IMG/VR virus record: IMGVR_UViG_3300029908_000004
Location: 124,001 to 188,000 of that record
Direction: 5' to 3' (one strand)
Length of the DNA stretch: 64,000 nucleotides
This document shows, piece by piece, positions 1-64,000 of the stretch; within the stretch, counting starts at the first letter, position 1, and each line of letters starts with the position of its first letter. Position numbers and translations under genes: made by a program. The notes under the pieces were generated by a model that saw only the letters and a list, made by a program, of their open reading frames with translations, did no database searches and was not told the DNA's origin.

Positions 1-2
1 TC

Positions 3-1265
3 TTCGTTACTGATGAAAGAGTTGAGATAGAAGCCGTTGGTGCTAGCGGGGAATCTCTTGATACTAAGGACATCATTACCCATTTAAAGGGAAGGGTGTT
101 TACAGGTCTAGGGGTATCCCCTTTAGACATGGGCGAAGGGGACTCGGCTAATAGAGCTACCGCTGATAATATCTCCCAGAATCTGAAAGATGCTATAAAA
201 GCGGATCAGGAAACATTTGCCCATTTAATTCGTATCTGGATATTTAAAGAGTGGTTTCTAGAAGCTCCTTATTCATTGTCTGTTCAAAGAGCTGTGGCAT
301 CTACTCATCTAGCGTTCCATGAGATAGATTTGGATAACCTGATTAAAGAACAGAATCATATTATCCAGCTATACACCAACCATCTTATTACCGAAACAGA
401 AGCTCGTAAGAAGATACATAAGAAGCCTATGGATAACTCCATGCGTAAAGAAACCCATTACAAGCAGCACATCGTTGACTTGGTATGGGAAGAAGCTGAA
501 GCTAAAGCTGATGCCCAGATTAAGATTACCGAAGCTCAAACTGAACAACAGAAGGCTTTACTTACCCATCAGACTAAAGAAACAGAAAAGGGTGCTTCAA
601 CTCAAATGTCTCTATTAAAGGCCGAAGCCGAAGCAGAAGGAAAGAAAGCACAGGCCCAAGTAATAAAGGCGGAAGCTCAGCACAAAGTCTTGAAAGCTAA
701 GACTGCCCATGCTATAGCTACTGGTGGTGGGAAGGCTGTGAAGAAAGCCACACCATCAGCTAAGACAACTAAGAATAAGAATATGCCTACTAACCAACAT
801 GGTACTAACCCCGGACCAACGAAGGCTAAAAGCTCTCTGGAATTCATGAAACTCCTAAAAGATAGGCTAACAGAGCTTCGATCTAACGTAATTAACCTTG
901 AACAATGGTCAGTAGTATCAGCAAAAGTGATAGATGATTTAAATTTGGAATTTGAGGACTCCCAAACCATTGATGACACAGAGAATTCCTATACTAATCA
1001 GATACGAACGGGATTAGATAGACTAAAGAATATAGTTGGACTAACCCACGACCCAGAAATCTTAAGTATCTTGTTAGACAGCTGGCTTGAATCAGAGGAA
1101 TTAGAAGATGTCGAACACACAGCGGTGGAATCAGTTACCGGAAGGCTGGAGGACAGTGAAGCACCCAACAACGAGAGTGCCATTGGACCAAGCAATTCAG
1201 AACCCAGCGATAATCCCACGAGAGGGAAGACCAACAACGAAGACTCCCTTACCACAGTCGAATAG
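3..1265 (+). CDS. Portal protein, C-terminal part (5'-truncated by window edge)
   Basis: The frame is open from nt 3 (FVTDERVEIEAVGASGESLD...RVFTGLGVSPLDMGEGDSANRATAD), so the track's GTG at 96 is not the true start. The motif resembles large-phage portal C-terminal regions, and the gene lies directly before the protease and capsid genes. It has a long K/A-rich then acidic C-terminal extension. Confidence 0.75.
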   Translation, partial: FVTDERVEIEAVGASGESLDTKDIITHLKGRVFTGLGVSPLDMGEGDSANRATADNISQNLKDAIKADQETFAHLIRIWIFKEWFLEAPYSLSVQRAVASTHLAFHEIDLDNLIKEQNHIIQLYTNHLITETEARKKIHKKPMDNSMRKETHYKQHIVDLVWEEAEAKADAQIKITEAQTEQQKALLTHQTKETEKGASTQMSLLKAEAEAEGKKAQAQVIKAEAQHKVLKAKTAHAIATGGGKAVKKATPSAKTTKNKNMPTNQHGTNPGPTKAKSSLEFMKLLKDRLTELRSNVINLEQWSVVSAKVIDDLNLEFEDSQTIDDTENSYTNQIRTGLDRLKNIVGLTHDPEILSILLDSWLESEELEDVEHTAVESVTGRLEDSEAPNNESAIGPSNSEPSDNPTRGKTNNEDSLTTVE

Positions 1266-1292
1266 AATAGTTAACCCATTTAAGGAAAAGTA

Positions 1293-3617
1293 ATGTCTTG
1301 GATCCGTATGAGGGACTTTGTTAGTGGTCCCACAAAGAAGATAATTAGAGTTGATAACCATAAAGTAATGGATTCAGAGAGTAAATCAGAATCATTACTT
1401 ATCTATGTAGCAGCTACACATGCTGGCATAGTTAATGGTAACTCTCGCTTTTATCGTCCCGACAGGATGCAGGAAAGCACAACATCTTGGTTGCCTAAGA
1501 ATAGATTTCCAAAGCCAGTACTAATAGGACATAACGAAGACGGTCAGGTTCTCGGACGTGTAATGTCAGCAAGATATGTCGACGAAAGTCATAAATATGT
1601 TGTTGATTTTCCTACCGTTCGAGATTCTGTATTTTATAAATCAGCAGCAGATAAAAGAGTTGGTTTATACGAGTCTATAGATTGGATAGTTGATAACCTA
1701 CAAGAGCAGGATGAATACGCAGGCTTAGGTTATATAGAATTAGGATCAAAGATTACTAATCCAGAGGGTATTCAAAGAGTTCTTCGTGATGAGTACCTTA
1801 CAGTCTCAGTAGGTTTCAAAACAGATTCTGCTATTTGTAGCATTTGTCACACTGATTGGGCGCAAGAAGATAAATGCGAACACAAAATGGGCGAATTATA
1901 CGATAAGAAGAAAATGTTTATTATCAGCGGTAGATTTGAATACGACGAGCTATCGTTTGTGAATTTCCCTGCTGATCCATTTGCTGGCGTAGTCTCTAAG
2001 GATAAGCTGGCTGATAGTCTATCGAAGTATTCACGAGAATCGTGTTTCTTCATGGGCCTCTCCACAAAGGAACGTAAGTCCTTAGGTGGAGTTAAGATGA
2101 CCGACAGTTTGTTAGGTCATGATATCGAATTCGAGGAAGACATGGCTATTTCAGTAGTGGAAGTAAATAATATCGATCCGGTTACCTTCGAAGCTGAAAT
2201 TAAGGACGATGGGTTGGTTTCAGAGAAAGCTCAAGAGCTGAAGAAGAAGCTTCAAACATGGGAGCCAGAGACTGATGAATTAAAGACTAAGAAACGTTCC
2301 TTAATTTCAACATTGAACGCAAGAATTAAGAAGAACAGCTGGGATAAGAAAACAGTAACTGAGACACCAACTACAACAGCTCAACAAAGCGGAGAAATTG
2401 AAGCAGCTTTGTCTGAATGTAAAGCCTGCCACACCACAGATACAGATAATGATACACCACCAGAATGGAATATGGACGAGTTAACTGAAGAAGATAAGTT
2501 ATTCTTTAGTGACGTCGATGGTATCTATGCTGAGATGGAAGTCGAGATGGACGCGGCTCTTGCTGACGGCGAATTAACAGATATAAAAGACGCCAAGCTT
2601 AGTTCTGAATCACGTAACAAGTTAAAGGGCGGTTCATTCTGCGGTCCAAATCGTAGCTTCCCGGTTCCAGATTGTGCCCACGTAACGGCAGCACGTAGAT
2701 TAATCGGAAGAGCTAAAGTATCAAGTGGTACTAAGTCTAAGATCCTATCTTGTGTGTCTGGTAAATCTTCAAGAATGGGTTGTGGTGGAGCAAAGAAAGA
2801 CTCTACTTTAGATTCTCTAAAAATGAAGAGTCCAGACTTGTATCCTCTTGTAGCTGAACAGTTTAGTGACTCTGAGCTTTCTAAAGAAGGAACTGCCCCA
2901 GGAGAAATTTGGCAACATTACGATGGTCTACAAGGTTGCTATAAGAAATCAGATCCAGAGTTACGACAGAAGATGCGTAATCTACATTATGCAGTAGGCG
3001 AGCACTGGGATACCACAAGTTCCGTTGAATACTATAAAAATATATTGAACAAGCAGGATATGGTAGTTCTACCTAAACAGGAACTAGCTGATAAAGAAAC
3101 TGCTATTAATCAACTAACTGATGAGAAAGCAGAATTAGAGAAGTCTCTGATTGCTTCTGAAGATGTTAAGGGTAAGCTCTTATTACATATAAAGAAGAAT
3201 TATGCTACTCAGATAGTTATGTACCGTGTATTAAAAGGTTCAGATGGATTTAAGGATCTTACTTTAGAACAAGTATTAGCTAAGGTAGATGAGTTAAGCA
3301 AACGTCACGTAACATCCCTTAAAGATACCGTGGCAGATATTATGTCTGAGTTAAAGTGGAATGATGCTATAGTTTCCATAGAAGCTCCCCGGGAGGACAA
3401 GACCAAAGAGTCCGGACAAACGGTAAACGACAACGTGCAGGTGATAACCGAACCAACTTCTGGACCTGAAGTTAAAGATCCAAAGGTTGTGATGGCTGAG
3501 GCTTCTCGTAAGGCCCAAGAACTCCATGAATCACTTCGGTACATGACAGATCAGGAACGTAGAGTGTTCCTGCTTTCCCAAGGCTATGATATAGCCAAGG
3601 CTGCGAAGAAAAACTAA
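1293..3617 (+). CDS. Prohead (capsid maturation) protease with C-terminal scaffold-like region
   Basis: ATHAG (His) and YLTVSVGF (Ser) motifs, CSIC...CEH zinc knuckle and ELSFVNFPAD. The C-terminal half is acidic/coiled-coil. It lies between portal and capsid genes. Confidence 0.8.
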   Translation: MSWIRMRDFVSGPTKKIIRVDNHKVMDSESKSESLLIYVAATHAGIVNGNSRFYRPDRMQESTTSWLPKNRFPKPVLIGHNEDGQVLGRVMSARYVDESHKYVVDFPTVRDSVFYKSAADKRVGLYESIDWIVDNLQEQDEYAGLGYIELGSKITNPEGIQRVLRDEYLTVSVGFKTDSAICSICHTDWAQEDKCEHKMGELYDKKKMFIISGRFEYDELSFVNFPADPFAGVVSKDKLADSLSKYSRESCFFMGLSTKERKSLGGVKMTDSLLGHDIEFEEDMAISVVEVNNIDPVTFEAEIKDDGLVSEKAQELKKKLQTWEPETDELKTKKRSLISTLNARIKKNSWDKKTVTETPTTTAQQSGEIEAALSECKACHTTDTDNDTPPEWNMDELTEEDKLFFSDVDGIYAEMEVEMDAALADGELTDIKDAKLSSESRNKLKGGSFCGPNRSFPVPDCAHVTAARRLIGRAKVSSGTKSKILSCVSGKSSRMGCGGAKKDSTLDSLKMKSPDLYPLVAEQFSDSELSKEGTAPGEIWQHYDGLQGCYKKSDPELRQKMRNLHYAVGEHWDTTSSVEYYKNILNKQDMVVLPKQELADKETAINQLTDEKAELEKSLIASEDVKGKLLLHIKKNYATQIVMYRVLKGSDGFKDLTLEQVLAKVDELSKRHVTSLKDTVADIMSELKWNDAIVSIEAPREDKTKESGQTVNDNVQVITEPTSGPEVKDPKVVMAEASRKAQELHESLRYMTDQERRVFLLSQGYDIAKAAKKN

Positions 3618-3629
3618 CGGAGAATTTAG

Positions 3630-4850
3630 ATGCCTTTCGATATCAATAATGGGTTCCATGGCGATCTGTTTGGTCGTGACCGTGTTGGTCATACCACCCC
3701 AGATGCAGAAGCAAGTGAATCGCTTCGTCCTTGGTTACCAGTTCCGTACCCCGCTCCTTACCTTCCAGCAAGACGTCAGGATCAAGGTCACCCAGTTCTT
3801 GCGAACGTGGTGTTCTCTAGCCAAAACTTAATTGGTCAGGACGCAAGCGGCGCATTCGTACCAGCAGGTTTATTCTGCGGACAAACAGCTACTAATGCTA
3901 ATCACGCCACTGGTGGTGGTTATTGCATTCTGAAGTATAGCTCTTATGATGTAGGCTTTGCTTATAACGCCATGACTGGCAATTACGTAGCAACAGCTGG
4001 TGAAATAGCTGTTCTAGCGGCCCCAAGCAATGGAGTTGACGGTGACGTTTATACTTTCGCAGATGGTAGCACTTATGTCATTAGTGAAACTACAAATCAT
4101 GATATTACTAACGCCCACGCTTGTACGTTGTTCCCAGCCGGCTCTGTAAAGCCGATTGGTGTAGCACTACGTAACGTATTCCAATACATTGGTGGTGTGA
4201 CTATTTCAACAACCACCGGCGGTATGCACTACTGGCTAAATGGTATTATCCCAACTAAGTTCAAGGTTATGAACTATATGCATGAAATGGGAACTGCTGT
4301 TCAGACAAAGTATGTTCTACGCCTACCTTGGATTGGTGCTAATTTAACTGCTCTACAGACAATGGCGAACGCCGATGGTGTAGTTGGTTATACCCAAGGA
4401 TTTTACAGTCGTTCATTTGTCCACTTTACCGCACCAGTTGTAACTACTCCTGGTGTTGTAGATGGATGTCTAGCATACGGTAATATGGTTGTAGCTGGAA
4501 TTGGCGAAGATGCGGGCAATTATGCTGCATATAACGCTACTTCTGGTGACCCAATTACTGGCAACGCTAATACTCTACGTGATGTGTGTGGTCGCATTAT
4601 TGGTATCCAGAATATGTATCCAATTCGTGATTATGCAAATCGTGTTCGTACCCTGTGGGATCCGAACCGTCTAGTAGGACCTATTCAGGATCCTAACCCA
4701 GCATCTATCATGATGGGTGGTTCCGCAACCGCTGGTATTGATTACCAGTTGAACCTTGGTACTGATGCGGCTTTCCAAAAGGCATACACCCAAGGTAGAC
4801 CACTTCACCCAGAATATAGTACTTATGTGTTAGTTCACATATCTCTATAA
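3630..4850 (+). CDS. Probable head decoration/cement protein
   Basis: 406-aa G/A/T-rich beta-type protein between protease and major capsid protein. The call is positional. Confidence 0.5.
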   Translation: MPFDINNGFHGDLFGRDRVGHTTPDAEASESLRPWLPVPYPAPYLPARRQDQGHPVLANVVFSSQNLIGQDASGAFVPAGLFCGQTATNANHATGGGYCILKYSSYDVGFAYNAMTGNYVATAGEIAVLAAPSNGVDGDVYTFADGSTYVISETTNHDITNAHACTLFPAGSVKPIGVALRNVFQYIGGVTISTTTGGMHYWLNGIIPTKFKVMNYMHEMGTAVQTKYVLRLPWIGANLTALQTMANADGVVGYTQGFYSRSFVHFTAPVVTTPGVVDGCLAYGNMVVAGIGEDAGNYAAYNATSGDPITGNANTLRDVCGRIIGIQNMYPIRDYANRVRTLWDPNRLVGPIQDPNPASIMMGGSATAGIDYQLNLGTDAAFQKAYTQGRPLHPEYSTYVLVHISL

Positions 4851-4860
4851 GGCAGGCAAA

Positions 4861-5067
4861 GTGATGGCAAATCAGACCTTCATAAAGCAAGGCCGAGCAG
4901 TTCTAACACAGAATGGGCTTAGGTGTCAATTTCCTCGTGAGAAAGACCCAACAACCCCTTGTAATAAACTGCTTGTGAAAAAGAATGCTCTTGGCCAAGT
5001 CGCTGGTGCTTTTAAGTGCGAACGATGTGGCCAAGAGATAGTTGTTGAGTTGGCTGTAAAGCCTTAA
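4861..5067 (+). CDS. Small zinc-finger protein, Mu Com-like
   Basis: LRC-x11-CNKLLVK...FKCERC resembles the Com-family pattern C..CNKLL.K...I.C.RC; 68 aa. Confidence 0.6.
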   Translation: MMANQTFIKQGRAVLTQNGLRCQFPREKDPTTPCNKLLVKKNALGQVAGAFKCERCGQEIVVELAVKP

Positions 5068-5078
5068 CCTATATTTAT

Positions 5079-5100
5079 ATACCCAGGAGGGTATTCACCC
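5079..5100 (+). promoter_or_regulatory. Shine-Dalgarno of the major capsid gene inside a hairpin
   Basis: ATACCC(5079-84)-AGGA-GGGTAT(5089-94) forms a 6-bp stem containing AGGAGG (5085-90), 10 nt before ATG 5101. Confidence 0.5.
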
Positions 5101-6420
5101 ATGTCCAAGAACGTTATGGTGCAAGTAACTGACGAAGAACGGGCACAGTTCCGTCGTTTTGACACCATTTTCCGCGCTAACGGGTTCGACCCGGAAGAAA
5201 AGCGCCACATTACAATTAAGGATGCTATGGACATCCAAAATGCGGCGTTCATGATTCCAAGGGTAATGACCCAGATTGTCCAGGAGGGCATTGAGCCTCT
5301 TCTGATTGGTACCAGCCTGCTGCAGAAGATCGATTATGTGCCCGGCATGCAGACTGTTTTCCCAGCTATTGAACCATTGCATGCTGAAGAAGTAGGCGAT
5401 AACATGGGTCTACCTATCTTCAACATCAACGTTGGTGGTGCGGCAACTTATGGTACAACCGTAAAGCGGCATGGTCTTATGTTGAAGATCGCAAAGCGCT
5501 ACGTAGAAGAATCTACTTATCCGTGGATCAATATGTGGCTGCGTCTTGCTGGTAACGCGTTGGCACGTCACAAGGAAGAGTATATCTTCTCCTTTATTAC
5601 ACAACTTGGTCAAGTTGTATTTGATAATAGCGTTTCTTCACGTTTACCTTCTTCTCCAGTTCAACCTATCAAAGGACCTACAACCGGACGTAATTACAAA
5701 GGTCAGTTCAATGGCTCCATGGTTGTTGATGACATCTTTGATATGTACGCTCAACAGCTATTAAATGGTTTTATCCCTGACACTATGCTTGTACATCCAA
5801 TGGCATGGTTGATGTGGGTAAAGGATCCTGTGATGCGTGAATTTGCTATCCAAGCTGGTGGTGGTTCGTTCTTCGCCAACTGGACAGGCAATGTAGCATC
5901 ACAATCTAATATGTTCTACAACTTCGGAGGCATGGGGTATAGCACAGGTCAGACTGGGCAGTATACTCAAGGTCAACTAACTGGTGGACAGCTTTCTACT
6001 CCAGAGGGTGTCCCTTCACACATGAACTCCGCACCAGTCCTACCTAGTTATCTAGGACTGCCATTTAAGATTCTTGTTTCGCCATTTATGCGCTTTGACC
6101 CGCTTACACGTGAAACCGACATCTTGATGTTCAACTCGAAGAACCTTGGAGCTCTGATTGTAGATGAAGAGCCACATGTTCGTTCCTTCGAAGATAACCG
6201 TTATGGAATACAGGAATTAGGAATCGAAGAGACTTACGGTTTCGGTATCCTGAATGAAGGCTTAGCAATCGGCGTAGCAAAGAATGTTAAGATTCGTCCA
6301 AACGAGTTCGTCATGCCGGCTCGCAGTGTATTCAACCTGTCAGATCCAAACTCTGGATTCCAGGATATCAACACAACAGCTTTGTTCGGCAATGTGCCGA
6401 TCGATGTCAACTCACAGTAA
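5101..6420 (+). CDS. Major capsid protein (HK97 fold)
   Basis: 439 aa with a strong AGGAGG RBS. Motifs include LRLAGNALARHKEEYIF, PDTMLVHPMAW and ILVSPFM...ETYGFGILNEG. It follows the protease and is followed by a terminator. Confidence 0.88.
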   Translation: MSKNVMVQVTDEERAQFRRFDTIFRANGFDPEEKRHITIKDAMDIQNAAFMIPRVMTQIVQEGIEPLLIGTSLLQKIDYVPGMQTVFPAIEPLHAEEVGDNMGLPIFNINVGGAATYGTTVKRHGLMLKIAKRYVEESTYPWINMWLRLAGNALARHKEEYIFSFITQLGQVVFDNSVSSRLPSSPVQPIKGPTTGRNYKGQFNGSMVVDDIFDMYAQQLLNGFIPDTMLVHPMAWLMWVKDPVMREFAIQAGGGSFFANWTGNVASQSNMFYNFGGMGYSTGQTGQYTQGQLTGGQLSTPEGVPSHMNSAPVLPSYLGLPFKILVSPFMRFDPLTRETDILMFNSKNLGALIVDEEPHVRSFEDNRYGIQELGIEETYGFGILNEGLAIGVAKNVKIRPNEFVMPARSVFNLSDPNSGFQDINTTALFGNVPIDVNSQ

Positions 6421-6442
6421 CCATACTGACCGACTACAACCC

Positions 6443-6478
6443 AAAAGGCAGGCAGGTTTCCTGTCTGCCTTTTCTTTC
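6443..6478 (+). terminator. Rho-independent terminator after the major capsid gene
   Basis: AAAAGGCAGGCAGG-TTT-CCTGTCTGCCTTTT-CTTTC: a GC-rich stem with one G.U pair and a U-tract. Confidence 0.85.
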
Positions 6479-6504
6479 AATGAAAGAGGAGACAAACTCC
6501 CATT

Positions 6505-7032
6505 ATGTCATTAATTCAAGAACCAGAACACAAAGACTTAACAGGTCGTATTATATCGTTGAATCTACATGTATGTAAGAGATTCCAATGTGGAGGATTC
6601 GCTCTGGGACCGGCTCGTCCTTTTTCAGTGGTAGAGCCAACAGCCCAACAAGGAATAATACGTCAAGGATTAATTGATGGTAGGTTACTAGATATAACAG
6701 ACCAAAACATACAAGGGGTTTCTATAGGAGAAACTTCACATAGTCCAGCTCATGTACTAGAAGAAAAAGGTAAGAAAGTATATCTTCAGATAAACCAAGA
6801 CGGTAGTCTTACTGTAATAGCCCCGAAAGATGAAGCGGATGAAGCTAAGCGTGAAGAAGAGTTAGCTACTATGGGCGTACTTATAGTAAATGAAGATGAG
6901 GTAGAGGTAGCTAAATCTACATTTGATCAGTCAGGTAAAATAGACACGTCGGGCGCGGAACAATTAATAACGAGTATGGCTGAAGTTATTGATATGGCAA
7001 AGTCTAAACAATCTCATAATAAGGTAAATTAA
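6505..7032 (+). CDS. Hypothetical protein (head module)
   Basis: 175 aa, AGAGGAG RBS; no family recognised. Confidence 0.7.
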   Translation: MSLIQEPEHKDLTGRIISLNLHVCKRFQCGGFALGPARPFSVVEPTAQQGIIRQGLIDGRLLDITDQNIQGVSIGETSHSPAHVLEEKGKKVYLQINQDGSLTVIAPKDEADEAKREEELATMGVLIVNEDEVEVAKSTFDQSGKIDTSGAEQLITSMAEVIDMAKSKQSHNKVN

Positions 7033-7787
7033 TGTCTACAGCTCCAACATTATTATCTGTGTCACCACTAGATAACGCAACAGACGTTATATTAGGTTGT
7101 AATATAGTATTGACTTTTAGTCAGCCTATAAATCAACTAACTGTAACTGCTGATACCTTCCTACTACAGGGCCCCGGTCAGACAACTATGATTGGTCCTG
7201 AACAGTTGGAATCTATCAATCCGTTATCTGTAGTTGGTAGAGAATATATATTAGGTAGTTTTAATTGGGACCCAACGTCGACAATACTTACGTTTGTTCC
7301 AGATAAGCCTTTACAGCCTAATATGCTCTATAATATAATGATAGTTGGAACTGGCGGCGGATTAAGTAAGAGTTATGTATCAGGGACGAGTGGGTTATCC
7401 TTAGATAACACATATAAATGGAGCTTTACTACAGGGAACGTCAATGTAAAGAGCCCTCCTATACAGTGTCCTTTACCTCCATTTAGGAATCCAATTTATC
7501 CAGGAGATATAAAAATAGACATTGCCCCACGATTAAAGCCTGTTGGTAATGATTTATCCCAAGAAATAAATATTATATTTCCAGCTCCGATTGATCTTTC
7601 TACATTCAGTCCAGCTGATTTACAAGCCAGTATAGATCCAATATTGAATGATATTTATGTAAGAGTCCCATCAACCTTAGTATTTACCGTAGCTTTAAGC
7701 TTGGATGCCACAACTATAAATATAAATATAACAGGATGGCCACCAGATTGGGAACAAAACTGGAACTGGGGAGGTTATGGTGGATAG
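7032..7787 (+). CDS. Ig-like (Big_5/SbsA-type) domain virion protein
   Basis: PTLLSVSPLDNATDVILGCNIVLTFSQPIN...LTFVPDKPLQPNMLYNIMI...YKWSFTTG matches the bacterial Ig-like pattern. Confidence 0.7.
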   Translation: MSTAPTLLSVSPLDNATDVILGCNIVLTFSQPINQLTVTADTFLLQGPGQTTMIGPEQLESINPLSVVGREYILGSFNWDPTSTILTFVPDKPLQPNMLYNIMIVGTGGGLSKSYVSGTSGLSLDNTYKWSFTTGNVNVKSPPIQCPLPPFRNPIYPGDIKIDIAPRLKPVGNDLSQEINIIFPAPIDLSTFSPADLQASIDPILNDIYVRVPSTLVFTVALSLDATTININITGWPPDWEQNWNWGGYGG

Positions 7788-8289
7788 TAATTCAGAAGCT
7801 AGATTAAGTAAGGTATACCCAATTCTAGCATCTAAAATAAGGATTCTAGCTGAGAAGCTATTAGAAGAAGGTATTGAAATTAGGGTGGTACAAGGGCTTC
7901 GAACATACCAAGAACAAGGCGACCTTTACGCTAAAGGAAGAACTGCTCCAGGACCTAAGGTAACTGATGCCCCACCAGGGTATTCATGGCATAATATGGG
8001 AGTTGCTGTAGACGTCTGCCCGGGTATCTCTGGTGAAGACCCATGGGCACCAGATTGGAATGCAGCCCACCCTGCTTGGAAACAAATATGGACTATTGGA
8101 ACTGGCTTAGGATTAGTTTCTGGGGCTCTTTGGAAGGGTATCCCAGATAAACCCCATTTCCAGTTAGCAAATATAGGTCCAGTAGACGCTCCAGATGATG
8201 AATTACGAAAAATCATAGCAACAGGTGGGGTTCAAGCGGTCTGGAAAGAGATAGAAAGACGAATAAATGAAAGTAATCTACATACTTAA
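7777..8289 (+). CDS. Endolysin, peptidase M15 (L-Ala-D-Glu peptidase-like)
   Basis: VVQGLRTYQEQGDLYAKGRT, SWHNMGVAVD and DKPHFQL Zn-ligand motifs. Confidence 0.88.
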   Translation: MVDSNSEARLSKVYPILASKIRILAEKLLEEGIEIRVVQGLRTYQEQGDLYAKGRTAPGPKVTDAPPGYSWHNMGVAVDVCPGISGEDPWAPDWNAAHPAWKQIWTIGTGLGLVSGALWKGIPDKPHFQLANIGPVDAPDDELRKIIATGGVQAVWKEIERRINESNLHT

Positions 8290-8985
8290 AGATCCAATTG
8301 ATAACAATGTGCGGTATGTCGGCGTAACTACTAATCCACGTAAACGATTAATAGTGCACATAAGTCAAGCTAAGCGTGGTAGAAGTAATCGTAAGAATTA
8401 CAGGTCTACCCATCGTGATAATTGGATTAATAAATTATTATCAAGGAATCTAAAACCAGAGATGGAGATTATAGAAGAGGTTAGCGATAATTGGGCTGAT
8501 AGAGAACGATGGTGGATATCTCACTACAAGAAGTTGAATGCCCTCTTACGAATCATACTGAAGGTGGAGAAGGAACGTTTGGACATAAACAGTCGCTTGA
8601 AACCCGTAAGAAGCATAGTGATTCTATGAAAGCTTATTTCTCAAACGTGTCTAATAGACAAAAGACAAGAAATGCGTTATTAGGACACATAGTAAGTGCA
8701 GAAACAAGAGGTAAACAAGCTGCTGCGATGCGAGGTAGAAAGTGTCCACAGCACGTTAAAGAGATAGCTTCACAAACATTGAATAAACTTATAAATAGTC
8801 TTCCGAATAGATTCTGTAAACAATGTAATAATGAATTCAAGCCAATTCAGTTTAATAGTTGTTTTTGTTGTAAAGATTGTGCCAAAATTAGTTTTTCTAT
8901 TTATCACAAGGAATATAAGAAAACTTACAAACAAAAGAAACTATTTCCAGATAACGGGAAGATTTCCAGAGGATGCGCCAGATAA
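8267..8985 (+). pseudogene. GIY-YIG homing endonuclease split by a frameshift
   Basis: ORF 8267-8629 carries VIYILKD...RYVGVTTNPRKRL...ERWWISHYKKL. The continuation CPLTNHTEGGEG, NUMOD3-like repeats (HKQSLETRKKHS; HIVSAETRGKQ) and a CxxC...CxxxC finger are in the -1 frame (8509-8985). The junction is at ~8534-8539. Confidence 0.8.
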
Positions 8986-9064
8986 CGAGGTTAGACAGAT
9001 TATAAAAGTTTCTGGGATGCAAACGTTGTGGGATGATATTACCAAATCGTGTAATACAGGATAA
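8943..9064 (+). pseudogene. Displaced duplicate of the endolysin 3' end
   Basis: FQITGRFPEDAPDNEVRQIIKVSGMQTLW aligns without gaps to endolysin FQLANIGPVDAPDDELRKIIATGGVQAVW. Both copies begin at ATTTCCAG (8156-8163 and 8943-8950). Confidence 0.75.
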
Positions 9065-9150
9065 AGAAAGTAGAAACTACAAACAAACACTATTGAATAG
9101 TGTATAATGTAATTAAGTCTTTCTTAATAGGAAGACTAGGAGATAAGATC

Positions 9151-9510
9151 ATGTCGTTCTGGGATAAAGTTGTTGCATTTTTCAAAACAAATTATGCCAA
9201 AGCAAGCGCTGGATTTGTAAGTATGTTCGGCAAAGACGCGGCAGAGGAATTTGCGCATGGCGCAGAAGCTCTACTAAAGACCGGTTTAGGAATTATTGCG
9301 ACAGATGCTGTTATGGCATCCTCTTCACTAGTACGCAATCCTAATGGTTCACCAGCAACATCAACAGATAAAAGAAATGCTGCTTTCCAGAAGATAGCTG
9401 TTGATGCAAAATCTCAAGGAATAAATGTTACCTCTTCTATAGCAAACCTATTGATAGAATTAGCTGTACAAAAAGTGGTAGCAAATAACGTTATTTCAAA
9501 CATAAAGTAA
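9151..9510 (+). CDS. Lysis-cassette-associated hypothetical protein (holin-like candidate)
   Basis: AGGAGA RBS favours ATG 9151 over the track start 9100. Amphipathic 119-aa protein; its function is inferred from context only. Confidence 0.45.
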   Translation: MSFWDKVVAFFKTNYAKASAGFVSMFGKDAAEEFAHGAEALLKTGLGIIATDAVMASSSLVRNPNGSPATSTDKRNAAFQKIAVDAKSQGINVTSSIANLLIELAVQKVVANNVISNIK

Positions 9511-9523
9511 CTAATCTAATCTC

Positions 9524-9555
9524 AAATTAGGAGGTATTTAGGTACCTCCTACTTT
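9524..9555 (+). terminator. Intergenic hairpin, terminator-like
   Basis: TAGGAGGTA-TTTAGG-TACCTCCTA followed by CTTT. Confidence 0.55.
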
Positions 9556-9601
9556 GTGATAAAGATGAAAATTCAAGCGGCCCTAGGAGGGTCGGTTCTA
9601 G

Positions 9602-10174
9602 ATGAATAAAACACTTATAGCTATAGTTTTAGGCTTAGCCATGATTACTACAGCTTGTACAACCTCAATGATTAGCACAATCTTGGGTTATGTAAATACG
9701 TTCCTACCTATAGCTGAAACTATTACTGGTCTTGTTATGGCTACAGAAAACCCAACTTCAGTGGCTTCTATTCAGTCTGTTGAACAGAAGATTAACGCTG
9801 ATCTTCAAGAGATTCAGTTGTTAGGTGCTGGTTATTCAACAGCTAATGCTACTACCACGGATCAGAAGATTTTAGCTGTAGCTAAAGATATCCAGATTAA
9901 TATAAATGGAATCTTAACCTCAACTAACGTTGTTAATCCAACAACAAAGCTAGAAGTAGAAGCATTTGTTTTACTTGGTGATGATCTTGTGAATGACATC
10001 ATCAATTCTTTGCCAGTTTCTAATTCTACTGTATCTGCTTCTCAGGTTCAATTCAGGACTAGTACAGCAGTTAGTTCCTACAAGAAACGTTATAACAAAT
10101 TAATCCGCACTAAGAGCGGAGACGCACGAGTAGATGCCGTGCTATCAAGCAGACATAAACTTGTAACTTGGTAA
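9602..10174 (+). CDS. Putative lipoprotein (spanin-like candidate)
   Basis: MNKTLIAIVLGLAMITTA|C: basic N-terminus, hydrophobic core and an imperfect lipobox at Cys19; helical body. Confidence 0.55.
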   Translation: MNKTLIAIVLGLAMITTACTTSMISTILGYVNTFLPIAETITGLVMATENPTSVASIQSVEQKINADLQEIQLLGAGYSTANATTTDQKILAVAKDIQININGILTSTNVVNPTTKLEVEAFVLLGDDLVNDIINSLPVSNSTVSASQVQFRTSTAVSSYKKRYNKLIRTKSGDARVDAVLSSRHKLVTW

Positions 10175-10177
10175 ATA

Positions 10178-10212
10178 AATAGACCGTAACCCTAATAAGG
10201 TTACGGTCTATT
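10178..10212. repeat. Perfect 14-bp inverted repeat (intergenic hairpin)
   Basis: AATAGACCGTAACC-CTAATAA-GGTTACGGTCTATT, with no U-tract, directly before the next RBS. Confidence 0.8.
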
Positions 10213-10219
10213 AAAGGAA

Positions 10220-11098
10220 ATGTCAATGAGCTTTCTAAAACTGTCACCCGCCGGTCGTCGTTACGGGCGTTATCCTGATAACCCGTTTTCCCCAGCTAAA
10301 ACACTACTTAAAATAACAGCTCCATCTAATTTAGTATTACCACCAACTGCTACTACTTCTCAATGGATGGGCCCAATTCGTGATCAAGCACAAGAGGGTT
10401 CCTGCACGGGGCAATTGAAAGCTGAATACCGTGATTGGATGTACCGTAAGTTGTATATGTTTGAGAAAGATAAAACAATAGCTACAGCGGACTTTATGTC
10501 TTCAGCAGCTTTTGCTTATCAGACAAACCTTGCGGCTGATGGTGATATTGGACAGGATGCGGGATCAACAATCCACACAACGTTTAAAACTTTAAATAAG
10601 TTTGGTGTATGTCTAGCTCCACAAGAACCATATCTTGGAACAGATTATATGTCTGCCCCTACTCAACAAGAATATGCTGAAGCTCTTATCTATAAAGGAG
10701 GACCATATCATTCATTACCAACATTAACAGATGTTAAATTCTCAATTTCTTCTGGCTATGCCGTTGGTATAGGAATTAATGTGTATTCTTCTTTTGAAGA
10801 AACCCAAATACAGACTACTGGGTTTATGCCAATGCCGGCACCTGGCGAGAGTTTATTAGGTGGTCATGCACAACTAGTTTTAGACTATAATGACACAATT
10901 GCTTTCCCAGATGAAACCACTGGTGGTGTATTTATCCAGAATTCATGGGGCAGTTCATGGGGTATTTCAGCACAAGGCCGCACTGACGGCGGTTGTTATT
11001 GGATGCCTTATGCTTTCTTTAATTATCAAGACCCAAGTGGTAATGGATCGGGAGTCTCTGATATGTGGATGATGCATGAGGGCTCAATTTGGCAGTAA
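10220..11098 (+). CDS. Papain-family (C1A) cysteine peptidase
   Basis: RDQAQEGSCTG (Q56, C62), GGHA (H216) and IQNSWG (N241): a complete catalytic set. Confidence 0.88.
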   Translation: MSMSFLKLSPAGRRYGRYPDNPFSPAKTLLKITAPSNLVLPPTATTSQWMGPIRDQAQEGSCTGQLKAEYRDWMYRKLYMFEKDKTIATADFMSSAAFAYQTNLAADGDIGQDAGSTIHTTFKTLNKFGVCLAPQEPYLGTDYMSAPTQQEYAEALIYKGGPYHSLPTLTDVKFSISSGYAVGIGINVYSSFEETQIQTTGFMPMPAPGESLLGGHAQLVLDYNDTIAFPDETTGGVFIQNSWGSSWGISAQGRTDGGCYWMPYAFFNYQDPSGNGSGVSDMWMMHEGSIWQ

Positions 11099-11112
11099 AA
11101 TAAGTTAATTTT

Positions 11113-11138
11113 TGAGAGGATGCCATAACATCCTCTCA
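11113..11138. repeat. 10-bp intergenic hairpin
   Basis: TGAGAGGATG-CCATAA-CATCCTCTCA. Confidence 0.7.
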
Positions 11139-11151
11139 TTCTGAGGTTCTA

Positions 11152-11799
11152 ATGTATTATCCTGGCGATTCTTACACATTCACTCTATTTATAACAACTT
11201 CTACCGGTGTAACTCCAAGCGTAACGGCCAATCCAATGATACAGATAATAAATGCTGCTACTGGTACCTCTGTGCTAGGAACCGCTGGTGCAATGACTTT
11301 AATACCTAGTACCACCTGTGTATATAAGTATACGTGGGTTATATCTTCCTCTGCGACAGCAGGGGAATATGTAGCTGTAGCCTCTTATGCAGCTAATGGA
11401 AATACGTTCTCAGGTTATCCATTTGAGACTGTTTCCATAGGGGATTCCCGGATTACTGGAATAGTGGCATTAAATAATACAGTAGCTTTAAACGCTACTG
11501 TTGCTAAAGATGCTACTGTTGCCCACTTTAGTGATTTGGCTAATATAAACCCAACTTCCAATCCAACGGTAATGGCTATAAAGGCTAAAACAGATCTAAT
11601 ACCAGCGATTCCTGCTGCACAATCTGACGTATTATCAGTACAGACAGTAGTAGATTACATCGAATCTATAGTGGCTGCTGATATGTCTATTGATAAAACT
11701 ACTAATCCAGTAGTTATGACATTAACTTATGAAGGTAACACTATAGCTATCTATAACATAGTTGATGACTCAACTACTTCTGGAAGAATACAAACCTAA
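11152..11799 (+). CDS. Putative virion structural protein (N-terminal Ig-like beta-sandwich)
   Basis: 215 aa, T/A/V-rich and beta-type; translationally coupled to the fibre gene. Confidence 0.55.
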   Translation: MYYPGDSYTFTLFITTSTGVTPSVTANPMIQIINAATGTSVLGTAGAMTLIPSTTCVYKYTWVISSSATAGEYVAVASYAANGNTFSGYPFETVSIGDSRITGIVALNNTVALNATVAKDATVAHFSDLANINPTSNPTVMAIKAKTDLIPAIPAAQSDVLSVQTVVDYIESIVAADMSIDKTTNPVVMTLTYEGNTIAIYNIVDDSTTSGRIQT

Positions 11800-14700
11800 T
11801 GACCCGGTTGATTGACCCTTCACAATATTTCACTAGATACCAATCAGATGCACGTTACTTGGGCAGGTCACAACCTGCCCCACCACCTATTGGGCTATCT
11901 ATGATATCCACAGCCCTATCTGCTACTCCTGGCTATTCCTCTGTAGTGATTGAGTTGATTGATCCCTCTATTCCGTTTTGGGCGGATACAGGTGGTCCTT
12001 ATGTGTATTATTATATGTTTGATTGTACACCTACGATAGCCGGTGTGGCACAAGCAACAAATACAATAACTTTACCATATTCTTCTTCTTGTATTTACAC
12101 CTTACCTGCGTTAATATCTGGTGCAAATTACTCTATATCTGCTAGAACTGTAGATTATACCGGACAGCCAGGAACAGAGAGTACAGCAGTAGAAATAACA
12201 ACAACAACAAATACTTCTACTCCTACAGCTATAACTATTACTGCTGCCCCATGTATTGGTGGTGCGCAGATAGTTCTTAGTGCTCTCAATACTGATCCAG
12301 ATTTTAGTCAATATGAACTCTATAGAGGAAATGGTTATGTAAGCTCTCCAGTATCTTGGGGAGTCGCTCCCATTATTGTAGCTACATTTACTAACGTTAT
12401 GATACCTAATGGGGTGTTTATCGACCATTCGATACCTGCTACTTCTACTGATTATTATTACTATATAGTTGAAGTAAATCTGAGTGGCAACACCACAGTC
12501 ACGCCAATTGTAGGACCATTAAGCCTAGTTGGTACTAGTGTAGCTCCTCCACCTACACCAAGTTTGGTAACAGCTTCTGGAACAGTAAATTCAGACGGTT
12601 CAATAATTATCTCCTTTCAATCGTTAACATTAACAACAGCCCCAACAGTTACATCCTATAATATCTATCGTAGAATTACTGGAACTGCTCAGTGGCTATC
12701 ATTAGTTAATTTACCAACAACGATGGAAGTAAACTCTACTACTATCACTTATATAGATACCTACACTATTATAGGAATGAACTATACTTATGGGGTAACC
12801 TCTGTAGACTCATACGGCGATGAAAGTAGTATGGACACAGATCATTTAATTATGGTGACCTCAACGGTTACAACAACCATAGCAGCTCCAAGCGATGTTG
12901 TATTAACTGGGGTACAAGGTGGGGTAAACGTATCTTGGCTTATTACAAGAGGAGCTGTTGGTTATGAGATATGCTATAGATTTGCGCAAGTTGGATCATC
13001 AGATTTAACTTCGTGGAGTGACCCAATAAATGTACAATCTAATTCCTATACAATTTTTGGTCTGGAATACCCAGAATCTCCAGTTGGCCCGCCAACAAGA
13101 GATGTATTAGCTAATAGTTTTGAGGTGAGCCTCCGTTCATATAATTCGATAATGGATTATTCTCCGTACTCTTACTTAATAGCAACATATCCAGATTTAA
13201 ATAATTACTTTCCGGCTGATACTTCGTTACCACCAGCTCCTATTAAAGTTACGCCAGTCATAAGTAACGCAGCTTCTATTACGCTTACTTGGACAGCTCC
13301 TGTTACTAATAGTTTAGCTGGATATCAGATAGAGCAACAATCTGTTTACGATGATACACCTAGCTCTTGGTCTATATTAGCACTTATAAACGACCCAACT
13401 GCTGGGACTAAGTCTTTTATTGCTAATGGTTTAGAGCCGTATGCTTTTACTAACACTTCTTATATATTTAGGGTGAGAAGTGTAGACACAAGTGGTAATT
13501 TGTCTTCACCAAATCTAGTGTTCAACCCTGGGTTTGAAGATGTACCAACCACCTCTCCTTTTGGTATCCCTTTCTGGTCTTATATTGGTGACGCTCCATC
13601 TATTATAACTACTGATACCAGAAATAATTCTCTTCGAGCAATGAAGCAAGATGGTACTACACAGCTATCACAATCAATAGAGGTGATTGGCGGTTTAGTT
13701 TATACCGCCTCTTGCTTTGTTACTAGTGACCCAGCTATTAATGGGTCCCCTAATCCAAACACTTCTGTCCAAATGCAGATAACGTTTTCTAATACATTAG
13801 GGTTATCAGAAACTTATAATAGTAATAGGATCACAACGAATATAGGTTATCAAAGATTAGTTGTTACCGCTACAGCTCCTATCGCAGCTACCATAGCTAA
13901 AGTTACTCTTCTTAATGACCCAACAAATACAGCACAAACAGCCATATGGGATGATGCACAAGTTGAACAATGTCCTTTCGCTACTATTTATGCTGATGGT
14001 AAAACGGAACAAGTAAATGCTGTTGAGACTAGTGGACCACAACCTTATCTTGTAAATGGGTTACCACTTGTGTTATCTATTGCTGGGTCTTTGGGGGCTA
14101 TTAATTTATCATGGATTAACCCATCTAGAGATTTTAGTGGTTACTATGATTACATAAACGGTGCGTTTGAGATATGGAGAATGGTAACTGTCTCTGAACA
14201 ATCAAATATGCCAGTATCCACTAGTTATATAAAGATAGCAGAGGTACCCTCTTTTGTGTCTGCCAGCGGTATAACTAGCTACAATAGTTATTCTGATCTA
14301 CAACCGGAAGAAAACAATAATATTACTGCTTCCTATGAATTACGTGGAATAGATAGATTCGGTAATGAAGGAAATCAGGTTCTAGCCGGTCCTTTATCTG
14401 CTACATCACAGACTCCTAATGATATACAGATAGTGACAGACATCCACGTACCACCACCGACTCCTATATTGGTTGGCAGTGGTTGTGGGGCGGTAGCAAA
14501 TTCAGATGGTAGTATCTCTGTGTCTTGGAATGGGATCACCCCCTTAGATTGTGTAACTCTAGGTGGTTATAACTTATGGAGGATGATAATCCCGTCTGGT
14601 ACAACACCAACCCCATTATGGAATTCGTTATTAGCAACAATTTCTATAGGACCTTCTACTGGTGGGGATATAGTAACATTTATAGATACTAGTACTAACC

Positions 14701-16490
14701 CAGGAGCGTTATATTGGTATAATGTTTCATCATTCGATAGGGTGGGAAATCAATCTCCCCCTAGCTCTACATATTTTACCTGTACCTCTGCTAATTATTC
14801 TCTTCCAGAACCGGTGCCATCAGGCAGTGTGATTGGGACAGGGACTATGGGGGCGATAGTTTTAACATGGTCCCCTTCTCCAAGCAATATTAACCAATAT
14901 AAAGTATATTGGTCGAACAATTATGGAACTTCTTTTACTTCATTTACAGTTTCTGGAACTACAGCTACAGTCGTGTTAACTAGTGGAGACCCAGCAGCGT
15001 TATTAACAACTGATTTTTCTGCGCATATCACAGCTCTTTCTATCAGCCCTAATTCATCTACTGGGTTATACGTAGAGTCTGCTCCAGTTAGTATGAATAC
15101 GCCTCCTGATCTGACTGGATACATGCCACAGACGTCAGGTACCCCGGCTCCACCAGCTAGTATAACAGCCACACCACAGACGTCAACAGATATAACTCTA
15201 TCTTGGCCTGCTTCTACTTCCACAGATATAAATTATTATATAATTGAAAGCCAATCAACAAATAATAACACTATGGTATCTTCTCCTTGGTGTTATATAG
15301 GGACGGTACCAGCTCCTTCTACAGGATACAGGGTATCTGGGCTACAATCTAGTACGATAAGCCAATTATTATGGACATTTAGAATTTGGTCAGTAAATAA
15401 TACTAGTGTAGTGTCTGCTACTCCTGCGGTATCAAGTCCAGTACCTGTATTAATAGATACTACCCCTCCTGCTATACCGGTAGGTCTAAGTGGGACATTC
15501 CTGAATAGTGGATCTACAGCTACTGCTACTATTTGTTGGACTCCAAATATAGAGCCGGATTTCGACCATTACCTATTACAGTACCAAGCTAGTAGTTTAT
15601 CTGGTACACCAACATCTATAAATGTTCCTGGTATTACACCAACTACTACTATAACTGGATTACCACAATCTATTAGTTATAATTTTATGGTAGCCGCAGG
15701 GGATACTCTTGGTAACACTAGTGCTTTCTGTTCTCCTCTAGTTATAACTTCAACAACCGGTAGTGGCACAGTACCAACTGCTCCAACGGTTTCTGAAACG
15801 TTTACCGCCCCTTATTCAGGTATTTTAACCATTACGTATACCCCTCCTTCTAATTTCACGTGCTATTCGATTTATAGAGCAACGACTAGTTCGCAAGGAT
15901 CTTTATTAGGCACCTGTACTACTAGTACATACACTGATTTCGTTATGTCGTATTCTAATATAACTTATTACTACTGTGTTACAGCTACGAACAGTAGTGG
16001 TCTTTCAAGTGTGATTTCAAATATTGTATCTATAACTTATACCGGAACTGGAAGCAACGGGGCTTGCCCGGCAGAAAATATGTGGGTTACTCAGGATAAG
16101 CAAGCAAAGCAAGTTGTAGCTGGGGATTTATTAGATATTCTGCTGAATAACGATGTATCAAGCAAAGGGCTAGTGATTTCCAATTCTCATACTTACGCAG
16201 CTTGTGTAGAGCTGAAAGCGGATAATGGAGCCACTGTAATAGTTTCTAGGAATACGCCGATGGTATTAAAGGATAATACACAAAGGTATGCTTCAGAAAT
16301 GCAGCTACAGCTAGTAGCAACTGATATAGGAAACGGGATTGAATGGTCACCAGTCACTGTTTACGATGCTGGAATTCGTAGGGTTTGTCATATATACCTA
16401 GGAGGAAAGATTTTTGCTGCTGGATCCTCAAAAGATAAGAGGGTATACACACATAACTCCCTTGCTTATGGACCGATTAGGACAAAATAA
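11799..16490 (+). CDS. Large fibronectin-III repeat fibre protein with a CBM-like domain and a C-terminal Hint domain
   Basis: About 10 FN3-type repeats (e.g. ITLTWTAP...AGYQIE...YIFRVRSVDTSGNLS). NLVFNPGFED...W...LSQSI...YTASCFV is CBM4/9-like. Ends in a Hint-like domain. Confidence 0.8.
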   Translation: MTRLIDPSQYFTRYQSDARYLGRSQPAPPPIGLSMISTALSATPGYSSVVIELIDPSIPFWADTGGPYVYYYMFDCTPTIAGVAQATNTITLPYSSSCIYTLPALISGANYSISARTVDYTGQPGTESTAVEITTTTNTSTPTAITITAAPCIGGAQIVLSALNTDPDFSQYELYRGNGYVSSPVSWGVAPIIVATFTNVMIPNGVFIDHSIPATSTDYYYYIVEVNLSGNTTVTPIVGPLSLVGTSVAPPPTPSLVTASGTVNSDGSIIISFQSLTLTTAPTVTSYNIYRRITGTAQWLSLVNLPTTMEVNSTTITYIDTYTIIGMNYTYGVTSVDSYGDESSMDTDHLIMVTSTVTTTIAAPSDVVLTGVQGGVNVSWLITRGAVGYEICYRFAQVGSSDLTSWSDPINVQSNSYTIFGLEYPESPVGPPTRDVLANSFEVSLRSYNSIMDYSPYSYLIATYPDLNNYFPADTSLPPAPIKVTPVISNAASITLTWTAPVTNSLAGYQIEQQSVYDDTPSSWSILALINDPTAGTKSFIANGLEPYAFTNTSYIFRVRSVDTSGNLSSPNLVFNPGFEDVPTTSPFGIPFWSYIGDAPSIITTDTRNNSLRAMKQDGTTQLSQSIEVIGGLVYTASCFVTSDPAINGSPNPNTSVQMQITFSNTLGLSETYNSNRITTNIGYQRLVVTATAPIAATIAKVTLLNDPTNTAQTAIWDDAQVEQCPFATIYADGKTEQVNAVETSGPQPYLVNGLPLVLSIAGSLGAINLSWINPSRDFSGYYDYINGAFEIWRMVTVSEQSNMPVSTSYIKIAEVPSFVSASGITSYNSYSDLQPEENNNITASYELRGIDRFGNEGNQVLAGPLSATSQTPNDIQIVTDIHVPPPTPILVGSGCGAVANSDGSISVSWNGITPLDCVTLGGYNLWRMIIPSGTTPTPLWNSLLATISIGPSTGGDIVTFIDTSTNPGALYWYNVSSFDRVGNQSPPSSTYFTCTSANYSLPEPVPSGSVIGTGTMGAIVLTWSPSPSNINQYKVYWSNNYGTSFTSFTVSGTTATVVLTSGDPAALLTTDFSAHITALSISPNSSTGLYVESAPVSMNTPPDLTGYMPQTSGTPAPPASITATPQTSTDITLSWPASTSTDINYYIIESQSTNNNTMVSSPWCYIGTVPAPSTGYRVSGLQSSTISQLLWTFRIWSVNNTSVVSATPAVSSPVPVLIDTTPPAIPVGLSGTFLNSGSTATATICWTPNIEPDFDHYLLQYQASSLSGTPTSINVPGITPTTTITGLPQSISYNFMVAAGDTLGNTSAFCSPLVITSTTGSGTVPTAPTVSETFTAPYSGILTITYTPPSNFTCYSIYRATTSSQGSLLGTCTTSTYTDFVMSYSNITYYYCVTATNSSGLSSVISNIVSITYTGTGSNGACPAENMWVTQDKQAKQVVAGDLLDILLNNDVSSKGLVISNSHTYAACVELKADNGATVIVSRNTPMVLKDNTQRYASEMQLQLVATDIGNGIEWSPVTVYDAGIRRVCHIYLGGKIFAAGSSKDKRVYTHNSLAYGPIRTK
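16065..16457 (+). other. Hint (intein-like) domain, 131 aa
   Basis: Begins at Cys (CPAENMWV...AKQVVAGD), block-B-like VIVSRNTPM, block F RVCHIYL, and ends YTHN followed by Ser. Confidence 0.72.
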
Positions 16491-16503
16491 TCAATCATTT
16501 ACC

Positions 16504-16510
16504 TATACTA
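16504..16510 (+). promoter_or_regulatory. TATACTA -10-like element
   Basis: In the 48-nt gap before 16539; one of four intergenic copies. Confidence 0.35.
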
Positions 16511-16538
16511 TGAAGTAGTATGGAGAGGATCCCAATAA

Positions 16539-17096
16539 ATGGGGCGTGTAAACCGCTTACGCTACATAGAATTCAGATTGGTTGACTTATCTAGCAACCC
16601 AATTACAGGGAGGGTTTTGTCCCAATTACAGGTATTCTTTACAAGAAACGCGGTGGTTTGCACAGATCCTTTATCTTTGGTGGAATTAGGTAGTGGTAGG
16701 TATATATTAGAGTACACTCCTTCTGCTGCGGGTCACGATTATCTAGAAATGTATGACCCACCTTCTCAGATTAGAATCGAAGACTCAGAAGATATAGATG
16801 ACGCTAATACATTCTTTGATTTGAGTGCTACCGTAGGTGTTAGTCAGGATTATGGCAGTATTGGTAGATATAAAGTCATTGTATCTAACCCGAGTTCTTA
16901 CGTACTTTACGTGTTTTATACATCTGATTGGGACGCTGGAAAGACTGCCACAAACTTTGCATTGGCAGCTACGAATATAGACAGCTCTGGTAACTGGCTG
17001 TCCACCCCTATAACTTTAGTTCATGGCACTTATAACTTAGTTTTATTTGGGGCAGACGGAACAATAATAGTAGTAGCTGCCAGCTTAGTCGTTTAA
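16539..17096 (+). CDS. Hypothetical virion protein (two small beta domains)
   Basis: 185 aa with a GGAG RBS; VELGSGRYILEYTP is Ig-like. Confidence 0.6.
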   Translation: MGRVNRLRYIEFRLVDLSSNPITGRVLSQLQVFFTRNAVVCTDPLSLVELGSGRYILEYTPSAAGHDYLEMYDPPSQIRIEDSEDIDDANTFFDLSATVGVSQDYGSIGRYKVIVSNPSSYVLYVFYTSDWDAGKTATNFALAATNIDSSGNWLSTPITLVHGTYNLVLFGADGTIIVVAASLVV

Positions 17097-17107
17097 TTGG
17101 AGCAATA

Positions 17108-17881
17108 ATGAGAAATTTGATTTTGCATGTAACACTACCAAAAGGACTATCGTTAACTGATGGCAGAATATTGGAACAAGACGTGACTTACGATTTGGTA
17201 TCACAAATCGAGCCATATTTTTGTTCTATAGATCAAGTACGTCTAGCTGGTGGGCAAATACTTCGTAAGCTATCGGACTTAACAATAGCTTGTCAGATTT
17301 ATCAATCTAGTGAAGAAGCACGTCTTATTTCACCTATGCCCTTTTCTAGCTCTGTAATAAACAATACTCCTTATAACAATATTACACATCATAGGTTAAT
17401 TGGGTGTAGGAATCAGTGGGTAACTGCCGCTGCTGCAAGGGATTTAATCTTAGGTCAGGGTACACTATTAGGTGGTCCACAATCCCACGTATTAGCAAAT
17501 TTCTCTGTTGAGAGATCAAGAGGATTCCAGACTGAGGGTACCCCAGCCAAACTTAAGGAGTTGGGTGATTCAATCAAATTCTATGAAGTAGCGTTAAGAA
17601 GTTCTGGGTATACACTTCCCGGTGGAAGACCAAGATCAGGTATGGCAGCAAAAGGTGTATATGACTGGACAGAAAGAACACCAGCAAGAACTTGGACGTC
17701 AACTGGTCTAGGTGCAAACGCTACATCTATGGATTTCGGTTCACCAACTGGTGGTCGTGGAAAACCAACAAAGTTTTTTGCTTCTCCATTCTATTCTCCA
17801 CCTCTTATTAATCTAAGATCTGGTATTTTCCAAGGAACTTATCCATTAGTTATTCAAACAGCATATCCATTATCAGTATAA
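17108..17881 (+). CDS. Putative head-completion/neck protein
   Basis: 257 aa, located before the neck and terminator genes; the call is positional. Confidence 0.45.
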   Translation: MRNLILHVTLPKGLSLTDGRILEQDVTYDLVSQIEPYFCSIDQVRLAGGQILRKLSDLTIACQIYQSSEEARLISPMPFSSSVINNTPYNNITHHRLIGCRNQWVTAAAARDLILGQGTLLGGPQSHVLANFSVERSRGFQTEGTPAKLKELGDSIKFYEVALRSSGYTLPGGRPRSGMAAKGVYDWTERTPARTWTSTGLGANATSMDFGSPTGGRGKPTKFFASPFYSPPLINLRSGIFQGTYPLVIQTAYPLSV

Positions 17882-17904
17882 GTATTTAATAAGGAATTAA
17901 TATA

Positions 17905-18072
17905 ATGACTGACCCCACAACAAAGTATCCAGTCCTTTCTAATGTTAACTTGTCAGAACAATTATGGGGTGAGATTAGAGCAATAGAGACCCCAGTCAAA
18001 AATTATTCCCTATGGAATGAGATTAAAGGAAGAGAAATAACAGGCAAGAATTATTCCTTTATGGAGAAGTAA
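17905..18072 (+). CDS. 55-aa micro-ORF with a tandem 16-aa repeat (not in ORF track)
   Basis: AAGGA RBS and ATG 17905. It fills the gap exactly, with the stop abutting ATG 18073. Repeat units are LWGEIRAIETPVKNYS and LWNEIKGREITGKNYS. Confidence 0.6.
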   Translation: MTDPTTKYPVLSNVNLSEQLWGEIRAIETPVKNYSLWNEIKGREITGKNYSFMEK

Positions 18073-18618
18073 ATGCAATATTTTCCAGATACACCAAATA
18101 TCGATTTACGTGAAGAAATGGACGCTTTGTTGTTCGGGCGTTCGGATGTAAATTCTATTGGTAAACGTGTCATTCTAAGAAGAATAACAAACGATAAATG
18201 TGTTTGTTGGGATGAAACTTCTGGTGGTCCAAATAGAATGTGTGTTTATTGTGGTGGTGAGGGATATCTATGGAGAGAAACTTATGAAACTATGTGTGTG
18301 GTCAGAGGCATAGCCCCTGTGTATAAACCCGGAGTTCTGGCTACTGGTTCGTACCCTATGGCCCAGTATGGTTATACAGATCAGAACACTGGCACAGCGT
18401 TCGCTAGGTTTGATTGTTATATAAATTATGAGAGATATACCCTTCCAGAACACCTATCCTACGACAAGATGTATGAACTAAAAGTCAACGAAGATGGTAG
18501 TTTATTTCATCCGTTAACACGAACAATAAAGTGGAAAGTGTTGACCGTAGTGCCCGTTCATGGTGATTTCTCAAGGATCGAATACTTTGAGTTGGCACTT
18601 GAAAAAGAAAACGTATAA
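18073..18618 (+). CDS. Putative neck/head-closure protein with a zinc-binding motif
   Basis: KCVCWD...MCVYCGGEGY; positioned before the tail terminator. Confidence 0.55.
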   Translation: MQYFPDTPNIDLREEMDALLFGRSDVNSIGKRVILRRITNDKCVCWDETSGGPNRMCVYCGGEGYLWRETYETMCVVRGIAPVYKPGVLATGSYPMAQYGYTDQNTGTAFARFDCYINYERYTLPEHLSYDKMYELKVNEDGSLFHPLTRTIKWKVLTVVPVHGDFSRIEYFELALEKENV

Positions 18619-18663
18619 ATAAGGTTCGCATGGGTATTTAAATCTATGAGTTAGAGTCAGAAC

Positions 18664-18678
18664 TGCTATACTAATTAG
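18664..18678 (+). promoter_or_regulatory. Extended -10-like element TGcTATACTAATTAG
   Basis: Intergenic, about 40 nt before ATG 18707. Confidence 0.45.
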
Positions 18679-18706
18679 GAATAGTTGGAGAGATATCGGG
18701 AGTTAT

Positions 18707-19420
18707 ATGGATCGCTACTTTAAAAGAGGGTATGACAAGAAGGAACCTAGAACAAATAGACATCTTTTAGAGCCACCCATAAGATCTACTTTACCAGCGG
18801 TCGATATACCAGGATTTTTTGATGCGGTGGAGGCTGCTTTACAGATTCATATTAAATCTTATGGCACTCCAGAGGGGACAACCCCAAAGTTTGAGCATGA
18901 ATTCCCTAGGGAACGAATGACAAAAACGGATGATCCATTCGATGTAATTACTTTTAGAGTGGTTAGTAGTTCAATGGCTCCAACAATGAACGATGGATCA
19001 GCACCACGGACTCCAGAAGTGAGACAAATAATGCCTCACCCAAAGCAAGCGGGCTACAACCTCGTCGTCTATGGTTGGTGGGAATTAGTTATTGTAGAGT
19101 TTAGCATTTGGTCAAGATCAAATTTACGAGCTGATTTATTAACTAATTGGTTTCATCGATTCATGGTTAAATATGCTACCGAACTGGATTATTTCCTTGC
19201 TCGTGGCGTACAGCATTTTAGATTCGTCGCACGTGGCGACGACGATTTCGATTCAGAACAGAGACAGGAAATCTACCGTCGTAGATTGAAGTATGAGATC
19301 CGTCTTGAATACCTGGACACACTAATGGAGAAGACGCTTCAGAGTGTTGACTTAATAATTGGGGTTGCAAAGCAGACCGACACGATCGTTATACCAAGTG
19401 ACCCAAACAGCGACAAATAA
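18707..19420 (+). CDS. Putative tail completion/terminator protein
   Basis: 237 aa immediately before the sheath gene; VEFSIWSRSNLRADLLTNWF...RRRLKYEIR. Confidence 0.55.
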   Translation: MDRYFKRGYDKKEPRTNRHLLEPPIRSTLPAVDIPGFFDAVEAALQIHIKSYGTPEGTTPKFEHEFPRERMTKTDDPFDVITFRVVSSSMAPTMNDGSAPRTPEVRQIMPHPKQAGYNLVVYGWWELVIVEFSIWSRSNLRADLLTNWFHRFMVKYATELDYFLARGVQHFRFVARGDDDFDSEQRQEIYRRRLKYEIRLEYLDTLMEKTLQSVDLIIGVAKQTDTIVIPSDPNSDK

Positions 19421-19455
19421 AGTTTGTTTGCTATAGAGAGGGAGAATTTAATCTC

Positions 19456-21525
19456 ATGTCTAGTTATCCAAATCTACCTGGAATTCAGGTCTACACGATC
19501 GATCGTGGCCTTGCTTCACGCACGGTTCCCAAAGATAAGTCAGTATTGATTTGTGGTACTGCCGGTCAAGGTCCTCAAAACGACCCGTTCCAGGTAACCG
19601 ATCGTGCCGCAGCAGCAAGCACCTTCGGTCTTAACGGCTCACTTATCAAGGCAATGGAAGAAGTTGCTGCTAATTGTGACAACGTCATCCTATATCGTAT
19701 AGGAACAGGACCAACATACCTAAATGGTGTTGGAGCAGCACAAATCGGACCAATCACAGCTGTCAGTCAGTCAGTTGGTGGCACTTGTGTGTATACTGGA
19801 ACATTTACTGGCGCAGCAACAAACGCATTGTCTGGTGGGTCGATTACTGTATCTGGGATGACTCCTTCAGCACTTAATGGAACGTTCACCTGCACTGCTT
19901 CATCAGCTGTAGCACTAACACTATCTAATGCAGCCGTTACAACTGCAGCCTCAGGTCTTACTGGAATGGCCACTTATTCAGGATTCAATATTGAATGTGG
20001 TTCAACGAATACAGATAATTCTACTGATTATCAAATCTGGTATAAAGCTGGGATTCTGTATGTGTGGTTTTACGGAGACCTAGTATTTTCAAATGATGCT
20101 GCTAATGGCTACTCAATAAATACTGGTGACATAACAATCACTGGCAATATCCTAAATTTGGGTCTAGAACTCGGAACTGGCACTAGCGCCCAAGCAGTAA
20201 CCACAGCACAAGCCCTAACATTAACGCAAGCTGGGGCACTTACTGGTTCAACTGCTGCACCAGCACCAGTTTTTGTACTTGGTGCTGATGGTACATCCCT
20301 TACACTACGTCAGACATATGTTGCTCTGGCACAGGCTTTGGATTTACTAATGGATTTCTCAGTAGATTCTGTCTATTGCCCAGATGCTTTTGTTGATGCC
20401 CCAAACGTTGCTTATAGAATGACTGCTGCTGGTAACACTAGCGTTCTAGATTGGTTGAAGACAACGTCTTCTTCAACTGGTGTTAAGACATATCAGTGGG
20501 CGAGCGAATCAGTTGATAGTAACGGAACTGTCGCTACACCTATGGCAGGTAGCATAACTACTGCAGCTGCTCGTGTAGCTGCTGGTTGGCATGAAGTTCA
20601 TTTTGAGTACTTACTAGCTAACTTCTGTTATGTCCAAGAAACAATTGGTCAGTCTGGAACTTGTATTGGCTTTATTGGTACTACAGGACCAAATAGCTTC
20701 TCACTTATAGACACCCGTAATTGGATAGGCTATCTACCTCAGTATAGCCCAGTTGTTACGAATGAAGTTATCACAGCAGGTAATGGTATATTAGGTATAC
20801 CTACCATAGTTGGAACTGTTCCGTCTAATCTAAGTGTTCTTTGTACGGATAGTTCTATTGGGCGTGCTGGTGGATTATTCGCAACCACTGTTGGTGAGTA
20901 TGACGGCATAGTTGTTCAGGATGCTAATGGTAATAATGTTGACATCGGTGCTTATATCCACGTATTCGCAGATCAAGGTGTAATTAGCAATGGATACGCT
21001 ACAAACTACTGTACTAATCTAGCGGGTTATGTGGCAGGTATCGCTTCAGCATTAGATGAGAAATCAAACCTGACTAACAAACCGGTGAACGCAGTTCAGC
21101 TATGGAAAGCTTCCTTCGCACAGATGGATTCTCTAACTTGGGCTGGTGTTAACGTATTAAGGTTCAAGGGAAATGGAATTCTGCCAGTAATGCTTCATGG
21201 CTTTACTATTGCTACGGATCTTAGCGATTATCATAACCTGCTTCGCCAGCGTATTAAGGGCTTGGTTGTTGATACAATTCGTGTTACAGCCGATCCTTAT
21301 ATCGGTGAGTCTTCAACAGATGGTCTACAGTTGACAGCAATGCAAACAGCATTGGATTCAGCATTGACAAACCTACAGAAGCGCGGATATATCAGTCGTT
21401 ATAGCTTTGTGGTAAGTGTAACACAAGCAGAACAACGTATTGGACACGCCAATATCTACGTCAACTTCTACCCAGCAGACGAGCTGGTTCAGCTAACAGC
21501 AACTGTTGGTATTAGCCGTTCCTAA
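19456..21525 (+). CDS. Contractile tail sheath protein
   Basis: N-terminal YPNLPGIQVYTIDRGL...SVLICGTA..GP and C-terminal sheath domain LLRQRIKGLVVDTIR...YIGE...IYVNFYPADELVQL. Confidence 0.88.
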   Translation: MSSYPNLPGIQVYTIDRGLASRTVPKDKSVLICGTAGQGPQNDPFQVTDRAAAASTFGLNGSLIKAMEEVAANCDNVILYRIGTGPTYLNGVGAAQIGPITAVSQSVGGTCVYTGTFTGAATNALSGGSITVSGMTPSALNGTFTCTASSAVALTLSNAAVTTAASGLTGMATYSGFNIECGSTNTDNSTDYQIWYKAGILYVWFYGDLVFSNDAANGYSINTGDITITGNILNLGLELGTGTSAQAVTTAQALTLTQAGALTGSTAAPAPVFVLGADGTSLTLRQTYVALAQALDLLMDFSVDSVYCPDAFVDAPNVAYRMTAAGNTSVLDWLKTTSSSTGVKTYQWASESVDSNGTVATPMAGSITTAAARVAAGWHEVHFEYLLANFCYVQETIGQSGTCIGFIGTTGPNSFSLIDTRNWIGYLPQYSPVVTNEVITAGNGILGIPTIVGTVPSNLSVLCTDSSIGRAGGLFATTVGEYDGIVVQDANGNNVDIGAYIHVFADQGVISNGYATNYCTNLAGYVAGIASALDEKSNLTNKPVNAVQLWKASFAQMDSLTWAGVNVLRFKGNGILPVMLHGFTIATDLSDYHNLLRQRIKGLVVDTIRVTADPYIGESSTDGLQLTAMQTALDSALTNLQKRGYISRYSFVVSVTQAEQRIGHANIYVNFYPADELVQLTATVGISRS

Positions 21526-21538
21526 TCCTTCCAAATCA

Positions 21539-21569
21539 AGACTCTCTAGGATATTATCCTAGAGAGTCT
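21539..21569. repeat. Perfect 14-bp inverted repeat after the sheath gene
   Basis: AGACTCTCTAGGAT-ATT-ATCCTAGAGAGTCT, with no U-tract. Confidence 0.8.
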
Positions 21570-21583
21570 ATCGAGATATAAAT

Positions 21584-22057
21584 ATGGCTTTCGCAGATAG
21601 TGTTTATATGAATGCTAGCCGAGCTTTCGGTAAACTAAAAAGTACTATATCCTATGCCATGTCAGCCCCACTTGTCAAAGAGTCATTATCTTATGCTAAG
21701 ACTGTAACAGCGGGCGGGCGGTCTGGTATAACTGGCACTTCCCTTAAATCTGTCGGAATGTACGCTGCTGGTGGTGCCGCTGCTGGTGTAGCGCAAGATT
21801 ATGCTTTTAATAATGGTAACGACTGGGCTGCTGCTGGTTTAAAAGGCGCAGCACTTGGTGGTCTAGGCAGGTATGCTTATGGAGCTGGGAGAGGTGCTTG
21901 GAACCAAGGTAGATCTGGAGCAGGTGGGATGAGAAATTCTTGGGGTGCTGGATTTGAACGTATGGGGGCAGCAGCAAAATATAACGCTGGTATCGCAGAT
22001 ACAATGGTACCTAGCTCATTTAGACGACCTCTATTTAAGAATTTAGTTGGTCTTTAA
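21584..22057 (+). CDS. Gly/Ala-rich hydrophobic small protein (possible membrane protein)
   Basis: VGMYAAGGAAAGVA...WAAAGLKGAALGGLG glycine-zipper-like helices; basic C-terminus. Confidence 0.55.
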   Translation: MAFADSVYMNASRAFGKLKSTISYAMSAPLVKESLSYAKTVTAGGRSGITGTSLKSVGMYAAGGAAAGVAQDYAFNNGNDWAAAGLKGAALGGLGRYAYGAGRGAWNQGRSGAGGMRNSWGAGFERMGAAAKYNAGIADTMVPSSFRRPLFKNLVGL

Positions 22058-22096
22058 TGAATTCCGTAGCGAGTCACAAATAATATAGGAGAAACA

Positions 22097-22807
22097 ATGT
22101 CAACAGCATCAACACTACCTGGTGGTCCATTAGAATCAGAAATATCCAGGTCTTATAATTCATTTTCTGGTTCTGATATTATGGCCTGTATCGGCACGTA
22201 TCAGTTCGCAGAACTCCAGGCGGTTTCTTATAGTGTGACTCGCGAAAAGGCTCCTATCTATACGATGGGATCCCCAGATCCAAGAGCATTCAGTCGCAAC
22301 AAGCGTGGTATCGCTGGAAGCTTGATCTGGGTTAATTTCGATCGTCACGCTTTGCTGAACGTTTTCTATCAAGCGAATGGAATGTTCGTTGCTAACTCTG
22401 AAGACATTCGTCCTCAGTATAGCACTGCGTCTACCAGCTTGTTGAATCAGACAGCTATCTTTAATCAAGCGTTAGTCCGTACGATTAACACCGGGGGAAT
22501 TGCTAATTCTGCTGCGTCTACAATCGATGCTTTGGATTCAGTTCCAATTACATCTGTATCAGCTTTAAAATCTCTAGCTTCGCCTTGGTATTCAGACCAA
22601 ATTCTGCCATTTGATATCACTCTAGTAGCTAACAATGAAATGGGTGCTGCTAGTGGAATGAGAATCTTCGGTGTAGAAATTCTTAATGAAGGTTCTGGTG
22701 TGTCTATCGACGACGCCGTAACCGAGATGCAAGCAACATTTGTAGCCCGCTTAGTTGAACCATGGGCTGCCGTTCAGACTCCGTTTGAAAACCTAGTTGG
22801 GGGCTAA
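22097..22807 (+). CDS. Tail tube protein
   Basis: SYNSFSGSDI...ELQAVSYSVTREKAPIYTMGSPDPRAFSRNKRGIAGSLI...EMQATFVAR; follows the sheath gene. Confidence 0.8.
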   Translation: MSTASTLPGGPLESEISRSYNSFSGSDIMACIGTYQFAELQAVSYSVTREKAPIYTMGSPDPRAFSRNKRGIAGSLIWVNFDRHALLNVFYQANGMFVANSEDIRPQYSTASTSLLNQTAIFNQALVRTINTGGIANSAASTIDALDSVPITSVSALKSLASPWYSDQILPFDITLVANNEMGAASGMRIFGVEILNEGSGVSIDDAVTEMQATFVARLVEPWAAVQTPFENLVGG

Positions 22808-22870
22808 CCCCTTTTCCGGGCCACCAATAGCCCGATAGGGCCGTTATCATGAAGATGACGGCCCAATAGG

Positions 22871-23920
22871 ATGCCTATGCCCGATGCATTTTCCTCTTAT
22901 ACCTCTTACACTTCTTGGTCAACCAGCGGTTATTCTGTTGGTAATCAAACAAGTATTAGTAATCTACAGTATTCTTCAGTACTGTCTGGCGGCGCTTCGC
23001 CTGTTATAAGCCAGACTGCCCCTTCTAATATAACCCCACAAATTACACAAGGAAACTACTATACCAACCCTGTGGTACAAGCTCTTCGTCTTAATAGCGG
23101 TGGACCAACTTGTAGTGTGAATGATATAGACGGAAACGTGGTAGTTCCTTCCACTTATGGTTATATAAATATGGGATCTGGCACCCAAATGACCTTTGAC
23201 CCCACTACTAAGGCAGGTCAGATAAACCCAGCGGTATCCCCATTAAAATCAAACTCTCCAAATCCTTATAGCGGGGTTGTCTCTTATACAGGTTCTGATG
23301 TTAAGATAATGATAGGAATTAGTAATCTAGCATTCCAGCAACAAGGGAGCGCCGCACCTAAATACGCGAAGCAGTTGATAGAGTGTACCACCTTATCTAT
23401 TTCTATACATAGAGAAAAAGCTCCAGTAAGAGCACTAGGATATATAAATCCTAAAGGGTTTACTCGTGGTACTAGGACTATAGCTGGGACGATGGTAATG
23501 ACACAATTTACTGTAGAAGTCCTAATGAAGTTCTTACAGTCAGGCGCATACAATGGTAATGACCTTTCAAAAGATAGTACCTACCTAAAAGTAGATCAGT
23601 TACCCCCATTTGATATGTCTATTTTCTTTAGTAATGAACAAGGTTACGCTTCTTCAAGAAGTTTATTAGGTGTTCAATTTGTAACGGATGGTGTGGTATA
23701 CTCTATACAGGATATGTTATCTGAACAAACCGTATCGTTTATGTGTGAGGATTTTACACCCCTGCTGCCTGTGAATATGAGCAGTGTATTTAATATGCCA
23801 AAGCATGGCAATCCAAACACTTCTTCACAACCAACACCTATGGGTAAGGTACAAAAGTATGGAAATGTTAATGGCAACCCTTCACAAGTTATCCCTATTA
23901 ATAGCACCCCGGTAATGTAA
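22871..23920 (+). CDS. Tail tube paralogue 2 with an S/T/P-rich N-terminal extension
   Basis: SYTGSDVK...TTLSISIHREKAPVRALGYINPKGFTRGTRTIAGTMV...QLPPFDMSI aligns to the 22097 tube motifs. Confidence 0.75.
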   Translation: MPMPDAFSSYTSYTSWSTSGYSVGNQTSISNLQYSSVLSGGASPVISQTAPSNITPQITQGNYYTNPVVQALRLNSGGPTCSVNDIDGNVVVPSTYGYINMGSGTQMTFDPTTKAGQINPAVSPLKSNSPNPYSGVVSYTGSDVKIMIGISNLAFQQQGSAAPKYAKQLIECTTLSISIHREKAPVRALGYINPKGFTRGTRTIAGTMVMTQFTVEVLMKFLQSGAYNGNDLSKDSTYLKVDQLPPFDMSIFFSNEQGYASSRSLLGVQFVTDGVVYSIQDMLSEQTVSFMCEDFTPLLPVNMSSVFNMPKHGNPNTSSQPTPMGKVQKYGNVNGNPSQVIPINSTPVM

Positions 23921-23922
23921 TA

Positions 23923-25242
23923 ATGCCCACTTATACAGTTCCAGTAACGGTTAATGATAATAATGGTAACCCTATCAATGGGGCTACTGTCTTTGTAGAT
24001 GGTGTAACGGGTGGCACTACCGATTCTTCAGGGACTACCACGATTACTATTTCTACGCTTGTTACTACCACAGCTAGTGGAGAACAGCAGCCAAGCGACA
24101 GCCATCAATTTACACTGTCTGCCACTAGTTTCCAGACTGAAATACAAGAATTAACTGTTAATACAGAAACACCAATTATTGCCAATCTAACTCCGTCAAC
24201 TCCTAGTGGTGGCTCTATATTAACTATTATATGTACACCAACAACTAACGGTGCTTCTGCCTCTGTTACTGTTACTATTGGGTCTTGGGTATCCTCTGGC
24301 ACAACAGACGCAACTGGTAGTATTTTTATAAGTTCTCCAATCGGGACAGCTACAATAGTTGTAACCCAATCTGGGTGTGTTACTAATACCTCTACAGTAA
24401 ATGTAGTCAGTCCCGCTACTTCTACTACCATTCAGATGGTATTGTCAAATGACCCGGGCTCTGAAACAGCAGTAGCTTCCAAACCAACAGCTAATGGTAG
24501 TGCACAACCAATTCCAGCGGTTTCTGCTGCCCCTAGCCCAATGTCTTATACAGATCCTAATTGGGTTGCTGCTGATAGTAGTGATGGGACGTATAGCACT
24601 GGCAACAACGCTAGGATATACATAGGTAATTTATTTATAGATGAAGTAAGTGTAGTTCACTTCTATATGCAAGATAATAAACTACCTATCTATGGTTATC
24701 ACAGTAGATTCTATGACGCTATTGGTCAGGGACGTTCATTAGTTCAAGGTGGGTTGTCTATTAACTTTGTTCATGAGGGCTATCTATATGTAGCCTTACA
24801 AGAGTATAATAACATAGTCTTTGCCACACCTACAGCTAATAGTCAACAAACAGCTCAATTACAAGCTATAAATCAAAGTATAGCTACATTACAGACACAA
24901 GCACAAGCTGCAGCTTCTGGTAGTGTTATAGTTCAAGAAACTATTAATCAACAATTGCAAACCCTTATACAGCAACAAACTAGTATGTTATCCAATCTTC
25001 CACCTTCAGCGGTGAGTCAGTTGCAAGCTACGGCTAGTTCACAATTAGTTGGGCATCAAGATATGTTTAATGCTGTATATAGTGATATAATGTTTGATAT
25101 AGTTATAAATATTACACATGGAAGTAGAACAATAACACGCAAGTTAGAAAAGTGTGTATTAACCGGTAATTCACAAACATACGACAATGGTGGAAATCCT
25201 ATAACTGATGATTATTCTTTCATTGCTCGTAAAGTTCGCTAA
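23923..25242 (+). CDS. Tail tube paralogue 3 with N-terminal Ig-like domains and a Gln-rich insertion
   Basis: N-terminal VTVNDNNGNPINGATVFVDG (carboxypeptidase-regulatory-like). The tube core is YSTGNNARIYIG...QDNKLPIYGYHSRFYDAIGQGRSLVQGGLSINF...YSFIARKV. Confidence 0.7.
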   Translation: MPTYTVPVTVNDNNGNPINGATVFVDGVTGGTTDSSGTTTITISTLVTTTASGEQQPSDSHQFTLSATSFQTEIQELTVNTETPIIANLTPSTPSGGSILTIICTPTTNGASASVTVTIGSWVSSGTTDATGSIFISSPIGTATIVVTQSGCVTNTSTVNVVSPATSTTIQMVLSNDPGSETAVASKPTANGSAQPIPAVSAAPSPMSYTDPNWVAADSSDGTYSTGNNARIYIGNLFIDEVSVVHFYMQDNKLPIYGYHSRFYDAIGQGRSLVQGGLSINFVHEGYLYVALQEYNNIVFATPTANSQQTAQLQAINQSIATLQTQAQAAASGSVIVQETINQQLQTLIQQQTSMLSNLPPSAVSQLQATASSQLVGHQDMFNAVYSDIMFDIVINITHGSRTITRKLEKCVLTGNSQTYDNGGNPITDDYSFIARKVR

Positions 25243-25292
25243 ATTATGGACGCAAAATATAGCGAGAGTAAATAAGATAAAGGAGATCTCCG

Positions 25293-25781
25293 ATGAGCGA
25301 CGTAGATGTAGTCGACAACATTGTTGAGGCTAACGAAGCCGCAACACAAAAGAAGTTTTCAGATCCTTACGAGTTCCTAGCAACTATTAATGGATCCCCA
25401 AGTAAGGTTCAAATCGAAACTTGGAAGACACAAACCCCTAATAACAGATTGAGAGTGTTTACCCCAGATGGTGGTAAGCGTGTATTCATTGTAAGGGCCG
25501 TTGGGGCAATGGAACTACAACGCATTCAAAGCTCAATCCCCACCAATCTAGGAGCAAACCTTTCACAAGAACAACAAGCAGCTAAGGTAGAATTTGAATT
25601 ACAGCTGTTAATCGCTGCTCATTGTATTTTATGGACTAATGCTGCGTCAGATGGAAAGATGACTGCTGAGATGTTACGTACTGGTTCTGCTGGCCTACCA
25701 AGTACACTATTCAATCTCATAAGTTGGTTGTCTGATTTTATGGATCCAACTGCTTTTGAAGTTTTGTCTGCTGAGTTGTAG
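25293..25781 (+). CDS. Putative tail assembly chaperone
   Basis: 162 aa with an AAGGAG RBS, between the tube genes and the tape-measure-position gene. Confidence 0.5.
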   Translation: MSDVDVVDNIVEANEAATQKKFSDPYEFLATINGSPSKVQIETWKTQTPNNRLRVFTPDGGKRVFIVRAVGAMELQRIQSSIPTNLGANLSQEQQAAKVEFELQLLIAAHCILWTNAASDGKMTAEMLRTGSAGLPSTLFNLISWLSDFMDPTAFEVLSAEL

Positions 25782-25833
25782 AAATTATACTTGACTTCGA
25801 TTCATTAGGGTCTATGAAATAAGGAATAAGGAT

Positions 25834-25855
25834 GGTGGGTGTCTCAACACCCACC
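25834..25855. repeat. 9-bp intergenic hairpin
   Basis: GGTGGGTGT-CTCA-ACACCCACC. Confidence 0.65.
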
Positions 25856-25867
25856 TAATTACATACA

Positions 25868-26389
25868 ATGATTATTTATCAAGCGACATGGCCTGACGGC
25901 TATACTGTCAAGTGGCGCAACCTAACTTGGGCAGAATATCGTAGAATAGAACCATCATACCTAGGAGCCTCTTCTAGGTTTTCTTATCCTATGGGGGCTT
26001 ATTTAGATGTATACAAACTAGTGATGCTAGATGGGCCACTCCCACAATTTGTGCCAGCGGGAATAGTAGCATACGTTGCTATACAACAGCTAAGTACTAA
26101 CCCATTCAATGGTACCTATGATGATATAAAAGGTCAATTATATTTATCTAGACAGAGATTAGAATCTAGTTATCTAGAAACAGCGAAGTGCTTGATAGCT
26201 GCAGCATTTAAATATAGATTCGAAGAAATGGAAGATTGGGATCCAATAACTTTCTTTGATATGTTAGCAAGAGCAGAGAAGGTATTGGGCCGGCTAGCAG
26301 AACCAAATAACCCTAATGAAGTTAAAGCCCCATCAATTCCAGAAGATGTTAAAAGAGAAGCATTACATAGAAATAGAAGGAAAAAGTAA
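25868..26389 (+). CDS. Putative tail assembly chaperone 2
   Basis: 173 aa; stop overlaps the ATG of the giant gene (TAATG). Confidence 0.5.
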   Translation: MIIYQATWPDGYTVKWRNLTWAEYRRIEPSYLGASSRFSYPMGAYLDVYKLVMLDGPLPQFVPAGIVAYVAIQQLSTNPFNGTYDDIKGQLYLSRQRLESSYLETAKCLIAAAFKYRFEEMEDWDPITFFDMLARAEKVLGRLAEPNNPNEVKAPSIPEDVKREALHRNRRKK

Positions 26390-29300
26390 TGGCAAAAGCA
26401 CGGAAGCCTAAGAAGAATATGTTTATCCTAGATATTGAAACCTCCCACACTAATTGGGAAGAGCTCAATCGTCTAGAAGGAAAGTTTTCTATCAGAGGGA
26501 TCTTCGAAGCTTCCAAAGAAGGTGCTTACGGCACTTCAGCTTTTTCTACTGCCTTTGTTAATAACCAAATCCTTCAGATGCATATTGAAGAATCTAAGGC
26601 ATATAGGAAATTTTCTGCTGATGGATCTAAGGTATATAAGAAAGGTTCTGGTTATACAAAACTATTCCTAGATAAGAATCATATCCTACCTTATAGAGAT
26701 ATCGTTAAGAATGTTGAATTTCCTATATTCTTAGACAAGTTTTCTAATGACATTGCAGCAGATGCTTTAAAGTACGCCACTCTTACAGAGGAGCAACAGC
26801 TAAGAAGACTCTTCCAAGCTGTGCAAGGAAAATCTATAAAAGCTGGTGGTCCTATTCAGCTTGCTGGATGGAATGTAAAATATGACATTGCTTCTCTTAA
26901 AGCCTCTGCAGCTAGATACTCCTCTCTAAATAAATATGTAGAATTCTTTGATAAAGCCTATGCTACTAATAAGATACAGTTTGTAAGCTTAGAAGACGAG
27001 TTGTTTAAACAAGTATGGACGCATGCTTCGCAGAATCCTGACTTAATGCGTCATCTTACAGATAAGGCTCGTGCCAGAACATTTGATCTTACATTAGAAC
27101 TTAAGAGTTCTGAAGATTTAAAGAACGTTCCGGGTTGGAAAGCTTCTAAGATAGCTAGAATGCTAGGTCTTGGAGAAGAACTTCATCGTGCAGCCGCAGA
27201 TGTAGCATTAGAGAGAATGATATACGAGGCTGTAATTACAAACGGTCTGACTCTAGAGCACATCAAAGCGATGTATGGTGCTTGGAGAACCGAAGCATCT
27301 TCTATAAAAGAAGTAACAGAAGTTATCGGTGACATAAGACCACTAAATGGGTTTGCTTTACTAGCAGGAGCCGCCGCTGCAATAGCAGCGGGCTTAGCAT
27401 TCAGTACCAGATCCTCTAGACAGACTACTATTGTTGGTTTATCAGATAATGGTAAAGCCAAGGATTCCAGACACAAACACACCTCGTTTGGTTCTGGATG
27501 GCACGGACTAGGAGAAGATAATAGTAGCTTAAATTATAAAGCTCTTGGCGCAGCTGGCTTTGCTGCAGCAGGGTATTCCTATTTCCGTAAGGTTATCGTT
27601 CCAGGAAAAGGACCTTTCTCTGTAGATAAACTACACAGCTTTGTAAGTACATTAGAAGATTACAGCCCATTTAAAATTGGTAGAACTTTTGGTATTAGTC
27701 AATACATAAGTTCTTATACTACTCCTAGTAAATTACACGTTGGTTATAGTGAATTAGTAGGACAGGGTGGTAAATATACTGAGTTAGGTGAACATTTTGA
27801 TCGCCTATTTACTGGTTCTAATGTAGATTTACGTTCCCAAAAAGGGTTGAATTTTATAAGGACTGATTATGGTCCTTATATGGAACTTGAGGGATACGGA
27901 GGAGACGTCCGTGCCCGTTTTACAAAGCGTGGAAGTCTATCTAGTTCTAGTTATAGATACAACAAACCTCTTGAAAATGTTCCTGTAACTTTCCTAAAAG
28001 AGAGTACTCCTTGGGAAACTATTACAAAGAACTTTGGTCGCCTTCGTCATTCACAAGAACCAACTGGTTATAAAGGTGCTATCAGTGTTGGCGAAGAAGT
28101 AGAAGGTGTCTTCCAACCATATCTAGTTAATATAAAGAGTAGAGGCAAATTATTTAATTTCGCCGAAACTGCTAATAGAACAGCTCTTAGTCAAGCCGAA
28201 CGTGTACAGAGATTATTATCTGATATAGGGTTAGGATTAAAAGAAGGTACGTGGAATAAAGCTTTTCACGTCCCTATAATAGGTGAGGGTGGTTTAGTTA
28301 ACCAGCTTCTTACTAAGAGATTCGCTCCAGCAGCTCTATTAGTTGGATTAGCCCTTCCTTACATAGATTATAAAACTGGCCATTCTTTAAGCGGTATAGC
28401 ATTAGATACGTTCCAGCGCTTTAGATTAGCCCATGCTTCCCTTACTGATCATTTTCTGCGTGGTGTAACAGATAAATATGAACAGATTGTACCCGGTCCA
28501 CAGTACGGTCCATTAGCCTTACCAGTATCTGGAGCCTTTGTTGGTGGGGTACTTCAATACTCTAATGTATTAAGAACTAGATACACAAAGGGAGAAAAAG
28601 CAGCAGAGTTACTTCGTTCAGGAAGTAAATTCTTCTCCGCCCCCGGACAAAAGTCAATCTTAGGTATCCTAAACCGTGAGAATAAGGGTGCTGTTGGTGT
28701 AGCTATTGGACTAGCGCTAATGCTTCCCTTCATTCCGGGGATGATTGGGTCTAGGAAAACAAAGGAAGAACTACAACGGACATACTCTGGTGAGGATCCA
28801 GTAGAAATAAAAGCTGGTCGCTGGTGGGATATGGGAACCACAGCGTTAGAAGGTGGTCGTGTAAAGGAGTATCGCCCACACTGGTCTGTTCTATGGCGCG
28901 CACAAGCAGAGAAGAAGGCTTTATATGGATCAGAGAAAGAGTACTGGAGACATAACCCGATACTTCATCCATTACGCTGGTTAAGAGATCCTTATTTCCT
29001 AGAAGAAAAGCATTATGAGGATAGGCCATACCCAGAGACTTCACCTGCGTTTACTAATGTTCCATTAGTAGGACCACTATTAGCTTCTACTATTGGTCAA
29101 ATTGTAAAACCAATCAGGAAGATGCATCCAGAGTGGGATACAACTGACTATACATTAGGGTCAACTCGTCTAGAACCGAGAGGTCCTAAAGCATTACCAG
29201 CAGCAGAACCAACATCAGAATTCTCTTTAGGTGACACAGCTCAAAGATCAATTAAAGCTGCTACTGAATTCGTTGGATTGCCGGGCTTTATCGGGCGTAG

Positions 29301-31365
29301 CTTATGGAATAAAACTTTCCCTGGATATGGATCTATGGGTGAGAATGTAAAGTTCCAAGGTTCCCGACAAATGACTAATTATAGTCGTAAATACTACGAG
29401 CTAGAACTAGGTGCTGTATCTGGTGTAAGTCCTGACTTTGAATTATTTGGATATTCTGAACCTTTCCGTCGTTTCGTACAGAACGAAGGAAAGTTACTTC
29501 AGGCTAATAGTATTAAGAATAAAATGCCTTCTTGGCTTCCTGGAGAGGATTATTTTATTAACTTCAGAACAGGTGACCCTTATGTAAAGATTTCAACTGG
29601 ATTCGCTCGTCTGCCGGGTGAGGGTTATGCAGCTCTACACCCAGAACTAGAAGGTGTCAGTCCAGAGGATTACCCAGATATGGAGAAATTACGTATCTTA
29701 GGGGATGTAGCACCATATTCTAGAGAGTTTGCTATCTTCAAAGGAAAGGTTAGGAAGGACATCAGAGGAGATACAGAAAGTTTAGCTGAGTATGAGAGTA
29801 TTATGGCTCGCGCTAATAAGATGCGCAAATCAGTTATTCGGACAGAGGAGCAGAGGTTCTCAAAGGATGTAGAAGAAACCACTGGAACAGTAAAAGCTCT
29901 AGGCTCAGCTGGTGTAGAGTTAAATGAATATCCGGGTCGTATATTTAGAATGAGCGGCGTTTCTACTACTGCTGCAGATATGTCTGCCGTTGTATTATCA
30001 CAATATAATGATATGACGAAGGAGGATGCTGCTAAGGAAATAGATGTAAGAAGAGCTGAGCTAGATAAATTCTTATCAGATACTTTCACTGCTGGCACAA
30101 AAGTAACGGCTACTTTCCAGAAAGGGGCTTTAGATAAAGAAACTAATATACGATCTGTATTAGAAATAGATGGATTAAACATCAATAAAGCTATAGTTGG
30201 TGAGGGTTACGGTACCTACGATAAAGCTTCTGCTGGGGCTGAATGGCAAGCTATGTTCAATCCAGCAGAAAGATTACTAGGAAGGTACGCAGAAGAAGCC
30301 TCATTCGCTGAAGAAGCACCTTGGTGGAACCCCCTTAGATGGTTACCTACACCTTATCATACCAAGCTGTGGCAAGAACGTTCAGCGCTAGCTCAGTACG
30401 TAGATCAAGAAACTGTCGGAACTCGTATGCGTAGGTGGGATAAGCCGATTAAAGACTTCTTGGCTCCGTATTACCATGGGCTATTACATAGGGTAAGCGG
30501 AGAAGTATTTATTCCAGAGGCAACAGTAGAAAAGCGGAATTTAAATACTATGGTAGATATGTTAGATTATCTACGAGATTTGAATTTAGCTTCTACCGAC
30601 TCTGAGAGTCGTGGCAGGTATACTAGTAAGGCTAGTAGGACAGCTATAGGTGCAAATCTTACTGGGTCCACCACTTTCCTAGGCTCCACACTGCCTGATC
30701 GTGATACTAGATACTTCAAAGAATTTGTAAATTCTACTGACGATGAGGAAAGACAGAAGATACTAGATGTGGTGCCAGATGAAATGGCTAGAGCTTTAGA
30801 AGCTCAGTGGGCTGGTAAAGAGGCACAGATAGCAGAGTCTGAAGGCAAGGAGACTAATATACAGTTCTCTGGTGGTCGCCTTGTGAATAAAGAAGGTCTT
30901 GATCGTTTCAAGAAAGCAACAACAAAGCTCGATTATGGTGATTATGAAAGGTCCTTAGAGATATCTGATTTCTTCGCGAAGACTGGATTATCAGTTCCTG
31001 AATCAGATTCAGCGTTATGGGACCCAAACATTGATTATGAAGACGTAAAGCTAAAGATTATAGAGATGGAAGGTCGTGATTACCATGACTTCAATATATT
31101 TGATGATAGAGCTTCATTACTTTGGCGTAAACCTTATGTAGATGGTGCAGTACAAGAGTTAACGTCTGGAAACGATCGTTCGGAAGAACAGATTAGAAGA
31201 CAAGTTGAGCGACTTATGCTAGCAGCTAAGAATCCTAATGCTAACCCTTTCACTAGTGGTCACCCATCTCAAGATAGTAGGGGTAGCGCTACCATTAATG
31301 TAAACGTGGATCAGACTGAAGAGTTGCTAAAAGATATGCGACGTAATCCGGAGAATTATGATTAG
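26389..31365 (+). CDS. Giant tape-measure-position protein with an N-terminal DEDDh 3'-5' exonuclease and a possible degenerate SNase-like domain
   Basis: ExoI ILDIET (D15, E17), ExoII AGWNVKYDI (D166) and ExoIII HRAAAD (H266, D271). Several G/A-rich hydrophobic segments follow. IFRMSGVST...LEIDGLNINKAIVGEGYG resembles a thermonuclease fold. It follows the tail chaperones. Confidence 0.7.
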   Translation: MAKARKPKKNMFILDIETSHTNWEELNRLEGKFSIRGIFEASKEGAYGTSAFSTAFVNNQILQMHIEESKAYRKFSADGSKVYKKGSGYTKLFLDKNHILPYRDIVKNVEFPIFLDKFSNDIAADALKYATLTEEQQLRRLFQAVQGKSIKAGGPIQLAGWNVKYDIASLKASAARYSSLNKYVEFFDKAYATNKIQFVSLEDELFKQVWTHASQNPDLMRHLTDKARARTFDLTLELKSSEDLKNVPGWKASKIARMLGLGEELHRAAADVALERMIYEAVITNGLTLEHIKAMYGAWRTEASSIKEVTEVIGDIRPLNGFALLAGAAAAIAAGLAFSTRSSRQTTIVGLSDNGKAKDSRHKHTSFGSGWHGLGEDNSSLNYKALGAAGFAAAGYSYFRKVIVPGKGPFSVDKLHSFVSTLEDYSPFKIGRTFGISQYISSYTTPSKLHVGYSELVGQGGKYTELGEHFDRLFTGSNVDLRSQKGLNFIRTDYGPYMELEGYGGDVRARFTKRGSLSSSSYRYNKPLENVPVTFLKESTPWETITKNFGRLRHSQEPTGYKGAISVGEEVEGVFQPYLVNIKSRGKLFNFAETANRTALSQAERVQRLLSDIGLGLKEGTWNKAFHVPIIGEGGLVNQLLTKRFAPAALLVGLALPYIDYKTGHSLSGIALDTFQRFRLAHASLTDHFLRGVTDKYEQIVPGPQYGPLALPVSGAFVGGVLQYSNVLRTRYTKGEKAAELLRSGSKFFSAPGQKSILGILNRENKGAVGVAIGLALMLPFIPGMIGSRKTKEELQRTYSGEDPVEIKAGRWWDMGTTALEGGRVKEYRPHWSVLWRAQAEKKALYGSEKEYWRHNPILHPLRWLRDPYFLEEKHYEDRPYPETSPAFTNVPLVGPLLASTIGQIVKPIRKMHPEWDTTDYTLGSTRLEPRGPKALPAAEPTSEFSLGDTAQRSIKAATEFVGLPGFIGRSLWNKTFPGYGSMGENVKFQGSRQMTNYSRKYYELELGAVSGVSPDFELFGYSEPFRRFVQNEGKLLQANSIKNKMPSWLPGEDYFINFRTGDPYVKISTGFARLPGEGYAALHPELEGVSPEDYPDMEKLRILGDVAPYSREFAIFKGKVRKDIRGDTESLAEYESIMARANKMRKSVIRTEEQRFSKDVEETTGTVKALGSAGVELNEYPGRIFRMSGVSTTAADMSAVVLSQYNDMTKEDAAKEIDVRRAELDKFLSDTFTAGTKVTATFQKGALDKETNIRSVLEIDGLNINKAIVGEGYGTYDKASAGAEWQAMFNPAERLLGRYAEEASFAEEAPWWNPLRWLPTPYHTKLWQERSALAQYVDQETVGTRMRRWDKPIKDFLAPYYHGLLHRVSGEVFIPEATVEKRNLNTMVDMLDYLRDLNLASTDSESRGRYTSKASRTAIGANLTGSTTFLGSTLPDRDTRYFKEFVNSTDDEERQKILDVVPDEMARALEAQWAGKEAQIAESEGKETNIQFSGGRLVNKEGLDRFKKATTKLDYGDYERSLEISDFFAKTGLSVPESDSALWDPNIDYEDVKLKIIEMEGRDYHDFNIFDDRASLLWRKPYVDGAVQELTSGNDRSEEQIRRQVERLMLAAKNPNANPFTSGHPSQDSRGSATINVNVDQTEELLKDMRRNPENYD

Positions 31366-31379
31366 TCCCGGGAGGGTAA

Positions 31380-32444
31380 ATGAAACCAGCCAAAGCGGTA
31401 ACGCTGGATCCTGATCTACGATGTGGAGATGCTATCGAATTTGAGAACAATCTTCTAAAGAATGTAATTGGACAAGAAGACGCTATTAAGAAAGTAACTG
31501 AGGTAATTGGTACTTATATGGCCGGCTTACAAGCCCCCAACAAACCAATTGCTAATGTATTATTTCTAGGACCCACCGGCGTTGGAAAGACAAGATTGGT
31601 GGAAGTAGTAACAGAAGTTCTTCTAGATAGTGACTCGTCTTGTATTAAAATTAACTGTGCCGAGTTTCAGCAATCACACGATATCGCTAAACTCACTGGG
31701 TCTCCTCCCGGATATGTGGGACATAAAGAATCAATTCCATTTATAACTCAAGAACGATTAAATAAATGTCATACCAAAGATGTAAAGTTATCAGTTGTTT
31801 TATTCGATGAGCTTGAGAAAGCACACCAGTCTTTTAGAGAGCTTTTACTAGGAGTAATGGATAAAGGCATACTACGTATAAGTAGTGGAATAGACGTAGA
31901 TTTTACCAGTAGTATAATATTTATGACATCTAACGTAGGTGCTAGATCAATGAGAAATTTGATTAAACCTATGGGGTTTGATACTGGTAAGGAAGATACA
32001 AAGTTAGATATAAAGCTTTGTGATGTTGCTGTAAACGCCATGCGTAAGGACTTTTCACCAGAATTCATTAATCGTCTAGATAAAGTTATCGTTTTTAAGA
32101 GCCTAAAAGAAGAACAGATTAGACAGATTCTTCGCATAGAAGTAGATCATATACAGAGACGAATATTAAATTCTAATAATCTTCGGAAGTTTGTCATAAT
32201 CTTGGATAAACAGGCTGAAGACTACTTACTAGGATTAGGTATAAGCACAGAGTACGGCGCTAGAGAATTAAGACGAGTATTAGAAAAGAACATTGTGGTT
32301 CCTATTAGTAGTATGCTTCTTAGCTCACAGATTAATCTTGGTGATGTTGTAAGAGTTTCAGTTAGAAACGGTTCCCTATACTTTGATAAAATTCCTTGTG
32401 AAATAATAGATAAGCTACCAGAATGTCTTGAAATAGAGGCTTAG
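31380..32444 (+). CDS. Stand-alone Clp-family AAA+ ATPase (ClpA/B/C D2-like)
   Basis: VIGQEDAI, Walker A GPTGVGKT, pore loop GSPPGYVG, Walker B VVLFDELEKAH, sensor-1 MTSNVG, PEFINRLD and sensor-2 YGARELRR. Confidence 0.9.
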   Translation: MKPAKAVTLDPDLRCGDAIEFENNLLKNVIGQEDAIKKVTEVIGTYMAGLQAPNKPIANVLFLGPTGVGKTRLVEVVTEVLLDSDSSCIKINCAEFQQSHDIAKLTGSPPGYVGHKESIPFITQERLNKCHTKDVKLSVVLFDELEKAHQSFRELLLGVMDKGILRISSGIDVDFTSSIIFMTSNVGARSMRNLIKPMGFDTGKEDTKLDIKLCDVAVNAMRKDFSPEFINRLDKVIVFKSLKEEQIRQILRIEVDHIQRRILNSNNLRKFVIILDKQAEDYLLGLGISTEYGARELRRVLEKNIVVPISSMLLSSQINLGDVVRVSVRNGSLYFDKIPCEIIDKLPECLEIEA

Positions 32445-32846
32445 ATGGAAGAACAAATAATATCAGTTACCTCCACTGACAATGCTATAACTCATCTAAA
32501 ACGATTTCGCAAGAATTGGGATGGCCATAATTGCCCAGCCATCAAAATTAAGGCGATGAAAACGTTAGAAGTTATATTGAGAGATATAGAGGATAGTAAG
32601 TTAACATTTCCTAAAATACTCCCTCTACACGACGGGGGAGTTGGTTTAATGTGGGCTTCTCACACCAGAGATGTCGGATTAGAAATAGCCCCTAATGGTG
32701 CACTATCATTTGAGTTTAGCCTTAAAAAATATGACGTAACCGGTGAGTTATCTGGTGAAGAAACCTCAGTAGGAACTCTTTCTTGTACAGCAAGCGTGGA
32801 TTATGTCCTAGCTTGGTATTCTAGTGATAAAGCGGGTTCTGTTTAA
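32445..32846 (+). CDS. Hypothetical protein
   Basis: 133 aa abutting the ATPase stop codon; NWDGH...P...DGGVGLMW pattern; no function assigned. Confidence 0.6.
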   Translation: MEEQIISVTSTDNAITHLKRFRKNWDGHNCPAIKIKAMKTLEVILRDIEDSKLTFPKILPLHDGGVGLMWASHTRDVGLEIAPNGALSFEFSLKKYDVTGELSGEETSVGTLSCTASVDYVLAWYSSDKAGSV

Positions 32847-32852
32847 TTTCAT

Positions 32853-32898
32853 GGTGGCTTGAATCCTGTAATTACAGGCCCAGCCAAATTAAGCCACC
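32853..32898. repeat. Nested inverted repeats upstream of the RNAP-like gene
   Basis: Outer arms GGTGGCTTGA (32853-62) and TTAAGCCACC (32889-98) enclose the perfect palindrome CCTGTAATTACAGG (32865-78). Confidence 0.7.
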
Positions 32899-32913
32899 TA
32901 ATTTTGGATCGTA

Positions 32914-35900
32914 ATGACTATAATCAGTTCTACAGTACTGTCTGTTGCAAACTTAATAAAACGTCATCATGGCGTATTAGCAGCTTCTGCTATCGTCCCA
33001 TTCTTCTATGACAGCGAAGATCGTGGCTATTTCAGGACAGCGATGATTACTACCCCAATACTGTTCGCTGGGGCAGAGATGTTACCAAAGCTATTCAGCA
33101 CGGCTAAGACAGAAGCTGAGTCTGTTTTCCATGCTACTATGAGTACTGCTAAGAATCCTATATTTAATACAGCACATAATATTGTTGGTTCTGATTTATC
33201 TAAGCTTGCAGAGGATGGTACTGTTGGTATACGAACTGTTGAAGAAGCTCAAGCTAGATATTCTATGGGATTAGCAAAGGCTCGACCAATAGAAGACATA
33301 AATAACTTATACAGTAGAGCCACAGGTCTTCTTAAGGCAACTGATCAGAACAGAAGAATGATGTCACAAGCAGTTGTGTCTTCAGCACAGGATGCTATGA
33401 CGCCTTATGATTGGATTAGTACACCAAAAGTTCTAGAAGGGTTGCTTGATAAAGATAATAGAACCAACGTATCTATGTCAGACGACAAAATGTTAGAGAT
33501 TGCTGAGTTCTTCAAGGGCAGAGGAGATACCAGATTCCCAAGAAGATTACAAAGTAATATGGATAGAATAGAAGGGTTAGTAGATCAAGGTGCTTTTGTA
33601 CCAGCAGGGGCCACCTTCTTTCCACCAGATGTAGTCACTAACTTACAAGTTGGCTCGTGGTCAGAGGCTATTGAAGAGAAATTGAGTAATGCCGGAGCAG
33701 GTGGAGTTAGCAATATCCTAAAGAATAGGTCTAACCTTGATAAGTTAAACCTTCAGGTAAAATTAGTTTCTCAAGGAGTTATAGACGGCAGCACCGCTGA
33801 TGCTTCCTATATTGATTTTGTCAGAACAATGAAAGATGTAGAACAGAGTATACGTATACCTATTCCAGATGCTAATGGGGCTGTTCGTATTGGTCCATAC
33901 ATAGGAACAGCTCGCTCTGTTATGGATTATGATGGAAAGATATATCGTATTGATGAGTGGGTAGCTAAGATGGTTACCGAAGGTAATGACTATACTGAAA
34001 AACAATTGATGGGGGATATTAATCGTGCTGTATTCTTCACAGCTCACGACCCAGCAGATACAGAGGCGATATACTCTCAAGCTGGATCTAGATTTGGCAA
34101 GAATTTCGCCGGAGAAAATCAGGTTAGATTAAAATCACAAGCTGCTGTATTAACTTCTCTACCTAGATTCAAAATGGGTGATGAGGCTGTAAGCTTTGAA
34201 AAGTTAGACCCACTATTTCAGTCAGATTTCGAGAGGAAATTAATCAATAGTGGAACTGTGTCTATGATGGGGCCGGAGTCTGCTTGGGGTAATAGAGTTT
34301 ATCAATTGCGTAAGATGGAAGATTTTGCTATGGGCGGAGTGGCAGACGTAACAAAGCAGGATTGGAACTATCGTTCTCTATCTAAAGGTGTATCGTACGA
34401 ATTCGTACAGAATAAGAATGGACTAGATCTTAAACCAAAGGTCTCGACTACAGCTTATGAAGAGTTCCTTGGTACCAAGGAAGTACCAGAATTCAATATG
34501 AGACTTGCTGGTATTTCTCCTCAAGAGAAGACACTCCTTGGTGATTTTGGTATGTATAAGACTTGGGAGGAAGCACAAGCTTATAAGCCATTGTTTATAG
34601 AACGAGCTATGGAAATGAATATCTCTCCAGCAAAAGCTGAAAAAGCTTTTAATGACATAGAACATTTCTATAGAAGTAAGACAAAGCTTGATAAATTTGG
34701 TAAGCCCAAACTAGGGTATGGTGCTACTATATTCGAACAAATTGGTAGCCTTGGTGAGACCGATATCATCATATCAGACGCGCTAGCGAAGACTGGTAGA
34801 CTAAAGTATACGACCACTTATGAAGTAGATCAGATGCATTTCAATCCTGAGGATTGGGTTGGTAAAGATGTCGAAGATGATTTCAAATTTGGTACTAGAC
34901 AAAATAAAGTTGTGAGCCCTGATTCTGGTGGAAAGATACTTTCTACCAAGGCTGCAGATGAGTCTACTTATCATATAATAATGGAACATTATCAAGGTAT
35001 GGACGCAGCGAAACATGATACTTTCGGTGTAAAGGGAGAATTCCATACAGGTACCTATCAAGGTAATTTCCAGACTATGCTTTCAGCAATAAATGATTTC
35101 AGAAAAACAACAAGAACGGGAGATGTAATAGATAAATATACCGTTAACGGTATTGCTGATTGGACTTATGCTCAAAATAAGATGGACCCAATGTTGCTTC
35201 GTATGTCTATAGCAGAGGATACCCTACATAATATAAGTTCACGAAATAAAGCTGTTGGAGAAGAATTAATAAGTTCTGCTACAGAACAACTAGCTAAAGT
35301 TGGTGTAGACTATACTGATGGACAAATGATCTTCCAGCACGAGTTTATTCGTAAGCAATTTGCCTCTAGAGAAGCTAAGATCGCTAATATGGAGGAACTT
35401 AACAGCGTTATAGATAAGATTATGGCTGATGCTACAGCTTCTATAAGAAGCAAGAAGGGTCTTGGGTATAAAGTCTATCAAGGGTGGTATAATAAAACAG
35501 GTAGTGGTATAACAGATGACGTACAAGCAGGTAAGAGTCTTGAAGCTTATATGCTACGTAATGGTGTAAATGTAAACGTTAGAACTTGGGCTCATGCTAA
35601 TATTAATCTTCCAGAACATGCCACAGTAACTCATGATTACGATACTTTCTCAAACCTAGGGGATAAGAGAGTTATGGCTGCTGAGCTTCGGAATCGCCTA
35701 CAAACTGTTGGCGAAGGCGACCCAGAAATGAGTATGCTATACGGTCAATATCTTCAAGATAATGATTACACCAAACCTATGCGTGAAAGTGAAGATGTAG
35801 TAGTAGATTTAGATAAAGCTTTCTTAGGTAGCGCAAAGCTATCAAGACCTGAGGGGCGTCATGGAACTATATTTGATCCATCCGATTCAAGATATAAGGA

Positions 35901-37839
35901 AAACTTTAGAGTAAAATACCTAGACAAAGAGGGTAAACCACAGTTCATACCTGTCCCGGGGACTGATGCTTATATGTCTATAAGCCCAGAATATAATAAA
36001 GAGAAAGGCGTAGGTTACCAAACTCATGACTGGCAAAATCAATTACATAATATTTATAACGAGGAAAAAGCTGGTAATATCGAAGCTAGAGACGCGTTAA
36101 TAGAGGGTATTAAACGAAAAGGCGGTTCAACCCAAGGAATAATAGATGCTATTCACGATGACCTATTAACAGGGAAGAATAGTGCTTGGAGACCACGTAG
36201 CTATGATCCATTAGGTAGATCTGGATACATCACGACCCGTGGAGGAACCGCTGAACCTTTCATAGTAGGTATCTCCTCAGAAGAATTAAAAGCGCTACCC
36301 GCCAGTATACAACAAGGTATAGAAAAGCAAGGATTTGGCACTGCTTTACTCGGACGCCAGCCTTATGGAGATGCGGTTGCAGTTAAAGTAATAGAAGATA
36401 AACATTTAAAAGGAACCAAGTTCTTTAGTATCAATGAAATAGTTCGTATGTTAATAGGTGCTGATGATGACCTTGATCCAGCCAACCTACATTATTATGC
36501 TGCTGGTTCAACAGGTGAAGCAGAAGCTCTAAGGGTAATGGCACCCGGTGGTAGACAAGCTAGAAGAGTAGAAAACTTCCGTGCGTTAATGGGCTCAGCT
36601 GACGAAAGTGCCTCAGTAAGAAATCCGGTACAAAAAGACTTAGCTGAGAGACTAGCTAAGAAACTTGCGCTAATGTCTAATCTAGAAGCCGCTGTAGCTA
36701 ATAGGTCTGCAGCAGAGGCTACTGGTACGTTATCCCTTGCTTCTGGTAGAATGTTAGCTCACATAGAGAGATCTCCAGCATTTAAGAATAATGAGGTAGT
36801 GCGTGATTATTTAACAGATATAGCAAAAAGATTACGTCAAGCGCCTATTGATGCTCGTAAGACTCAGACTTTGTTCAATAAACAAATGGCTATGAATATA
36901 GCAAATGAAGTTAAGGAATCATTTAAACTTGGCACGAGTGGCGCTGAAGGTAGTATAAAACAAGGTGCTGAAATGTTAAGGCGGGCTGTATTAAAGGAAG
37001 GTATTCTAGTTCCAGTTGATTGGAATCCTGTAATGGGAAAGAGATTTAATATTCCACAACCCCTTCCTGAAGAAATAGCAAAAGGTGGTGGTAAAGTTAA
37101 TGCAGCTGCTAGATGGTTAGAAACGCCCGAAGGAATAACAGCCAGTGAAGACTTAATGAAAGGTGCCACTAGAGAAACTGAGAATTGGGTAGATATAACA
37201 AGTGGTGTTCTTACTGGTGGAAAGAAAGTTACTAGAGAGATATACAATAAGTTAGAAGCTAGTGTTCCACCAACATTCCGTAAAGCATTTATGGCTATGA
37301 GTAGCGCAGCCGATTTAGGAACTATCAATACAAAAGCTGCGGCTGGTGCTTCTATGAGATCTATCGCTTCAACTGTTACCGAACTCTTCCGTGGAGATTC
37401 AGGTAAAGTTCTTGGTGTAGGTTTAGCTATTGCTGCTGGGGCTGGTTTACTATTTAATAGACCTAGGAATCCAAAGCAATTAGCAACAGCTAAGATGTCT
37501 AGACCAAGTGGGCATAGACCGGAAGAACGTATAGGAACTGACGGAGCAATACCCGGAGAGCCAATTACGGGGTCTATGGCACCAACTAATCCTCCTAAAT
37601 CAGTTAGATATGTAGAAAAAGGAGTGAGAACTACAATGGTGGCTCCAATGAATAGAACCTCAAACGTAGAAGCTACGATTGTAACTGACAGTGCTAGACA
37701 AGGTGCTGACTATTCTAGAGCTGCTGCTATGATGTCTAGTAATGGTGATGTAAACGCCACGATTAATTATAAAGTAAATAATAAGTTAGGAAGTCTCAGA
37801 AATAGAGAACGCATCAGAGAGATAAGAGACGAACAATAA
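32914..37839 (+). CDS. Putative single-chain two-barrel (DPBB) DNA-dependent RNA polymerase in the tail module, likely virion-associated
   Basis: beta-like motifs: GETDIIISDAL (E615) and KHDTFGVKG (K700, K707). beta'-like motifs: LLTGKNSAWR..LGRSGYIT..IVGIS, LLGRQP, IGADDDLD (D1184, D1186, D1188), EAEALRVM and QAPIDARK. Hydrophobic segments occur at both termini. Confidence 0.78.
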   Translation: MTIISSTVLSVANLIKRHHGVLAASAIVPFFYDSEDRGYFRTAMITTPILFAGAEMLPKLFSTAKTEAESVFHATMSTAKNPIFNTAHNIVGSDLSKLAEDGTVGIRTVEEAQARYSMGLAKARPIEDINNLYSRATGLLKATDQNRRMMSQAVVSSAQDAMTPYDWISTPKVLEGLLDKDNRTNVSMSDDKMLEIAEFFKGRGDTRFPRRLQSNMDRIEGLVDQGAFVPAGATFFPPDVVTNLQVGSWSEAIEEKLSNAGAGGVSNILKNRSNLDKLNLQVKLVSQGVIDGSTADASYIDFVRTMKDVEQSIRIPIPDANGAVRIGPYIGTARSVMDYDGKIYRIDEWVAKMVTEGNDYTEKQLMGDINRAVFFTAHDPADTEAIYSQAGSRFGKNFAGENQVRLKSQAAVLTSLPRFKMGDEAVSFEKLDPLFQSDFERKLINSGTVSMMGPESAWGNRVYQLRKMEDFAMGGVADVTKQDWNYRSLSKGVSYEFVQNKNGLDLKPKVSTTAYEEFLGTKEVPEFNMRLAGISPQEKTLLGDFGMYKTWEEAQAYKPLFIERAMEMNISPAKAEKAFNDIEHFYRSKTKLDKFGKPKLGYGATIFEQIGSLGETDIIISDALAKTGRLKYTTTYEVDQMHFNPEDWVGKDVEDDFKFGTRQNKVVSPDSGGKILSTKAADESTYHIIMEHYQGMDAAKHDTFGVKGEFHTGTYQGNFQTMLSAINDFRKTTRTGDVIDKYTVNGIADWTYAQNKMDPMLLRMSIAEDTLHNISSRNKAVGEELISSATEQLAKVGVDYTDGQMIFQHEFIRKQFASREAKIANMEELNSVIDKIMADATASIRSKKGLGYKVYQGWYNKTGSGITDDVQAGKSLEAYMLRNGVNVNVRTWAHANINLPEHATVTHDYDTFSNLGDKRVMAAELRNRLQTVGEGDPEMSMLYGQYLQDNDYTKPMRESEDVVVDLDKAFLGSAKLSRPEGRHGTIFDPSDSRYKENFRVKYLDKEGKPQFIPVPGTDAYMSISPEYNKEKGVGYQTHDWQNQLHNIYNEEKAGNIEARDALIEGIKRKGGSTQGIIDAIHDDLLTGKNSAWRPRSYDPLGRSGYITTRGGTAEPFIVGISSEELKALPASIQQGIEKQGFGTALLGRQPYGDAVAVKVIEDKHLKGTKFFSINEIVRMLIGADDDLDPANLHYYAAGSTGEAEALRVMAPGGRQARRVENFRALMGSADESASVRNPVQKDLAERLAKKLALMSNLEAAVANRSAAEATGTLSLASGRMLAHIERSPAFKNNEVVRDYLTDIAKRLRQAPIDARKTQTLFNKQMAMNIANEVKESFKLGTSGAEGSIKQGAEMLRRAVLKEGILVPVDWNPVMGKRFNIPQPLPEEIAKGGGKVNAAARWLETPEGITASEDLMKGATRETENWVDITSGVLTGGKKVTREIYNKLEASVPPTFRKAFMAMSSAADLGTINTKAAAGASMRSIASTVTELFRGDSGKVLGVGLAIAAGAGLLFNRPRNPKQLATAKMSRPSGHRPEERIGTDGAIPGEPITGSMAPTNPPKSVRYVEKGVRTTMVAPMNRTSNVEATIVTDSARQGADYSRAAAMMSSNGDVNATINYKVNNKLGSLRNRERIREIRDEQ

Positions 37840-40800
37840 TGAGTATAACAATTAGTAACCCACAACTAGACGATCCAGAAAGTGGTTATTTTCGTATTGG
37901 AAATGTGATATTAAAGATTCCACCAGAGGATATTAATATCCATAAGACCTCTAATGTAGACGAACTTACTGCTTTAAGAGCTAAGTTCCCATACATAAAC
38001 GAAAGTGGATTCGCTCGTTGGGATGTGACGGTATCTTGGACAGCAGTATATGAGGAAAACCCTCAGAATTATTCTGATTCCCCAAGTTTCTCAGAGAATG
38101 ATGACCCACATTGGGCTCAATGGGAGGATGTACGCACCATTGTAGCTATGATGAAAGCTGCTCCATTTGTAGAAGTGGAGAATGATCTTGTACGTTCAGT
38201 TATTTCATCGAGGAATGACGAATCTTCATATTCAGGAATAGCTGTTACTGATAGTACTAAATATGTTCGTTTAGCTTTTGCTCTCCGTCAATTTAAGGTA
38301 TCAACTTCAGAGGATATAGTAGATGGATTAAAGTGTCAACTAGTTATGACATTATTTAATTATCTTCCATTTACCAAAGACTTCGCTTATGTAGGCACTG
38401 GTGGTTTGCCGGTAGACGCCACTCAATCAGATGCTTTTAAGAAGTATTTGAATGAATGGAAAGAAAATAATTTAGATGCTCCACAAGAAGGGGAATACAG
38501 CCCATGGCAGGAGCAAGACCCGGAAGATACGAGTTTTATTTGGCGGACTTATATGCCACAACCAGGGCTCCCTGTTGCTGCTCCAAGCGATTTAGATGTT
38601 GATGAATGGAAGTGTGACCATTTCACAGATGATATGACTTATAGATATAAGGAGAATAGATTACATCTAGATTCTTCAGATGGCTCAAGCTCTGAGGAAG
38701 GCTTATTTCCTACCAATCTCTCCGTTGTATTTGTAAATCAGTTTGCTCAATTACCATTAGCTAATTATCAATATCCTACATATCAACATATAGGCCCAGC
38801 AACTACCGTTATCTCTATGGGTATGGAATCTGATAGCGCTGAATCCCTAGGGGTAACTGGTTTAACTGGAATGATAAATGAGTTGAAGAAACAATTCTTA
38901 CAATTCCGTTCTTGGAAATCTGCTGCTAGTATTTATAATAGGCAGGCTATCCTAGTTCGTAATCAGTTCCTTAATATGCTAGGAGTATGGGGGCTTAACG
39001 TAGCAGAATTTGATGTATCTACTATACAGAATTCTGCTGGTAGATTATCTTGTACCCTCATGGCTAGACAATATGAAAACTACTATGAGTTATTAGATCC
39101 ATTTACTGTATATGGTAGTGACCATTATACACAACAATTGAGTAGTTATATTAGGTCCCCAGCCTTAACTGCTGGGCTAACTCAAGCTGAGCAATCAGGA
39201 ATGCAAAAGCTTGTAGCTTTTCGTAACGCTTGGAATGGCTACGACGATAAATATTTAGCGAATCTTTTATTATCTACAGACCCAACAACAGCGTCTACTT
39301 TAAAGACATTGCCTAGTATACCAATGCCTAGTGGGGTATCGTTGACCCCTACTGAGCAGGCTAATCTATTCTTAACACTTAAGGAAGAAAGCCCATTAAG
39401 TGCTACTGTAAGTAGGCTGCCCGGAACGGCTGGTTATGGTAGTACACCCTTCGATAGCAGTTATTGGCCTTGGTTAGCCGCTAAGAACAGCCCTGGATAC
39501 GTAATGTCTTATACAGACTATTGGGTGTTAACACGACTAAATACTTTGTCTAGTCAGAATGATCCAACTAGGTATCAAGCAGATTTAGCTATCCAACAGA
39601 AATATGACCCACAAGTAACCCAAGCCATGAAAGATCAGATATGGCAGAAGGCATTTGAACTATTGGCAGCAAATGACCGAGTAATGTCGAATAACTTGGA
39701 TCAAATAGCTCGTTCGAAATCTTTCAAAGACTCTCTTGATTCATCGACACAAGCACAAGGTTTATATAGTCCCGGGTCTGACCCATCTAATGGTAAACAT
39801 GGATGTTATAGGGACTTAGGGATTTATGATGGGGACCCGGCTGAATATTTCATTGATTATTCCAATGTGCTATTAACAACAGCTGCCCAGCAAATGGAAC
39901 AGAATTTATCTGTAATGTTAACTGGATTCAAAGCTTTTAATACAAAAAATCAGCAGGGTCAGGGAACAACAATACCAACTGATCTTTCAGATTTTGGTAT
40001 ACAAGAAGGTAATGTTTCTGGTATGCTCCTACGTTCTAATATACCAAAATATAGTATGAGGGGATGTTTCCCAACATTCAAATTATTTCTTATGGAGGAT
40101 AAGAACACTAGTATTTTCTATTGTTATGATAATTTCTATTCTTATGCCTCTGTAATTGATATGGAAATGATTAAGTATAGGGACAAGCCTGATACTGCTG
40201 TGATAAGAATTACAAACCTATCTGGTATGTTGTCATATAGATTATTCGATAACTCTGTACAAGGTAAGAGAGAATGGGAATTAAGCAATGATGTTAAGGT
40301 CCCTACTTCCCTTGACGGGTCACCAACGGTTAACCCAGGAGGTATGCCGGGTGCTGTAATGGCTGGTAGAATGGGCAATCATAACTATCAAGAGGGTCAA
40401 GGTAGTTTAAACTCCCCCGGAGAAACGTTCGTTACAAACCAACCTAAGGTGCCATTGCGGTATTACCCATTACAAACTGGATCAAAGATACAAGTACGTC
40501 TTGGTTATTCTAATAATCCAGACGGGTTATACCCAGTATTTGTTGGACAAGTCACACAAATAGATGAAGAAGACGGGATTATAACTCTTGTAGCTCAAAG
40601 CTATTTGACTGAGTTGGATACCTCTATGTCAGACGAAGTTAGCAGCGATGGTTTTTCTGTGCCCGGTCTTGTTGGTAACATAATTAATAGTGTTACTGAC
40701 GCTGCTATACGGCTAGTTAAATTCCAGCCAATGATGGCATTTCGTGATTTATGGGCGGGATTAACTTACGTTAGAGCTCCAGCTTACGGCGGATGGCTGA

Positions 40801-43034
40801 ATTTATCTGGGGATGGTGACGCTTCCAATGTAATAAAAGCGATTCTTAAGATAAGTCAGGCAAGACATTTTGGAAAATGGCAGATTGGTGGTTTACCTGA
40901 TCGTTATGTAAAAGGGTTTACATGGAGTGACACGCTTGCTGCCTTAGGAGGCACTGGACCAATTGCTTCGACACTTAATAATAGTTATGATAGGTCTGGA
41001 GCTAACATATTAGTTAATCATTTGGTTAATTATAGTGGAACAGAAGTTGTTGGTAAGTTCCCAGTTACTAGAAGTTGGACATTCGAACAGCCCGGTTGTA
41101 CAAAGCCTGTTTATCATATTAAAGGGGGAACAGCACGCACACCTTGGTTCTATATCAAAGATGTAGGACGTAGGTACCCAGATTACGTTCTAGCAGTTAG
41201 ACAATATGGGTTCCCATATCAGGCAAATGCTACTTGTATATTTGGACATCCTAATGATTTCTATTATTCTAGAGATTTAATCTTAGGGGAACTTACTGCA
41301 ATGAAGCTACAGCCTGCTGTAGCTAAACCTATCTTTGCAGATTGGTGGGATCACCAACAAGGTAGGTCTCAAACAGCAGCCATGCTATATAACTATCTCA
41401 TACCAGTGTTACCCGGCGTGCAGCCTGGGGACACTTATGTAAACACATTTATGAACAAGATAGATAGTACAAAAGACCCTAATGTTTATTTCCAACAATT
41501 AGACTCTCTAAATACTATGATAAACAGAACTGGAAACGATTTATTATCATGGTGGCCAGGGGTACAAAACTATCAGATGCAGTCTTTTAGAACAGAGGTG
41601 AATTATCTTCGTAACTCACTTGAATATTATTTAACTCTAAAGATAAACGGGACTATCGGTAAAGTTAATGAGGCGTTACGTATTCAACCAGTTCGTAGAT
41701 GGAATTACATAGACCACGAATCCATAATCCACAACGGTATAAAATTATCTGATAAATTCTTCAATACAATAAAGTTATCTGATGACACTCTATGTATAAA
41801 TGAGATGATACCAAGTCATCACCAACGGGTATTAGACGCTGACGAGCTTGTGGAGTCTGTGGATAAGAATTTAAAAAGTGGTGGTAATGAGCCAATGCGT
41901 CTAGCAACTATCCAGAGCTTCTTAAGAGAAGAATGTGGAAAGATGTATTATGGTGAATTAATTATTAAAGGCACACCAGAAATTGAGCCTTGGGATGTTG
42001 TAGTTATAACAGACCCAGCAACTGGTATGATGGGTCCCGTAGAAGTAGACTCCGTAATTCACACATTCAATCAGGAAATGGGGTTTATTACTATTATTAA
42101 GCCTAGAGCGTTGATAATAGTTAATGATGCTGCTTCCATGGGGTTATTGAATGGATATCGTTGGGCTTGGGCTAACGCGACCCAGATAATAAATGGGTAT
42201 AGTCAAGCTTATGGAGACGCTACAACGGCCATTGGTGTAACTACACCAACATTACTGGGAGTAGTAGCTGGTGGAACGGCAGCAGCCATCTTTGGCGGTC
42301 CTATAGGGGATGTTGTAGCAGTAATGGTTGCTGGTAGGGCATTTGCTACAGCTATAAATATCTCTACAAGAATGAATCTATGTATGGTGTTTCCACTTAT
42401 GAGATTTGGTAACCCTTGGGTGGGTGGTTTACAAGGATATCGAGCAGGTGATATAGTATATTGGTTAAAGGATCATTGGATACAATTTTATACTGATGAA
42501 ATAGCTCCATTAATGAGCACTTGGCAGGAAATAAAACAAAGCATAACACCATCTTTGCAGGACCCAACTATGACACCAAATCCTGTTCCCCCTATTTCAC
42601 CTAGACCACGATCTAAAATATCTAGTGATAAACAAGCAATCATAGCATTAATTCGTAAAGTAGCTGCTAGACCCGAAAACCAAGCGATGCCTGTAGACTT
42701 AGCCATAGCTCAGGCACAGCAAGAATCTACTCTTAACCCAAATGCTATAGGTCCAATGACTAAATGGGGGAAAGCTATAGGGTTATTTCAATTACTACCA
42801 AGTACAGCTGCTGGTTTACATGTAGACCCTTATGTTCCTGAACAGAATATACAGGGTGGTATAACGTATATGTTGCAATTATATGATAAGTTTCATACTT
42901 GGCCATTAGCACTAGCCGCTTACAATATGGGGCCGGGAGCTCTCCAGCACCATCTAGATAAGGGCACGCAATGGCCAACACAGACACAAACTTACGTATC
43001 TAATATTATGGGGCATTGGAATCAGAACTCATAA
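37839..43034 (+). CDS. Baseplate hub/tail-tip protein with a C-terminal lytic transglycosylase (SLT)
   Basis: Hub-type KIQVRLGYSNNPDGLYPVFVGQVTQI...ITLVAQS and GELIIKGTPEIEPWD. SLT motifs are QQESTLNPNA (E1629), AIGLFQLLPST, NIQGGITYM and ALAAYNMGPG. Confidence 0.82.
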   Translation: MSITISNPQLDDPESGYFRIGNVILKIPPEDINIHKTSNVDELTALRAKFPYINESGFARWDVTVSWTAVYEENPQNYSDSPSFSENDDPHWAQWEDVRTIVAMMKAAPFVEVENDLVRSVISSRNDESSYSGIAVTDSTKYVRLAFALRQFKVSTSEDIVDGLKCQLVMTLFNYLPFTKDFAYVGTGGLPVDATQSDAFKKYLNEWKENNLDAPQEGEYSPWQEQDPEDTSFIWRTYMPQPGLPVAAPSDLDVDEWKCDHFTDDMTYRYKENRLHLDSSDGSSSEEGLFPTNLSVVFVNQFAQLPLANYQYPTYQHIGPATTVISMGMESDSAESLGVTGLTGMINELKKQFLQFRSWKSAASIYNRQAILVRNQFLNMLGVWGLNVAEFDVSTIQNSAGRLSCTLMARQYENYYELLDPFTVYGSDHYTQQLSSYIRSPALTAGLTQAEQSGMQKLVAFRNAWNGYDDKYLANLLLSTDPTTASTLKTLPSIPMPSGVSLTPTEQANLFLTLKEESPLSATVSRLPGTAGYGSTPFDSSYWPWLAAKNSPGYVMSYTDYWVLTRLNTLSSQNDPTRYQADLAIQQKYDPQVTQAMKDQIWQKAFELLAANDRVMSNNLDQIARSKSFKDSLDSSTQAQGLYSPGSDPSNGKHGCYRDLGIYDGDPAEYFIDYSNVLLTTAAQQMEQNLSVMLTGFKAFNTKNQQGQGTTIPTDLSDFGIQEGNVSGMLLRSNIPKYSMRGCFPTFKLFLMEDKNTSIFYCYDNFYSYASVIDMEMIKYRDKPDTAVIRITNLSGMLSYRLFDNSVQGKREWELSNDVKVPTSLDGSPTVNPGGMPGAVMAGRMGNHNYQEGQGSLNSPGETFVTNQPKVPLRYYPLQTGSKIQVRLGYSNNPDGLYPVFVGQVTQIDEEDGIITLVAQSYLTELDTSMSDEVSSDGFSVPGLVGNIINSVTDAAIRLVKFQPMMAFRDLWAGLTYVRAPAYGGWLNLSGDGDASNVIKAILKISQARHFGKWQIGGLPDRYVKGFTWSDTLAALGGTGPIASTLNNSYDRSGANILVNHLVNYSGTEVVGKFPVTRSWTFEQPGCTKPVYHIKGGTARTPWFYIKDVGRRYPDYVLAVRQYGFPYQANATCIFGHPNDFYYSRDLILGELTAMKLQPAVAKPIFADWWDHQQGRSQTAAMLYNYLIPVLPGVQPGDTYVNTFMNKIDSTKDPNVYFQQLDSLNTMINRTGNDLLSWWPGVQNYQMQSFRTEVNYLRNSLEYYLTLKINGTIGKVNEALRIQPVRRWNYIDHESIIHNGIKLSDKFFNTIKLSDDTLCINEMIPSHHQRVLDADELVESVDKNLKSGGNEPMRLATIQSFLREECGKMYYGELIIKGTPEIEPWDVVVITDPATGMMGPVEVDSVIHTFNQEMGFITIIKPRALIIVNDAASMGLLNGYRWAWANATQIINGYSQAYGDATTAIGVTTPTLLGVVAGGTAAAIFGGPIGDVVAVMVAGRAFATAINISTRMNLCMVFPLMRFGNPWVGGLQGYRAGDIVYWLKDHWIQFYTDEIAPLMSTWQEIKQSITPSLQDPTMTPNPVPPISPRPRSKISSDKQAIIALIRKVAARPENQAMPVDLAIAQAQQESTLNPNAIGPMTKWGKAIGLFQLLPSTAAGLHVDPYVPEQNIQGGITYMLQLYDKFHTWPLALAAYNMGPGALQHHLDKGTQWPTQTQTYVSNIMGHWNQNS

Positions 43035-43039
43035 ATCTA

Positions 43040-43074
43040 TTGTTGTTCTTAGTCTTTTAAGCTATACTAAATAG
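43040..43074 (+). promoter_or_regulatory. Sigma70-like promoter TTGTTG-N17-TATACT
   Basis: Intergenic before 43085; the spacer is 17 nt. Confidence 0.45.
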
Positions 43075-43084
43075 AGGTGTAATA

Positions 43085-43687
43085 ATGGGATCAGCGTTGG
43101 CTATAGTTAGCCCCTGTTCAACTTGTAAAAATCAGAATGTAGCAGCAGGAACTGATGGGAAACCACAGTGCCCACGTAGGTATTGGCAGAGTCTAAATAA
43201 GAACGTACCACCCGATTTGTCGCTTGCCACAGGACCGGTCCCAGATACTGGGGCTGAATCCTACCCATTACTTGCGTTAACTGGTAACGAACGGGATGGC
43301 GATACCACAAGCACCTCTCTCGTAAATCCAGTATATTGGAATGATGGAAACTCTATATTAGTTTGGGTAGCCAAATTAAAAGATAACTCACCTATTGTTA
43401 ATAACGGGCAGGTAGTAAACAATGATATATTATCTGATTCCTTTGATACTAGTTATATAAATTGTTGTGAATACCCTTATGTACCAGTTGGAAACGAGAA
43501 TGAATATTTCCAACGTGGTGCACTAAAGGAAAGTGATCAAATAGTAGTGACAGATATCCCTTGTGAACAATTGTTTGGTGATACCTTTCAAGGAACTCCT
43601 TTTGGTGGCACCTTACAAAGAGCGAACTTCTTCTTCAATGTCCCAAGAGTACCAACTGATGACCATCAATGTCCGGAAGGTGTGTAA
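43085..43687 (+). CDS. Cys-rich hypothetical baseplate-region protein
   Basis: 200 aa with CSTC, QCP, CC and other Cys; GAGG RBS. Confidence 0.6.
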   Translation: MGSALAIVSPCSTCKNQNVAAGTDGKPQCPRRYWQSLNKNVPPDLSLATGPVPDTGAESYPLLALTGNERDGDTTSTSLVNPVYWNDGNSILVWVAKLKDNSPIVNNGQVVNNDILSDSFDTSYINCCEYPYVPVGNENEYFQRGALKESDQIVVTDIPCEQLFGDTFQGTPFGGTLQRANFFFNVPRVPTDDHQCPEGV

Positions 43688-44109
43688 TGTCAGATTCAAT
43701 ACAAAAGACCTTTGCTGTAAACCTAGAAACACAACCAACTAGTACTTCTACTAATAAAACACCAGCCCTATCGCCACAAAAGATGATGGCTGGTAATAGT
43801 TATACTGGACAGCCATATATCATTGCTCAGCAGAATGGTTTGGCTATGGTTGGGGATCAGAAGCATGTTATAACTGTTAGCCCAGAGCTAGGAGTTACTA
43901 TTTCTGGTCCAATGAGCTTATCAGCTATGCCTCAACAGATATCATTTGGTGGTGGATACTGGACACTTAATCCACTCAATCTATCAATGTTACCCTCTAG
44001 TGCTGTTACACCAGTGCCAATGTTTAAATCCGCCACTCCGAAGCTAATTAGAGCTTCTAGTGGGTTATCAGGTATTGTTGGTGCTGCAGAAGGGGCTGTA
44101 GGACTATAA
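43687..44109 (+). CDS. Putative baseplate spike-region protein
   Basis: The start is moved to ATG 43687 (TAATG overlap). It lies between the hub and gp25-like genes; the call is positional. Confidence 0.45.
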   Translation: MSDSIQKTFAVNLETQPTSTSTNKTPALSPQKMMAGNSYTGQPYIIAQQNGLAMVGDQKHVITVSPELGVTISGPMSLSAMPQQISFGGGYWTLNPLNLSMLPSSAVTPVPMFKSATPKLIRASSGLSGIVGAAEGAVGL

Positions 44110-44561
44110 TGGCTACTACTATAACAACGTTAATACCCCCATCTCCTAATAACCCAAACTCTACGACTGAGATAATAGCTGATTATCGATGGATGTCCGG
44201 GGGAGGTGGAGTATTAATGGATGCCACTGGTGACATCTCTCTAACAACAACCAATATGGAAAGTATAAAGGATATCATCCAGTCTAGACTTAAGGCTGAT
44301 TATAGAGGATGGGCTTTATACAATATTGGAGCAGATTTACAGAGTTTTATGGGACAAGTTATTAGTTCAGAACTAACAACATCCTTAAGTCGTAGAATAA
44401 TTAGTTCTCTAACTTCTTCATTTCTACCAGCAGGGGCTATATCAATTAGAACGTTAGTTACTGGTGATATGGTACAGGCATTTGTATATGTAGCTGGTAC
44501 AATGGTGGCAACAGCAACAACAGATAAAAGTGGGTCTACACTAACGGTGGTAATACTCTAA
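44109..44561 (+). CDS. Baseplate wedge protein, gp25/gpW-like
   Basis: DATGDISL...SIKDIIQSRLK...GWALYNIGADLQSFMGQ; directly before baseplate J. Confidence 0.7.
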   Translation: MATTITTLIPPSPNNPNSTTEIIADYRWMSGGGGVLMDATGDISLTTTNMESIKDIIQSRLKADYRGWALYNIGADLQSFMGQVISSELTTSLSRRIISSLTSSFLPAGAISIRTLVTGDMVQAFVYVAGTMVATATTDKSGSTLTVVIL

Positions 44562-45766
44562 TGTCTATTCAAGTTCCATACACTTCCACTCAAATTTCAC
44601 AGACTATTCTGAATGGATTATCGAATAGTGGGGTGAGACAAACTACTGCTGGTGGCAAAGCAAGAGCTTGGGCTGACGCTGTGGCGTCAATCTCGTCTTC
44701 ATCTGAACTTCGAGTATTTAATATGATCACCCAGAGCTTCTTAACCACGGCTACTGGTAAGAATCTAGATTTTATAGGTTCTATTTACGGCGTAATTAGA
44801 ATCCCTGCACAAGACGCTTCTTCAGACATGACAGATGACAACTTCCAGTTCTATGTGGCTAGTGGAACTTTTGGGGATATTAATAATGGTAATGATATAA
44901 TCATACCTACTGGCACTGCTATTAGTGATGGTAACCCATCTGATCCTTTTTACACAGTTGATTACGAAACCGCTCTCTCAGCCACGTCATCTTTACAAAA
45001 CATAAGCGTTACCTGTAGTGTGTCAGGTTCTGGTGGGAACTCTGCTGCTAATACATATATTTATAGTAATTTTACTAACTATGTTAATTCCATATATGGA
45101 TCTTTGTTAGTAACAAATAACTATGGGGTCGTCTCTGGTAGAGATGTTGAAGATGACGATAGTTATAGATATAGAATAAATCTTAAGCTGCAAGGAACTG
45201 GTGGGGCGGCACGAGCTGATTTAACTTTTTCATTACTGCAGGTAACAGGGGTTCAAGATATTGTATTTGAATCATTAGCAGGAACCTTTAATGTATATGT
45301 GTACGGGATATCACCAAACGTATCTATTGCATTACTTCAACAGGTTCAAGCAATTATTAATGCCAATACAGCGTTCCCATTGACTGGGTTAGCACTAGCA
45401 CCAGATTTGATTGGTATAAGTTTGGAGACAACAGTTACCCCAATAAAAGGGCTCTCGTTAGCAGAGCAGAACGCCGCTATGGCAGCAGCGGCAACAGCGG
45501 CAGCAAGCTATATAAATAACTTAGGAGTTGGTAACACGTTAGTTATAAATGAGATATCAGATGTTATGATGAACGCCAGTCAAAACATATTAGACATAGG
45601 TAGTCCTAATAAACCATTACAAAATATATTTATCTGGAGAGATAGAACAGATAACACACGATACAGTAGATTCTTAGTTACAGATTATACCCCAGCTCTT
45701 GGTGAGCGCGTTGTTGTGGAACAATCTATACCAAATCCAATAGCTCTATCTATTAGTAATTCATAA
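44561..45766 (+). CDS. Baseplate J-like protein
   Basis: FLTTATGKNLDFIGSIYGVIRIPA...GRDVEDDDSYRYRI...LLQVTGVQDI...GTFNVYV. Confidence 0.88.
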   Translation: MSIQVPYTSTQISQTILNGLSNSGVRQTTAGGKARAWADAVASISSSSELRVFNMITQSFLTTATGKNLDFIGSIYGVIRIPAQDASSDMTDDNFQFYVASGTFGDINNGNDIIIPTGTAISDGNPSDPFYTVDYETALSATSSLQNISVTCSVSGSGGNSAANTYIYSNFTNYVNSIYGSLLVTNNYGVVSGRDVEDDDSYRYRINLKLQGTGGAARADLTFSLLQVTGVQDIVFESLAGTFNVYVYGISPNVSIALLQQVQAIINANTAFPLTGLALAPDLIGISLETTVTPIKGLSLAEQNAAMAAAATAAASYINNLGVGNTLVINEISDVMMNASQNILDIGSPNKPLQNIFIWRDRTDNTRYSRFLVTDYTPALGERVVVEQSIPNPIALSISNS

Positions 45767-45767
45767 A

Positions 45768-47318
45768 ATGCCTAATTATAAATCCCATCTTACTCAAGTG
45801 CTTCTCAATTGTTTTGATCCAAAGGATGTTCGTGTAGCACAACAACCTTACACAATTGATTCACAAATGCTGAATCTTGCTGCTTGCGCAAGAGAGAGTA
45901 CAAACATGCGCGTATCAAGGGAAATTAACGCAGCCAACCCAATGAAGGTTCCATTAAATATAGACAATATGGGTAGATATTTTATGGCTGCTTTGCCACC
46001 ATCTCTTGATTTAACTAATACTGTGTCTGCATCTACTATCCTACCAGTTTTACATAGTGTAACCGGGACATTAGGGTCTCAGACTATAACTCTAACCCCT
46101 TTTGATGACACATTACCCATTCCAACAGGAATTTTGGTTGATACCACTAGGTCTTCTGTGCCTTTATCAAACGCAGTTATGATAAGGATGACAGGATCTT
46201 TAGATTCCTATAATAACCCGCTGACACAACAATCTGGACCACTGGTTATGCCTATACCAAATAACATAACATTCTGGTTAGATAATATGGGGGTAAACAC
46301 TGGATCAATAGAGATTCTTATAACTGGAGAATTGTATCCTAGACCGGTATGGACACAGCAAAGAAGTACATATCAAGAATCCCTTGTAACTACAGTCTCA
46401 CAAGGGGCTTTCACTTCTGATCTACGTTGGGAAGTTATAGATAACATTACTGTTAGGGGTATGCCTAATGGTGCCACATTAACTTGTTGGTGTTTCCCAT
46501 TTAATCTACCCGCATGTCCAGATCCAGATAGACCATACGTGAATCACGCCTATAGGGATGAAAATATTCCTAGATATTGGAAGATTCAGGGAAACTTATT
46601 AAGTGAAGTGTATATCAGAGGGCTAGATACAGGGTTAGAAATATGTAATACATATTCAACTGATTTAGATTTGGTAGATGTGGTTGTAGAACCAAATACA
46701 TATGGTTTATTCGCGGTCACCGAATCTTCAATAATCTATATTGATAGAAGGGAACCCCTACCAACTAATTTAACAGCCACGGCTATACAGGTTCAGCCAG
46801 TCTGTGGAATAAACGCACACTTAGATACTTCAAAAGATCCTTCACAGCAGAGATGGGTGAACCTTCTTCCTGTTTTATATACAGGTGCACAGATTCTCAA
46901 ATATAGATGGTCTGTGTTGGATCCAAACGGAACACAATATAGCATAACGAATAGTGGTGCTTTTACATCGTTTAAAGTATCTTTTGGTTGGCGTAGTGGT
47001 TACCCAACCAAACATACCTTCCCATTAATTAATACTGGAACTTATACAATTACTTTGGAATGTCAAGATATTACTGGGGCTATAACAAAGGAGTCCGTCT
47101 TATATAATAATTTGGCTCTAGCGCCACAAGTGTCGTTACCAGTCCCATTCGTTCCTCAGGTCGCTGGTATTTGTTTTGATAGTTTTGATCAAGCTTGGAT
47201 ATGGACAGGATCTTATGCGATACCGGTGATGTTTACTTATGATTCTTACATATTAGATATAGCTAATCAAGCCATCTATGTTACAAAGAATTATGACAGT
47301 ATAGAGGTAACCAATTAA
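45768..47318 (+). CDS. Putative baseplate/structural protein
   Basis: 516 aa, beta-rich, directly after baseplate J. Confidence 0.55.
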   Translation: MPNYKSHLTQVLLNCFDPKDVRVAQQPYTIDSQMLNLAACARESTNMRVSREINAANPMKVPLNIDNMGRYFMAALPPSLDLTNTVSASTILPVLHSVTGTLGSQTITLTPFDDTLPIPTGILVDTTRSSVPLSNAVMIRMTGSLDSYNNPLTQQSGPLVMPIPNNITFWLDNMGVNTGSIEILITGELYPRPVWTQQRSTYQESLVTTVSQGAFTSDLRWEVIDNITVRGMPNGATLTCWCFPFNLPACPDPDRPYVNHAYRDENIPRYWKIQGNLLSEVYIRGLDTGLEICNTYSTDLDLVDVVVEPNTYGLFAVTESSIIYIDRREPLPTNLTATAIQVQPVCGINAHLDTSKDPSQQRWVNLLPVLYTGAQILKYRWSVLDPNGTQYSITNSGAFTSFKVSFGWRSGYPTKHTFPLINTGTYTITLECQDITGAITKESVLYNNLALAPQVSLPVPFVPQVAGICFDSFDQAWIWTGSYAIPVMFTYDSYILDIANQAIYVTKNYDSIEVTN

Positions 47319-48118
47319 TGTCAACATTTTATCTTGGCCCAGAGACCATAACGCCAGTAAATAGTACTACTTATGTTGATATGCTGGGTGTAAACGTTGG
47401 GCTGACACGATTGCCGGGTGAGTCAGCATCAGAGTTTATGAAGCGGGTAACTGTCATGGGGAATATCCCACAGAACTACGCGTATGCCTCTATGTTACAA
47501 CGTATAGCCACAGAGCTAGGATTGAGCACTTATGTTGGGATACAATTGACAGCAACAACACCCGTTGTTGTAACTTGCTCAATATCTGGGTTAGTAATTA
47601 CAAGTCTGAACGGAAGTATACAGTATGTCTCTTCTCCATTACTAACTATAGCCCAAGATAATGTTTGGTCTTGGAGGATGTTATCCAATATAGTGTCTGA
47701 TATAAATATAACAACGACAACTAGCGGGGTTACAGCAACACTTATTCAAGATAGATTGGCTCTATGTTTATCAAAACAAACAAATTATTTATGGACACAG
47801 GAATCAGTAGATGGTTGGTCTCATACATTCCAGCAGAAAAACCCTCAAATTAGCACCATAACATTTAATATGGCTGTGCCTTCATACACAATACATGGTA
47901 GTACCATACTATTCTCATCAGAAGTTCCTGTAGAAGCTACTATAACTTATGTGTACGTAGCGATGCCTTTTGATGTAGTTGTAAGTGATGTGGGTATGTT
48001 TGGTCTTACTGACCCAGCTTTTGCTACTATAGCTACAAACGGTTCGATACTAACACAACAAGCTATGGAAATATTGAATGACGTAATGACGAGAGATAGG
48101 TCGTACTGGACTAAATAA
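47318..48118 (+). CDS. Baseplate wedge protein (P2 gpI-like N-terminus)
   Basis: VDMLGVNVGLTRLPGESASEFMKRV matches the LDxxG...RLxGESxxx[YF]xxR motif. Confidence 0.6.
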   Translation: MSTFYLGPETITPVNSTTYVDMLGVNVGLTRLPGESASEFMKRVTVMGNIPQNYAYASMLQRIATELGLSTYVGIQLTATTPVVVTCSISGLVITSLNGSIQYVSSPLLTIAQDNVWSWRMLSNIVSDINITTTTSGVTATLIQDRLALCLSKQTNYLWTQESVDGWSHTFQQKNPQISTITFNMAVPSYTIHGSTILFSSEVPVEATITYVYVAMPFDVVVSDVGMFGLTDPAFATIATNGSILTQQAMEILNDVMTRDRSYWTK

Positions 48119-50560
48119 ATGATCGGATTCTATAAAAGCTATGACGCTATAAATAACACTCTATCTCTTCCTATTGGTGGTGGGATACCAAAGAAGTTCC
48201 TTGTTCCAGAATATGGTTATACCAAGACAACTACTATATATCTTGGTGATACAGATAATGTTACTTGGGTAAGCTCGAATACAACTTCTAGCGGTGGTGT
48301 GGTTACACCCGGATCAAACATAATTATTTATCCATTCGGGCCAAACTTAGCAAACGGGATAATTGTATCTTTGTCTGTTGGTGATAACCCATTCGGTGTG
48401 TCAGGAATGCCAGTAATTCTAAGTTCCAATCACATATCCAGTGGGACTGTTGTACCAGTAAATATACAAGTTACTGTGGCAGCTGGAGCCGAACAAGATT
48501 TTAATAGTTGGGGTATACAGGCGTCATCTCTAATAATGCTTAATGGAACCACATTAGGAGCTAGTCAGACCTCACCCACAGCTCCTTGCTATGTTTTCAG
48601 ATGCGATGCAGGATTATCAATTTCTACTAGGTTGTTGGCAACTAATAGACAGATCCCATCAACTATGCCGGGGTTTATAGTTGGTCAATATAGGTGGAGA
48701 GGTGAAGACACAAGGAATGCAACATCTTTTATTCCAACAAGTTGGGACCAAAACACTTCTGCGATAATGGATGATTTTATAGCTGGAATTGGCTGTAACG
48801 ACGATCTAGAGCCATTAGACCTTATCCAAACTTCAGACGATAACATTCACTTGGAAGTTAATCATGGTTGCTATTTCACTGGCGTTAACGGTTATTATTT
48901 GCCTGCTGAACCAGATTTGAGGTTTTATCCGTCCTATGGTCCAAATCTAACATTTACTTTACCTTATGCCCCAACTCCACAAACACCAATATTTGTTGGG
49001 ACTTGGGCGTTAGATAGACAGAACTTCTATGAAAAGAACTTAGAGTATAGGTATGCTTGTACTCTAGTTAACCCAGACAACACCCCTAGGACGGATCTAC
49101 CAACCCTATACTATACACTAAATAGAAGTACTAATTCTATTACGTTAAATACACCACAACCTACAACACAAACTTTGTTATTGGGGACAATAAGTGGTAA
49201 TCCAGTAGATTATTTCAATATACCAGTATATCCAATATACAACATCTCCTTGGTATATGCTGATCCCGGTGTAGACTCAGTTTCTGGGGAGCCTTTACTC
49301 CCATTATATGCTGATAAATTTGTATTTAATCAATCTTCTGGGACAATAACTATAACTTCTACCACTGGTTCAGGTTCATCTATTAAGAATGCCAACGTTG
49401 GACAAGGTGTATACGCAAAATGTAGCCCTGCTATAGCAGTATCCTATGAAAAGAATACTGGGGTTACTACAACAGAAATTGGTATAGATTTGAATCCAGC
49501 GTTTAGTGGTGTATCCTCTGGATATGTTTATTTACAGCACCGTAGACAACAAGTTGCTTCACTACAGTTAGCTTGTGATAAACCTAGGATAGGAATCCCA
49601 GAGACACTAAGCAGTATTATAGGTCTAATAGCGTATGGTCCTATATATTACGGTTTTGATTACACTTTATTGACAGTTACCGCATATAGCAATGATAATA
49701 TAACACCAGTACCCAACGCAACATTGAACGTTATAGTTGACCCAGATAATTGGAAGGGCACACTTAATTATATAGATCCGACTATCGAACCGGTTACTGT
49801 AGTAACTGGAGCAGATGGCTCAGCCAATCTTATATATACGCCGGCTACTAATCCGGGCATTTGGATACCAAATATAGCTGCTCCAACACCAATTAGTGTT
49901 GGTTCTCTTGGTGGTACGTTTACTATCACTAATACAAATGATACTTTAGTCCTTCCAGAGGTGGTACAGGTGGGACAAGTCTGGAACTCTTTGAACGCTC
50001 CCAACTATTGGACAATAACTACTTATACAGTTTTAGATAATCAGCCTCAATTAGGTATGGTAGGAGCAAATCCTTTATTAGGACAGGTCCCTTGGGCAAC
50101 TACAGGGACTCCCGGTGCAATAGGATACGCTACTAACGGCATGAGAGTGACGTGGTTAGACACAACTACCCATTTCCCATCACCTGATATATCAATACTA
50201 AACCCATTACCTTCTGTACCAACTTATCCTATTAATGTTTATGATATAAACGGGCATAACCAATCTTCTGAAGATTTTAATGGAGAGGTTAAGTACATAC
50301 AATATGCTACATCTTTACCTACTCCAACTGGGTTAGGGGCTTATTTTGTAGTATTTACCCAACGCCCAACCATTCAGCTTCAATTGAGTGGGTCTAATGT
50401 AGTTTCTAATACCATCATGTTACAGTGTGTATGCCAGGACGAATCCAATCAGGTAACTCCTTGGTTGACCCTTAACGACACAATACAAGGTGTCCTTAAT
50501 CAATATCGTTTGGGATGGACCAAAAATGGACCTCCAAATGTTAGATTTCCGGGAGTATAA
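48119..50560 (+). CDS. Putative baseplate/tail structural protein
   Basis: 813 aa, T/P/G-rich, with an Ig-like (invasin-type) segment TLLTVTAYSNDNITPVPNATL...VTGADGSANLIY. Confidence 0.55.
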   Translation: MIGFYKSYDAINNTLSLPIGGGIPKKFLVPEYGYTKTTTIYLGDTDNVTWVSSNTTSSGGVVTPGSNIIIYPFGPNLANGIIVSLSVGDNPFGVSGMPVILSSNHISSGTVVPVNIQVTVAAGAEQDFNSWGIQASSLIMLNGTTLGASQTSPTAPCYVFRCDAGLSISTRLLATNRQIPSTMPGFIVGQYRWRGEDTRNATSFIPTSWDQNTSAIMDDFIAGIGCNDDLEPLDLIQTSDDNIHLEVNHGCYFTGVNGYYLPAEPDLRFYPSYGPNLTFTLPYAPTPQTPIFVGTWALDRQNFYEKNLEYRYACTLVNPDNTPRTDLPTLYYTLNRSTNSITLNTPQPTTQTLLLGTISGNPVDYFNIPVYPIYNISLVYADPGVDSVSGEPLLPLYADKFVFNQSSGTITITSTTGSGSSIKNANVGQGVYAKCSPAIAVSYEKNTGVTTTEIGIDLNPAFSGVSSGYVYLQHRRQQVASLQLACDKPRIGIPETLSSIIGLIAYGPIYYGFDYTLLTVTAYSNDNITPVPNATLNVIVDPDNWKGTLNYIDPTIEPVTVVTGADGSANLIYTPATNPGIWIPNIAAPTPISVGSLGGTFTITNTNDTLVLPEVVQVGQVWNSLNAPNYWTITTYTVLDNQPQLGMVGANPLLGQVPWATTGTPGAIGYATNGMRVTWLDTTTHFPSPDISILNPLPSVPTYPINVYDINGHNQSSEDFNGEVKYIQYATSLPTPTGLGAYFVVFTQRPTIQLQLSGSNVVSNTIMLQCVCQDESNQVTPWLTLNDTIQGVLNQYRLGWTKNGPPNVRFPGV

Positions 50561-50563
50561 TTA

Positions 50564-52282
50564 ATGTCTACTTATGACCCAACTAGATACAGGTCGATAA
50601 CGTTCCAACCAGAATATATTCTAGATGCTAGTGAATTGAATGAATTACAAGTTATAGGGAACAACGCAAATTCTAATGCATTAAGTGCTATATATAAGCA
50701 AGGAGCTTTATTAAATGCTGTCTGTAGTATAAGCGGGTATACCGTAACTTATACTTCTGCTGATGGTGTTAACCCAATGCGTGTATTTGTACGCGATAGG
50801 TTTGAGAATATCAAAACTGTCACGACAGATATAGGTCCAGAATTTCCACCTATTTCATTGAATCTATCTTTATCACAGACGAATATTTATCTAAATTGGG
50901 TAATAGTCTCTGTACCGAATACTCTTGACACTTCCTTAGTATCCCCAGCTGGGGAACTACAGTTATCATTCTCTGCTATTGATACCTCTTCGGCTTCTAT
51001 AGTTGGCACTCAGATAGCAAAGAATACTTCTCCAATTATAGTGGCTACCTTTGCGGCTAATGGTAGTACCTTAGTAAGTGTGCCAGTTGATAATGTCATA
51101 CCACAAGCTCTAGCTTCTAATACCACTTCTGGGCTGGTATCTTTATCTACTTATGAAACTAATGGAGTTGCTGTAGCAAATAGCGACCCACGCAATTCGG
51201 ACGCTCGCGTACCATTACCTCTATCAGTTACTAATTCTACTGTTTACGCTCCTACAGCTTCTAGTGATTCTAATACGGATGGAACAACGGTATACACAGA
51301 TACCCAAGGGGTCAGTGCCACCAAAATTCTACTTCAAGTGGCCACACAATGCCTTGAAGATGGATGGAACTGGCTTAAGAATCAGTTCTTGATCCTACAA
51401 GCGGCTTACGGCGCTCACCAAGGGGCTACCCTTGGTCCAACAAACGTCCATCCTATCCCAACCCCTAGTATGGTTGGGGCGGCACCACTCCAACACGTAG
51501 GAACCCAGTTAGGTCTAGGTACTGACGCTGGTATATACCAATCTCATCAACCATTAGTCACTGCTAGCACTGGAGGGTTCCAATTAGCAAGAGGAACTGC
51601 TGGGGCTGGAGCTCCAGATGACCCAGCATTTGGTGTTCAAAACACCACTGAAAACCTTGTTAGCTTGAATCATGATGGTGATGTGTGGTCTTCTTTGGCT
51701 AATGTAAACGTAGCAACAGCGGCAAATGGAACTGAGGCTCTTACTGTGGTTACATTACCGAGTCAATCCCTTGGTCATATGTCTAGCGTAGCTTCAGTAT
51801 TAGCCACTCATGTAAATCAGATTAGTCACTGTAATCCACACGGGCTGGTAGCTCACGATATAGACGCTCCAAATATAGAACAGATCCCAAGTCTTGTAGA
51901 ACCAATGTTCCCTTGGTTACAGTCTGCTAATGGTTATATAAATATTCCAACATCTACTCCTGGAGTAAATTTGCTTGTTCAGTGGGGCACTGTGACGATT
52001 ACACCCCCTGTGGAGTTCAACATCAACGGTTCTGTGAGTTTCTCTGCACCGAATATTCCTTTTCCCATGGCAAGAGTTTATACAGGAATTCAGCTTGTGA
52101 ATCCTTATCCAACAGGAGTCGGATTCGGTGATCATACAAATGAGGCAACAGGGGCGCTTGCCCCCGATGCCAGTCCTGCAGCTGCTCTTTCTGGGTTTAA
52201 CTACGCATTCAGTTGCAATGGTGGAGAATCTGGTTTTGGTGCATGGCCTCTTACTTTCTTCTGGCTTGCTATAGGTTACTAG
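50564..52282 (+). CDS. Tail fibre/baseplate-attached fibre protein
   Basis: N-terminal YRSITFQPEYILDASELNELQ is a baseplate-attachment-type motif. HxNPH knots and a C-terminal LLVQWG...FWLAIG domain are typical of fibre tips. Confidence 0.65.
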   Translation: MSTYDPTRYRSITFQPEYILDASELNELQVIGNNANSNALSAIYKQGALLNAVCSISGYTVTYTSADGVNPMRVFVRDRFENIKTVTTDIGPEFPPISLNLSLSQTNIYLNWVIVSVPNTLDTSLVSPAGELQLSFSAIDTSSASIVGTQIAKNTSPIIVATFAANGSTLVSVPVDNVIPQALASNTTSGLVSLSTYETNGVAVANSDPRNSDARVPLPLSVTNSTVYAPTASSDSNTDGTTVYTDTQGVSATKILLQVATQCLEDGWNWLKNQFLILQAAYGAHQGATLGPTNVHPIPTPSMVGAAPLQHVGTQLGLGTDAGIYQSHQPLVTASTGGFQLARGTAGAGAPDDPAFGVQNTTENLVSLNHDGDVWSSLANVNVATAANGTEALTVVTLPSQSLGHMSSVASVLATHVNQISHCNPHGLVAHDIDAPNIEQIPSLVEPMFPWLQSANGYINIPTSTPGVNLLVQWGTVTITPPVEFNINGSVSFSAPNIPFPMARVYTGIQLVNPYPTGVGFGDHTNEATGALAPDASPAAALSGFNYAFSCNGGESGFGAWPLTFFWLAIGY

Positions 52283-52289
52283 AAGAGTC

Positions 52290-53966
52290 ATGACAAATAT
52301 ATCAAGACCCCCTGTTCCTCCACGAGCTGTAATGAATGAAGGAATAGTAAATTTCTACTATAGTCAGATACTACCACCTACAAAGTCGGTAGCGATAGCC
52401 TACGTGTCTACGCCTATAAACACACCAGCACAGATTACTAATATAGATAATATTCCTTTATCTTCTACAGCTCCTACGTTAGGGCCGGGCCAATTAGGGG
52501 TGTGGGTGCCGTCTGTACAAGATATTACGGATCCCGTTCCTCATTTCCCGATTACAGCAGGGGCAATAGACTATGGGGTATCTGTAATTATCTCTGATTA
52601 TACTGATTATGTCGTTAAGAATCAATACTTTGAACTGACTACTCAATTTGCTATTAGCACAAATATCGCTGGGACTCCACTTTATTACTTTCACCAGTTG
52701 CCTTCAGGCGTAACTAATGCTACACTATTAGATATCTCTGGTAATATAGTCACTAATCAACCATTCGAGATAGTTGATTCCTGCTTATACCACAGCTGTG
52801 ATGGAAAACCATATAGGATTAGATACGTTAATCCAGCAGGTAACTACGTATCGACTACGTTACTAAAGTATACCCCAGTATTGACACCGGGTAGCGCTAC
52901 ATCAGCTACTCAGTATGATTATAATAATGCTCAAACCATAACAATGTACTTACCGTCTACAGCAGCTATTAGATTCTTACAACCGTCAGGATATCAAGTA
53001 TTTCCTCCCTATAACTCCTCACCAAATACACCTTGGTATTTGAGAATAGGGTATTCGGTGTCAGCTTTCCCTGCTGAGTGGGCAAAGATGCCTTTCCAAC
53101 CATATAAACCATATATGTTGGGAACTTGGGTAAGCGGTAAAGTATTAGATACTACATTAGTTGAGTTCGAGCGCCCGGGGATGAACCCAGATTATTTACC
53201 TGATATATTAGTGTTTAATGCTGATAACTCATTCAAATATGCTTTAGAAGGAATGGCCAGCGCGCAAACTACAGGAACAACAGAGATACAAACTAAAGGA
53301 TCAATGTACAACTGGACTCGTGGTATGCTTTCTGCCTCAACAACAGACTTTTATAAGGCTAGAGTAGACTTGTCTGTAACGTTAGACCCAACTGATATCG
53401 TATTTGGTTTCTATACGTATATGGAACCAAACTACCTAATGATAGATTTGGATGTAAACCCATACACAAATCCATTGGTAAAGAATAATGTAATAAATAT
53501 TTATTATAAGAATGACCCGGCGATACCGACTAAGAATATCTTTTATGCGGTATACCCATTCGATGCTCAAGAAGGCAGCATCCCGTTGTTGACTAACGAC
53601 ACTAACCCGTCAGTCACTGGGACTTTATTTGGAGTAGTTGTTTCTGGAACTGCAGTTGGTATAGATCAGTTCACAGTAGAGGATGTAAGAGTAAGAGGTG
53701 GTGGGTTAGCCATTATACACCAAGATGTACCACAAGCTGTGAACTTCTGGGACTTGGGTTATTGGGACGGGAAGCCATGGCCAATAGGTGGTGTTGTAGT
53801 TCTTTACCTACCGCTATCACCAGATGGAACAGGCGTACAAAGTAATGGAACAGATACTATTTCAGCAGCAGATGTATCAAGTGTGGTATCCTCTATATTA
53901 CCAATGGGAACTATGGCAAGTATAAGGTACTATGACCAAAAGGGTAATGAAACTATATTCCCATAG
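52290..53966 (+). CDS. Putative baseplate/structural protein
   Basis: 558 aa; C-terminal DVRVRGGGL...FWDLGYWDGKPWPIGGVVVLYLP. Confidence 0.55.
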   Translation: MTNISRPPVPPRAVMNEGIVNFYYSQILPPTKSVAIAYVSTPINTPAQITNIDNIPLSSTAPTLGPGQLGVWVPSVQDITDPVPHFPITAGAIDYGVSVIISDYTDYVVKNQYFELTTQFAISTNIAGTPLYYFHQLPSGVTNATLLDISGNIVTNQPFEIVDSCLYHSCDGKPYRIRYVNPAGNYVSTTLLKYTPVLTPGSATSATQYDYNNAQTITMYLPSTAAIRFLQPSGYQVFPPYNSSPNTPWYLRIGYSVSAFPAEWAKMPFQPYKPYMLGTWVSGKVLDTTLVEFERPGMNPDYLPDILVFNADNSFKYALEGMASAQTTGTTEIQTKGSMYNWTRGMLSASTTDFYKARVDLSVTLDPTDIVFGFYTYMEPNYLMIDLDVNPYTNPLVKNNVINIYYKNDPAIPTKNIFYAVYPFDAQEGSIPLLTNDTNPSVTGTLFGVVVSGTAVGIDQFTVEDVRVRGGGLAIIHQDVPQAVNFWDLGYWDGKPWPIGGVVVLYLPLSPDGTGVQSNGTDTISAADVSSVVSSILPMGTMASIRYYDQKGNETIFP

Positions 53967-53974
53967 GCGATAAT

Positions 53975-54526
53975 ATGCTAATAATAACACATGTACCACA
54001 AGTATATATAAATTGGTGGATAAATGGGACTCAAGTAGTGGGGTTTAATTCATCAGGTACAAAAGTATTGACAGGTCTTTCTCTACCAGTAAGCTTTCCT
54101 GGAACAACGACACAAGGAACAGCCATAACAATGACTTCATCTTCCGTTGATTTACATACATTAGAGACTTTTACTAACGTAAGATTTTATTTAGGAGGTG
54201 ACACAGATCAATTAGCATTTATACAAGGACCAAGTAATAACTCGGAGGTTATTCCATGGACAGAAAATATTACATCTCCGGGTGGAGTTCAAATTAGTTT
54301 TGATGGTGGTAAGACTTTCACATTATTTGATCAAACACATGGTTATATCGGGGATCCGTCAACTTGGATAATATTACCAGAGATAGCTGTTGGCACAGGT
54401 GGTGCTGATGGGGTTCTAGGACCTTATGATATGGCTTCTATGATTGTCCAAGTTACCATTCCTGAGTTAGCAGATCAGTTACAAATGATTAGTGTCAACT
54501 TAAATGTTGATTTTGATGTTATATAG
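53975..54526 (+). CDS. Hypothetical structural protein
   Basis: 183 aa, beta-rich. Confidence 0.55.
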   Translation: MLIITHVPQVYINWWINGTQVVGFNSSGTKVLTGLSLPVSFPGTTTQGTAITMTSSSVDLHTLETFTNVRFYLGGDTDQLAFIQGPSNNSEVIPWTENITSPGGVQISFDGGKTFTLFDQTHGYIGDPSTWIILPEIAVGTGGADGVLGPYDMASMIVQVTIPELADQLQMISVNLNVDFDVI

Positions 54527-54534
54527 GAGTAAGA

Positions 54535-54687
54535 ATGGAATCAAAAGAGATTCTGAAGAAATATAAAGATATAGCTGAGGCAGCAAAACTGCTAAGGCAA
54601 GCAGAAAGAGACTATCCTAAGAATAGACCTCAACACTCAGTATATAAAAACCAACTAGATCGGGCTTTAGAGGCACTGGAACTTTAG
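54535..54687 (+). CDS. 50-aa charged helical micro-protein (not in ORF track)
   Basis: AGGAG RBS; MESKEILKKYKDIAEAAKLLRQAERDYPKNRPQHSVYKNQLDRALEALEL* fills the gap before ATG 54689. Confidence 0.6.
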   Translation: MESKEILKKYKDIAEAAKLLRQAERDYPKNRPQHSVYKNQLDRALEALEL

Positions 54688-54688
54688 A

Positions 54689-56722
54689 ATGCAATTATTA
54701 GGGGCATACGAATCACAATTAGCTACTTGGTATTACCAAGGTCTATTGAACTTGCTATCACAAGCGGTTCAAGCAGGCGATTATTCTGGTAATGCAACAT
54801 TTGACACAGCTACTATACAACAATTAATAGCTGAAGCACAGTCGTTTGCAGCATTACCTACAGATTCTGCCGGACAGCGGGTAACTGATGATTACCTAAA
54901 TCGGCCATTACAGCTATTAGCTATTAGATACGCATCCCTAGCACAAGAAGTTTCTTCATTTACAACAACCGCGAATGCACTTATCAGCGTTATCAAGAAG
55001 GATACCTCCCTACTAGACCAATTAATTAGTGCTGGTTCTATTGATGCTTGGTGTAAATCTATGCCACAGCTTGGCGGTGCTCAAACCGCCCAATGGGATT
55101 TCACTATGGGATTAGGGAAGATATCTAATGATATACCATTAAAAGATCCAAATACAGGAATTATATATACCCCCTCTCCAGAGATAAATACATATTTATC
55201 AACATCTACTGGGTTAATAGGTGGTGGATTAATACCGAGCTCCCCAGTCACTAAAATAAGTATAAACGATATGACTTGGGGGTACAACGCTGGAAATGCG
55301 CAGGTAGAACAATTAGATGGGGACGATTGGACAGAGCTATCATTGTTAGAACCATATCCATTGGTTACGTATAATAAAATAAATGCTACTATCCAATTCC
55401 CCATCAATTTGCCCGGTGGTTCAATAAACATTAGTAATTATATACAGCTCTCTGGATCTACTATAGGTGGGATGATCCCTACTTATGTAAGAATATTATT
55501 TACACCTAGACAGGTACAAAGATCTTTTAGCAATGTTGCATCTAGTAGTAGCGTTACATTATCAGCTAATTCTTATCCGTTCTCATTAAATAACGTTAAT
55601 GTTTTCAGTGATACCACTTTCTATTCAGAAGGCACAGATTATACATTACAAGGATGGATTGGTCCATTAGGTGGTGACTCAGAACAGGGAGGGGCAAGTG
55701 TATTGGCAGGAACTTTAACCTCTATAGACTTACCTAGTTCTTTCACGGTAATGTTCACAGAGATGTACCCATCGTATCAATGCTCAGTAAATCAAGTAGA
55801 TTGGAGTGAACCAATCATGCTGGATATTGATAGGCCATATCCTGATACAGAAACTCTATTTCCTCCAATTCCTTGGGGACCCAACTATTCTTTCCCAATA
55901 ACAGATGAAGAGGGGAATGCTACTGGGGTTTATATGTCCCTAGTAAAGCCACTACCCTACGAGCTATATCTACTAGTAAATAATCAAGCGGATACAAATG
56001 TAGGTGCTACAGCTACTTTAACAGTACAATTTGAGCAACCTACTTACATGACTGGTGTACACCTATCAACGTATACTGAGTACCCAACAATATTAACAAA
56101 CGTATCTATAGTAGATTTTGAGAACACAACGACTATATTCCAAGGAAACACTATATTAGATAGAGAATTGACTATAAACTTTCCAAGGCAAATAGTAAAA
56201 CAAGCTATATTAACCTTCTATCAGCAGAATTACACTTTCGAGATTTACTCCGTCAACCCAAATGATCAATTAAGACGTTCTATTATGGCGCAGGTACAAC
56301 CACTTTTACCTTATGCTGTGCAGAGGAGTCTGCCACCGTCTCCTGTACAATATGACGGGGTATTATATGAATTTGGATTTGAAAACATATATGGAGAGGA
56401 TAGAAGCAGTACAGTTCCCACTGTATTCTCTTCTGGTCCTTATAGTTTTAATGGTGCACCTGAAATAATGAGGTTTGATTGTTTAGGTTCAGGAACCTAT
56501 AGTTGTTACTTATATTATAAGGCTTATAATGGTAATGGTGTTATAGTAGATGAAAACTTATCAGGGATACTTATAGCTACTCCTAGTTGTTTCTGTTTTC
56601 CACTAGCATCAACTGTGCCACACGCTGATATTAATAATGTAGATGTATGGATATCTTTTATCCACAGATCTACGGATGCTTTAATACAGAAATTCTTGAT
56701 TCAGGTGACCTCAAATGTTTAA
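54689..56722 (+). CDS. Putative peripheral baseplate protein
   Basis: 677 aa with a helical N-terminus and beta-sandwich C-terminus (TLTVQFEQPTYMTGVHLS, discoidin-like). Confidence 0.55.
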   Translation: MQLLGAYESQLATWYYQGLLNLLSQAVQAGDYSGNATFDTATIQQLIAEAQSFAALPTDSAGQRVTDDYLNRPLQLLAIRYASLAQEVSSFTTTANALISVIKKDTSLLDQLISAGSIDAWCKSMPQLGGAQTAQWDFTMGLGKISNDIPLKDPNTGIIYTPSPEINTYLSTSTGLIGGGLIPSSPVTKISINDMTWGYNAGNAQVEQLDGDDWTELSLLEPYPLVTYNKINATIQFPINLPGGSINISNYIQLSGSTIGGMIPTYVRILFTPRQVQRSFSNVASSSSVTLSANSYPFSLNNVNVFSDTTFYSEGTDYTLQGWIGPLGGDSEQGGASVLAGTLTSIDLPSSFTVMFTEMYPSYQCSVNQVDWSEPIMLDIDRPYPDTETLFPPIPWGPNYSFPITDEEGNATGVYMSLVKPLPYELYLLVNNQADTNVGATATLTVQFEQPTYMTGVHLSTYTEYPTILTNVSIVDFENTTTIFQGNTILDRELTINFPRQIVKQAILTFYQQNYTFEIYSVNPNDQLRRSIMAQVQPLLPYAVQRSLPPSPVQYDGVLYEFGFENIYGEDRSSTVPTVFSSGPYSFNGAPEIMRFDCLGSGTYSCYLYYKAYNGNGVIVDENLSGILIATPSCFCFPLASTVPHADINNVDVWISFIHRSTDALIQKFLIQVTSNV

Positions 56723-58199
56723 TAGCAGCGATTCAACTCAAACACTATTAATGAATAGATTGAATAGGATAGCCCCAATTCTTAGGGCGTTAGATTATTC
56801 GACTAAGGAGGACTATCAAGCAGCAGTTTACAGCTTGGTAAATAATGTCATAGCCCTGGGCAATAATATGCAACCTATAAAAGCTATGACAGCCGGTCCA
56901 GCTATAGTGGGGGATACTTCTACTAATCTCATTCAATTGAATCAAGACGCACAAGATATATTAAGTGAAATACTAGTGGTAGAGAGTGCAGCAGCTAGGG
57001 TATGTAATTTAGCTGCGGCGAGCCAGAATCAATTACGGCAGTTCATTAGAGAAAAGATATATCAGAGTACAACAGTCAAGTATGTAGAAGACTTTGTTAA
57101 TGCTGATAATACAAACACAACGGCTACAACAGCCAATGTAGATTTCTCTGCTGGAGTTGCTACCTTACCAGTTCTGAATACCACTACAATATCTCCAACT
57201 ATAACAATAGGTTCAAATTCTGTTGGAGTATTAGATTCGTCCTCATCATTAACTAATTTGACAGATGGTAAAGTACAAACATCTATGGTTTGGAATGGCA
57301 CAGAATTGGAATTGTTATTAAACTTTCCAAGCTCACAGGTAATAAATAGACTTATATTGACGCTGGATGAATACAATGGAATGAACATAACCACGTTAGC
57401 TACATCTCCAGACGGTACTTTATATGAGGACGTTCTACTAGATATCAATCAAGACTCTATTCTATTAGACGGAATAACGGGAAAGTATTTAGGAGAGCTA
57501 ATATTAGATTTCCCACCAAGACACGCCTCTACATTGCGTATGGTAATAGAGGATACCTCTGGGATGGGGGTTATTGGGTTAAGAAACCTATCGATATACC
57601 AATTACAATATGGTCCTTCTGCAACATTTGTGGGTAATCGCATGCTTGGACCTGTAGGAACTGTAGAATTTACTACGAATCAACTGACGTGGTCCCCGAT
57701 GGTTTCTGTGAGTCATCAAATAAGTTACAATAGTTCTACTTATATCCCAGTTATTCCGGGGGATATTATAACGATTCCAACAGGATACCTATGGTATAGA
57801 GCTATACTAAATAGGAATACACAAGCATTTAATATGTCTGCTCAGACTGTTAATAGCAATGTTCTAGATCCAGCAAGTTCCGCTAATTATACCTTAAGTA
57901 ACACTACGTATATCCCGTTAGGTAACGGAACTAGTCAGAGAGTATTGACGTTTAGTTCTATTGTCGGACCAGTGCCACTCAGAGAGATACCACTACCGAG
58001 CACATTACAAGTCAAAATGGGAAATGTGTATCTAACTACCGTACAGTATAATTTTGCAAATCAAATTCTATCTTTTTCTGGACCACAGACTAATATAGTA
58101 GTTAGCTATGTTACAAGTGCTCTTGGAGCCGCTTCTATCTCTGATCTTCAGAGCTATTATACACCTTTGCTATACGAAGCAAGGTTTGAAAAGGTTTAA
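56715..58199 (+). CDS. Putative peripheral baseplate protein
   Basis: 494 aa; same layout as its neighbours (helical N-terminus, then NLTDG...W...ELLLNFPSSQVINRL discoidin-like). Confidence 0.55.
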   Translation: MFNSSDSTQTLLMNRLNRIAPILRALDYSTKEDYQAAVYSLVNNVIALGNNMQPIKAMTAGPAIVGDTSTNLIQLNQDAQDILSEILVVESAAARVCNLAAASQNQLRQFIREKIYQSTTVKYVEDFVNADNTNTTATTANVDFSAGVATLPVLNTTTISPTITIGSNSVGVLDSSSSLTNLTDGKVQTSMVWNGTELELLLNFPSSQVINRLILTLDEYNGMNITTLATSPDGTLYEDVLLDINQDSILLDGITGKYLGELILDFPPRHASTLRMVIEDTSGMGVIGLRNLSIYQLQYGPSATFVGNRMLGPVGTVEFTTNQLTWSPMVSVSHQISYNSSTYIPVIPGDIITIPTGYLWYRAILNRNTQAFNMSAQTVNSNVLDPASSANYTLSNTTYIPLGNGTSQRVLTFSSIVGPVPLREIPLPSTLQVKMGNVYLTTVQYNFANQILSFSGPQTNIVVSYVTSALGAASISDLQSYYTPLLYEARFEKV

Positions 58200-58201
58200 A
58201 T

Positions 58202-59875
58202 ATGTCAACCCCATCTATAACCCCGATAAGTTTACCAACGTTTGTATTAGGAGAACAAGCAAGTGCTTCTACTTATCTAGAAGCTCTGCAATCGCTGGTA
58301 AACCAAGGTACGTTAACACTTAGTGAGTTAGGTAATACTAATACAACCACTTTGATAGATTTAAATCGTAGGATGTCGGCTATAGATGCTCATAGACAGC
58401 GGGCAAATAGGTTGGATACCTATGGTATTTATGCTAACTTCAGTGTTGGTGACATGTTTTCTGTGGATCAAACACAATCTAGTGCCACAGTTCGTATAGA
58501 TTCACAAAGCTCCACACTTAAGCAGAGACCAAACTTCGTAACTGCATCCGTAGCCTCAACAGTATTTTCATCTAATATAGGAACGGTACAAACCTTAGAT
58601 GACACTAATACTTTATGGACTGTAACTACAAGTGGGGCTATACCAACTGGATCTTTTAGCATAACATTAGATAATCCAGTTAATCTTAATGTAATTGTTG
58701 TAGATATATCAGCAATATCTTCTACACCGGTTATGACTGCTAGTGCTTCCTCAGATGGAGTAAATTATACACAGGCTACATCAATAGATTTAAGTGGTTA
58801 TACTGTTAGTGCTTGGTTTCCCTCAATGGACGTAAAGTATTTCACCCTCCAGATAACACCAGTAATGGCAGATACCCCAAATGGGTATAGTTTTACGTTT
58901 GGACTGACTAACTTCAATGCTACTGGTATAGAATATTCTTTACAGTCCTTCTTGATGATGAATTCATTGACTTTTATTCCAGAATCATCTCAAGCAATGC
59001 TTATAACAGATACTACCCCTAGAATTTCTTATTATTTGTCATTAACGCCAGAGGGGTCGGCACAAGCACCATTTGTAGAAGTTACTCCGAATACCCCTAT
59101 TCCATTACCGGGGACAAGCGTTATTTCTATACAGAATGTTTCAGATGTATCATTAGAGTACTCTACATTTTTAAATGGGTTATCATTAACACCCGGACAG
59201 TTTGTCGTCCCAACTATACCTAACGGATTCGCTTATCAAGCTCCTTATGGTGGTGTATTACAAGCTACTGGAGAGCCTAGATGGCCAACTACACCCGGTC
59301 TTATGATAGTTTCTGGTACAGCAGAATTAACATCATACCCGAATGGGACCTTTATGTCGCGTACTTTATATCCATTAGGAATGATTGTTAGACCCTCTGT
59401 TGATAATGGATTCGTTTACCAAGTCACATCAGCGGGTACAACAGGTAGCGAGGAACCAAGCTGGCCTACCACTATTGGGGCTACGGTTTCCTCTTTCGGG
59501 GAAGGGCGCCCAGCTATATTCACTTGTGAATACGCTGGCATACTGTGTACAGAACTACCATTAAATACTTATTTAAATACTGTTCACGTAGTATCTGATG
59601 CTACTGGAGAAACTATAGATTTAGCTCCAGGATTAGTTCCTTCTTATGGGGCGCAGCAGAACCTATTAGGAACTTATATTGGCTTAGTCGAGGGTTCCAG
59701 CGGGTGGCAACCTTATATAATTTCTAGTAATCCATTCGCGAACTTCGGTTCCTCTTATACAATAACTTATACTTGTGGCCCAGCAACGATAACTGCTGCT
59801 CTACAGGTCAAATTTGACACGGAAGACATAGCTTCCAGCCCAGTGTTCTATGGGGCGACTCTCCAAGAGTATTAA
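58202..59875 (+). CDS. Putative peripheral baseplate protein with a small CBM-like insert
   Basis: 557 aa; two short W-P-T modules (EPRWPTTPG and EPSWPTTIGATV). Confidence 0.55.
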   Translation: MSTPSITPISLPTFVLGEQASASTYLEALQSLVNQGTLTLSELGNTNTTTLIDLNRRMSAIDAHRQRANRLDTYGIYANFSVGDMFSVDQTQSSATVRIDSQSSTLKQRPNFVTASVASTVFSSNIGTVQTLDDTNTLWTVTTSGAIPTGSFSITLDNPVNLNVIVVDISAISSTPVMTASASSDGVNYTQATSIDLSGYTVSAWFPSMDVKYFTLQITPVMADTPNGYSFTFGLTNFNATGIEYSLQSFLMMNSLTFIPESSQAMLITDTTPRISYYLSLTPEGSAQAPFVEVTPNTPIPLPGTSVISIQNVSDVSLEYSTFLNGLSLTPGQFVVPTIPNGFAYQAPYGGVLQATGEPRWPTTPGLMIVSGTAELTSYPNGTFMSRTLYPLGMIVRPSVDNGFVYQVTSAGTTGSEEPSWPTTIGATVSSFGEGRPAIFTCEYAGILCTELPLNTYLNTVHVVSDATGETIDLAPGLVPSYGAQQNLLGTYIGLVEGSSGWQPYIISSNPFANFGSSYTITYTCGPATITAALQVKFDTEDIASSPVFYGATLQEY

Positions 59876-59879
59876 ATCT

Positions 59880-59894
59880 TGGTATACTATTTAG
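59880..59894 (+). promoter_or_regulatory. Extended -10-like element TGgTATACTATTTAG
   Basis: In the 28-nt gap before 59904. Confidence 0.45.
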
Positions 59895-59903
59895 GAATAG
59901 ATA

Positions 59904-61067
59904 ATGTCTACATCACCACTAAATCTTGAAACAATTGAGCTTGTGTCCACTCTAAGAACGGCTCCCTTAAATGGGTCTCCCTCTTCACAAGATTATAATG
60001 ATTGTGAAAGAGAGCAATTAACCGATCTGGCGGCGGTAGTATCGTTCTTAAATGATACCGTCCGTGTTTTACTCAATTCTCTACCTAATACCGCGATGTT
60101 GCCAATTTCGGATCCAGTTGGGGTAGAAGGTAGAACTATCTATTGCGATACTAGTGATACAAGTTCACTATTCTTTTCCAATGGTTCCCCACTAAGTATA
60201 GCAGACTCATTAAGAGTATTAAATGGTATGTTACAAACGTTTAAGACTACCCTTAGTAATCAAACGGTTCAGTTAGCAGCGCTACAATCTAGATTGGCTA
60301 CCACCAACCAGAATGATGTTTCAGCGGTATTAAATAACTTTTCTGGGCAGATAACCTCTATATTAAATACCATACAGAATTTGGAAGCAGAGATTAATGC
60401 CATAGAAGTAGTAGCAGGATTAGGGGCCGGAGGATCAAACGTATTACCAAGAGCCTTAACAGAAGTGCCGTATTCTGCCACCCCAACCTTTGATTGTTCT
60501 CCTTCTAGTGGATTACTCACCTTCCAAATGGCACTAAGTGGTGATGTAACAGCGCCAGTAGTAATTAATCAATCAAGCGCGCAAGTAGTTACATTTTTAA
60601 TAACACAACAAGGTGTAGGAGGACACGCTTTTACTTGGCCCAGTAATGTACATAACGCAGCCGCGATAAGTACAACGCCTGGTTCTACTACATCACAGAG
60701 TTTTACTGTAGATGCCACTGGTAATATGTATCCAATATCGCCAAATACACCAGCACCTATTGTACCTACTACAGGTGCTACTACGGTCCCGTTAAATTCT
60801 AATCGTAATATTACTTCTGCAACGAACAGTGTTTTCCTTTGTACTTCTGGTTCAGGTGGGATAACCTTAACACTACCTAGCGCAGTTCCATACGCTTCGT
60901 ATGTATACTACATTAAAAAGGTTGATACTGGTGTTGGATCAGTAAATATTATTACAACTAGCAGTCAAACGATTGATTCTAATATAGGATACAATTTGGT
61001 TAACAAAGGTCAGTTTGTACAAGTCGTGAGTGACGGTAGCAACTGGCAAGTAATCGGAGCTAATTAA
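59904..61067 (+). CDS. Tail fibre-like protein (coiled coil plus two small C-terminal beta domains)
   Basis: Heptad coil aa ~105-170; FTWPSNV and ITLTLPSA...YYIKKVD...VVSDGSNWQVI are fibre modules. Confidence 0.6.
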   Translation: MSTSPLNLETIELVSTLRTAPLNGSPSSQDYNDCEREQLTDLAAVVSFLNDTVRVLLNSLPNTAMLPISDPVGVEGRTIYCDTSDTSSLFFSNGSPLSIADSLRVLNGMLQTFKTTLSNQTVQLAALQSRLATTNQNDVSAVLNNFSGQITSILNTIQNLEAEINAIEVVAGLGAGGSNVLPRALTEVPYSATPTFDCSPSSGLLTFQMALSGDVTAPVVINQSSAQVVTFLITQQGVGGHAFTWPSNVHNAAAISTTPGSTTSQSFTVDATGNMYPISPNTPAPIVPTTGATTVPLNSNRNITSATNSVFLCTSGSGGITLTLPSAVPYASYVYYIKKVDTGVGSVNIITTSSQTIDSNIGYNLVNKGQFVQVVSDGSNWQVIGAN

Positions 61068-64000
61068 TGAAAAATCTACTACGCATCGCGATATTTACTA
61101 TATTTGCTAGCCTTACTCTATTAGGTCAGCAAGGTGGTGTGTCTACCCCTATTCGTTATGGCAGCAGTCTACCCACAGGAGCTGCTCAGGGATCGTTGTT
61201 TAATGTTTCTGGGACTGGGTTATATAAGTGTAATGCTAGTCCTTGTACTACTTCGGCAAACTGGACAAAGTTAGCTGAACTCGATGCAACCGGTAATTTT
61301 AATTCATCGAATATTTCAGGATGGCAACCTTCCGGGCTACTTGCAATGGGCGACTCAACAGCCAAGGGAGCTTACGGCGGGAACAATATCGACGATGGAA
61401 ACGGATTCAATTACTTTCTTGGTTTGCAGACACCCGGCGTAACGAACATCGTTGCTTGGGACGGTTCTATGATGCCCGATGTGGCTCAGTTACAACTGTA
61501 CCCACTAGGTCCATTCGCCTATGGAGCAGCACCACGAATGACCTTGCAAGACGGTTTAAATGATGGTGCTAACTATGGTTCATCAGTGAACCAAAAAGCT
61601 ATCTTTGTAAAATCACATCTTGCCGTTCTATCGCGTGCTTTAATCCCGTTGAGTAATACAGTCCAAGCCACAAATGGAGCGATTGTACAGAGTGGGACTT
61701 GGGTACTGAATACATCTCGCATTGGCACACTAGCTCCGACGCTTGAGTCGAACGCGAACGGGTCCACGCTCACTGTTCCGATCACGACAACTGGCGGACC
61801 AATATATGTTCAGTATGAACAATTGGATGGAAATAGTGGTCAGGCGACTCTCGCCATAGATGGTATAACAGTTGATACATTAAACAGTGGTAACCCCGGA
61901 ACCGCTGGAAATTGTATATGCACACACAACAATGTCTTCGCCCCACCTATTGGAACGAGTGGAGGACCACAATCAGCACCATTGGCAGGGCGATACCCAG
62001 TGTCCGCTGGTTTTCATATTCTTACCTTCACAGTTACTGGAGCGACCGGCTCTGGCATGGGATTCAGTTTTATCGCTGCAGCAACACCCGGAACAGGTAT
62101 CGCAGCATCTACCCCAGTTGCAGGCGGGCCACCTAGCCTTTGGGAAGGCGGAGTAACGAGAACAGAGACATATCCATCAGACCCCACCAATGTTTATGAC
62201 GGAATGATTCAGACTGACCTTTCCTTAGTACAGAACGATGGATTGAATGCCTATTATGTATGCGGCCTTGCGGGAGATTACGCGAGCTTCCCGGCAAGTC
62301 CGATCCAGCCGCTTGGGTGTAGCGACGTAGCCAGTTTCTATCTCGACAACGCGTATGTCCCGATCAGCACTACGGCCTACGATGGCGTATCGGTTCTGAC
62401 GGTGGTTTCGACGTTGCCGATCCCCGCTGGGGTGTATGTCGGTGACTATCACACGATCTGGGGAACCACGACGCACACAGAACTTTCAAACACCCACTTC
62501 TGGAGCGTTAATAGTATCTCTGGTAACACTATAACATTTAGCCAGCCGGGGTTTAACTCAGTCGCGTGGACTACCACAGCAGATGTAGGGTCTACGTCGA
62601 AGCAACACCACGACGACTTCCATCCAAATGGGAACGACCCAACAACGGGCATTACAGGCGGTTACTGGCAGATGTCCTTGGCTTATAACCATATGATGAA
62701 GTTGCCAGGAGGCAGTGGGTCCGCGAACTCGTCTTCATCTACAACCAGCTCATTAAACTTGAGTCAAGTCACGCCAAGCGCTACGTTTACTCTGACTCCG
62801 ACTTCTGGGGTTGTGCTGTCAAACGGCCAACCTCTTATATTTCCGGCGATGACTGGAAATGTTGGACCATTCTGGGTCTTTAATAACGGTTTAGTAAGTA
62901 GTGCGGTTTCCTTTACAGGTGGGGCAGTAGCCAATCCACATCTTTCAGCGTTATTTCCAATCGCACCGGGTACTGGAGTTTCTTTTGTAGTCAATTCGGG
63001 TATTTACTACAACCCAATTGGTGCTTTCAGTGGAACTAGTGGTTCTTCTGCACCGACTTCTCTTGCTCTGAACCAAGTCTCTGATGCAGGCACTGTCACT
63101 CTATCGTCCACTTCTGGTGCAGTCCTAACGAATGGGAACGCTGTCGTGCTTCCTGCGTTGACTGGCAATCTCGGCCCATTCTGGATTTACAACAACAGCT
63201 CAACAGGTAGCTCGATCACTGCATCAGGAGGGGCTATACTTGATGCCCACATACCCTCCACACTCTCAGCCCACTCTGGTATCTCGTTGATTGTAAACGG
63301 AGGCATTTATTGGAATCCAGTTGGGCAATTTAGTCCAATAGCTTCGCCAACCCTTGCAGATTACACAATAAGCAACCCGTGGAGTGCTAATCAAACTTTC
63401 CAGAGCATCTACGCTGGGCCTGCCGGCGTGGCTACCAGCGGAGCAAATATAAACAGTTACTACCTGGGCCTGTGCGGATCGGGCTGGAATGGGTCGGCGG
63501 CGGCAAATTTCTGTGGCTACCTCCAAGGCGCAATGGGCACCGGAACGAATCCGGCATTTACCTATAACTTCATGTCCGTGCCGGGTGCTGCGGCATCTTA
63601 CATGAACATGTCCAGCTTAACGTCGAAGGGGTTGACACTTCCGCCCAGTACCTTTACGACAAACGGAAGCGCCAACGCTGCGCAAAACACACTAGGCCTG
63701 AATAACGGCGCTGGAATCACAGTGGCTAACAATCCCAGTTATCCATACGGTACTAGCTTTGCTTGTAACACAGCGACAAGTAGTGCAGTAGGATGTTCGA
63801 TGCTTGGTGCATCGGGTGGCTCGGAAGGGTACTTAGGTCTTCCGGCTGCGAATAATTATTATCTTTCGTCTACTACTGCCGGTGTGAGATCATGGGTCGC
63901 GCCTGCGGTTTATACACTTCCAACACAATATACTATAGAACCATGCTCAGTAGGATTATGGAATGGTGGGGCTGCGATTACAGCCGGCACATATAATTTA
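61067..64000 (+). CDS. Signal-peptide-bearing SGNH/GDSL hydrolase-domain protein with repeats (3'-truncated; not in ORF track)
   Basis: I translated this by hand and found it open from ATG 61067 to the window end (978 codons). It has a signal peptide MKNLLRIAIFTIFASLTLLG, block I LAMGDS (S97), block III GLND (N165) and block V DDFHPN (D516, H519). Confidence 0.75.
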   Translation, partial: MKNLLRIAIFTIFASLTLLGQQGGVSTPIRYGSSLPTGAAQGSLFNVSGTGLYKCNASPCTTSANWTKLAELDATGNFNSSNISGWQPSGLLAMGDSTAKGAYGGNNIDDGNGFNYFLGLQTPGVTNIVAWDGSMMPDVAQLQLYPLGPFAYGAAPRMTLQDGLNDGANYGSSVNQKAIFVKSHLAVLSRALIPLSNTVQATNGAIVQSGTWVLNTSRIGTLAPTLESNANGSTLTVPITTTGGPIYVQYEQLDGNSGQATLAIDGITVDTLNSGNPGTAGNCICTHNNVFAPPIGTSGGPQSAPLAGRYPVSAGFHILTFTVTGATGSGMGFSFIAAATPGTGIAASTPVAGGPPSLWEGGVTRTETYPSDPTNVYDGMIQTDLSLVQNDGLNAYYVCGLAGDYASFPASPIQPLGCSDVASFYLDNAYVPISTTAYDGVSVLTVVSTLPIPAGVYVGDYHTIWGTTTHTELSNTHFWSVNSISGNTITFSQPGFNSVAWTTTADVGSTSKQHHDDFHPNGNDPTTGITGGYWQMSLAYNHMMKLPGGSGSANSSSSTTSSLNLSQVTPSATFTLTPTSGVVLSNGQPLIFPAMTGNVGPFWVFNNGLVSSAVSFTGGAVANPHLSALFPIAPGTGVSFVVNSGIYYNPIGAFSGTSGSSAPTSLALNQVSDAGTVTLSSTSGAVLTNGNAVVLPALTGNLGPFWIYNNSSTGSSITASGGAILDAHIPSTLSAHSGISLIVNGGIYWNPVGQFSPIASPTLADYTISNPWSANQTFQSIYAGPAGVATSGANINSYYLGLCGSGWNGSAAANFCGYLQGAMGTGTNPAFTYNFMSVPGAAASYMNMSSLTSKGLTLPPSTFTTNGSANAAQNTLGLNNGAGITVANNPSYPYGTSFACNTATSSAVGCSMLGASGGSEGYLGLPAANNYYLSSTTAGVRSWVAPAVYTLPTQYTIEPCSVGLWNGGAAITAGTYNL
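62747..63334 (+). repeat. Two tandem ~100-aa repeats within the 61067 ORF
   Basis: SLNLSQV..TFTL...TGNVGPFWVFNN...GIYYNPIGAFS versus SLALNQV..TVTL...TGNLGPFWIYNN...GIYWNPVGQFS; spacing 303-309 nt. Confidence 0.85.

What the first reader, a model, noticed from the sequence alone, without database searches (positions are those of the whole stretch)
26389..27260. Intact DEDDh exonuclease fused to the N-terminus of the tape-measure-position protein
Seen: D15, E17, D166, H266 and D271 in ExoI/II/III spacing, in one uninterrupted frame with ~1370 further aa containing G/A-rich hydrophobic segments. Established: the gene after the tail chaperones is normally the tape measure protein, which is ejected during infection and can carry peptidoglycan hydrolases; an exonuclease head is not a typical cargo. 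Inference: a nuclease delivered with the genome, for end processing, host nucleic-acid degradation, RNAP proofreading or counter-defence.
Basis: partly seen in the sequence, partly recalled or inferred. Interest (0 to 1): 0.75.

Follow-up and report, generated by a model that had tools for sequence, protein, structure and literature searches.

The report
Exonuclease head on giant phage virion protein
A 215-kb phage from peat carries an apparently active DNA/RNA-trimming enzyme (a DnaQ/RNase T-type 3'-5' exonuclease) fused to the front of a giant tail-module virion protein, an old fusion that many relatives have since lost, so it looks like optional enzyme cargo rather than a building block.

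Summary
ORF 26389..31365 (+) is one uninterrupted 1658-aa frame with D15, E17, D166, H266 and D271 as described.

**The domain.** A 16-sequence profile of the N-terminal domain hits RNase T (E 2e-5) with all three Exo motifs in register. An AlphaFold model (pLDDT 78) superposes on E. coli Exonuclease I and Pol III epsilon (Z 14.8 and 14.6). The pentad is intact in 23 of 26 homologues that have the domain.

**The carrier.** It is a homologue of Bacillus phage 0305phi8-36 gp145, a virion protein by mass spectrometry. That gene lies between the tail chaperonins and the gene assigned as tape measure (gp146). So this is the first of two giant genes after the chaperone-position genes, and probably not the tape measure. 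Its core models as a compact fold containing an SNase-like OB domain.

**The fusion.** It is ancestral and vertically inherited, with congruent domain and core trees. It has been lost many times, and the nearest relative keeps only a remnant. No stand-alone copy was found. The phage has its own Pol A proofreading domain.

**Best reading.** Dispensable enzyme cargo, tethered by a hydrophobic helix and an invariant linker. It probably acts on free 3' ends early in infection. Delivery and substrate are untested.

**Verdict.** New variant of a known kind.

The parts
26389..31365 (+). Whole gene: 1658-aa giant tail-module protein, homologue of 0305phi8-36 gp145 and Acinetobacter phage ME3_35
26389..27288 (+). 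DEDDh (DnaQ/RNase T-like) 3'-5' exonuclease domain, aa 1-300, with a low-confidence insertion at aa 71-106
   Evidence: Profile vs PDB gives RNase T at E 2e-5. AF2 model pLDDT 77.6, pTM 0.78. VIA Z 14.8 to ExoI and 14.6 to Pol III epsilon, 167/175 aa at rmsd 2.4. Foldseek, AFDB and ESM Atlas top hits are all DEDD exonucleases.
26431..26439 (+). ExoI motif, D15-x-E17
   Evidence: D15 invariant, E17 present in 25 of 26
26872..26886 (+). ExoII motif, N162-x3-D166 (GWNxxYD)
27184..27201 (+). ExoIII motif, H266-x4-D271 (the h of DEDDh)
27340..27408 (+). Hydrophobic G/A-rich helix TM1, aa 318-340
27409..27507 (+). Nearly invariant linker RxxRQTxIxGLxDxGxAxxxRHxxTxFGSGWxG, aa 341-373. The ~1300-aa homologues begin just after it.
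28366..30588 (+). Conserved core, aa 660-1400, shared with 0305phi8-36 gp145 and ME3_35. Compact mixed alpha/beta model with a hydrophobic helix at aa 764-789.
   Evidence: (pLDDT 85.3, pTM 0.83)
29866..30318 (+). SNase/thermonuclease-like OB-fold sub-domain, aa ~1160-1310. Catalytic residues not evidently conserved.
25293..26389 (+). Two small ORFs (162 and 173 aa) in the position of the tail chaperonins gp143 and gp144. Assigned by position only.
32914..37839 (+). Second giant ORF (1641 aa) in the position of 0305phi8-36 gp146, the assigned tape measure. C-terminal hydrophobic segment at aa 1495-1517.
37839..43034 (+). Baseplate hub-like giant protein with a C-terminal SLT transglycosylase

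Best explanation
The gene encodes a giant tail-module virion protein of the 0305phi8-36 gp145 family. Its first ~300 residues are a catalytically competent DnaQ/RNase T-type DEDDh 3'-5' exonuclease. A hydrophobic helix and an invariant basic/glycine linker tether this domain to the conserved core, which includes an SNase-like OB fold and further hydrophobic helices. The exonuclease is an ancestral but dispensable accessory module. Most likely it is enzyme cargo carried in the virion and released at the cell envelope or cytoplasm at the start of infection, following the logic of 'polyvalent proteins'. There it would remove nucleotides from free 3' ends of single-stranded DNA or RNA near the DNA entry site. 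Shown: the domain identity, the intact active site, the fusion, its ancestry and repeated loss, and the homology of the carrier to a virion protein verified by mass spectrometry. Inferred: packaging of this particular protein, delivery, substrate and benefit. It is neither the replicative proofreader nor, by homology, the tape measure.
For: Domain: the RNase T profile hit has three motifs in register. The fold matches ExoI and epsilon at Z 14.6-14.8. The profile retrieves canonical PF00929 proteins. The pentad is intact in 23 of 26 homologues at only 17-28% domain identity. Carrier: tblastn and BLASTP match gp145 and ME3_35, with synteny of sheath, tube, tube paralogue, gp142-like, two small ORFs, this gene, second giant, then hub with SLT. 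Fusion conserved: 16+ full-length homologues and more distant 1800-2230-aa giants carry the domain at the N-terminus in the same locus. Accessory nature: ~55 homologues lack it with unchanged synteny and no separate exonuclease gene. The closest relative keeps only the ExoI remnant plus TM1 and linker. Parsimony puts the domain at the root, with 7 changes minimum or 16 under loss only. The exonuclease tree is congruent with the core tree. Not the proofreader: the genome has a Pol A with its own PF01612 exonuclease. Two structural homologues carry the name 'Large polyvalent protein associated domain'. The sequence is real: independent contigs agree.
Against: No direct evidence that this protein, or its N-terminus, is in virions or enters cells. 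No cultured phage in the 50,697-genome collection has the domain. The two cultured relatives, 0305phi8-36 gp145 and ME3_35, lack it. A folded 35-kDa domain and a compact 740-aa core would not obviously fit a tail-tube lumen, so the location in the virion is unknown. The basic residues lie on the C-terminal side of TM1. By the positive-inside rule this would put the exonuclease on the non-cytoplasmic side, if the helix inserts conventionally. Pfam PF00929 does not reach threshold on the single sequence. Three of 26 homologues have lost catalytic residues.
Confidence: 0.5

Rival explanations
1. Genome-end handler. The exonuclease sits next to the leading end of the packaged DNA. It holds or trims the genome's 3' end and pilots it through the channel formed by the hydrophobic helices, rather than attacking host nucleic acids.
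For: The gene lies in the tail module immediately before the tape-measure-position gene. The carrier has several hydrophobic helices and an SNase-like OB fold that could bind nucleic acid. In canonical tape measures the N-terminus points toward the head and the DNA end (established knowledge of lambda, T5 and SPP1 tails, from memory, not tested here).
Against: Most close relatives with the same tail module do without the domain, so it cannot be an obligatory step of DNA delivery. There are no data on genome ends.
Confidence: 0.2
2. One reading: the protein is the tape measure itself, and the exonuclease is cargo on the ruler, comparable to the muralytic domains found in some tape measures.
For: It is the first gene after the two chaperone-position ORFs and has G/A-rich hydrophobic segments. 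In 0305phi8-36 the tape measure assignment to gp146 rests mainly on correlation with tail length.
Against: The homologue gp145 is not the assigned tape measure. A second giant ORF with a C-terminal hydrophobic segment follows here and in all relatives. The core is well conserved across very distant phages, whereas tape measures diverge fast. The core models with high confidence as a compact mixed alpha/beta fold.
Confidence: 0.15
3. Relic or non-catalytic domain. The exonuclease fold is kept as a structural or binding module, or is decaying, with no nuclease role.
For: Repeated loss. Three of 26 homologues have substitutions in catalytic residues: P0044 D271N, P0063 E17K plus H266R, and P0100 degraded. 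The nearest relative has an internal deletion.
Against: All five catalytic residues, plus N162 and E134, are kept in 23 of 26 sequences whose domains are only 17-28% identical overall. That is the signature of selection on catalysis.
Confidence: 0.1
4. Artefact or two products: a mis-assembly, or a separate exonuclease gene read through into the structural gene.
For: None found beyond the existence of ~1300-aa homologues.
Against: The sequence is identical on a second IMG/VR contig and in Logan contigs of other peat runs, with no joints. There is no stop, and no Met codon between aa 300 and 460. Sixteen or more homologues share the same continuous architecture. Short exonuclease-only hits are contig-edge fragments.
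Confidence: 0.03

Closest known systems
DnaQ-like DEDDh 3'-5' exonucleases (RNase T, Pol III epsilon, Exonuclease I, TREX1/2, oligoribonuclease; Pfam PF00929)
   Same: ExoI DxE, ExoII NxxxD and ExoIII HxxxxD motifs are in register. The fold is RNase H-like and superposes on epsilon over 167 of 175 residues. The invariant E134 aligns with E92 of E. coli RNase T in the HMM alignment.
   Different: The domain is about 300 aa rather than about 180. It has a ~150-aa ExoI-ExoII spacing filled by helical and disordered insertions. It falls below the Pfam threshold. It forms a small clade, 42 representatives at E<=1e-3 among 1.84 billion, found almost only as the N-terminal head of giant phage proteins.
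Bacillus phage 0305phi8-36 gp145 and Acinetobacter phage ME3_35 (virion structural proteins of unknown function)
   Same: Homologous core (aa ~670-1610 here) and the same locus between the chaperonin genes and the tape-measure-position gene. gp145 is a virion protein by mass spectrometry.
   Different: Neither has the exonuclease head. No function has been described for the family, and there is no Pfam family.
Polyvalent proteins of phages and conjugative elements (Iyer et al. 2017, PMC5512222)
   Same: A giant polypeptide combines unrelated enzymatic and nucleic-acid-related domains with virion structural parts. Nuclease modules vary between homologues: DEDDh head, SNase-like fold, Vsr/MTES_1575 insert. 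Two structural homologues are named 'Large polyvalent protein associated domain-containing protein'.
   Different: That paper's text mentions no DnaQ-type 3'-5' exonuclease, SNase or tape-measure context. No LPD or zincin peptidase domain was detected in this protein. Delivery is untested.
Tape measure proteins carrying enzymatic domains (for example muralytic motifs in T5 pb2 or mycobacteriophage Tmp; from memory)
   Same: An enzyme is embedded in a giant tail-module protein that has hydrophobic segments.
   Different: Here the enzyme is a nuclease rather than a cell-wall hydrolase. By homology the carrier is the gene before the tape measure.
SNIPE, a host membrane-bound nuclease acting at the phage DNA injection site (PMC13190303)
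   Same: Conceptual mirror only: a membrane-tethered nuclease positioned where phage DNA enters, associated with the tape measure.
   Different: SNIPE is host-encoded, defensive and unrelated in sequence. No homology was tested or claimed.

Membership tests
DEDDh (DnaQ-like) exonuclease superfamily | ExoI motif D-x-E | tested here: met
   D15 and E17 align with the DVET motif of RNase T. D15 is invariant and E17 is present in 25 of 26.
DEDDh (DnaQ-like) exonuclease superfamily | ExoII motif with conserved Asp (N-x3-D) | tested here: met
   N162 and D166 align with HNxxFD of RNase T. D166 is present in 25 of 26.
DEDDh (DnaQ-like) exonuclease superfamily | ExoIII motif H-x4-D (h subtype) | tested here: met
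   H266 and D271 align with AHxAxYD of RNase T. Present in 23-24 of 26.
DEDDh (DnaQ-like) exonuclease superfamily | RNase H-like alpha/beta fold | tested here: met
   AF2 model pLDDT 77.6. VIA Z 14.8 to ExoI and 14.6 to epsilon, 167/175 aa at rmsd 2.4. ESM Atlas PF00929 clusters reach TM 0.78 by hit.
DEDDh (DnaQ-like) exonuclease superfamily | Pfam PF00929 score above the gathering threshold | tested here: not met
   No Pfam hit at E<=0.1 for the single sequence. No PF00929 match at E<=1 anywhere in the genome. Membership rests on the profile and the fold, so this is a divergent clade.
DEDDh (DnaQ-like) exonuclease superfamily | Metal-dependent 3'-5' exonuclease activity | not testable with these tools
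   Needs a recombinant domain with D15A/E17A controls.
Tape measure protein | Gene directly downstream of the tail chaperone pair | tested here: inconclusive
   It directly follows two small ORFs in the chaperonin position. Those ORFs have no detectable homology or paralogy. A second giant ORF also follows.
Tape measure protein | Homology to, or positional equivalence with, an assigned tape measure | tested here: not met
   It is the homologue of gp145. The tape measure of 0305phi8-36 is assigned to gp146.
Tape measure protein | Extended, mostly alpha-helical rod-like structure | tested here: not met
   The core, aa 660-1400, models as a compact mixed alpha/beta fold with pTM 0.83. Regions 376-660 and 1400-1658 were not modelled.
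Tape measure protein | Protein length proportional to tail length | not testable with these tools
   No particle is available for this metagenomic phage.
0305phi8-36 gp145 family | Sequence homology of the core and conserved synteny | tested here: met
   BLASTP E 3e-25 to 2e-10 in four colinear segments to gp145, and E 1e-53 to ME3_35. Synteny shown.
0305phi8-36 gp145 family | Presence in purified virions | not testable with these tools
   Known only for gp145 itself, from the GenBank note.
Polyvalent proteins (Iyer et al. 2017) | Two or more domains of disparate activity in one large polypeptide of a phage | tested here: met
   DEDDh exonuclease plus SNase-like OB fold plus hydrophobic helices. 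Homologues add Vsr/MTES_1575.
Polyvalent proteins (Iyer et al. 2017) | LPD or other signature domains, and zincin-like processing peptidase | tested here: not met
   None in this protein at E<=0.1. Only the names of two structural homologues point there.
Polyvalent proteins (Iyer et al. 2017) | Injection into the host together with the DNA | not testable with these tools
   Inference only.
Staphylococcal nuclease (SNase) family, for aa ~1160-1310 | OB-fold of SNase type | tested here: met
   Foldseek probability 1.0 to SNase. TNase-like AFDB clusters. VIA Z 8.9 to SN-like extended Tudor domains and 7.0 to SNase.
Staphylococcal nuclease (SNase) family, for aa ~1160-1310 | Catalytic and Ca2+-binding residues (D21, R35, D40, E43, R87) | tested here: inconclusive
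   In the HMM alignment E43 and R87 face non-conserved positions. The N-terminal half was not aligned. PF00565 was not detected in any of 41 members. Probably non-catalytic.

The most novel reading that the evidence does not exclude
A phage-borne, membrane-tethered 3'-5' exonuclease is injected ahead of, or together with, the genome. It works at the DNA entry site as a counter-defence or end-processing enzyme. For example, it could degrade host single-stranded nucleic acids with free 3' ends (guide RNAs, retron-type DNA, signalling oligonucleotides), or tailor the incoming genome end. It would define a new class of virion-delivered nuclease effectors restricted to an uncultured jumbo-phage lineage.
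Probability: 0.25. Interest if true: 0.8.

Novelty: new variant of a known kind. Interest (0 to 1): 0.6.

Why it matters
Virion-carried enzymes act before any phage gene is expressed, so they shape the first seconds of infection. Known examples are RNA polymerases, cell-wall hydrolases and anti-restriction proteins. A DnaQ-type exonuclease as the head of a giant tail-module protein has not been described in the literature I could search. Here it defines a small, deeply conserved clade found almost only in this architecture. Its pattern, ancestral and under selection for catalysis yet repeatedly discarded, is typical of conflict-related accessory functions. It gives a clean comparative system: sister phages with the head, without it, and with a remnant. 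It also gives a first functional handle on the uncharacterised gp145 family of jumbo myophages.

Tried and rejected
- **Single-sequence family scans.** Pfam and PHROGs on the whole protein and on aa 1-314 gave nothing for the N-domain.
- **Phage genome collection.** Megablast and tblastn against 50,697 phage genomes found no match for the exonuclease domain. Only the core hit eight jumbo-phage records, six distinct phages.
- **Cultured relatives.** hhalign of the domain profile against the N-termini of 0305phi8-36 gp145 and ME3_35 found no domain there.
- **Relocated exonuclease gene.** I wanted to scan whole genomes of the short-form phages for a relocated exonuclease gene, but their records are not held. 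Only the ±6 kb flanks could be checked, and they were negative.
- **The search for related loci.** With the alignment it failed because no stretch was conserved enough. With the single protein it returned only the same phage.
- **Pfam on the core.** Scans of 41 core segments and six distant homologues, including gp145, gave no family.
- **ESM Atlas by features.** It gave only a weak SNase lead, which was then confirmed by fold.
- **Chaperone identity.** The two upstream ORFs show no homology and no paralogy.
- **Replicative proofreader idea.** Rejected, because a Pol A with its own exonuclease domain exists.
- **Literature.** Searches for virion or tape-measure-linked exonucleases found no precedent.
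- **Stand-alone exonuclease hit.** P0091 is a contig-edge fragment.
Full report
**Observation**

The window is the structural module of a 215,291-bp virus record. The record carries 30 tRNA genes, and CheckV rates it complete. ORF 26389..31365 (+) is one uninterrupted 1658-codon frame.

D15, E17, D166, H266 and D271 are present in the contexts FILDIETSH, GWNVKYDIASL and HRAAADVALE. The start codon overlaps the stop of the upstream ORF (TAATG) and follows a GAAGGA stretch. Hydrophobic G/A-rich segments lie at aa 316-342 and 764-789, with weaker ones at 385-400 and 891-909.

The sequence is not an assembly accident:
- A second IMG/VR contig is 100% identical over 7125 bp.
- At least 24 peat or permafrost metagenome runs hold the sequence.
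- A Logan contig of one run spans the whole ORF with no differences, and pieces from another sample cover the exonuclease part. No joints were seen.

**The N-terminal domain is a DEDDh exonuclease**

Single-sequence Pfam and PHROGs scans find nothing, and PF00929 finds nothing in the genome. A profile built from 16 homologous N-termini (alignment A2) gives a clear answer:
- It matches RNase T in the PDB at E 2e-5, with ExoI (DxE), ExoII (NxxxD) and ExoIII (HxxxxD) aligned in register.
- Against 1.84 billion representatives, its weaker hits are canonical 180-210-aa PF00929 exonucleases.

An AlphaFold model (pLDDT 77.6, pTM 0.78) has one disordered insertion at aa 71-106. Its top Foldseek hits are all DEDD exonucleases. 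With VIA-align it superposes as follows:

| Target | Z | Detail |
|---|---|---|
| E. coli Exonuclease I | 14.8 | |
| Pol III epsilon | 14.6 | 167 of 175 residues, rmsd 2.4 Å |
| TREX, RNase T, Cas2-DEDDh | 12-13 | |

Among 26 homologues with the domain, the five catalytic residues are intact in 23. The domains are only 17-28% identical to this one. N162, E134 and L62-Q63 are also (nearly) invariant.

The clade is small and divergent: 42 representatives at E<=1e-3. Its ExoI-ExoII spacing of ~150 aa is unusually long.

**The carrier protein**

The rest of the protein is homologous to Bacillus phage 0305phi8-36 gp145 and Acinetobacter phage ME3_35. The GenBank record notes gp145 as "identified as virion protein by mass spectrometry".

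Gene order here matches those phages:

| Window coordinates | Product |
|---|---|
| 19456.. | tail sheath |
| 22097.. | tail tube |
| 22871.. | tube paralogue |
| 23923.. | gp142-like protein |
| 25293.. and 25868.. | two small ORFs in the chaperonin position |
| 26389.. | this gene |
| 32914.. | second giant ORF |
| 37839.. | hub with SLT transglycosylase |
| 44561.. | Baseplate J |

In 0305phi8-36 the tape measure is assigned to gp146, the gene after gp145. The two small upstream ORFs have no detectable homology or paralogy, and they are chaperones by position only.

A second AlphaFold model covers aa 660-1400 and was built from 41 sequences (pLDDT 85.3, pTM 0.83). It is a compact mixed alpha/beta fold, not a rod. 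Its only recognisable part is an SNase/thermonuclease-like OB fold at aa ~1160-1310. SNase E43 and R87 face non-conserved positions there, and PF00565 is not detected. It is therefore probably non-catalytic.

The best structural homologues are uncharacterised viral giants. Two of them are named [quoted passage not shown]. The family has no Pfam model.

**Architecture between head and core**

After the exonuclease comes a hydrophobic helix (aa 318-340). A nearly invariant linker, RxxRQTxIxGLxDxGxAxxxRHxxTxFGSGWxG (aa 341-373), follows. The ~1300-aa homologues start immediately after this motif.

**Distribution and history**

Of 88 homologues in the word-indexed search, about 55 are ~1300 aa and lack the first ~375 residues. 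Sixteen carry the head fused, in the same locus. More distant 1800-2230-aa members of the same core family also have an N-terminal DEDDh-like domain.

Short-form loci keep the same synteny. They leave no room for, and show no trace of, a separate exonuclease gene within ±6 kb. No complete stand-alone protein of this clade was identified in the exhaustive search. The one short hit whose contig was checked is a contig-edge fragment; the other short hits (97-238 aa) were not checked.

The closest relative is P0002, 76% identical in the C-terminal half. It keeps an ExoI remnant (GIFIRDVESS), TM1 and the linker, but has lost aa ~20-310. An HNH gene lies nearby.

I built a FastTree of 1208 core columns from 81 sequences (P0054 and P0066 were left out). 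It places exonuclease-bearing proteins in all basal lineages and scattered in the crown. Fitch parsimony reconstructs presence at the root with 7 changes, and a loss-only count gives 16.

The tree of the exonuclease domain (23 sequences; P0076, P0091 and P0093 left out) recovers the same clades as the core tree. The head therefore appears to have been inherited vertically and lost many times. Both trees are midpoint-rooted FastTree trees, and some deep nodes are weakly supported.

**Mechanism**

Shown:
- a catalytically competent-looking DEDDh domain under selection;
- its permanent fusion to a protein family known to be in virions;
- its dispensability.

Also shown: the phage has a family A DNA polymerase with its own PF01612 proofreading domain. 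The head is therefore not the replicative proofreader.

Inferred: the head is accessory enzyme cargo that travels with the virion protein. It would act as a metal-dependent 3'-5' exonuclease on free 3' ends at or near the DNA entry site early in infection. This is the logic proposed for polyvalent proteins (PMC5512222). That paper mentions no DnaQ-type exonuclease, SNase or tape-measure context.

Three uncertainties remain:
- The location of the gp145 family in the particle is unknown.
- A folded head and core would not obviously fit a tube lumen.
- The charge distribution around TM1 would, by the positive-inside rule, place the head on the non-cytoplasmic side.

Rivals, with my confidence in each:
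- a genome-end holder or trimmer (0.2);
- a true tape measure with cargo (0.15);
- a non-catalytic relic (0.1);
- an artefact or two products (0.03).

**Comparison and novelty**

The domain is a divergent member of the DEDDh superfamily. Motifs and fold are met and the Pfam threshold is not. The carrier is a member of the gp145 family, not of the tape measures by the tests available. The whole protein works like a polyvalent protein, but it lacks that group's signature LPD and peptidase domains.

No cultured phage in the 50,697-genome collection has the head. Literature searches found no virion- or tape-measure-linked DnaQ-type exonuclease. A host membrane nuclease acting at the injection site, SNIPE (PMC13190303), is a conceptual mirror only.

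**Verdict**

I rate it a new variant of a known kind (virion-borne enzyme cargo on giant phage proteins), with interest 0.6.

Noticed in passing
window 31380-32444 (+): A stand-alone ClpB-D2/ClpX-like AAA+ ATPase (PF07724 E 1e-32 plus ClpB_D2-small) sits inside the tail module, between the gp145-like gene and the tape-measure-position gene. It is conserved there in close relatives (L003, L004, P0002 locus) and absent in more distant ones (L005-L007). An unfoldase next to two giant virion proteins might help load them. This is pure speculation.
   Followed up: partly
window ~29185 (aa ~933 of the ORF); homologues P0002, P0048, P0057, P0058, P0060, P0062, P0064, P0065, P0067, P0068, P0075, P0112: About a dozen homologues carry an in-frame ~100-110-aa Vsr/DUF559 plus REase_MTES_1575 endonuclease domain at this position, which is a long surface loop in the core model. 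Distant homologues carry inteins or LAGLIDADG domains (P0083, P0086, P0107). These could be selfish insertions or additional nuclease cargo; this was not resolved.
   Followed up: partly
window 29866-30318 (+): An SNase/thermonuclease-like OB-fold domain lies inside the conserved core. It is closest by VIA to the non-catalytic SN-like scaffolds of extended Tudor domains. Catalytic residues do not appear to be conserved.
   Followed up: partly
window 27409-27507 (+): A nearly invariant linker motif RxxRQTxIxGLxDxGxAxxxRHxxTxFGSGWxG follows TM1. The short homologues begin exactly after it, and the remnant-bearing relative P0002 keeps it. It could be a processing or docking site.
   Followed up: no
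L003 11772-12620; L004 11485-12306: Close relatives encode a papain-like (Peptidase_C1) or trypsin-like protease between the ~135-aa gene and the second giant gene. This window has no gene there (32846 to 32914).
   Followed up: no
proteins P0110 (830 aa) and P0103 (3541 aa): The same exonuclease clade also occurs, weakly matched, fused to a protein-kinase-like domain (P0110: exonuclease at 47-234, kinase at ~400-760) and inside a 3541-aa giant (P0103: 486-685).
   Followed up: no
window 22097-22807 and 22871-23920 (+): PHROG phrog_9206 is labelled 'major head protein'. Here, however, it matches the homologues of 0305phi8-36 gp140 and gp141, annotated tail tube and tube paralogue (BLASTP E 1e-34 and 9e-19). 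The label is probably misleading. The real major capsid protein candidate is 5101-6420.
   Followed up: partly
genome G000:C1:1427-2131 and 4392-5399 (minus strand; outside the window): The family A DNA polymerase is split over two open frames ~2.2 kb apart. The exonuclease and N-terminal part lie in a 440-aa frame and the polymerase C-terminal part in a 332-aa frame. This suggests an intervening element.
   Followed up: no
genome G000:C1:24058-65367 (outside the window): Thirty tRNA genes, all on the minus strand, lie in a ~41-kb stretch.
   Followed up: no
window 11799-16490 (+): A 1563-aa protein with three fibronectin type III repeats (PF00041, E 6.5e-20) lies in the head-to-tail region. 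It has no PHROG match.
   Followed up: no
window 61100-64000: After the last large + strand ORF, G+C rises to 0.51, against ~0.40 elsewhere. Only small ORFs remain, mostly on the minus strand. There is no Rfam match at gathering threshold.
   Followed up: partly

What the first reader, a model, noticed from the sequence alone, without database searches (positions are those of the whole stretch)
31380..32444. Single-ring Clp ATPase with a ClpP-docking-like MGF loop between the two giant genes
Seen: only the D2 module is present (no N-domain, D1 or M-domain), and KPMGF (M198-F200, nt 31971-31979) follows sensor-1 MTSNVG. Established: ClpA, ClpC and ClpX carry an IGL/[LIVM]GF loop at this position to dock ClpP, whereas ClpB lacks it. 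Inference: the phage may redirect host ClpP to chosen substrates (defence proteins, scaffolds, processing of the giant proteins) or unfold the giants for packaging.
Basis: partly seen in the sequence, partly recalled or inferred. Interest (0 to 1): 0.6.

Follow-up and report, generated by a model that had tools for sequence, protein, structure and literature searches.

The report
Single-ring Clp unfoldase with ClpP loop
A jumbo phage carries, in the middle of its tail genes, an intact one-ring Clp protein-unfolding motor whose strictly conserved MGF loop sits where ClpC and ClpA dock the ClpP protease, so it probably feeds chosen proteins to the host's ClpP; binding itself has not been shown.

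Summary
Window 31380-32444 (+) encodes a 354-aa protein made only of a Clp/Hsp100 D2 module (AAA_2 plus ClpB_D2-small), with every ATPase and pore motif intact. MGF is at residues 198-200 (nt 31971-31979).

MGF aligns with the ClpP-docking tripeptide of S. aureus ClpC and E. coli ClpA, where E. coli ClpB has no such motif. In the AF2 model it lies in a flexible loop between two helices. Across 121 homologues the motif is I/L/M in 115, G in 121 and F in 120, while the flanking loop residues vary.

The protein belongs to a distinct clade of D2-only proteins. I found no NCBIfam model and no paper for it. It occurs in Acidobacteriota and in a clade of jumbo myoviruses.

In six related phage contigs the gene keeps the same place: 0305phi8-36 gp145-like virion giant, clp, a 121-140-aa ORF, the positional tape-measure giant, then a lysin giant. 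Some relatives add a trypsin-like or papain-like protease. The phage has no ClpP.

A fold with E. coli ClpP gave only weak support: 0.58 against a best control of 0.00. The substrates are not known. This is a new variant of a known kind, of moderate to high interest.

The parts
31370..31376 (+). Shine-Dalgarno GGGAGGG, 3 nt before the ATG of the clp gene. The stop of giant-1 is at 31363-31365.
31380..32444 (+). Single-ring (D2-only) Clp/Hsp100 ATPase, 354 aa (P0001)
31569..31592 (+). Walker A GPTGVGKT (residues 64-71). G64, G67, G69 and K70 are invariant in the family alignment.
31710..31721 (+). Pore loop GYVG (residues 111-114). Y112 is invariant.
31761..31790 (+). Family-specific insertion NKCHTKDVKL (residues 128-137) before the Walker B strand. 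It is absent from the ClpA, ClpB and ClpC D2 domains.
31794..31811 (+). Walker B VVLFDE (residues 139-144). D143 and E144 are invariant.
31926..31934 (+). Sensor-1 TSN (residues 183-185). S184 and N185 are invariant.
31965..31997 (+). Flexible loop KPMGFDTGKED (residues 196-206) between helices 188-195 and 207-224. Residues 198-200 have pLDDT below 50.
31971..31979 (+). MGF tripeptide (residues 198-200), aligned with (F)AGF of S. aureus ClpC and IGL of E. coli ClpA. The pattern hydrophobic-G-F holds in 121 of 121 homologues, with one GY.
32073..32075 (+). Arginine finger R232, invariant
32256..32264 (+). Sensor-2 GAR (residues 293-295). R295 is invariant.
32385..32441 (+). Acidic C-terminal tail DKIPCEIIDKLPECLEIEA, with low pLDDT. 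It is shared as K[IV]P.E....LP.. by the phage-clade members and differs in the bacterial members.
32445..32846 (+). Co-conserved 133-aa ORF whose ATG abuts the clp stop codon. Orthologues of 121-140 aa lie one to two genes downstream of clp in every related phage contig. It is a candidate partner or adaptor of unknown fold class.
26389..31365 (+). Giant-1 (1658 aa). It is homologous to the virion structural protein gp145 of Bacillus phage 0305phi8-36 and 47-50% identical to orthologues in related contigs.
32914..37839 (+). Giant-2 (1641 aa). It occupies the position of the hypothetical tape measure ORF146 of 0305phi8-36. No family is assigned.
37839..43034 (+). Giant-3 (1731 aa) with a C-terminal SLT lytic transglycosylase. 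It occupies the position of the 0305phi8-36 ORF147 lysin.
10220..11098 (+). Papain-like (C1) cysteine peptidase, 292 aa. Its orthologue sits two to four genes downstream of clp in relatives L008 and L010.

Best explanation
**What it is.** The gene encodes a catalytically competent single-ring AAA+ unfoldase made only of a Clp/Hsp100 D2 module. It belongs to a distinct D2-only family found in Acidobacteriota and in a clade of jumbo myoviruses.

**How it most likely works (inferred).** By homology with ClpC, ClpA and ClpX, six copies form a ring. The ring grips a polypeptide with the GYVG pore-loop tyrosine and translocates it using ATP. The flexible hydrophobic-Gly-Phe loops on the ring's exit face dock into the hydrophobic clefts of a ClpP heptamer. 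Because the phage has no ClpP, the peptidase would be the host's, giving a phage-programmed ClpP protease.

**Likely clients (inferred).** The gene is translationally linked to a co-conserved ~130-aa protein, a candidate adaptor. It is fixed between the gp145-like virion giant and the positional tape-measure giant. The clients are therefore most likely proteins of tail or giant-protein assembly, for example removal of chaperone, scaffold or pro-segments, or quality control of very long proteins.

**Shown here.** Domain architecture, intact motifs, loop position, loop conservation, synteny, and absence of a phage ClpP.

**Inferred.** Hexamer formation, ClpP binding, and the identity of the clients.
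For: **Architecture and fold**
- Only AAA_2 plus ClpB_D2-small are found.
- The best solved relatives by sequence are ClpB NBD2 (3e-60) and ClpC D2 (2e-56).
- Foldseek's top hits are ClpC chains from ClpC-ClpP complexes and ClpB NBD2, at E about 1e-31 and TMq 0.72-0.77.
- The AF2 model has pLDDT 91.6.

**Intact motor**
- Walker A K70, Walker B D143/E144, pore Y112, sensor-1 N185, R232 and R295 are invariant in 65 sequences.

**The loop**
- MAFFT places MGF under S. aureus ClpC (F)AGF and E. coli ClpA IGL. E. coli ClpB has ELDY there and a Terriglobia ClpB has DEGH.
- The NCBIfam ClpX model starts its match at residue 198, at profile position 264.
- MGF is the only stretch of three or more residues with pLDDT below 50, and it lies between helices 188-195 and 207-224.
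- The motif is IGF 47, LGF 44, MGF 23, with G in 121/121 and F in 120/121, and variable flanks.
- All seven members with confirmed phage context keep MGF or IGF.
- That LGF-type loops on the underside of ClpC dock in ClpP pockets, and that their presence or absence discriminates ClpC from ClpB, is stated in PMC10149685.

**ClpP availability**
- The phage genome has no ClpP.
- All five bacterial genomes tested that carry a D2-only gene have a canonical ClpP at E about 1e-80.

**Complex fold**
- Verdict: weak support. Score 0.58, best of three controls 0.00.
- The mark was reached by 51 of 78 solved complexes and 2 of 108 mismatched pairs. At 0.60 or under it was reached by only 5 of those 78 solved complexes and by all 4 mismatches that passed (of 180).
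- The runs agree in at least 78% of contacts, and the partner's pLDDT is at least 72.

**Link to tail assembly**
- The same gene order holds in L008, L009, L010, L018, L019 and the contig of P0002.
- The flanking giants are orthologous.
- Giant-1 is homologous to gp145 of 0305phi8-36, a virion protein verified by mass spectrometry. In that phage the next genes are the hypothetical tape measure and a lysin.
Against: - No binding was measured.
- The complex fold passed only weakly. It used E. coli ClpP rather than the unknown host's, and it may reflect the model's memory of solved ClpC/ClpX-ClpP complexes.
- No clpP gene lies next to the D2-only gene in 20 bacterial loci within about 6 kb, or in the bacterial contexts. 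Gene neighbourhood therefore gives no support.
- In relatives the gene is followed by a trypsin-like protease (L009, L010, L018) and/or a papain-like protease (L008, L010). A phage-encoded peptidase partner, or a ClpP-independent role, is therefore possible.
- The host is unknown, so the presence of ClpP in it is assumed.
- The protein has no N-domain, so how it recognises substrates is unexplained.
- The small ORF shows no clear resemblance to ClpS, MecA or SspB.
Confidence: 0.6

Rival explanations
1. It is a ClpP-independent unfoldase or assembly chaperone. The ring unfolds, threads or holds the giant tail proteins (gp145-like, tape-measure-like, lysin giant) during tail assembly. The hydrophobic-G-F loop docks on a phage partner instead of ClpP. 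That partner could be the adjacent trypsin-like or papain-like protease, the ~130-aa protein, or a tail assembly intermediate.
For: - The position inside the tail block is invariant across at least six related phages.
- Trypsin_2 and/or Peptidase_C1 genes lie directly beside it in relatives. The papain-like orthologue is present in this phage at 10220-11098.
- No clpP neighbourhood appears anywhere.
- 0305phi8-36 has the same tail block without any Clp gene, so the gene is an add-on to tail assembly.
- Iyer et al. [quoted passage not shown]
Against: - The tripeptide is just as invariant in chromosomal bacterial members, which have no tail genes and no adjacent protease. This is best explained by a universal partner such as ClpP.
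- To my knowledge (not searched here), no chymotrypsin-fold or papain-fold protease is known to accept IGF-type loops.
- This phage lacks the trypsin-like gene altogether yet keeps MGF.
- The complex fold with ClpP scored 0.58 against 0.00 for controls (weak).
Confidence: 0.27
2. It is a ClpP decoy or blocker. The ring occupies the host ClpP docking clefts to displace ClpX, ClpA or ClpC. This would shut down host proteolysis of phage proteins rather than deliver substrates.
For: - It has a ClpP-type loop but no N-domain for substrate or adaptor binding.
- The phage encodes no ClpP of its own.
Against: - All ATPase motifs and the pore-loop tyrosine are invariant across the family. A passive blocker would not need them.
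- Its fixed place in the late tail operon fits poorly with an early host-takeover role.
- The family also exists in bacteria.
Confidence: 0.07
3. It is a gene fragment or decaying remnant of a double-ring ClpB or ClpC captured by the phage, and the MGF is a chance tripeptide.
For: Database annotators label homologues 'ClpB' or 'ClpA'. Short Clp hits have been dismissed as fragmentary genes in a survey (PMC10149685).
Against: - It is a complete ORF with its own strong Shine-Dalgarno, 14 nt after the previous stop.
- More than 7000 hits of similar length were found.
- The family is monophyletic, with SH-aLRT 100 on a branch of 1.67 changes per column separating it from the ClpA, ClpB and ClpC D2 domains.
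- All catalytic residues and the tripeptide are invariant.
- It has family-specific insertions.
Confidence: 0.01

Closest known systems
ClpC (S. aureus, B. subtilis, M. tuberculosis ClpC1), D2 ring
   Same: - The D2 fold matches: Foldseek's top hit is a ClpC chain of a ClpC-ClpP model at E 2e-31, and phmmer gives 2e-56.
- It has a GYVGH pore loop.
- The helix-loop-helix after sensor-1 has ClpC-like length, and a hydrophobic-G-F tripeptide sits at the same alignment position.
   Different: - It has no N-domain, no D1 ring and no M-domain, so the docking sites for MecA- or McsB-type adaptors are absent.
- It carries a 6-7-residue insertion before Walker B and an extra stretch in the small domain.
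- It forms a separate clade.
ClpX
   Same: It shares the overall logic: a single AAA+ ring with an IGF-type loop that docks ClpP. The NCBIfam ClpX model aligns weakly from residue 198 onward.
   Different: - It is not homologous at subfamily level: 40 bits against a cut-off of 359, and a PDB ClpX E-value of only 5e-07.
- It has no zinc-binding N-domain.
- Its small domain is of the ClpB_D2-small type.
ClpB / Hsp104 NBD2, and human CLPB (Skd3)
   Same: ClpB NBD2 gives the highest sequence scores (T. thermophilus ClpB NBD2, 3e-60). Skd3 is also a single D2-type ring.
   Different: - ClpB lacks the ClpP loop: ELDY or DEGH at the aligned site (PMC10149685).
- Skd3 has ankyrin repeats and scores far lower (1e-30).
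- No M-domain is present here, so the DnaK coupling typical of ClpB is not available.
Clp components already noted in jumbo phages (ClpP, ClpS, ClpA- or ClpX-like AAA+; phage G ClpXP)
   Same: The general idea that large phages tap or supplement the Clp system is already published (PMC7824862; PMC12484599).
   Different: - Those are canonical ClpP, ClpS, ClpX or double-ring proteins. Examples are the 778-aa Clp protein of Sinorhizobium phage Phosso and the 813-aa protein of Staphylococcus phage SpP.
- They are not placed in the tail block.
- No record in the cultured-phage collection exceeds 38% identity to this protein.
Tail assembly block of Bacillus phage 0305phi8-36 (ORF139-147)
   Same: The gene order is the same: sheath, tube, tube paralogue, two small putative chaperones, gp145-like giant, tape-measure-position giant, lysin giant.
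   Different: 0305phi8-36 has no Clp gene and no ~130-aa ORF between ORF145 and ORF146. The clp and small-ORF pair is an insertion specific to this uncultured clade.

Membership tests
Clp/Hsp100 AAA+ ATPases (D2-type module) | AAA_2 large domain plus ClpB_D2-small domain above the Pfam gathering scores | tested here: met
   AAA_2 scores 113.9 bits (cut-off 27) and ClpB_D2-small scores 57.2 bits (cut-off 21.9).
Clp/Hsp100 AAA+ ATPases (D2-type module) | Intact Walker A and B, sensor-1, arginine finger, sensor-2 and aromatic pore loop | tested here: met
   K70, D143/E144, N185, R232, R295 and Y112 are all present, and all are invariant in 65 homologues.
Clp/Hsp100 AAA+ ATPases (D2-type module) | Hexameric ring with ATP-dependent unfolding activity | not testable with these tools
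   Only a monomer model was made. This needs biochemistry or a large multimer fold.
ClpP-partner unfoldases (ClpA/ClpC/ClpE/ClpX functional class) | Hydrophobic-Gly-Phe/Leu tripeptide in a flexible loop after sensor-1 on the exit face | tested here: met
   MGF aligns to ClpC AGF and ClpA IGL. It lies in a loop with pLDDT below 50 between two helices. It is conserved in 121 of 121 homologues.
ClpP-partner unfoldases (ClpA/ClpC/ClpE/ClpX functional class) | Physical binding to and activation of ClpP | tested here: inconclusive
   Complex prediction gave weak support: score 0.58 against a best control of 0.00. At 0.60 or under the mark was reached by only 5 of 78 solved complexes and by all 4 of the mismatches that passed. 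E. coli ClpP was used because the host is unknown.
ClpB (TIGR03346) | Two AAA+ rings, an N-domain, a long M-domain coiled coil and no ClpP loop; score above the equivalog cut-off | tested here: not met
   It scores 249.9 bits against a cut-off of 1232.1 and matches only profile positions 557-852. No Clp_N or D1 is found. A ClpP-type loop is present.
ClpA / ClpC / ClpE (double-ring class I) | An N-domain plus D1 and D2 rings | tested here: not met
   The protein is 354 aa with D2 only. The ClpA model TIGR02639 scores 216 bits against a cut-off of 993. The ORF boundaries are fixed by the upstream stop and the Shine-Dalgarno.
ClpX (NF003745 / TIGR00382) | ClpX-type AAA+ module with a zinc-binding N-domain; score above the cut-off | tested here: not met
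   It scores 40.1 bits against a cut-off of 359.
Defence-system ATPases (Dodola DolB, PDC-M37B) | Full-length match and a defence-island context | tested here: not met
   Only the large AAA domain (residues 17-197) matches, at 64-97 bits. The gene sits in a phage tail operon.
D2-only hydrophobic-G-F family (unnamed; Acidobacteriota and jumbo phages) | About 340-430 aa; a single D2 module; the CAEFQ.(S/P)H motif; an insertion before Walker B; an invariant G-F loop; monophyly apart from the ClpA, ClpB and ClpC D2 domains | tested here: met
   See (SH-aLRT 100).

The most novel reading that the evidence does not exclude
A clade of jumbo phages has recruited a bacterial single-ring, D2-only Clp unfoldase into its tail operon. 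Together with a dedicated ~130-aa adaptor it harnesses host ClpP, or the neighbouring phage proteases, to carry out ATP-dependent unfolding and proteolytic maturation of giant tail proteins: the gp145-like protein, the tape measure and the tail lysin. This would be the first AAA+ protease step required for phage tail assembly. It would also define a new class of ClpP partner beside ClpX and ClpA/C/E.
Probability: 0.25. Interest if true: 0.78.

Novelty: new variant of a known kind. Interest (0 to 1): 0.6.

Why it matters
ClpP is known to work with ClpX (one ring) and with ClpA, ClpC and ClpE (two rings). A large, monophyletic family consisting only of a ClpB/ClpC-type D2 ring with an invariant ClpP-type loop would add a further class of ClpP partner.

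It has been overlooked because annotators label it 'ClpB', 'ClpA' or 'AAA family ATPase', and because short Clp hits tend to be taken for gene fragments.

In phages, its fixed position between a virion giant and the tape-measure-position gene points to an energy-dependent unfolding or proteolysis step in the assembly of very long tails. No such step is part of the textbook tail pathway.

It also gives a compact 354-aa unfoldase for testing how a ring without an N-domain selects substrates.

Tried and rejected
**Searches that found nothing useful**
- Phage ClpP: PF00574 has no six-frame match in the 215-kb genome. Trypsin_2 and Peptidase_C1 also gave no six-frame match. A divergent papain-like gene is nevertheless present at 10220-11098.
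- Nucleotide similarity of 30000-36000 to cultured phages: none.
- Identity of giant-1 and giant-2: no Pfam, PHROG or PDB sequence match, and no usable Atlas feature hit. Only tblastn against phages placed giant-1. The giants are not paralogues of one another.
- Promoter and terminator scan of 25000-44000: no more sites than in shuffled sequence.
- Literature: five full-text searches found nothing on D2-only Clp proteins or on Clp genes in tail operons. Two further searches failed on term syntax.

**Hypotheses tested and not supported**
- Is the 133-aa ORF a known Clp adaptor? It has no Pfam, PHROG or NCBIfam family.
  - Its AF2 model (pLDDT 84) has no Foldseek match at E <= 0.001.
  - The best VIA Z is 8.1 (TriTu immunity protein), which is within the range expected by chance. 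Type III secretion chaperones appear at Z 4.2-4.7. ClpS, MecA and SspB do not appear.
  - It is not similar to the 141-aa ORF upstream of the Terriglobia homologue.
- clpP next to the bacterial D2-only genes: none in 20 loci, nor.
- Defence-system membership: only partial AAA matches.

- Host identification: the sheath and giant-1 hit only distant phages of Bacillus, Acinetobacter and Moorella. The host remains unknown.
- The complex fold gave only weak support and is used as such. No interface was returned.
Full report
**1. The observation**

The window is part of a 215,291-bp IMG/VR virus record, a single contig that CheckV rates 100% complete. The ORF 31380-32444 (+) translates to 354 aa (P0001).

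It starts 14 nt after the TAG of the upstream 1658-aa gene and is preceded by GGGAGGG. The protein therefore cannot be the tail end of a longer Clp gene.

- Pfam finds only AAA_2 (55-235) and ClpB_D2-small (242-326).
- PHROGs matches it to positions 459-755 of a 764-position 'ATP-dependent protease' family.
- The NCBIfam ClpB, ClpA and ClpV models match only their last ~300 positions, far below their cut-offs.
- KPMGF is at residues 196-200 and MGF at nt 31971-31979, after sensor-1 TSN 183-185.

**2. Is MGF the ClpP-docking position?**

I took E. coli ClpA, ClpB, ClpX and ClpP from the annotated K-12 record. I took an 818-aa S. aureus ClpC from a contaminating Staphylococcus contig in the phage collection. 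I took a full-length ClpB from a Terriglobia locus.

In a MAFFT L-INS-i alignment of their D2 parts with nine family members, MGF falls under ClpC (F)AGF and ClpA IGL. E. coli ClpB has ELDY there and the Terriglobia ClpB has DEGH. The length of the segment from sensor-1 to the PEF motif is like that of ClpC.

The AF2 model, built on a 65-sequence alignment, has mean pLDDT 91.6 and pTM 0.88. Residues 198-200 are the only stretch of three or more residues below pLDDT 50. They lie in a coil between helices 188-195 and 207-224. This is the helix-loop-helix expected of a P-loop.

Foldseek's best hits are ClpC chains taken from ClpC-ClpP complexes and T. thermophilus ClpB NBD2.

That such loops dock into ClpP pockets, and that their presence separates ClpC from ClpB, is established knowledge restated in PMC10149685.

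**3. Conservation**

The word-index search returned more than 7000 hits of 330-430 aa with the same two domains. The best 120 were listed.

In a 121-sequence alignment the tripeptide is IGF 47, LGF 44, MGF 23, FGF 2, YGF 2, WGF 1, VGF 1 and LGY 1. G199 is present in 121 of 121 and F200 in 120 of 121. Positions 196-197 and 201-208 are highly variable.

The catalytic residues and the pore tyrosine are invariant. A conserved tripeptide inside a variable, disordered loop is the signature of a docking motif.

**4. What family is it?**

A quick maximum-likelihood tree used 70 family members, one viral-contig homologue and four canonical D2 domains. It separates the D2-only proteins from the ClpA, ClpB and ClpC D2 domains by a branch of 1.67 changes per column with SH-aLRT 100.

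Family hallmarks are:
- a 6-7-residue insertion before Walker B (NKCHTKDVKL here);
- a CAEFQ.(S/P)H motif;
- an extra stretch in the small domain.

A scan of one genome per prokaryotic species found the closest chromosomal members (41-49% identity from residue 1) in Acidobacteriota: Terriglobales, Acidobacteriaceae, Pyrinomonadaceae, Bryobacteraceae and Solibacteraceae. Members also occur in Candidatus Cybelea and Binatia. These are ORFs of 349-510 aa carrying the hydrophobic-G-F motif.

Five such genomes all carry a canonical ClpP. No clpP gene lies within about 6 kb of the D2-only gene.

No NCBIfam model covers the family, and I found no paper on it. A survey of Clp unfoldases set short Clp hits aside as probable fragments.

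**5. The phage context**

All genes of the window are on the + strand. PHROGs and Pfam place:
- a major head protein at 5101-6420;
- a papain-like peptidase at 10220-11098;
- the tail sheath at 19456-21525;
- a baseplate wedge protein at 44561-45766;
- an SLT lytic transglycosylase at the C-terminus of the 1731-aa protein.

Giant-1 (26389-31365) is homologous to gp145 of Bacillus phage 0305phi8-36, a virion protein verified by mass spectrometry.

In that phage the order is: sheath, tube, tube paralogue, gp142, two 'tail chaperonins', gp145, the hypothetical tape measure gp146, then the lysin-bearing gp147. There is no Clp gene.

The window has the same order, with clp and a 133-aa ORF inserted between the gp145 homologue and the gene in the tape-measure position.

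The insertion is stable. Six further contigs carry Clp homologues at 47-70% identity: L008, L009, L010, L018, L019 and the contig of P0002. All show giant, clp, a small 121-140-aa ORF, giant, then a lysin giant. The flanking genes are orthologous: giant-1 at 47-50%, giant-2 at 23-26% (only a short 38% match for L009) and giant-3 at 31-34%.

The small ORFs align with one another. In the window the small ORF's ATG directly abuts the clp TAG.

L009, L010 and L018 add a trypsin-like protease, directly after clp in L009 and L010 and one gene further on in L018. L008 and L010 add a papain-like protease. The orthologue of that papain-like protease in this phage lies in the head region at 10220-11098 (33% identity, 5e-50).

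The phage has no ClpP, no trypsin-like gene and only this one Clp ATPase.

**6. The binding test**

One job was allowed. I folded residues 15-340 with three copies of mature E. coli ClpP.

- The verdict was weak support: score 0.58 (runs 0.58, 0.57, 0.58), best of three controls 0.00.
- The mark was reached by 51 of 78 solved complexes and 2 of 108 mismatched pairs. At 0.60 or under it was reached by only 5 of those 78 solved complexes and by all 4 mismatches that passed (of 180).
- The runs agree in at least 78% of contacts, and the partner's pLDDT is at least 72.
- No interface was reported.

Because ClpC-ClpP and ClpX-ClpP complexes are solved, the pass may show likeness rather than binding. 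I count it as a small increment only.

**7. Mechanism and rivals**

*Best reading (0.6).* The protein is a single-ring unfoldase that docks the host ClpP through its MGF loops. It is probably directed by the co-conserved small protein and/or its clade-specific acidic C-terminal tail. It probably acts on proteins of the tail or giant-protein assembly line. Only the anatomy and its conservation are shown here. Ring formation, ClpP binding and the clients are inferred.

*Main rival (about 0.27).* The same motor works without ClpP, either as a chaperone or threader for the giants, or coupled to the neighbouring phage proteases. The argument against it is that the tripeptide is equally invariant in chromosomal bacterial members that have neither tails nor adjacent proteases.

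*ClpP-blocking decoy (about 0.07).* This is disfavoured by the invariant ATPase and pore residues.

*Gene fragment.* This is excluded.

**8. Comparison and novelty**

Functionally the protein would resemble ClpX: one ring with an IGF-type loop. By descent it is a ClpB/ClpC-type D2, and it fails the membership tests of ClpB, ClpA, ClpC and ClpX.

That jumbo phages encode ClpP, ClpS or ClpA/ClpX-like proteins is known (PMC7824862; phage G ClpXP, PMC12484599).

The cultured-phage Clp homologues that I inspected are double-ring proteins located elsewhere in their genomes. None in the cultured-phage collection exceeds 38% identity.

I rate this a new variant of a known kind, with interest about 0.6.

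**9. Limits**

- The host is unknown.

Noticed in passing
window 32445-32846 (+): The 133-aa ORF abuts the clp stop codon and is conserved as a 121-140-aa ORF in all related phage contigs. Its model has an alpha, five-strand sheet, alpha fold (pLDDT 84) with no clear structural match. Residues 14-91 match the C-terminal part of the PADLOC defence-candidate protein PDC-M32A (E 1e-9).
   Followed up: partly
window 10220-11098 (+); L008:11799-12647; L010:12815-13741: A papain-like (C1) cysteine peptidase lies in the head region of this phage (Pfam only 16.7 bits). It is 33% identical (5e-50) to the Peptidase_C1 gene that sits two to four genes after clp in relatives. The gene has moved between the head block and the tail block.
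   Followed up: partly
L009:11104-12024, L010:11089-11991, L018:9544-10299: A trypsin-like (Trypsin_2) serine protease of 251-306 aa lies next to clp in three related phages: directly after it in L009 and L010, and after the small ORF in L018. It is absent from this phage's genome.
   Followed up: partly
window 32385-32441 (residues 336-354 of the Clp protein): An acidic, low-confidence C-terminal tail (K[IV]P.E....LP.. followed by acidic and aromatic residues) is shared by the phage-clade members but not by the bacterial ones. It may be a docking peptide.
   Followed up: no
window 26389-27500 (giant-1 N-terminus): Giant-1 carries about 370-400 N-terminal residues that have no counterpart in the 1302-1320-aa orthologues of L008, L009, L018 and L019, whose alignments start at residues 371-409. 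The 1501-aa orthologue on P0002's contig carries DUF559/MTES_1575 endonuclease-like domains.
   Followed up: no
window 22871-23920 (+): A 349-aa protein hits the PHROG 'major head protein' (phrog_9206). By position, however, it corresponds to the tail-tube paralogue of 0305phi8-36, which carries the same misleading product name in GenBank.
   Followed up: partly
window 11799-16490 (+): There is a fourth giant ORF of 1563 aa. It is rich in Thr and Ser (13% and 12.5%) and has three fibronectin type III stretches. It lies in the head-proximal region.
   Followed up: no
genome G000:C1 24058-65367 (outside the window): ARAGORN finds 30 tRNA genes, all on the minus strand, spread over about 41 kb. 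The genome GC content is 41%.
   Followed up: no
L004:7551-7976, and L025, L028, L032, L033: In several Acidobacteriota and Candidatus Cybelea genomes the D2-only gene is preceded by a conserved ~141-aa ORF (41-44% identity among them). It has no Pfam family and is unrelated to the phage small ORF. In Terriglobia the neighbourhood also holds full-length ClpB and an Hsp20.
   Followed up: partly
L002:9980-10993 (and the related viral contig L003): Two smaller viral contigs (33 and 48 kb) carry a 43%-identical match (a 337-aa D2-only ORF in L002). In the tree it groups with bacterial-type members. Two genes downstream lies an 817-aa protein with weak 'internal virion protein / head closure' PHROG hits.
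   Followed up: partly
window 60001-64000: GC content rises to 0.47, against about 0.39-0.43 elsewhere, over the open-ended ORF of at least 978 aa that starts at 61067.
   Followed up: no

What the first reader, a model, noticed from the sequence alone, without database searches (positions are those of the whole stretch)
32914..37839. Cryptic single-chain two-barrel RNA polymerase in the tail module (candidate virion-injected RNAP)
Seen: the 1641-aa ORF has an ordered set of motifs matching cellular RNAP catalytic regions. GETDIIISDALAKTGRL matches beta NFEDSILVSERVVQEDRF, and KHDTFGVKG matches beta KMAGRHGNKG (nt 35011-35037). DLLTGKNSAWR..LGRSGYIT..IVGIS matches beta' DMIKGKQGRFR..SGRSVIT..QCGLP (36160-36270). 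LLGRQP matches LLNRAP, and IVRMLIGADDDLD matches LVCAAYNADFDGD with all three Mg-binding Asp kept (36460-36477). EAEALRVM matches QLEARALM, followed by a bridge-helix-like segment and QAPIDARK, which resembles the AVDxxK motif of single-chain RdRP-type enzymes. Established: single-chain two-barrel RNAPs exist in SPbeta (YonO), in crAss-like virions, and fused to the tape measure protein of Thermus phage P23-45. Inference: its location among late tail genes, its coupling to the hub gene (TAATG) and its hydrophobic termini suggest packaging and ejection to transcribe early genes. The ADDDLD active-site variant and the contractile-tail context look unusual to me, and automated annotation would probably call this a hypothetical protein.
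Basis: partly seen in the sequence, partly recalled or inferred. Interest (0 to 1): 0.95.

Follow-up and report, generated by a model that had tools for sequence, protein, structure and literature searches.

The report
Hidden RNA polymerase among phage tail genes
A 1641-residue "hypothetical" protein encoded among the tail genes of an uncultured 215-kb phage is predicted with high confidence to be a single-chain RNA polymerase built like the cell's beta and beta' subunits fused together. It founds an unannotated family that may be carried in the virus particle to start transcription on infection.

Summary
The ORF (32914-37839, +, 1641 aa) is real and intact. No Pfam, PHROG, PDB-sequence or isolate-phage tblastn search recognises it. 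A profile search found about 90 clusters of relatives, nearly all 1500-1800 aa.

Two AlphaFold2 models are confident (pLDDT 92.3 and 89.3). In Foldseek against the PDB, residues 300-960 match only second-largest RNAP subunits (beta/Rpb2) in the top 50. Residues 480-1420 match only largest subunits (beta'/Rpb1). The protein is therefore a beta-to-beta' single-chain two-barrel RNA polymerase.

Synteny holds in five related contigs and in Acinetobacter phage ME3: virion giant, optional Clp-type AAA+, a ~135-aa ORF, this gene, then an SLT-bearing giant and the baseplate. ME3 gp036 sits in the same slot and ME3 has a structural match.

Enzyme identity: confidence about 0.85. Packaging and ejection for early transcription remain inference, about 0.55. 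I rate it a new variant of a known kind.

The parts
32914..37839 (+). Whole ORF, 1641 aa: candidate single-chain beta-beta'-type RNA polymerase
   Evidence: ORF list and translation. Family of about 90 clusters. Structure models and fold searches.
32986..33108 (+). Conserved N-terminal module (aa 25-65; invariant P29, R37-G38-Y39, T42, T46-T47-P48, P58); function unknown, possibly virion incorporation
   Evidence: Invariant columns in the 7-sequence alignment A1. The consensus is kept in the 67-sequence alignment.
33811..35793 (+). Beta/Rpb2-like half (aa 300-960), including the first barrel
   Evidence: Model 2: pLDDT 89.3, pTM 0.86. All of the Foldseek PDB top 50 are RNAP second-largest subunits, E 6e-5 to 1.3e-3, with 39 hits at E<=1e-3.
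34753..34764 (+). GETD motif (G614, E615 conserved)
   Evidence: G614 in 60/62 and E615 in 57/62 sequences. The equivalence to beta NFEDS was not verified.
35011..35037 (+). KHDTFGVKG: two conserved lysines (K700, K707) on a beta-hairpin; candidates for the basic pair of the beta-type barrel
   Evidence: K700 in 60/63 and K707 in 59/63 sequences. Both lie on consecutive strands, E220-224 and E227-233 of model 1.
35794..37173 (+). Beta'/Rpb1-like half (aa about 960-1420), including the second barrel, a bridge-helix-like helix and following helices
   Evidence: Model 1: pLDDT 92.3, pTM 0.90. All of the Foldseek PDB top 50 are RNAP largest subunits, prob 0.99-1.00, E 7.6e-5 to 1.2e-3. BFVD hits include NCLDV, poxvirus and nudivirus RNAP subunits.
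36172..36192 (+). GKNSAWR (G1087, K1088, R1093), resembling beta' GKQGRFR
   Evidence: G1087 in 65/66, K1088 in 63/66 and R1093 in 63/65 sequences. The resemblance to beta' is from established knowledge of the motif and was not aligned here.
36355..36363 (+). RQP (R1148, P1150), resembling beta' NRAP
   Evidence: R1148 in 64/66 and P1150 in 66/66 sequences.
36463..36477 (+). DxDxD metal-binding motif (D1184, D1186, D1188)
   Evidence: Each Asp is present in 66/66 sequences. The only hhalign alignments to E. coli beta', YonO and MaMV-DC ORF82L all place it on their DFDGD/DNDGD motif; each of those scores is non-significant.
36682..36771 (+). 30-residue helix (aa 1257-1286): bridge-helix candidate with conserved R1264, G1271, S1274, N1275
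   Evidence: Helix H778-807 in model 1. Conservation. Not superposed on a real bridge helix.
36835..36861 (+). RQAPIDARK (Q1309, I1312, K1316 nearly invariant): candidate trigger-loop or NTP-contact element
   Evidence: Q1309 in 62/64, I1312 in 63/64 and K1316 in 62/64 sequences. The role is inferred.
37399..37455 (+). Gly/Ala-rich hydrophobic segment (aa 1496-1514), conserved in the family; possible membrane-insertion or tail-lumen segment
   Evidence: Kyte-Doolittle scan. Family consensus GKxLxxGLGxAAxAG.
37501..37836 (+). Conserved C-terminal module (RPEE..G..D..PGEP..G..A...PPR ... SLRxRExxRE), specific to this family
   Evidence: Invariant columns in A1. A region-restricted search finds only same-size family members.
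26389..31365 (+). Upstream giant (1658 aa), homolog of virion structural proteins 0305phi8-36 gp145 and ME3 gp035; syntenic partner
   Evidence: BLASTP 1e-54 against ME3 gp035. tblastn hit to 0305phi8-36 ORF145, identified in virions by mass spectrometry according to the record.
31380..32444 (+). Clp-type AAA+ ATPase (AAA_2 plus ClpB_D2-small), variably present in the syntenic block
   Evidence: Pfam 1e-32 and 1.7e-15. PHROG ATP-dependent protease 1.7e-85. Present in L003 and ERZ1426850, absent in L001 and ERZ1426829.
32445..32846 (+). Conserved 133-aa ORF immediately upstream of the polymerase gene
   Evidence: 26% identity, E 4e-16, to the 141-aa ORF at the same position in L001.
37839..43034 (+). 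Downstream giant (1731 aa) with a C-terminal SLT lytic transglycosylase; start overlaps the polymerase stop (TAATG)
   Evidence: Pfam SLT 5.4e-17. PHROG lytic tail protein and endolysin families. Overlap confirmed. An SLT-bearing gene is on record in the same position in L001 and L003.
44561..45766 (+). Baseplate J-like wedge protein; marks the tail/baseplate module
   Evidence: Pfam Baseplate_J 3.5e-21. PHROG baseplate wedge 3.6e-29.
19456..21525 (+). Tail sheath; marks a contractile tail
   Evidence: PHROG tail sheath 1e-41. tblastn hits to the ME3 and 0305phi8-36 sheath genes.

Best explanation
The gene encodes an active, Mg-dependent, DNA-templated RNA polymerase of the two-barrel superfamily in a single chain. 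The beta/Rpb2-like half (aa about 300-960, carrying lysines K700 and K707) is followed by the beta'/Rpb1-like half (aa about 960-1420). That second half carries GK..R, R.P, the D1184-x-D1186-x-D1188 metal site, a bridge-helix-like helix and the RQAPIxARK element.

Shown here: the fold assignment for both halves, the family-wide invariance of the catalytic residues, and the conserved position inside the contractile-tail module.

Inferred: the protein is made late with the tail proteins and built into the virion through its family-specific N- and C-terminal modules, including a Gly/Ala-rich hydrophobic segment. It would then be ejected with or ahead of the DNA and transcribe the first phage genes independently of host RNAP, as N4, crAss-like, phiKZ-like and P23-45 virion RNAPs do.
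For: Family and conservation:
- The ORF is intact.
- The family has 92 hits at E<=1e-3 and 65 at E<=1e-30, almost all 1500-1800 aa.
- D1184, D1186 and D1188 are each present in 66/66 sequences. K700, K707, K1088, R1093, R1148, P1150, Q1309, I1312 and K1316 are at 94-100%.

Structure:
- AF2 models reach pLDDT 92.3 / pTM 0.90 and pLDDT 89.3 / pTM 0.86.
- In Foldseek against the PDB, the C-terminal half hits only beta'/Rpb1-type chains in the top 50.
- The N-terminal half hits only beta/Rpb2-type chains in the top 50.
- BFVD hits include NCLDV, poxvirus and nudivirus RNAP subunits.
- The only hhalign hits to beta' and YonO fall on their catalytic Asp motif.

Context:
- The gene sits inside one co-directional structural operon between sheath and baseplate, with promoter and terminator matches at chance level.
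- It overlaps the SLT tail gene by TAATG.
- The same gene order holds in five related contigs and in phage ME3.
- The slot corresponds to 0305phi8-36 ORF146, a protein found in virions by mass spectrometry.
- All three giants of the block carry Gly/Ala-rich hydrophobic segments.
- The phage has its own DnaG-DnaB primase-helicase, so a replicative-primase role is not needed.
- There is precedent for a tail-gene-encoded virion two-barrel RNAP in P23-45 gp96 (PMC10770324).
Against: - No sequence-level method gives a significant match to any RNAP: Pfam, PHROG and PDB searches, and all hhalign E-values are 0.1-0.2.
- The fold evidence rests on predicted models and Foldseek E-values of only about 1e-4, with TM-scores that are low because the matches are local.
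- The geometry of the active site could not be measured.
- There is no proteomic, transcriptomic or biochemical data for any family member.
- The positional counterpart shown to be in virions (0305phi8-36 gp146) has no DxDxD and no detectable similarity.
- A folded core of about 1100 aa cannot fit in a tail-tube lumen, so the packaging site is unknown.
- No second RNAP and no early-promoter motif were found in the sequence examined.
Confidence: 0.6

Rival explanations
1. It is an active RNA polymerase that is not packaged. It would be a non-virion enzyme co-expressed with tail genes and would transcribe late genes in the producing cell.
For: The fold and catalytic evidence is the same as for the main reading. 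No virion data exist for this family. The related lineage has a non-virion YonO-type RNAP, 0305phi8-36 orf99 (PMC2147016).
Against: The gene is embedded in the tail operon and translationally coupled to the SLT tail gene, with synteny conserved across deep divergence. It carries conserved terminal modules and a hydrophobic Gly/Ala segment that a soluble polymerase has no obvious use for. An enzyme first made together with its own late operon could not start that operon.
Confidence: 0.15
2. It is a structural tail protein (tape-measure or tail-lumen protein) that kept an RNAP-derived fold but no longer polymerises RNA.
For: It occupies the slot of the gene annotated as the hypothetical tape measure in 0305phi8-36 (PMC2147016). 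BFVD's best match is annotated 'minor tail protein'. It has a hydrophobic C-terminal segment like many tape measures.
Against: All three Asp are present in 66/66 sequences, and the Lys pair, GK..R and R.P are nearly invariant at 17-50% overall identity. That pattern is the signature of purifying selection on catalysis. Residues 300-1420 are predicted as folded, mixed helix-and-strand domains rather than one long helix, which leaves only about 520 residues for any extended tape.
Confidence: 0.07
3. It is an ejected two-barrel enzyme whose main job is not gene expression. It could pull the 215-kb genome into the cell by transcription-coupled translocation, or work on RNA templates or make primers.
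For: The evidence for an ejected enzyme is the same as above. P23-45 authors propose coupling of DNA entry with transcription (PMC10770324). QDE-1-type two-barrel enzymes use RNA and DNA templates (PMC9508822).
Against: Nothing here separates these activities. The phage encodes a DnaG-DnaB primase-helicase. The structural neighbours are DNA-dependent beta/beta' enzymes, not QDE-1 or PolD.
Confidence: 0.12
4. The motif matches are chance and the protein is unrelated to RNAPs.
For: All sequence-profile comparisons to RNAPs are non-significant.
Against: Two independent models each hit exclusively the expected RNAP subunit class in the top 50 of 350,542 PDB chains. The flagged residues coincide with the conserved set at p about 2e-17.
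Confidence: 0.03

Closest known systems
Thermus phage P23-45 gp96 (virion RNAP fused to the tape measure protein) (PMC10770324)
   Same: A two-barrel RNAP in one chain, encoded among tail genes at or next to the tape-measure position. The proposed role is the same: an ejected enzyme that transcribes the first genes.
   Different: gp96 belongs to a siphovirus and is the N-terminal part of a 5002-aa tape measure. Here the tail is contractile and the protein is 1641 aa, with only about 220 aa after the polymerase. No gp96 chain appeared in the Foldseek top 50, and there is no sequence similarity.
Yeast linear killer plasmid pGKL2 Orf6 (Rpb2::Rpb1-like fusion, 982 aa) (PMC2919709)
   Same: It has the same architecture: a reduced second-largest-subunit half followed by a reduced largest-subunit half in one polypeptide. 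It also resembles multisubunit enzymes rather than QDE-1.
   Different: It comes from a eukaryotic cytoplasmic plasmid and is not a virion protein. Direct homology to this family was not tested.
phiKZ/AR9-type jumbo-phage virion RNAPs (PMC7598289, PMC4666361)
   Same: These are jumbo myoviruses with beta/beta'-like enzymes that are packaged and injected.
   Different: Those enzymes are split into four or five polypeptides, are recognisable by sequence, and are packaged in the head. This one is a single chain, invisible to Pfam and PHROG, and encoded in the tail module.
SPbeta YonO, 0305phi8-36 orf99, crAss-like phi14:2 gp66, QDE-1 (RdRP-like single-chain two-barrel enzymes)
   Same: They are single-chain enzymes with two barrels and a DxDxD motif. 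gp66 is virion-borne.
   Different: The target has no PF05183 hit. hhalign to YonO gives E 0.16. The PDB chains named in PMC10770324 (QDE-1 2J7N, gp66 6VR4) are not in either top 50. The target's flanking domains match beta/beta' over 260-600 alignment columns.
Acinetobacter phage vB_AbaM_ME3 gp036 (1603 aa, annotated hypothetical)
   Same: It holds the same position, between the gp145-like virion giant and the hub giant. An uncharacterised ME3 protein is a BFVD structural match (E 9e-7, 754 columns). gp036 has DHDQD at residue 1217.
   Different: There is no significant sequence similarity. That the BFVD entry is gp036 is my inference from size and motif, not verified.

Membership tests
Two-barrel (double-psi beta-barrel) RNA polymerase superfamily | A beta'/Rpb1-type barrel region with its flanking elements | tested here: met
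   Model 1 has pLDDT 92.3. All of the Foldseek PDB top 50 are largest RNAP subunits, prob 0.99-1.00, with 34 hits at E<=1e-3. The barrel topology itself was not inspected because no coordinates are available.
Two-barrel (double-psi beta-barrel) RNA polymerase superfamily | A beta/Rpb2-type barrel region in the same active centre | tested here: met
   Model 2 has pLDDT 89.3. All of the Foldseek PDB top 50 are second-largest RNAP subunits, with 39 hits at E<=1e-3. Model 1, which spans both halves, has pTM 0.90.
Two-barrel (double-psi beta-barrel) RNA polymerase superfamily | A DxDxD metal-binding triad in the beta'-type barrel | tested here: met
   D1184, D1186 and D1188 are each present in 66/66 sequences. 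hhalign places them on beta' NADFDGD and YonO DNDGD, though those scores are non-significant.
Two-barrel (double-psi beta-barrel) RNA polymerase superfamily | Two conserved basic residues in the beta-type barrel facing the Asp triad | tested here: inconclusive
   K700 (60/63) and K707 (59/63) lie on a predicted hairpin. Their equivalence to the beta lysines and their distance to the Asp triad could not be measured.
Two-barrel (double-psi beta-barrel) RNA polymerase superfamily | A bridge helix and trigger-loop region after the beta'-type barrel | tested here: inconclusive
   A 30-residue helix at aa 1257-1286 carries conserved R1264, G1271, S1274 and N1275, and is followed by helices bearing Q1309, I1312 and K1316. 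No residue-level superposition was possible.
Two-barrel (double-psi beta-barrel) RNA polymerase superfamily | Template-dependent RNA synthesis | not testable with these tools
   This needs biochemistry.
Virion-packaged, ejected phage RNAPs (N4, crAss-like, phiKZ-like, P23-45) | The protein is present in purified virions and delivered to the cell | not testable with these tools
   Only indirect evidence exists: the gene lies in the tail operon, is coupled to the SLT tail gene, and the slot in 0305phi8-36 holds a protein detected in virions by mass spectrometry but not detectably related.
Virion-packaged, ejected phage RNAPs (N4, crAss-like, phiKZ-like, P23-45) | Dedicated early promoters, often with a second non-virion RNAP | not tested
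   Only 83 kb of the 215-kb contig was read (the window plus about 19 kb). No second RNAP was seen there. I made no motif search, and most of the genome was out of reach.
RNAP-tape measure fusion (P23-45 gp96 type) | The polymerase is followed by a long tape-measure region that sets tail length | tested here: not met
   Only about 220 residues follow the polymerase core, and family length is constant at 1500-1800 aa. Whether the protein takes any part in length measurement is unknown.
RdRP/YonO/QDE-1-like single-chain RNAPs (Pfam PF05183) | A match to the family profile | tested here: not met
   The target and 28 relatives give no PF05183 hit even at E<=10. hhalign to YonO gives E 0.16.

The most novel reading that the evidence does not exclude
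This is a previously unrecognised lineage of beta-beta' fused minimal RNA polymerases carried by contractile-tailed jumbo phages as part of the tail-lumen or hub cargo. It would be loaded with the help of the adjacent Clp-type AAA+ unfoldase and the conserved terminal modules, then injected through the tail to launch host-independent early transcription. Distant structural counterparts in cultured phages (ME3 gp036, and perhaps the 3560-aa MaMV-DC ORF82L with DFDGD) would mean that tail-gene-linked virion RNAPs are far more widespread than the few known cases.
Probability: 0.35. Interest if true: 0.9.

Novelty: new variant of a known kind. Interest (0 to 1): 0.78.

Why it matters
Virion-delivered RNA polymerases let a phage start its programme without the host enzyme. 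Only a handful of types are known: N4, crAss-like, phiKZ-like and P23-45.

This finding would add a family of about 90 sequence clusters that every annotation library tested calls hypothetical. It would show a beta-to-beta' single-chain design otherwise known from yeast killer plasmids. It would also place the gene in the tail module of contractile-tailed jumbo phages, which raises the question of how a folded core of about 1100 residues is stored and ejected.

The family gives evolutionary material on how multisubunit and single-chain two-barrel polymerases relate. Through phage ME3 it also offers a cultured system for testing the idea.

The papers I could search do not describe it. That includes a 2021 jumbo-phage comparative survey (PMC7824862) and a 2026 review (PMC13282480), though the searchable library is incomplete.

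Tried and rejected
Searches that found nothing:
- Sequence searches gave no hit for the target: Pfam and PHROG, PDB by single sequence and by profile, tblastn against 50,697 phage records, and Pfam at E<=10 on 29 family members.
- Every hhalign run of the family profile was non-significant at E 0.1-0.4: YonO, E. coli beta', E. coli beta, ME3 gp036, 0305phi8-36 gp146 and MaMV-DC ORF82L. I use only where the alignments fall, not their scores.
- The search for related loci with an alignment failed because no stretch was conserved enough.
- A search with the C-terminal module alone (aa 1440-1641) found only same-family proteins, so there is no evidence that it is a portable delivery module.

Hits I discarded:
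- Two weak multi-stretch profile hits, P0077 and P0082, are PKD and Calx-beta repeat proteins, so they are false positives.

Readings I rejected:
- The protein is not itself the tape measure. Residues 300-1420 are predicted as folded, mixed helix-and-strand domains.
- It is unlikely to be a PolD-like DNA polymerase. Only RNAP subunits appear in both top 50 lists, and matches extend well beyond the barrels.

Other work:
- Reading about 19 kb beyond the window found replication genes and a weak sigma-70 region 4 hit, but no second RNAP.
- Sigma-70 promoter and terminator scans around the gene are at chance level.
Full report
**Observation**

The ORF at 32914-37839 (+) is intact and encodes 1641 aa. 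The stop codon overlaps the start of the next ORF as TAATG at 37837-37841. The gene lies in a long co-directional block. Sigma-70-type promoter matches (47 found, 53.9 expected) and terminator-like sites (18 found, 12.6 expected) are at chance level around it.

**Setting**

The window is a structural module of a large myovirus:
- portal-like and major-head-like genes;
- tail sheath at 19456-21525, followed by two tube-like genes;
- a 1658-aa giant at 26389-31365;
- a Clp-type AAA+ ATPase at 31380-32444;
- a 133-aa ORF;
- the target;
- a 1731-aa giant with a C-terminal SLT transglycosylase;
- three small ORFs and a Baseplate_J protein.

The window is nt 124001-188000 of IMG/VR contig IMGVR_UViG_3300029908_000004, which is 215,291 bp. 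The nearest cultured relatives are distant: Acinetobacter phage ME3 and Bacillus phage 0305phi8-36. The upstream giant is homologous to ME3 gp035 (BLASTP 1e-54) and to 0305phi8-36 ORF145. The record says ORF145 was found in virions by mass spectrometry.

**What standard annotation sees**

It sees nothing. There is no Pfam or PHROG family. There is no PDB sequence match by single sequence or by profile. There is no tblastn hit in 50,697 phage records. Scanning 29 family members against Pfam at E<=10 also gave no RNAP family.

**The family**

A word-indexed search gave six relatives at 21-50% identity. A profile of residues 520-1400 was then run against 1.84 billion representatives. It gave 92 hits at E<=1e-3 and 65 at E<=1e-30, almost all 1500-1800 aa. 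Two weak multi-stretch hits are repeat proteins and were discarded.

In a 67-sequence alignment with 16-52% identity to the target, only 34 of 941 columns are at least 85% conserved. These columns include:

| Residue | Conserved in |
|---|---|
| D1184, D1186, D1188 | 66/66 each |
| K700 | 60/63 |
| K707 | 59/63 |
| G1087 | 65/66 |
| K1088 | 63/66 |
| R1093 | 63/65 |
| R1148 | 64/66 |
| P1150 | 66/66 |
| G1271, S1274, N1275 | conserved set |
| Q1309, I1312, K1316 | 62-63 of 64 |
| G614, E615 | 60/62 and 57/62 |

Selection in this family is therefore concentrated on the positions that would form a two-barrel active site.

**Fold**

AlphaFold2 with the family alignment gave a confident model of residues 480-1420 (mean pLDDT 92.3, pTM 0.90). 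Foldseek against 350,542 PDB chains returned 34 hits at E<=1e-3. All of the top 50 are largest RNAP subunits: bacterial beta', the cyanobacterial N-terminal beta' half, and the Rpb1 homologs of Pol II, Pol III and Pol IV. The best local alignments cover 260-300 columns at rmsd 5-7 Å and 15-17% identity.

A second model of residues 300-960 (pLDDT 89.3, pTM 0.86) returned 39 hits at E<=1e-3. All of the top 50 are second-largest subunits: bacterial and plastid beta, Rpb2, A135, archaeal B and vaccinia Rpo132.

The two halves thus map, in order, to beta and beta'. The order of elements is:
1. a beta-rich region containing the K700/K707 hairpin;
2. a helical connector;
3. a second beta-rich region with GK..R, R.P and DxDxD;
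4. a 30-residue helix and further helices.

This is the order expected for a fused two-barrel enzyme.

The sequence-profile comparisons are individually non-significant but consistent. The only hhalign hit to E. coli beta' aligns D1184/D1186/D1188 with NADFDGD and EAEALRVM with QLEARALM. The only hit to YonO falls on its DNDGD motif.

I could not measure active-site geometry because coordinates are not exposed. PolD, QDE-1, crAss gp66 and P23-45 gp96/gp64 do not appear in either top 50. The enzyme therefore looks closer to multisubunit beta/beta' than to the RdRP-like single-chain enzymes. The PDB's abundance of cellular RNAP chains could be pushing the others down the list.

**Relatives in cultured phages**

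In the viral structure library the best matches are not annotated as RNAPs:
- a 'minor tail protein' of an uncultured siphovirus (E 3e-9, 999 columns);
- an unnamed protein;
- an uncharacterised protein of phage ME3 (E 9e-7, 754 columns);
- an uncharacterised protein of Microcystis phage MaMV-DC (E 2e-6).

Below these come RNAP subunits of NCLDVs, poxviruses and nudiviruses.

ME3 gp036 (1603 aa) occupies the same slot as the target, between the gp145-like giant and the hub giant. It has DHDQD at residue 1217. MaMV-DC ORF82L (3560 aa) has a canonical DFDGD at residue 2537. That these are the proteins matched in BFVD is my inference.

The slot in 0305phi8-36 holds ORF146. It is annotated as a hypothetical tape measure and is virion-associated, but it has no DxDxD and no detectable similarity to the target.

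**Synteny**

The block runs: giant, optional AAA+, a ~135-aa ORF, polymerase, a downstream giant, three small ORFs, Baseplate_J. An SLT hit on the downstream giant is on record for L001 and L003. The block recurs in the contigs that extend far enough. The ~135-aa ORF is conserved between the window and L001 (E 4e-16). The AAA+ gene is present in three contexts and absent in two.

**Mechanism**

Shown: a conserved single-chain beta-beta' RNAP fold with an invariant catalytic signature, encoded inside the tail operon.

Inferred: late synthesis, incorporation into the virion, ejection, and early transcription. Four observations argue for this:
- the operon position and the translational coupling to the SLT tail gene;
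- the family-specific conserved N- and C-terminal modules and the Gly/Ala-rich hydrophobic segment at aa 1496-1514, a kind of segment that both flanking giants also carry;
- the logic that an enzyme first made with late genes is useful mainly to the next infection;
- the P23-45 precedent (PMC10770324).

The phage has its own DnaG-DnaB primase-helicase, which makes a primase role unnecessary.

Where a folded core of about 1100 residues would be stored is open. It could be the head, the hub cavity, or the tube in an unfolded state. The neighbouring Clp-type unfoldase is suggestive but untested.

The protein is not itself a classical tape measure, because only about 520 residues lie outside the modelled, folded domains.

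**Comparison and novelty**

In function the closest system is P23-45 gp96. In architecture the closest is the pGKL2 Orf6 Rpb2::Rpb1 fusion (PMC2919709). In host-virus type the closest are the phiKZ-like virion RNAPs, which are multisubunit and head-packaged.

The target fails the profile test for the YonO/QDE-1 family. It also fails the long-tape criterion for a gp96-type fusion.

Full-text searches found no description of this family. A 2021 comparative survey of jumbo phages lists two-barrel RNAPs only in its group 1 phages and, as YonO-like enzymes, in two group 3 phages, 0305phi8-36 and c-st; ME3, a group 2.2 phage, is not among them (PMC7824862). A 2026 review does not mention the family either. 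The library is incomplete, so prior description elsewhere cannot be excluded.

I rate this a new variant of a known kind. Confidence is about 0.85 that it is an RNAP, about 0.55 that it is virion-delivered, and 0.6 for the combined statement.

Noticed in passing
window 31380-32444 (+): A Clp-type AAA+ ATPase (AAA_2 plus ClpB_D2-small) sits inside the tail module just upstream of the polymerase. It is present in three related contexts (the window, L003, ERZ1426850) and absent in two (L001, ERZ1426829). It could be an unfoldase or loader for the giant tail-module proteins.
   Followed up: partly
window 32445-32846 (+); L001 9561-9986: A conserved ~135-aa ORF with no family assignment always lies directly upstream of the polymerase gene (26% identity, E 4e-16 between the window and L001). 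It may be an accessory factor or chaperone.
   Followed up: partly
window 26389-31365 (+): This 1658-aa giant is homologous to virion structural proteins 0305phi8-36 gp145 and ME3 gp035, and has two Gly/Ala-rich hydrophobic segments. Its counterparts in L003 and ERZ1426850 carry DUF559/MTES_1575 (endonuclease-like) Pfam hits that the window copy lacks.
   Followed up: partly
L006 28134-32945 (Acinetobacter phage ME3 gp036): This annotated hypothetical protein of 1603 aa sits in the same slot as the target and has DHDQD at residue 1217. An uncharacterised ME3 protein is a strong BFVD structural match to the target model. It is a candidate cryptic RNAP in a cultured phage.
   Followed up: partly
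L012 6652-17334 (-) (Microcystis phage MaMV-DC ORF82L): This 3560-aa hypothetical protein has a canonical DFDGD at residue 2537, and an uncharacterised MaMV-DC protein is a BFVD structural match. It is possibly another unannotated giant RNAP-containing protein.
   Followed up: partly
L007 18047-25660 (0305phi8-36 ORF146): The gene annotated as the hypothetical tape measure occupies the slot that holds the polymerase in the window and in ME3. It has no DxDxD motif and no detectable similarity, so the slot holds different proteins in related lineages.
   Followed up: partly
window 61064-64000 (+), continuing to L013 13171: A 1067-aa ORF runs off the window end. Its G+C (about 0.51 at 62-64 kb) is clearly higher than the window's roughly 0.40. 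It has no family assignment; it may be a tail fibre or a recent acquisition.
   Followed up: partly
L015 784-15660 (contig nt about 191,400-206,250, opposite strand to the structural genes): A replication module converges on the structural module: an AAA ATPase, RecA, a DnaG-DnaB primase-helicase and a nucleoside deoxyribosyltransferase-like protein. It also includes a 393-aa protein with a weak, below-cutoff sigma-70 region 4 hit.
   Followed up: partly
window 22097-22807 and 22871-23920 (+): Two paralogous genes after the sheath hit a PHROG labelled 'major head protein'. Their 0305phi8-36 counterparts are noted in the record as tail tube and tail tube paralog, so the PHROG label looks like an annotation carry-over.
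   Followed up: no
window 11799-16490 (+): A 1563-aa ORF with fibronectin type III repeats lies in the head-to-tail part of the module. Its function is unknown.
   Followed up: no
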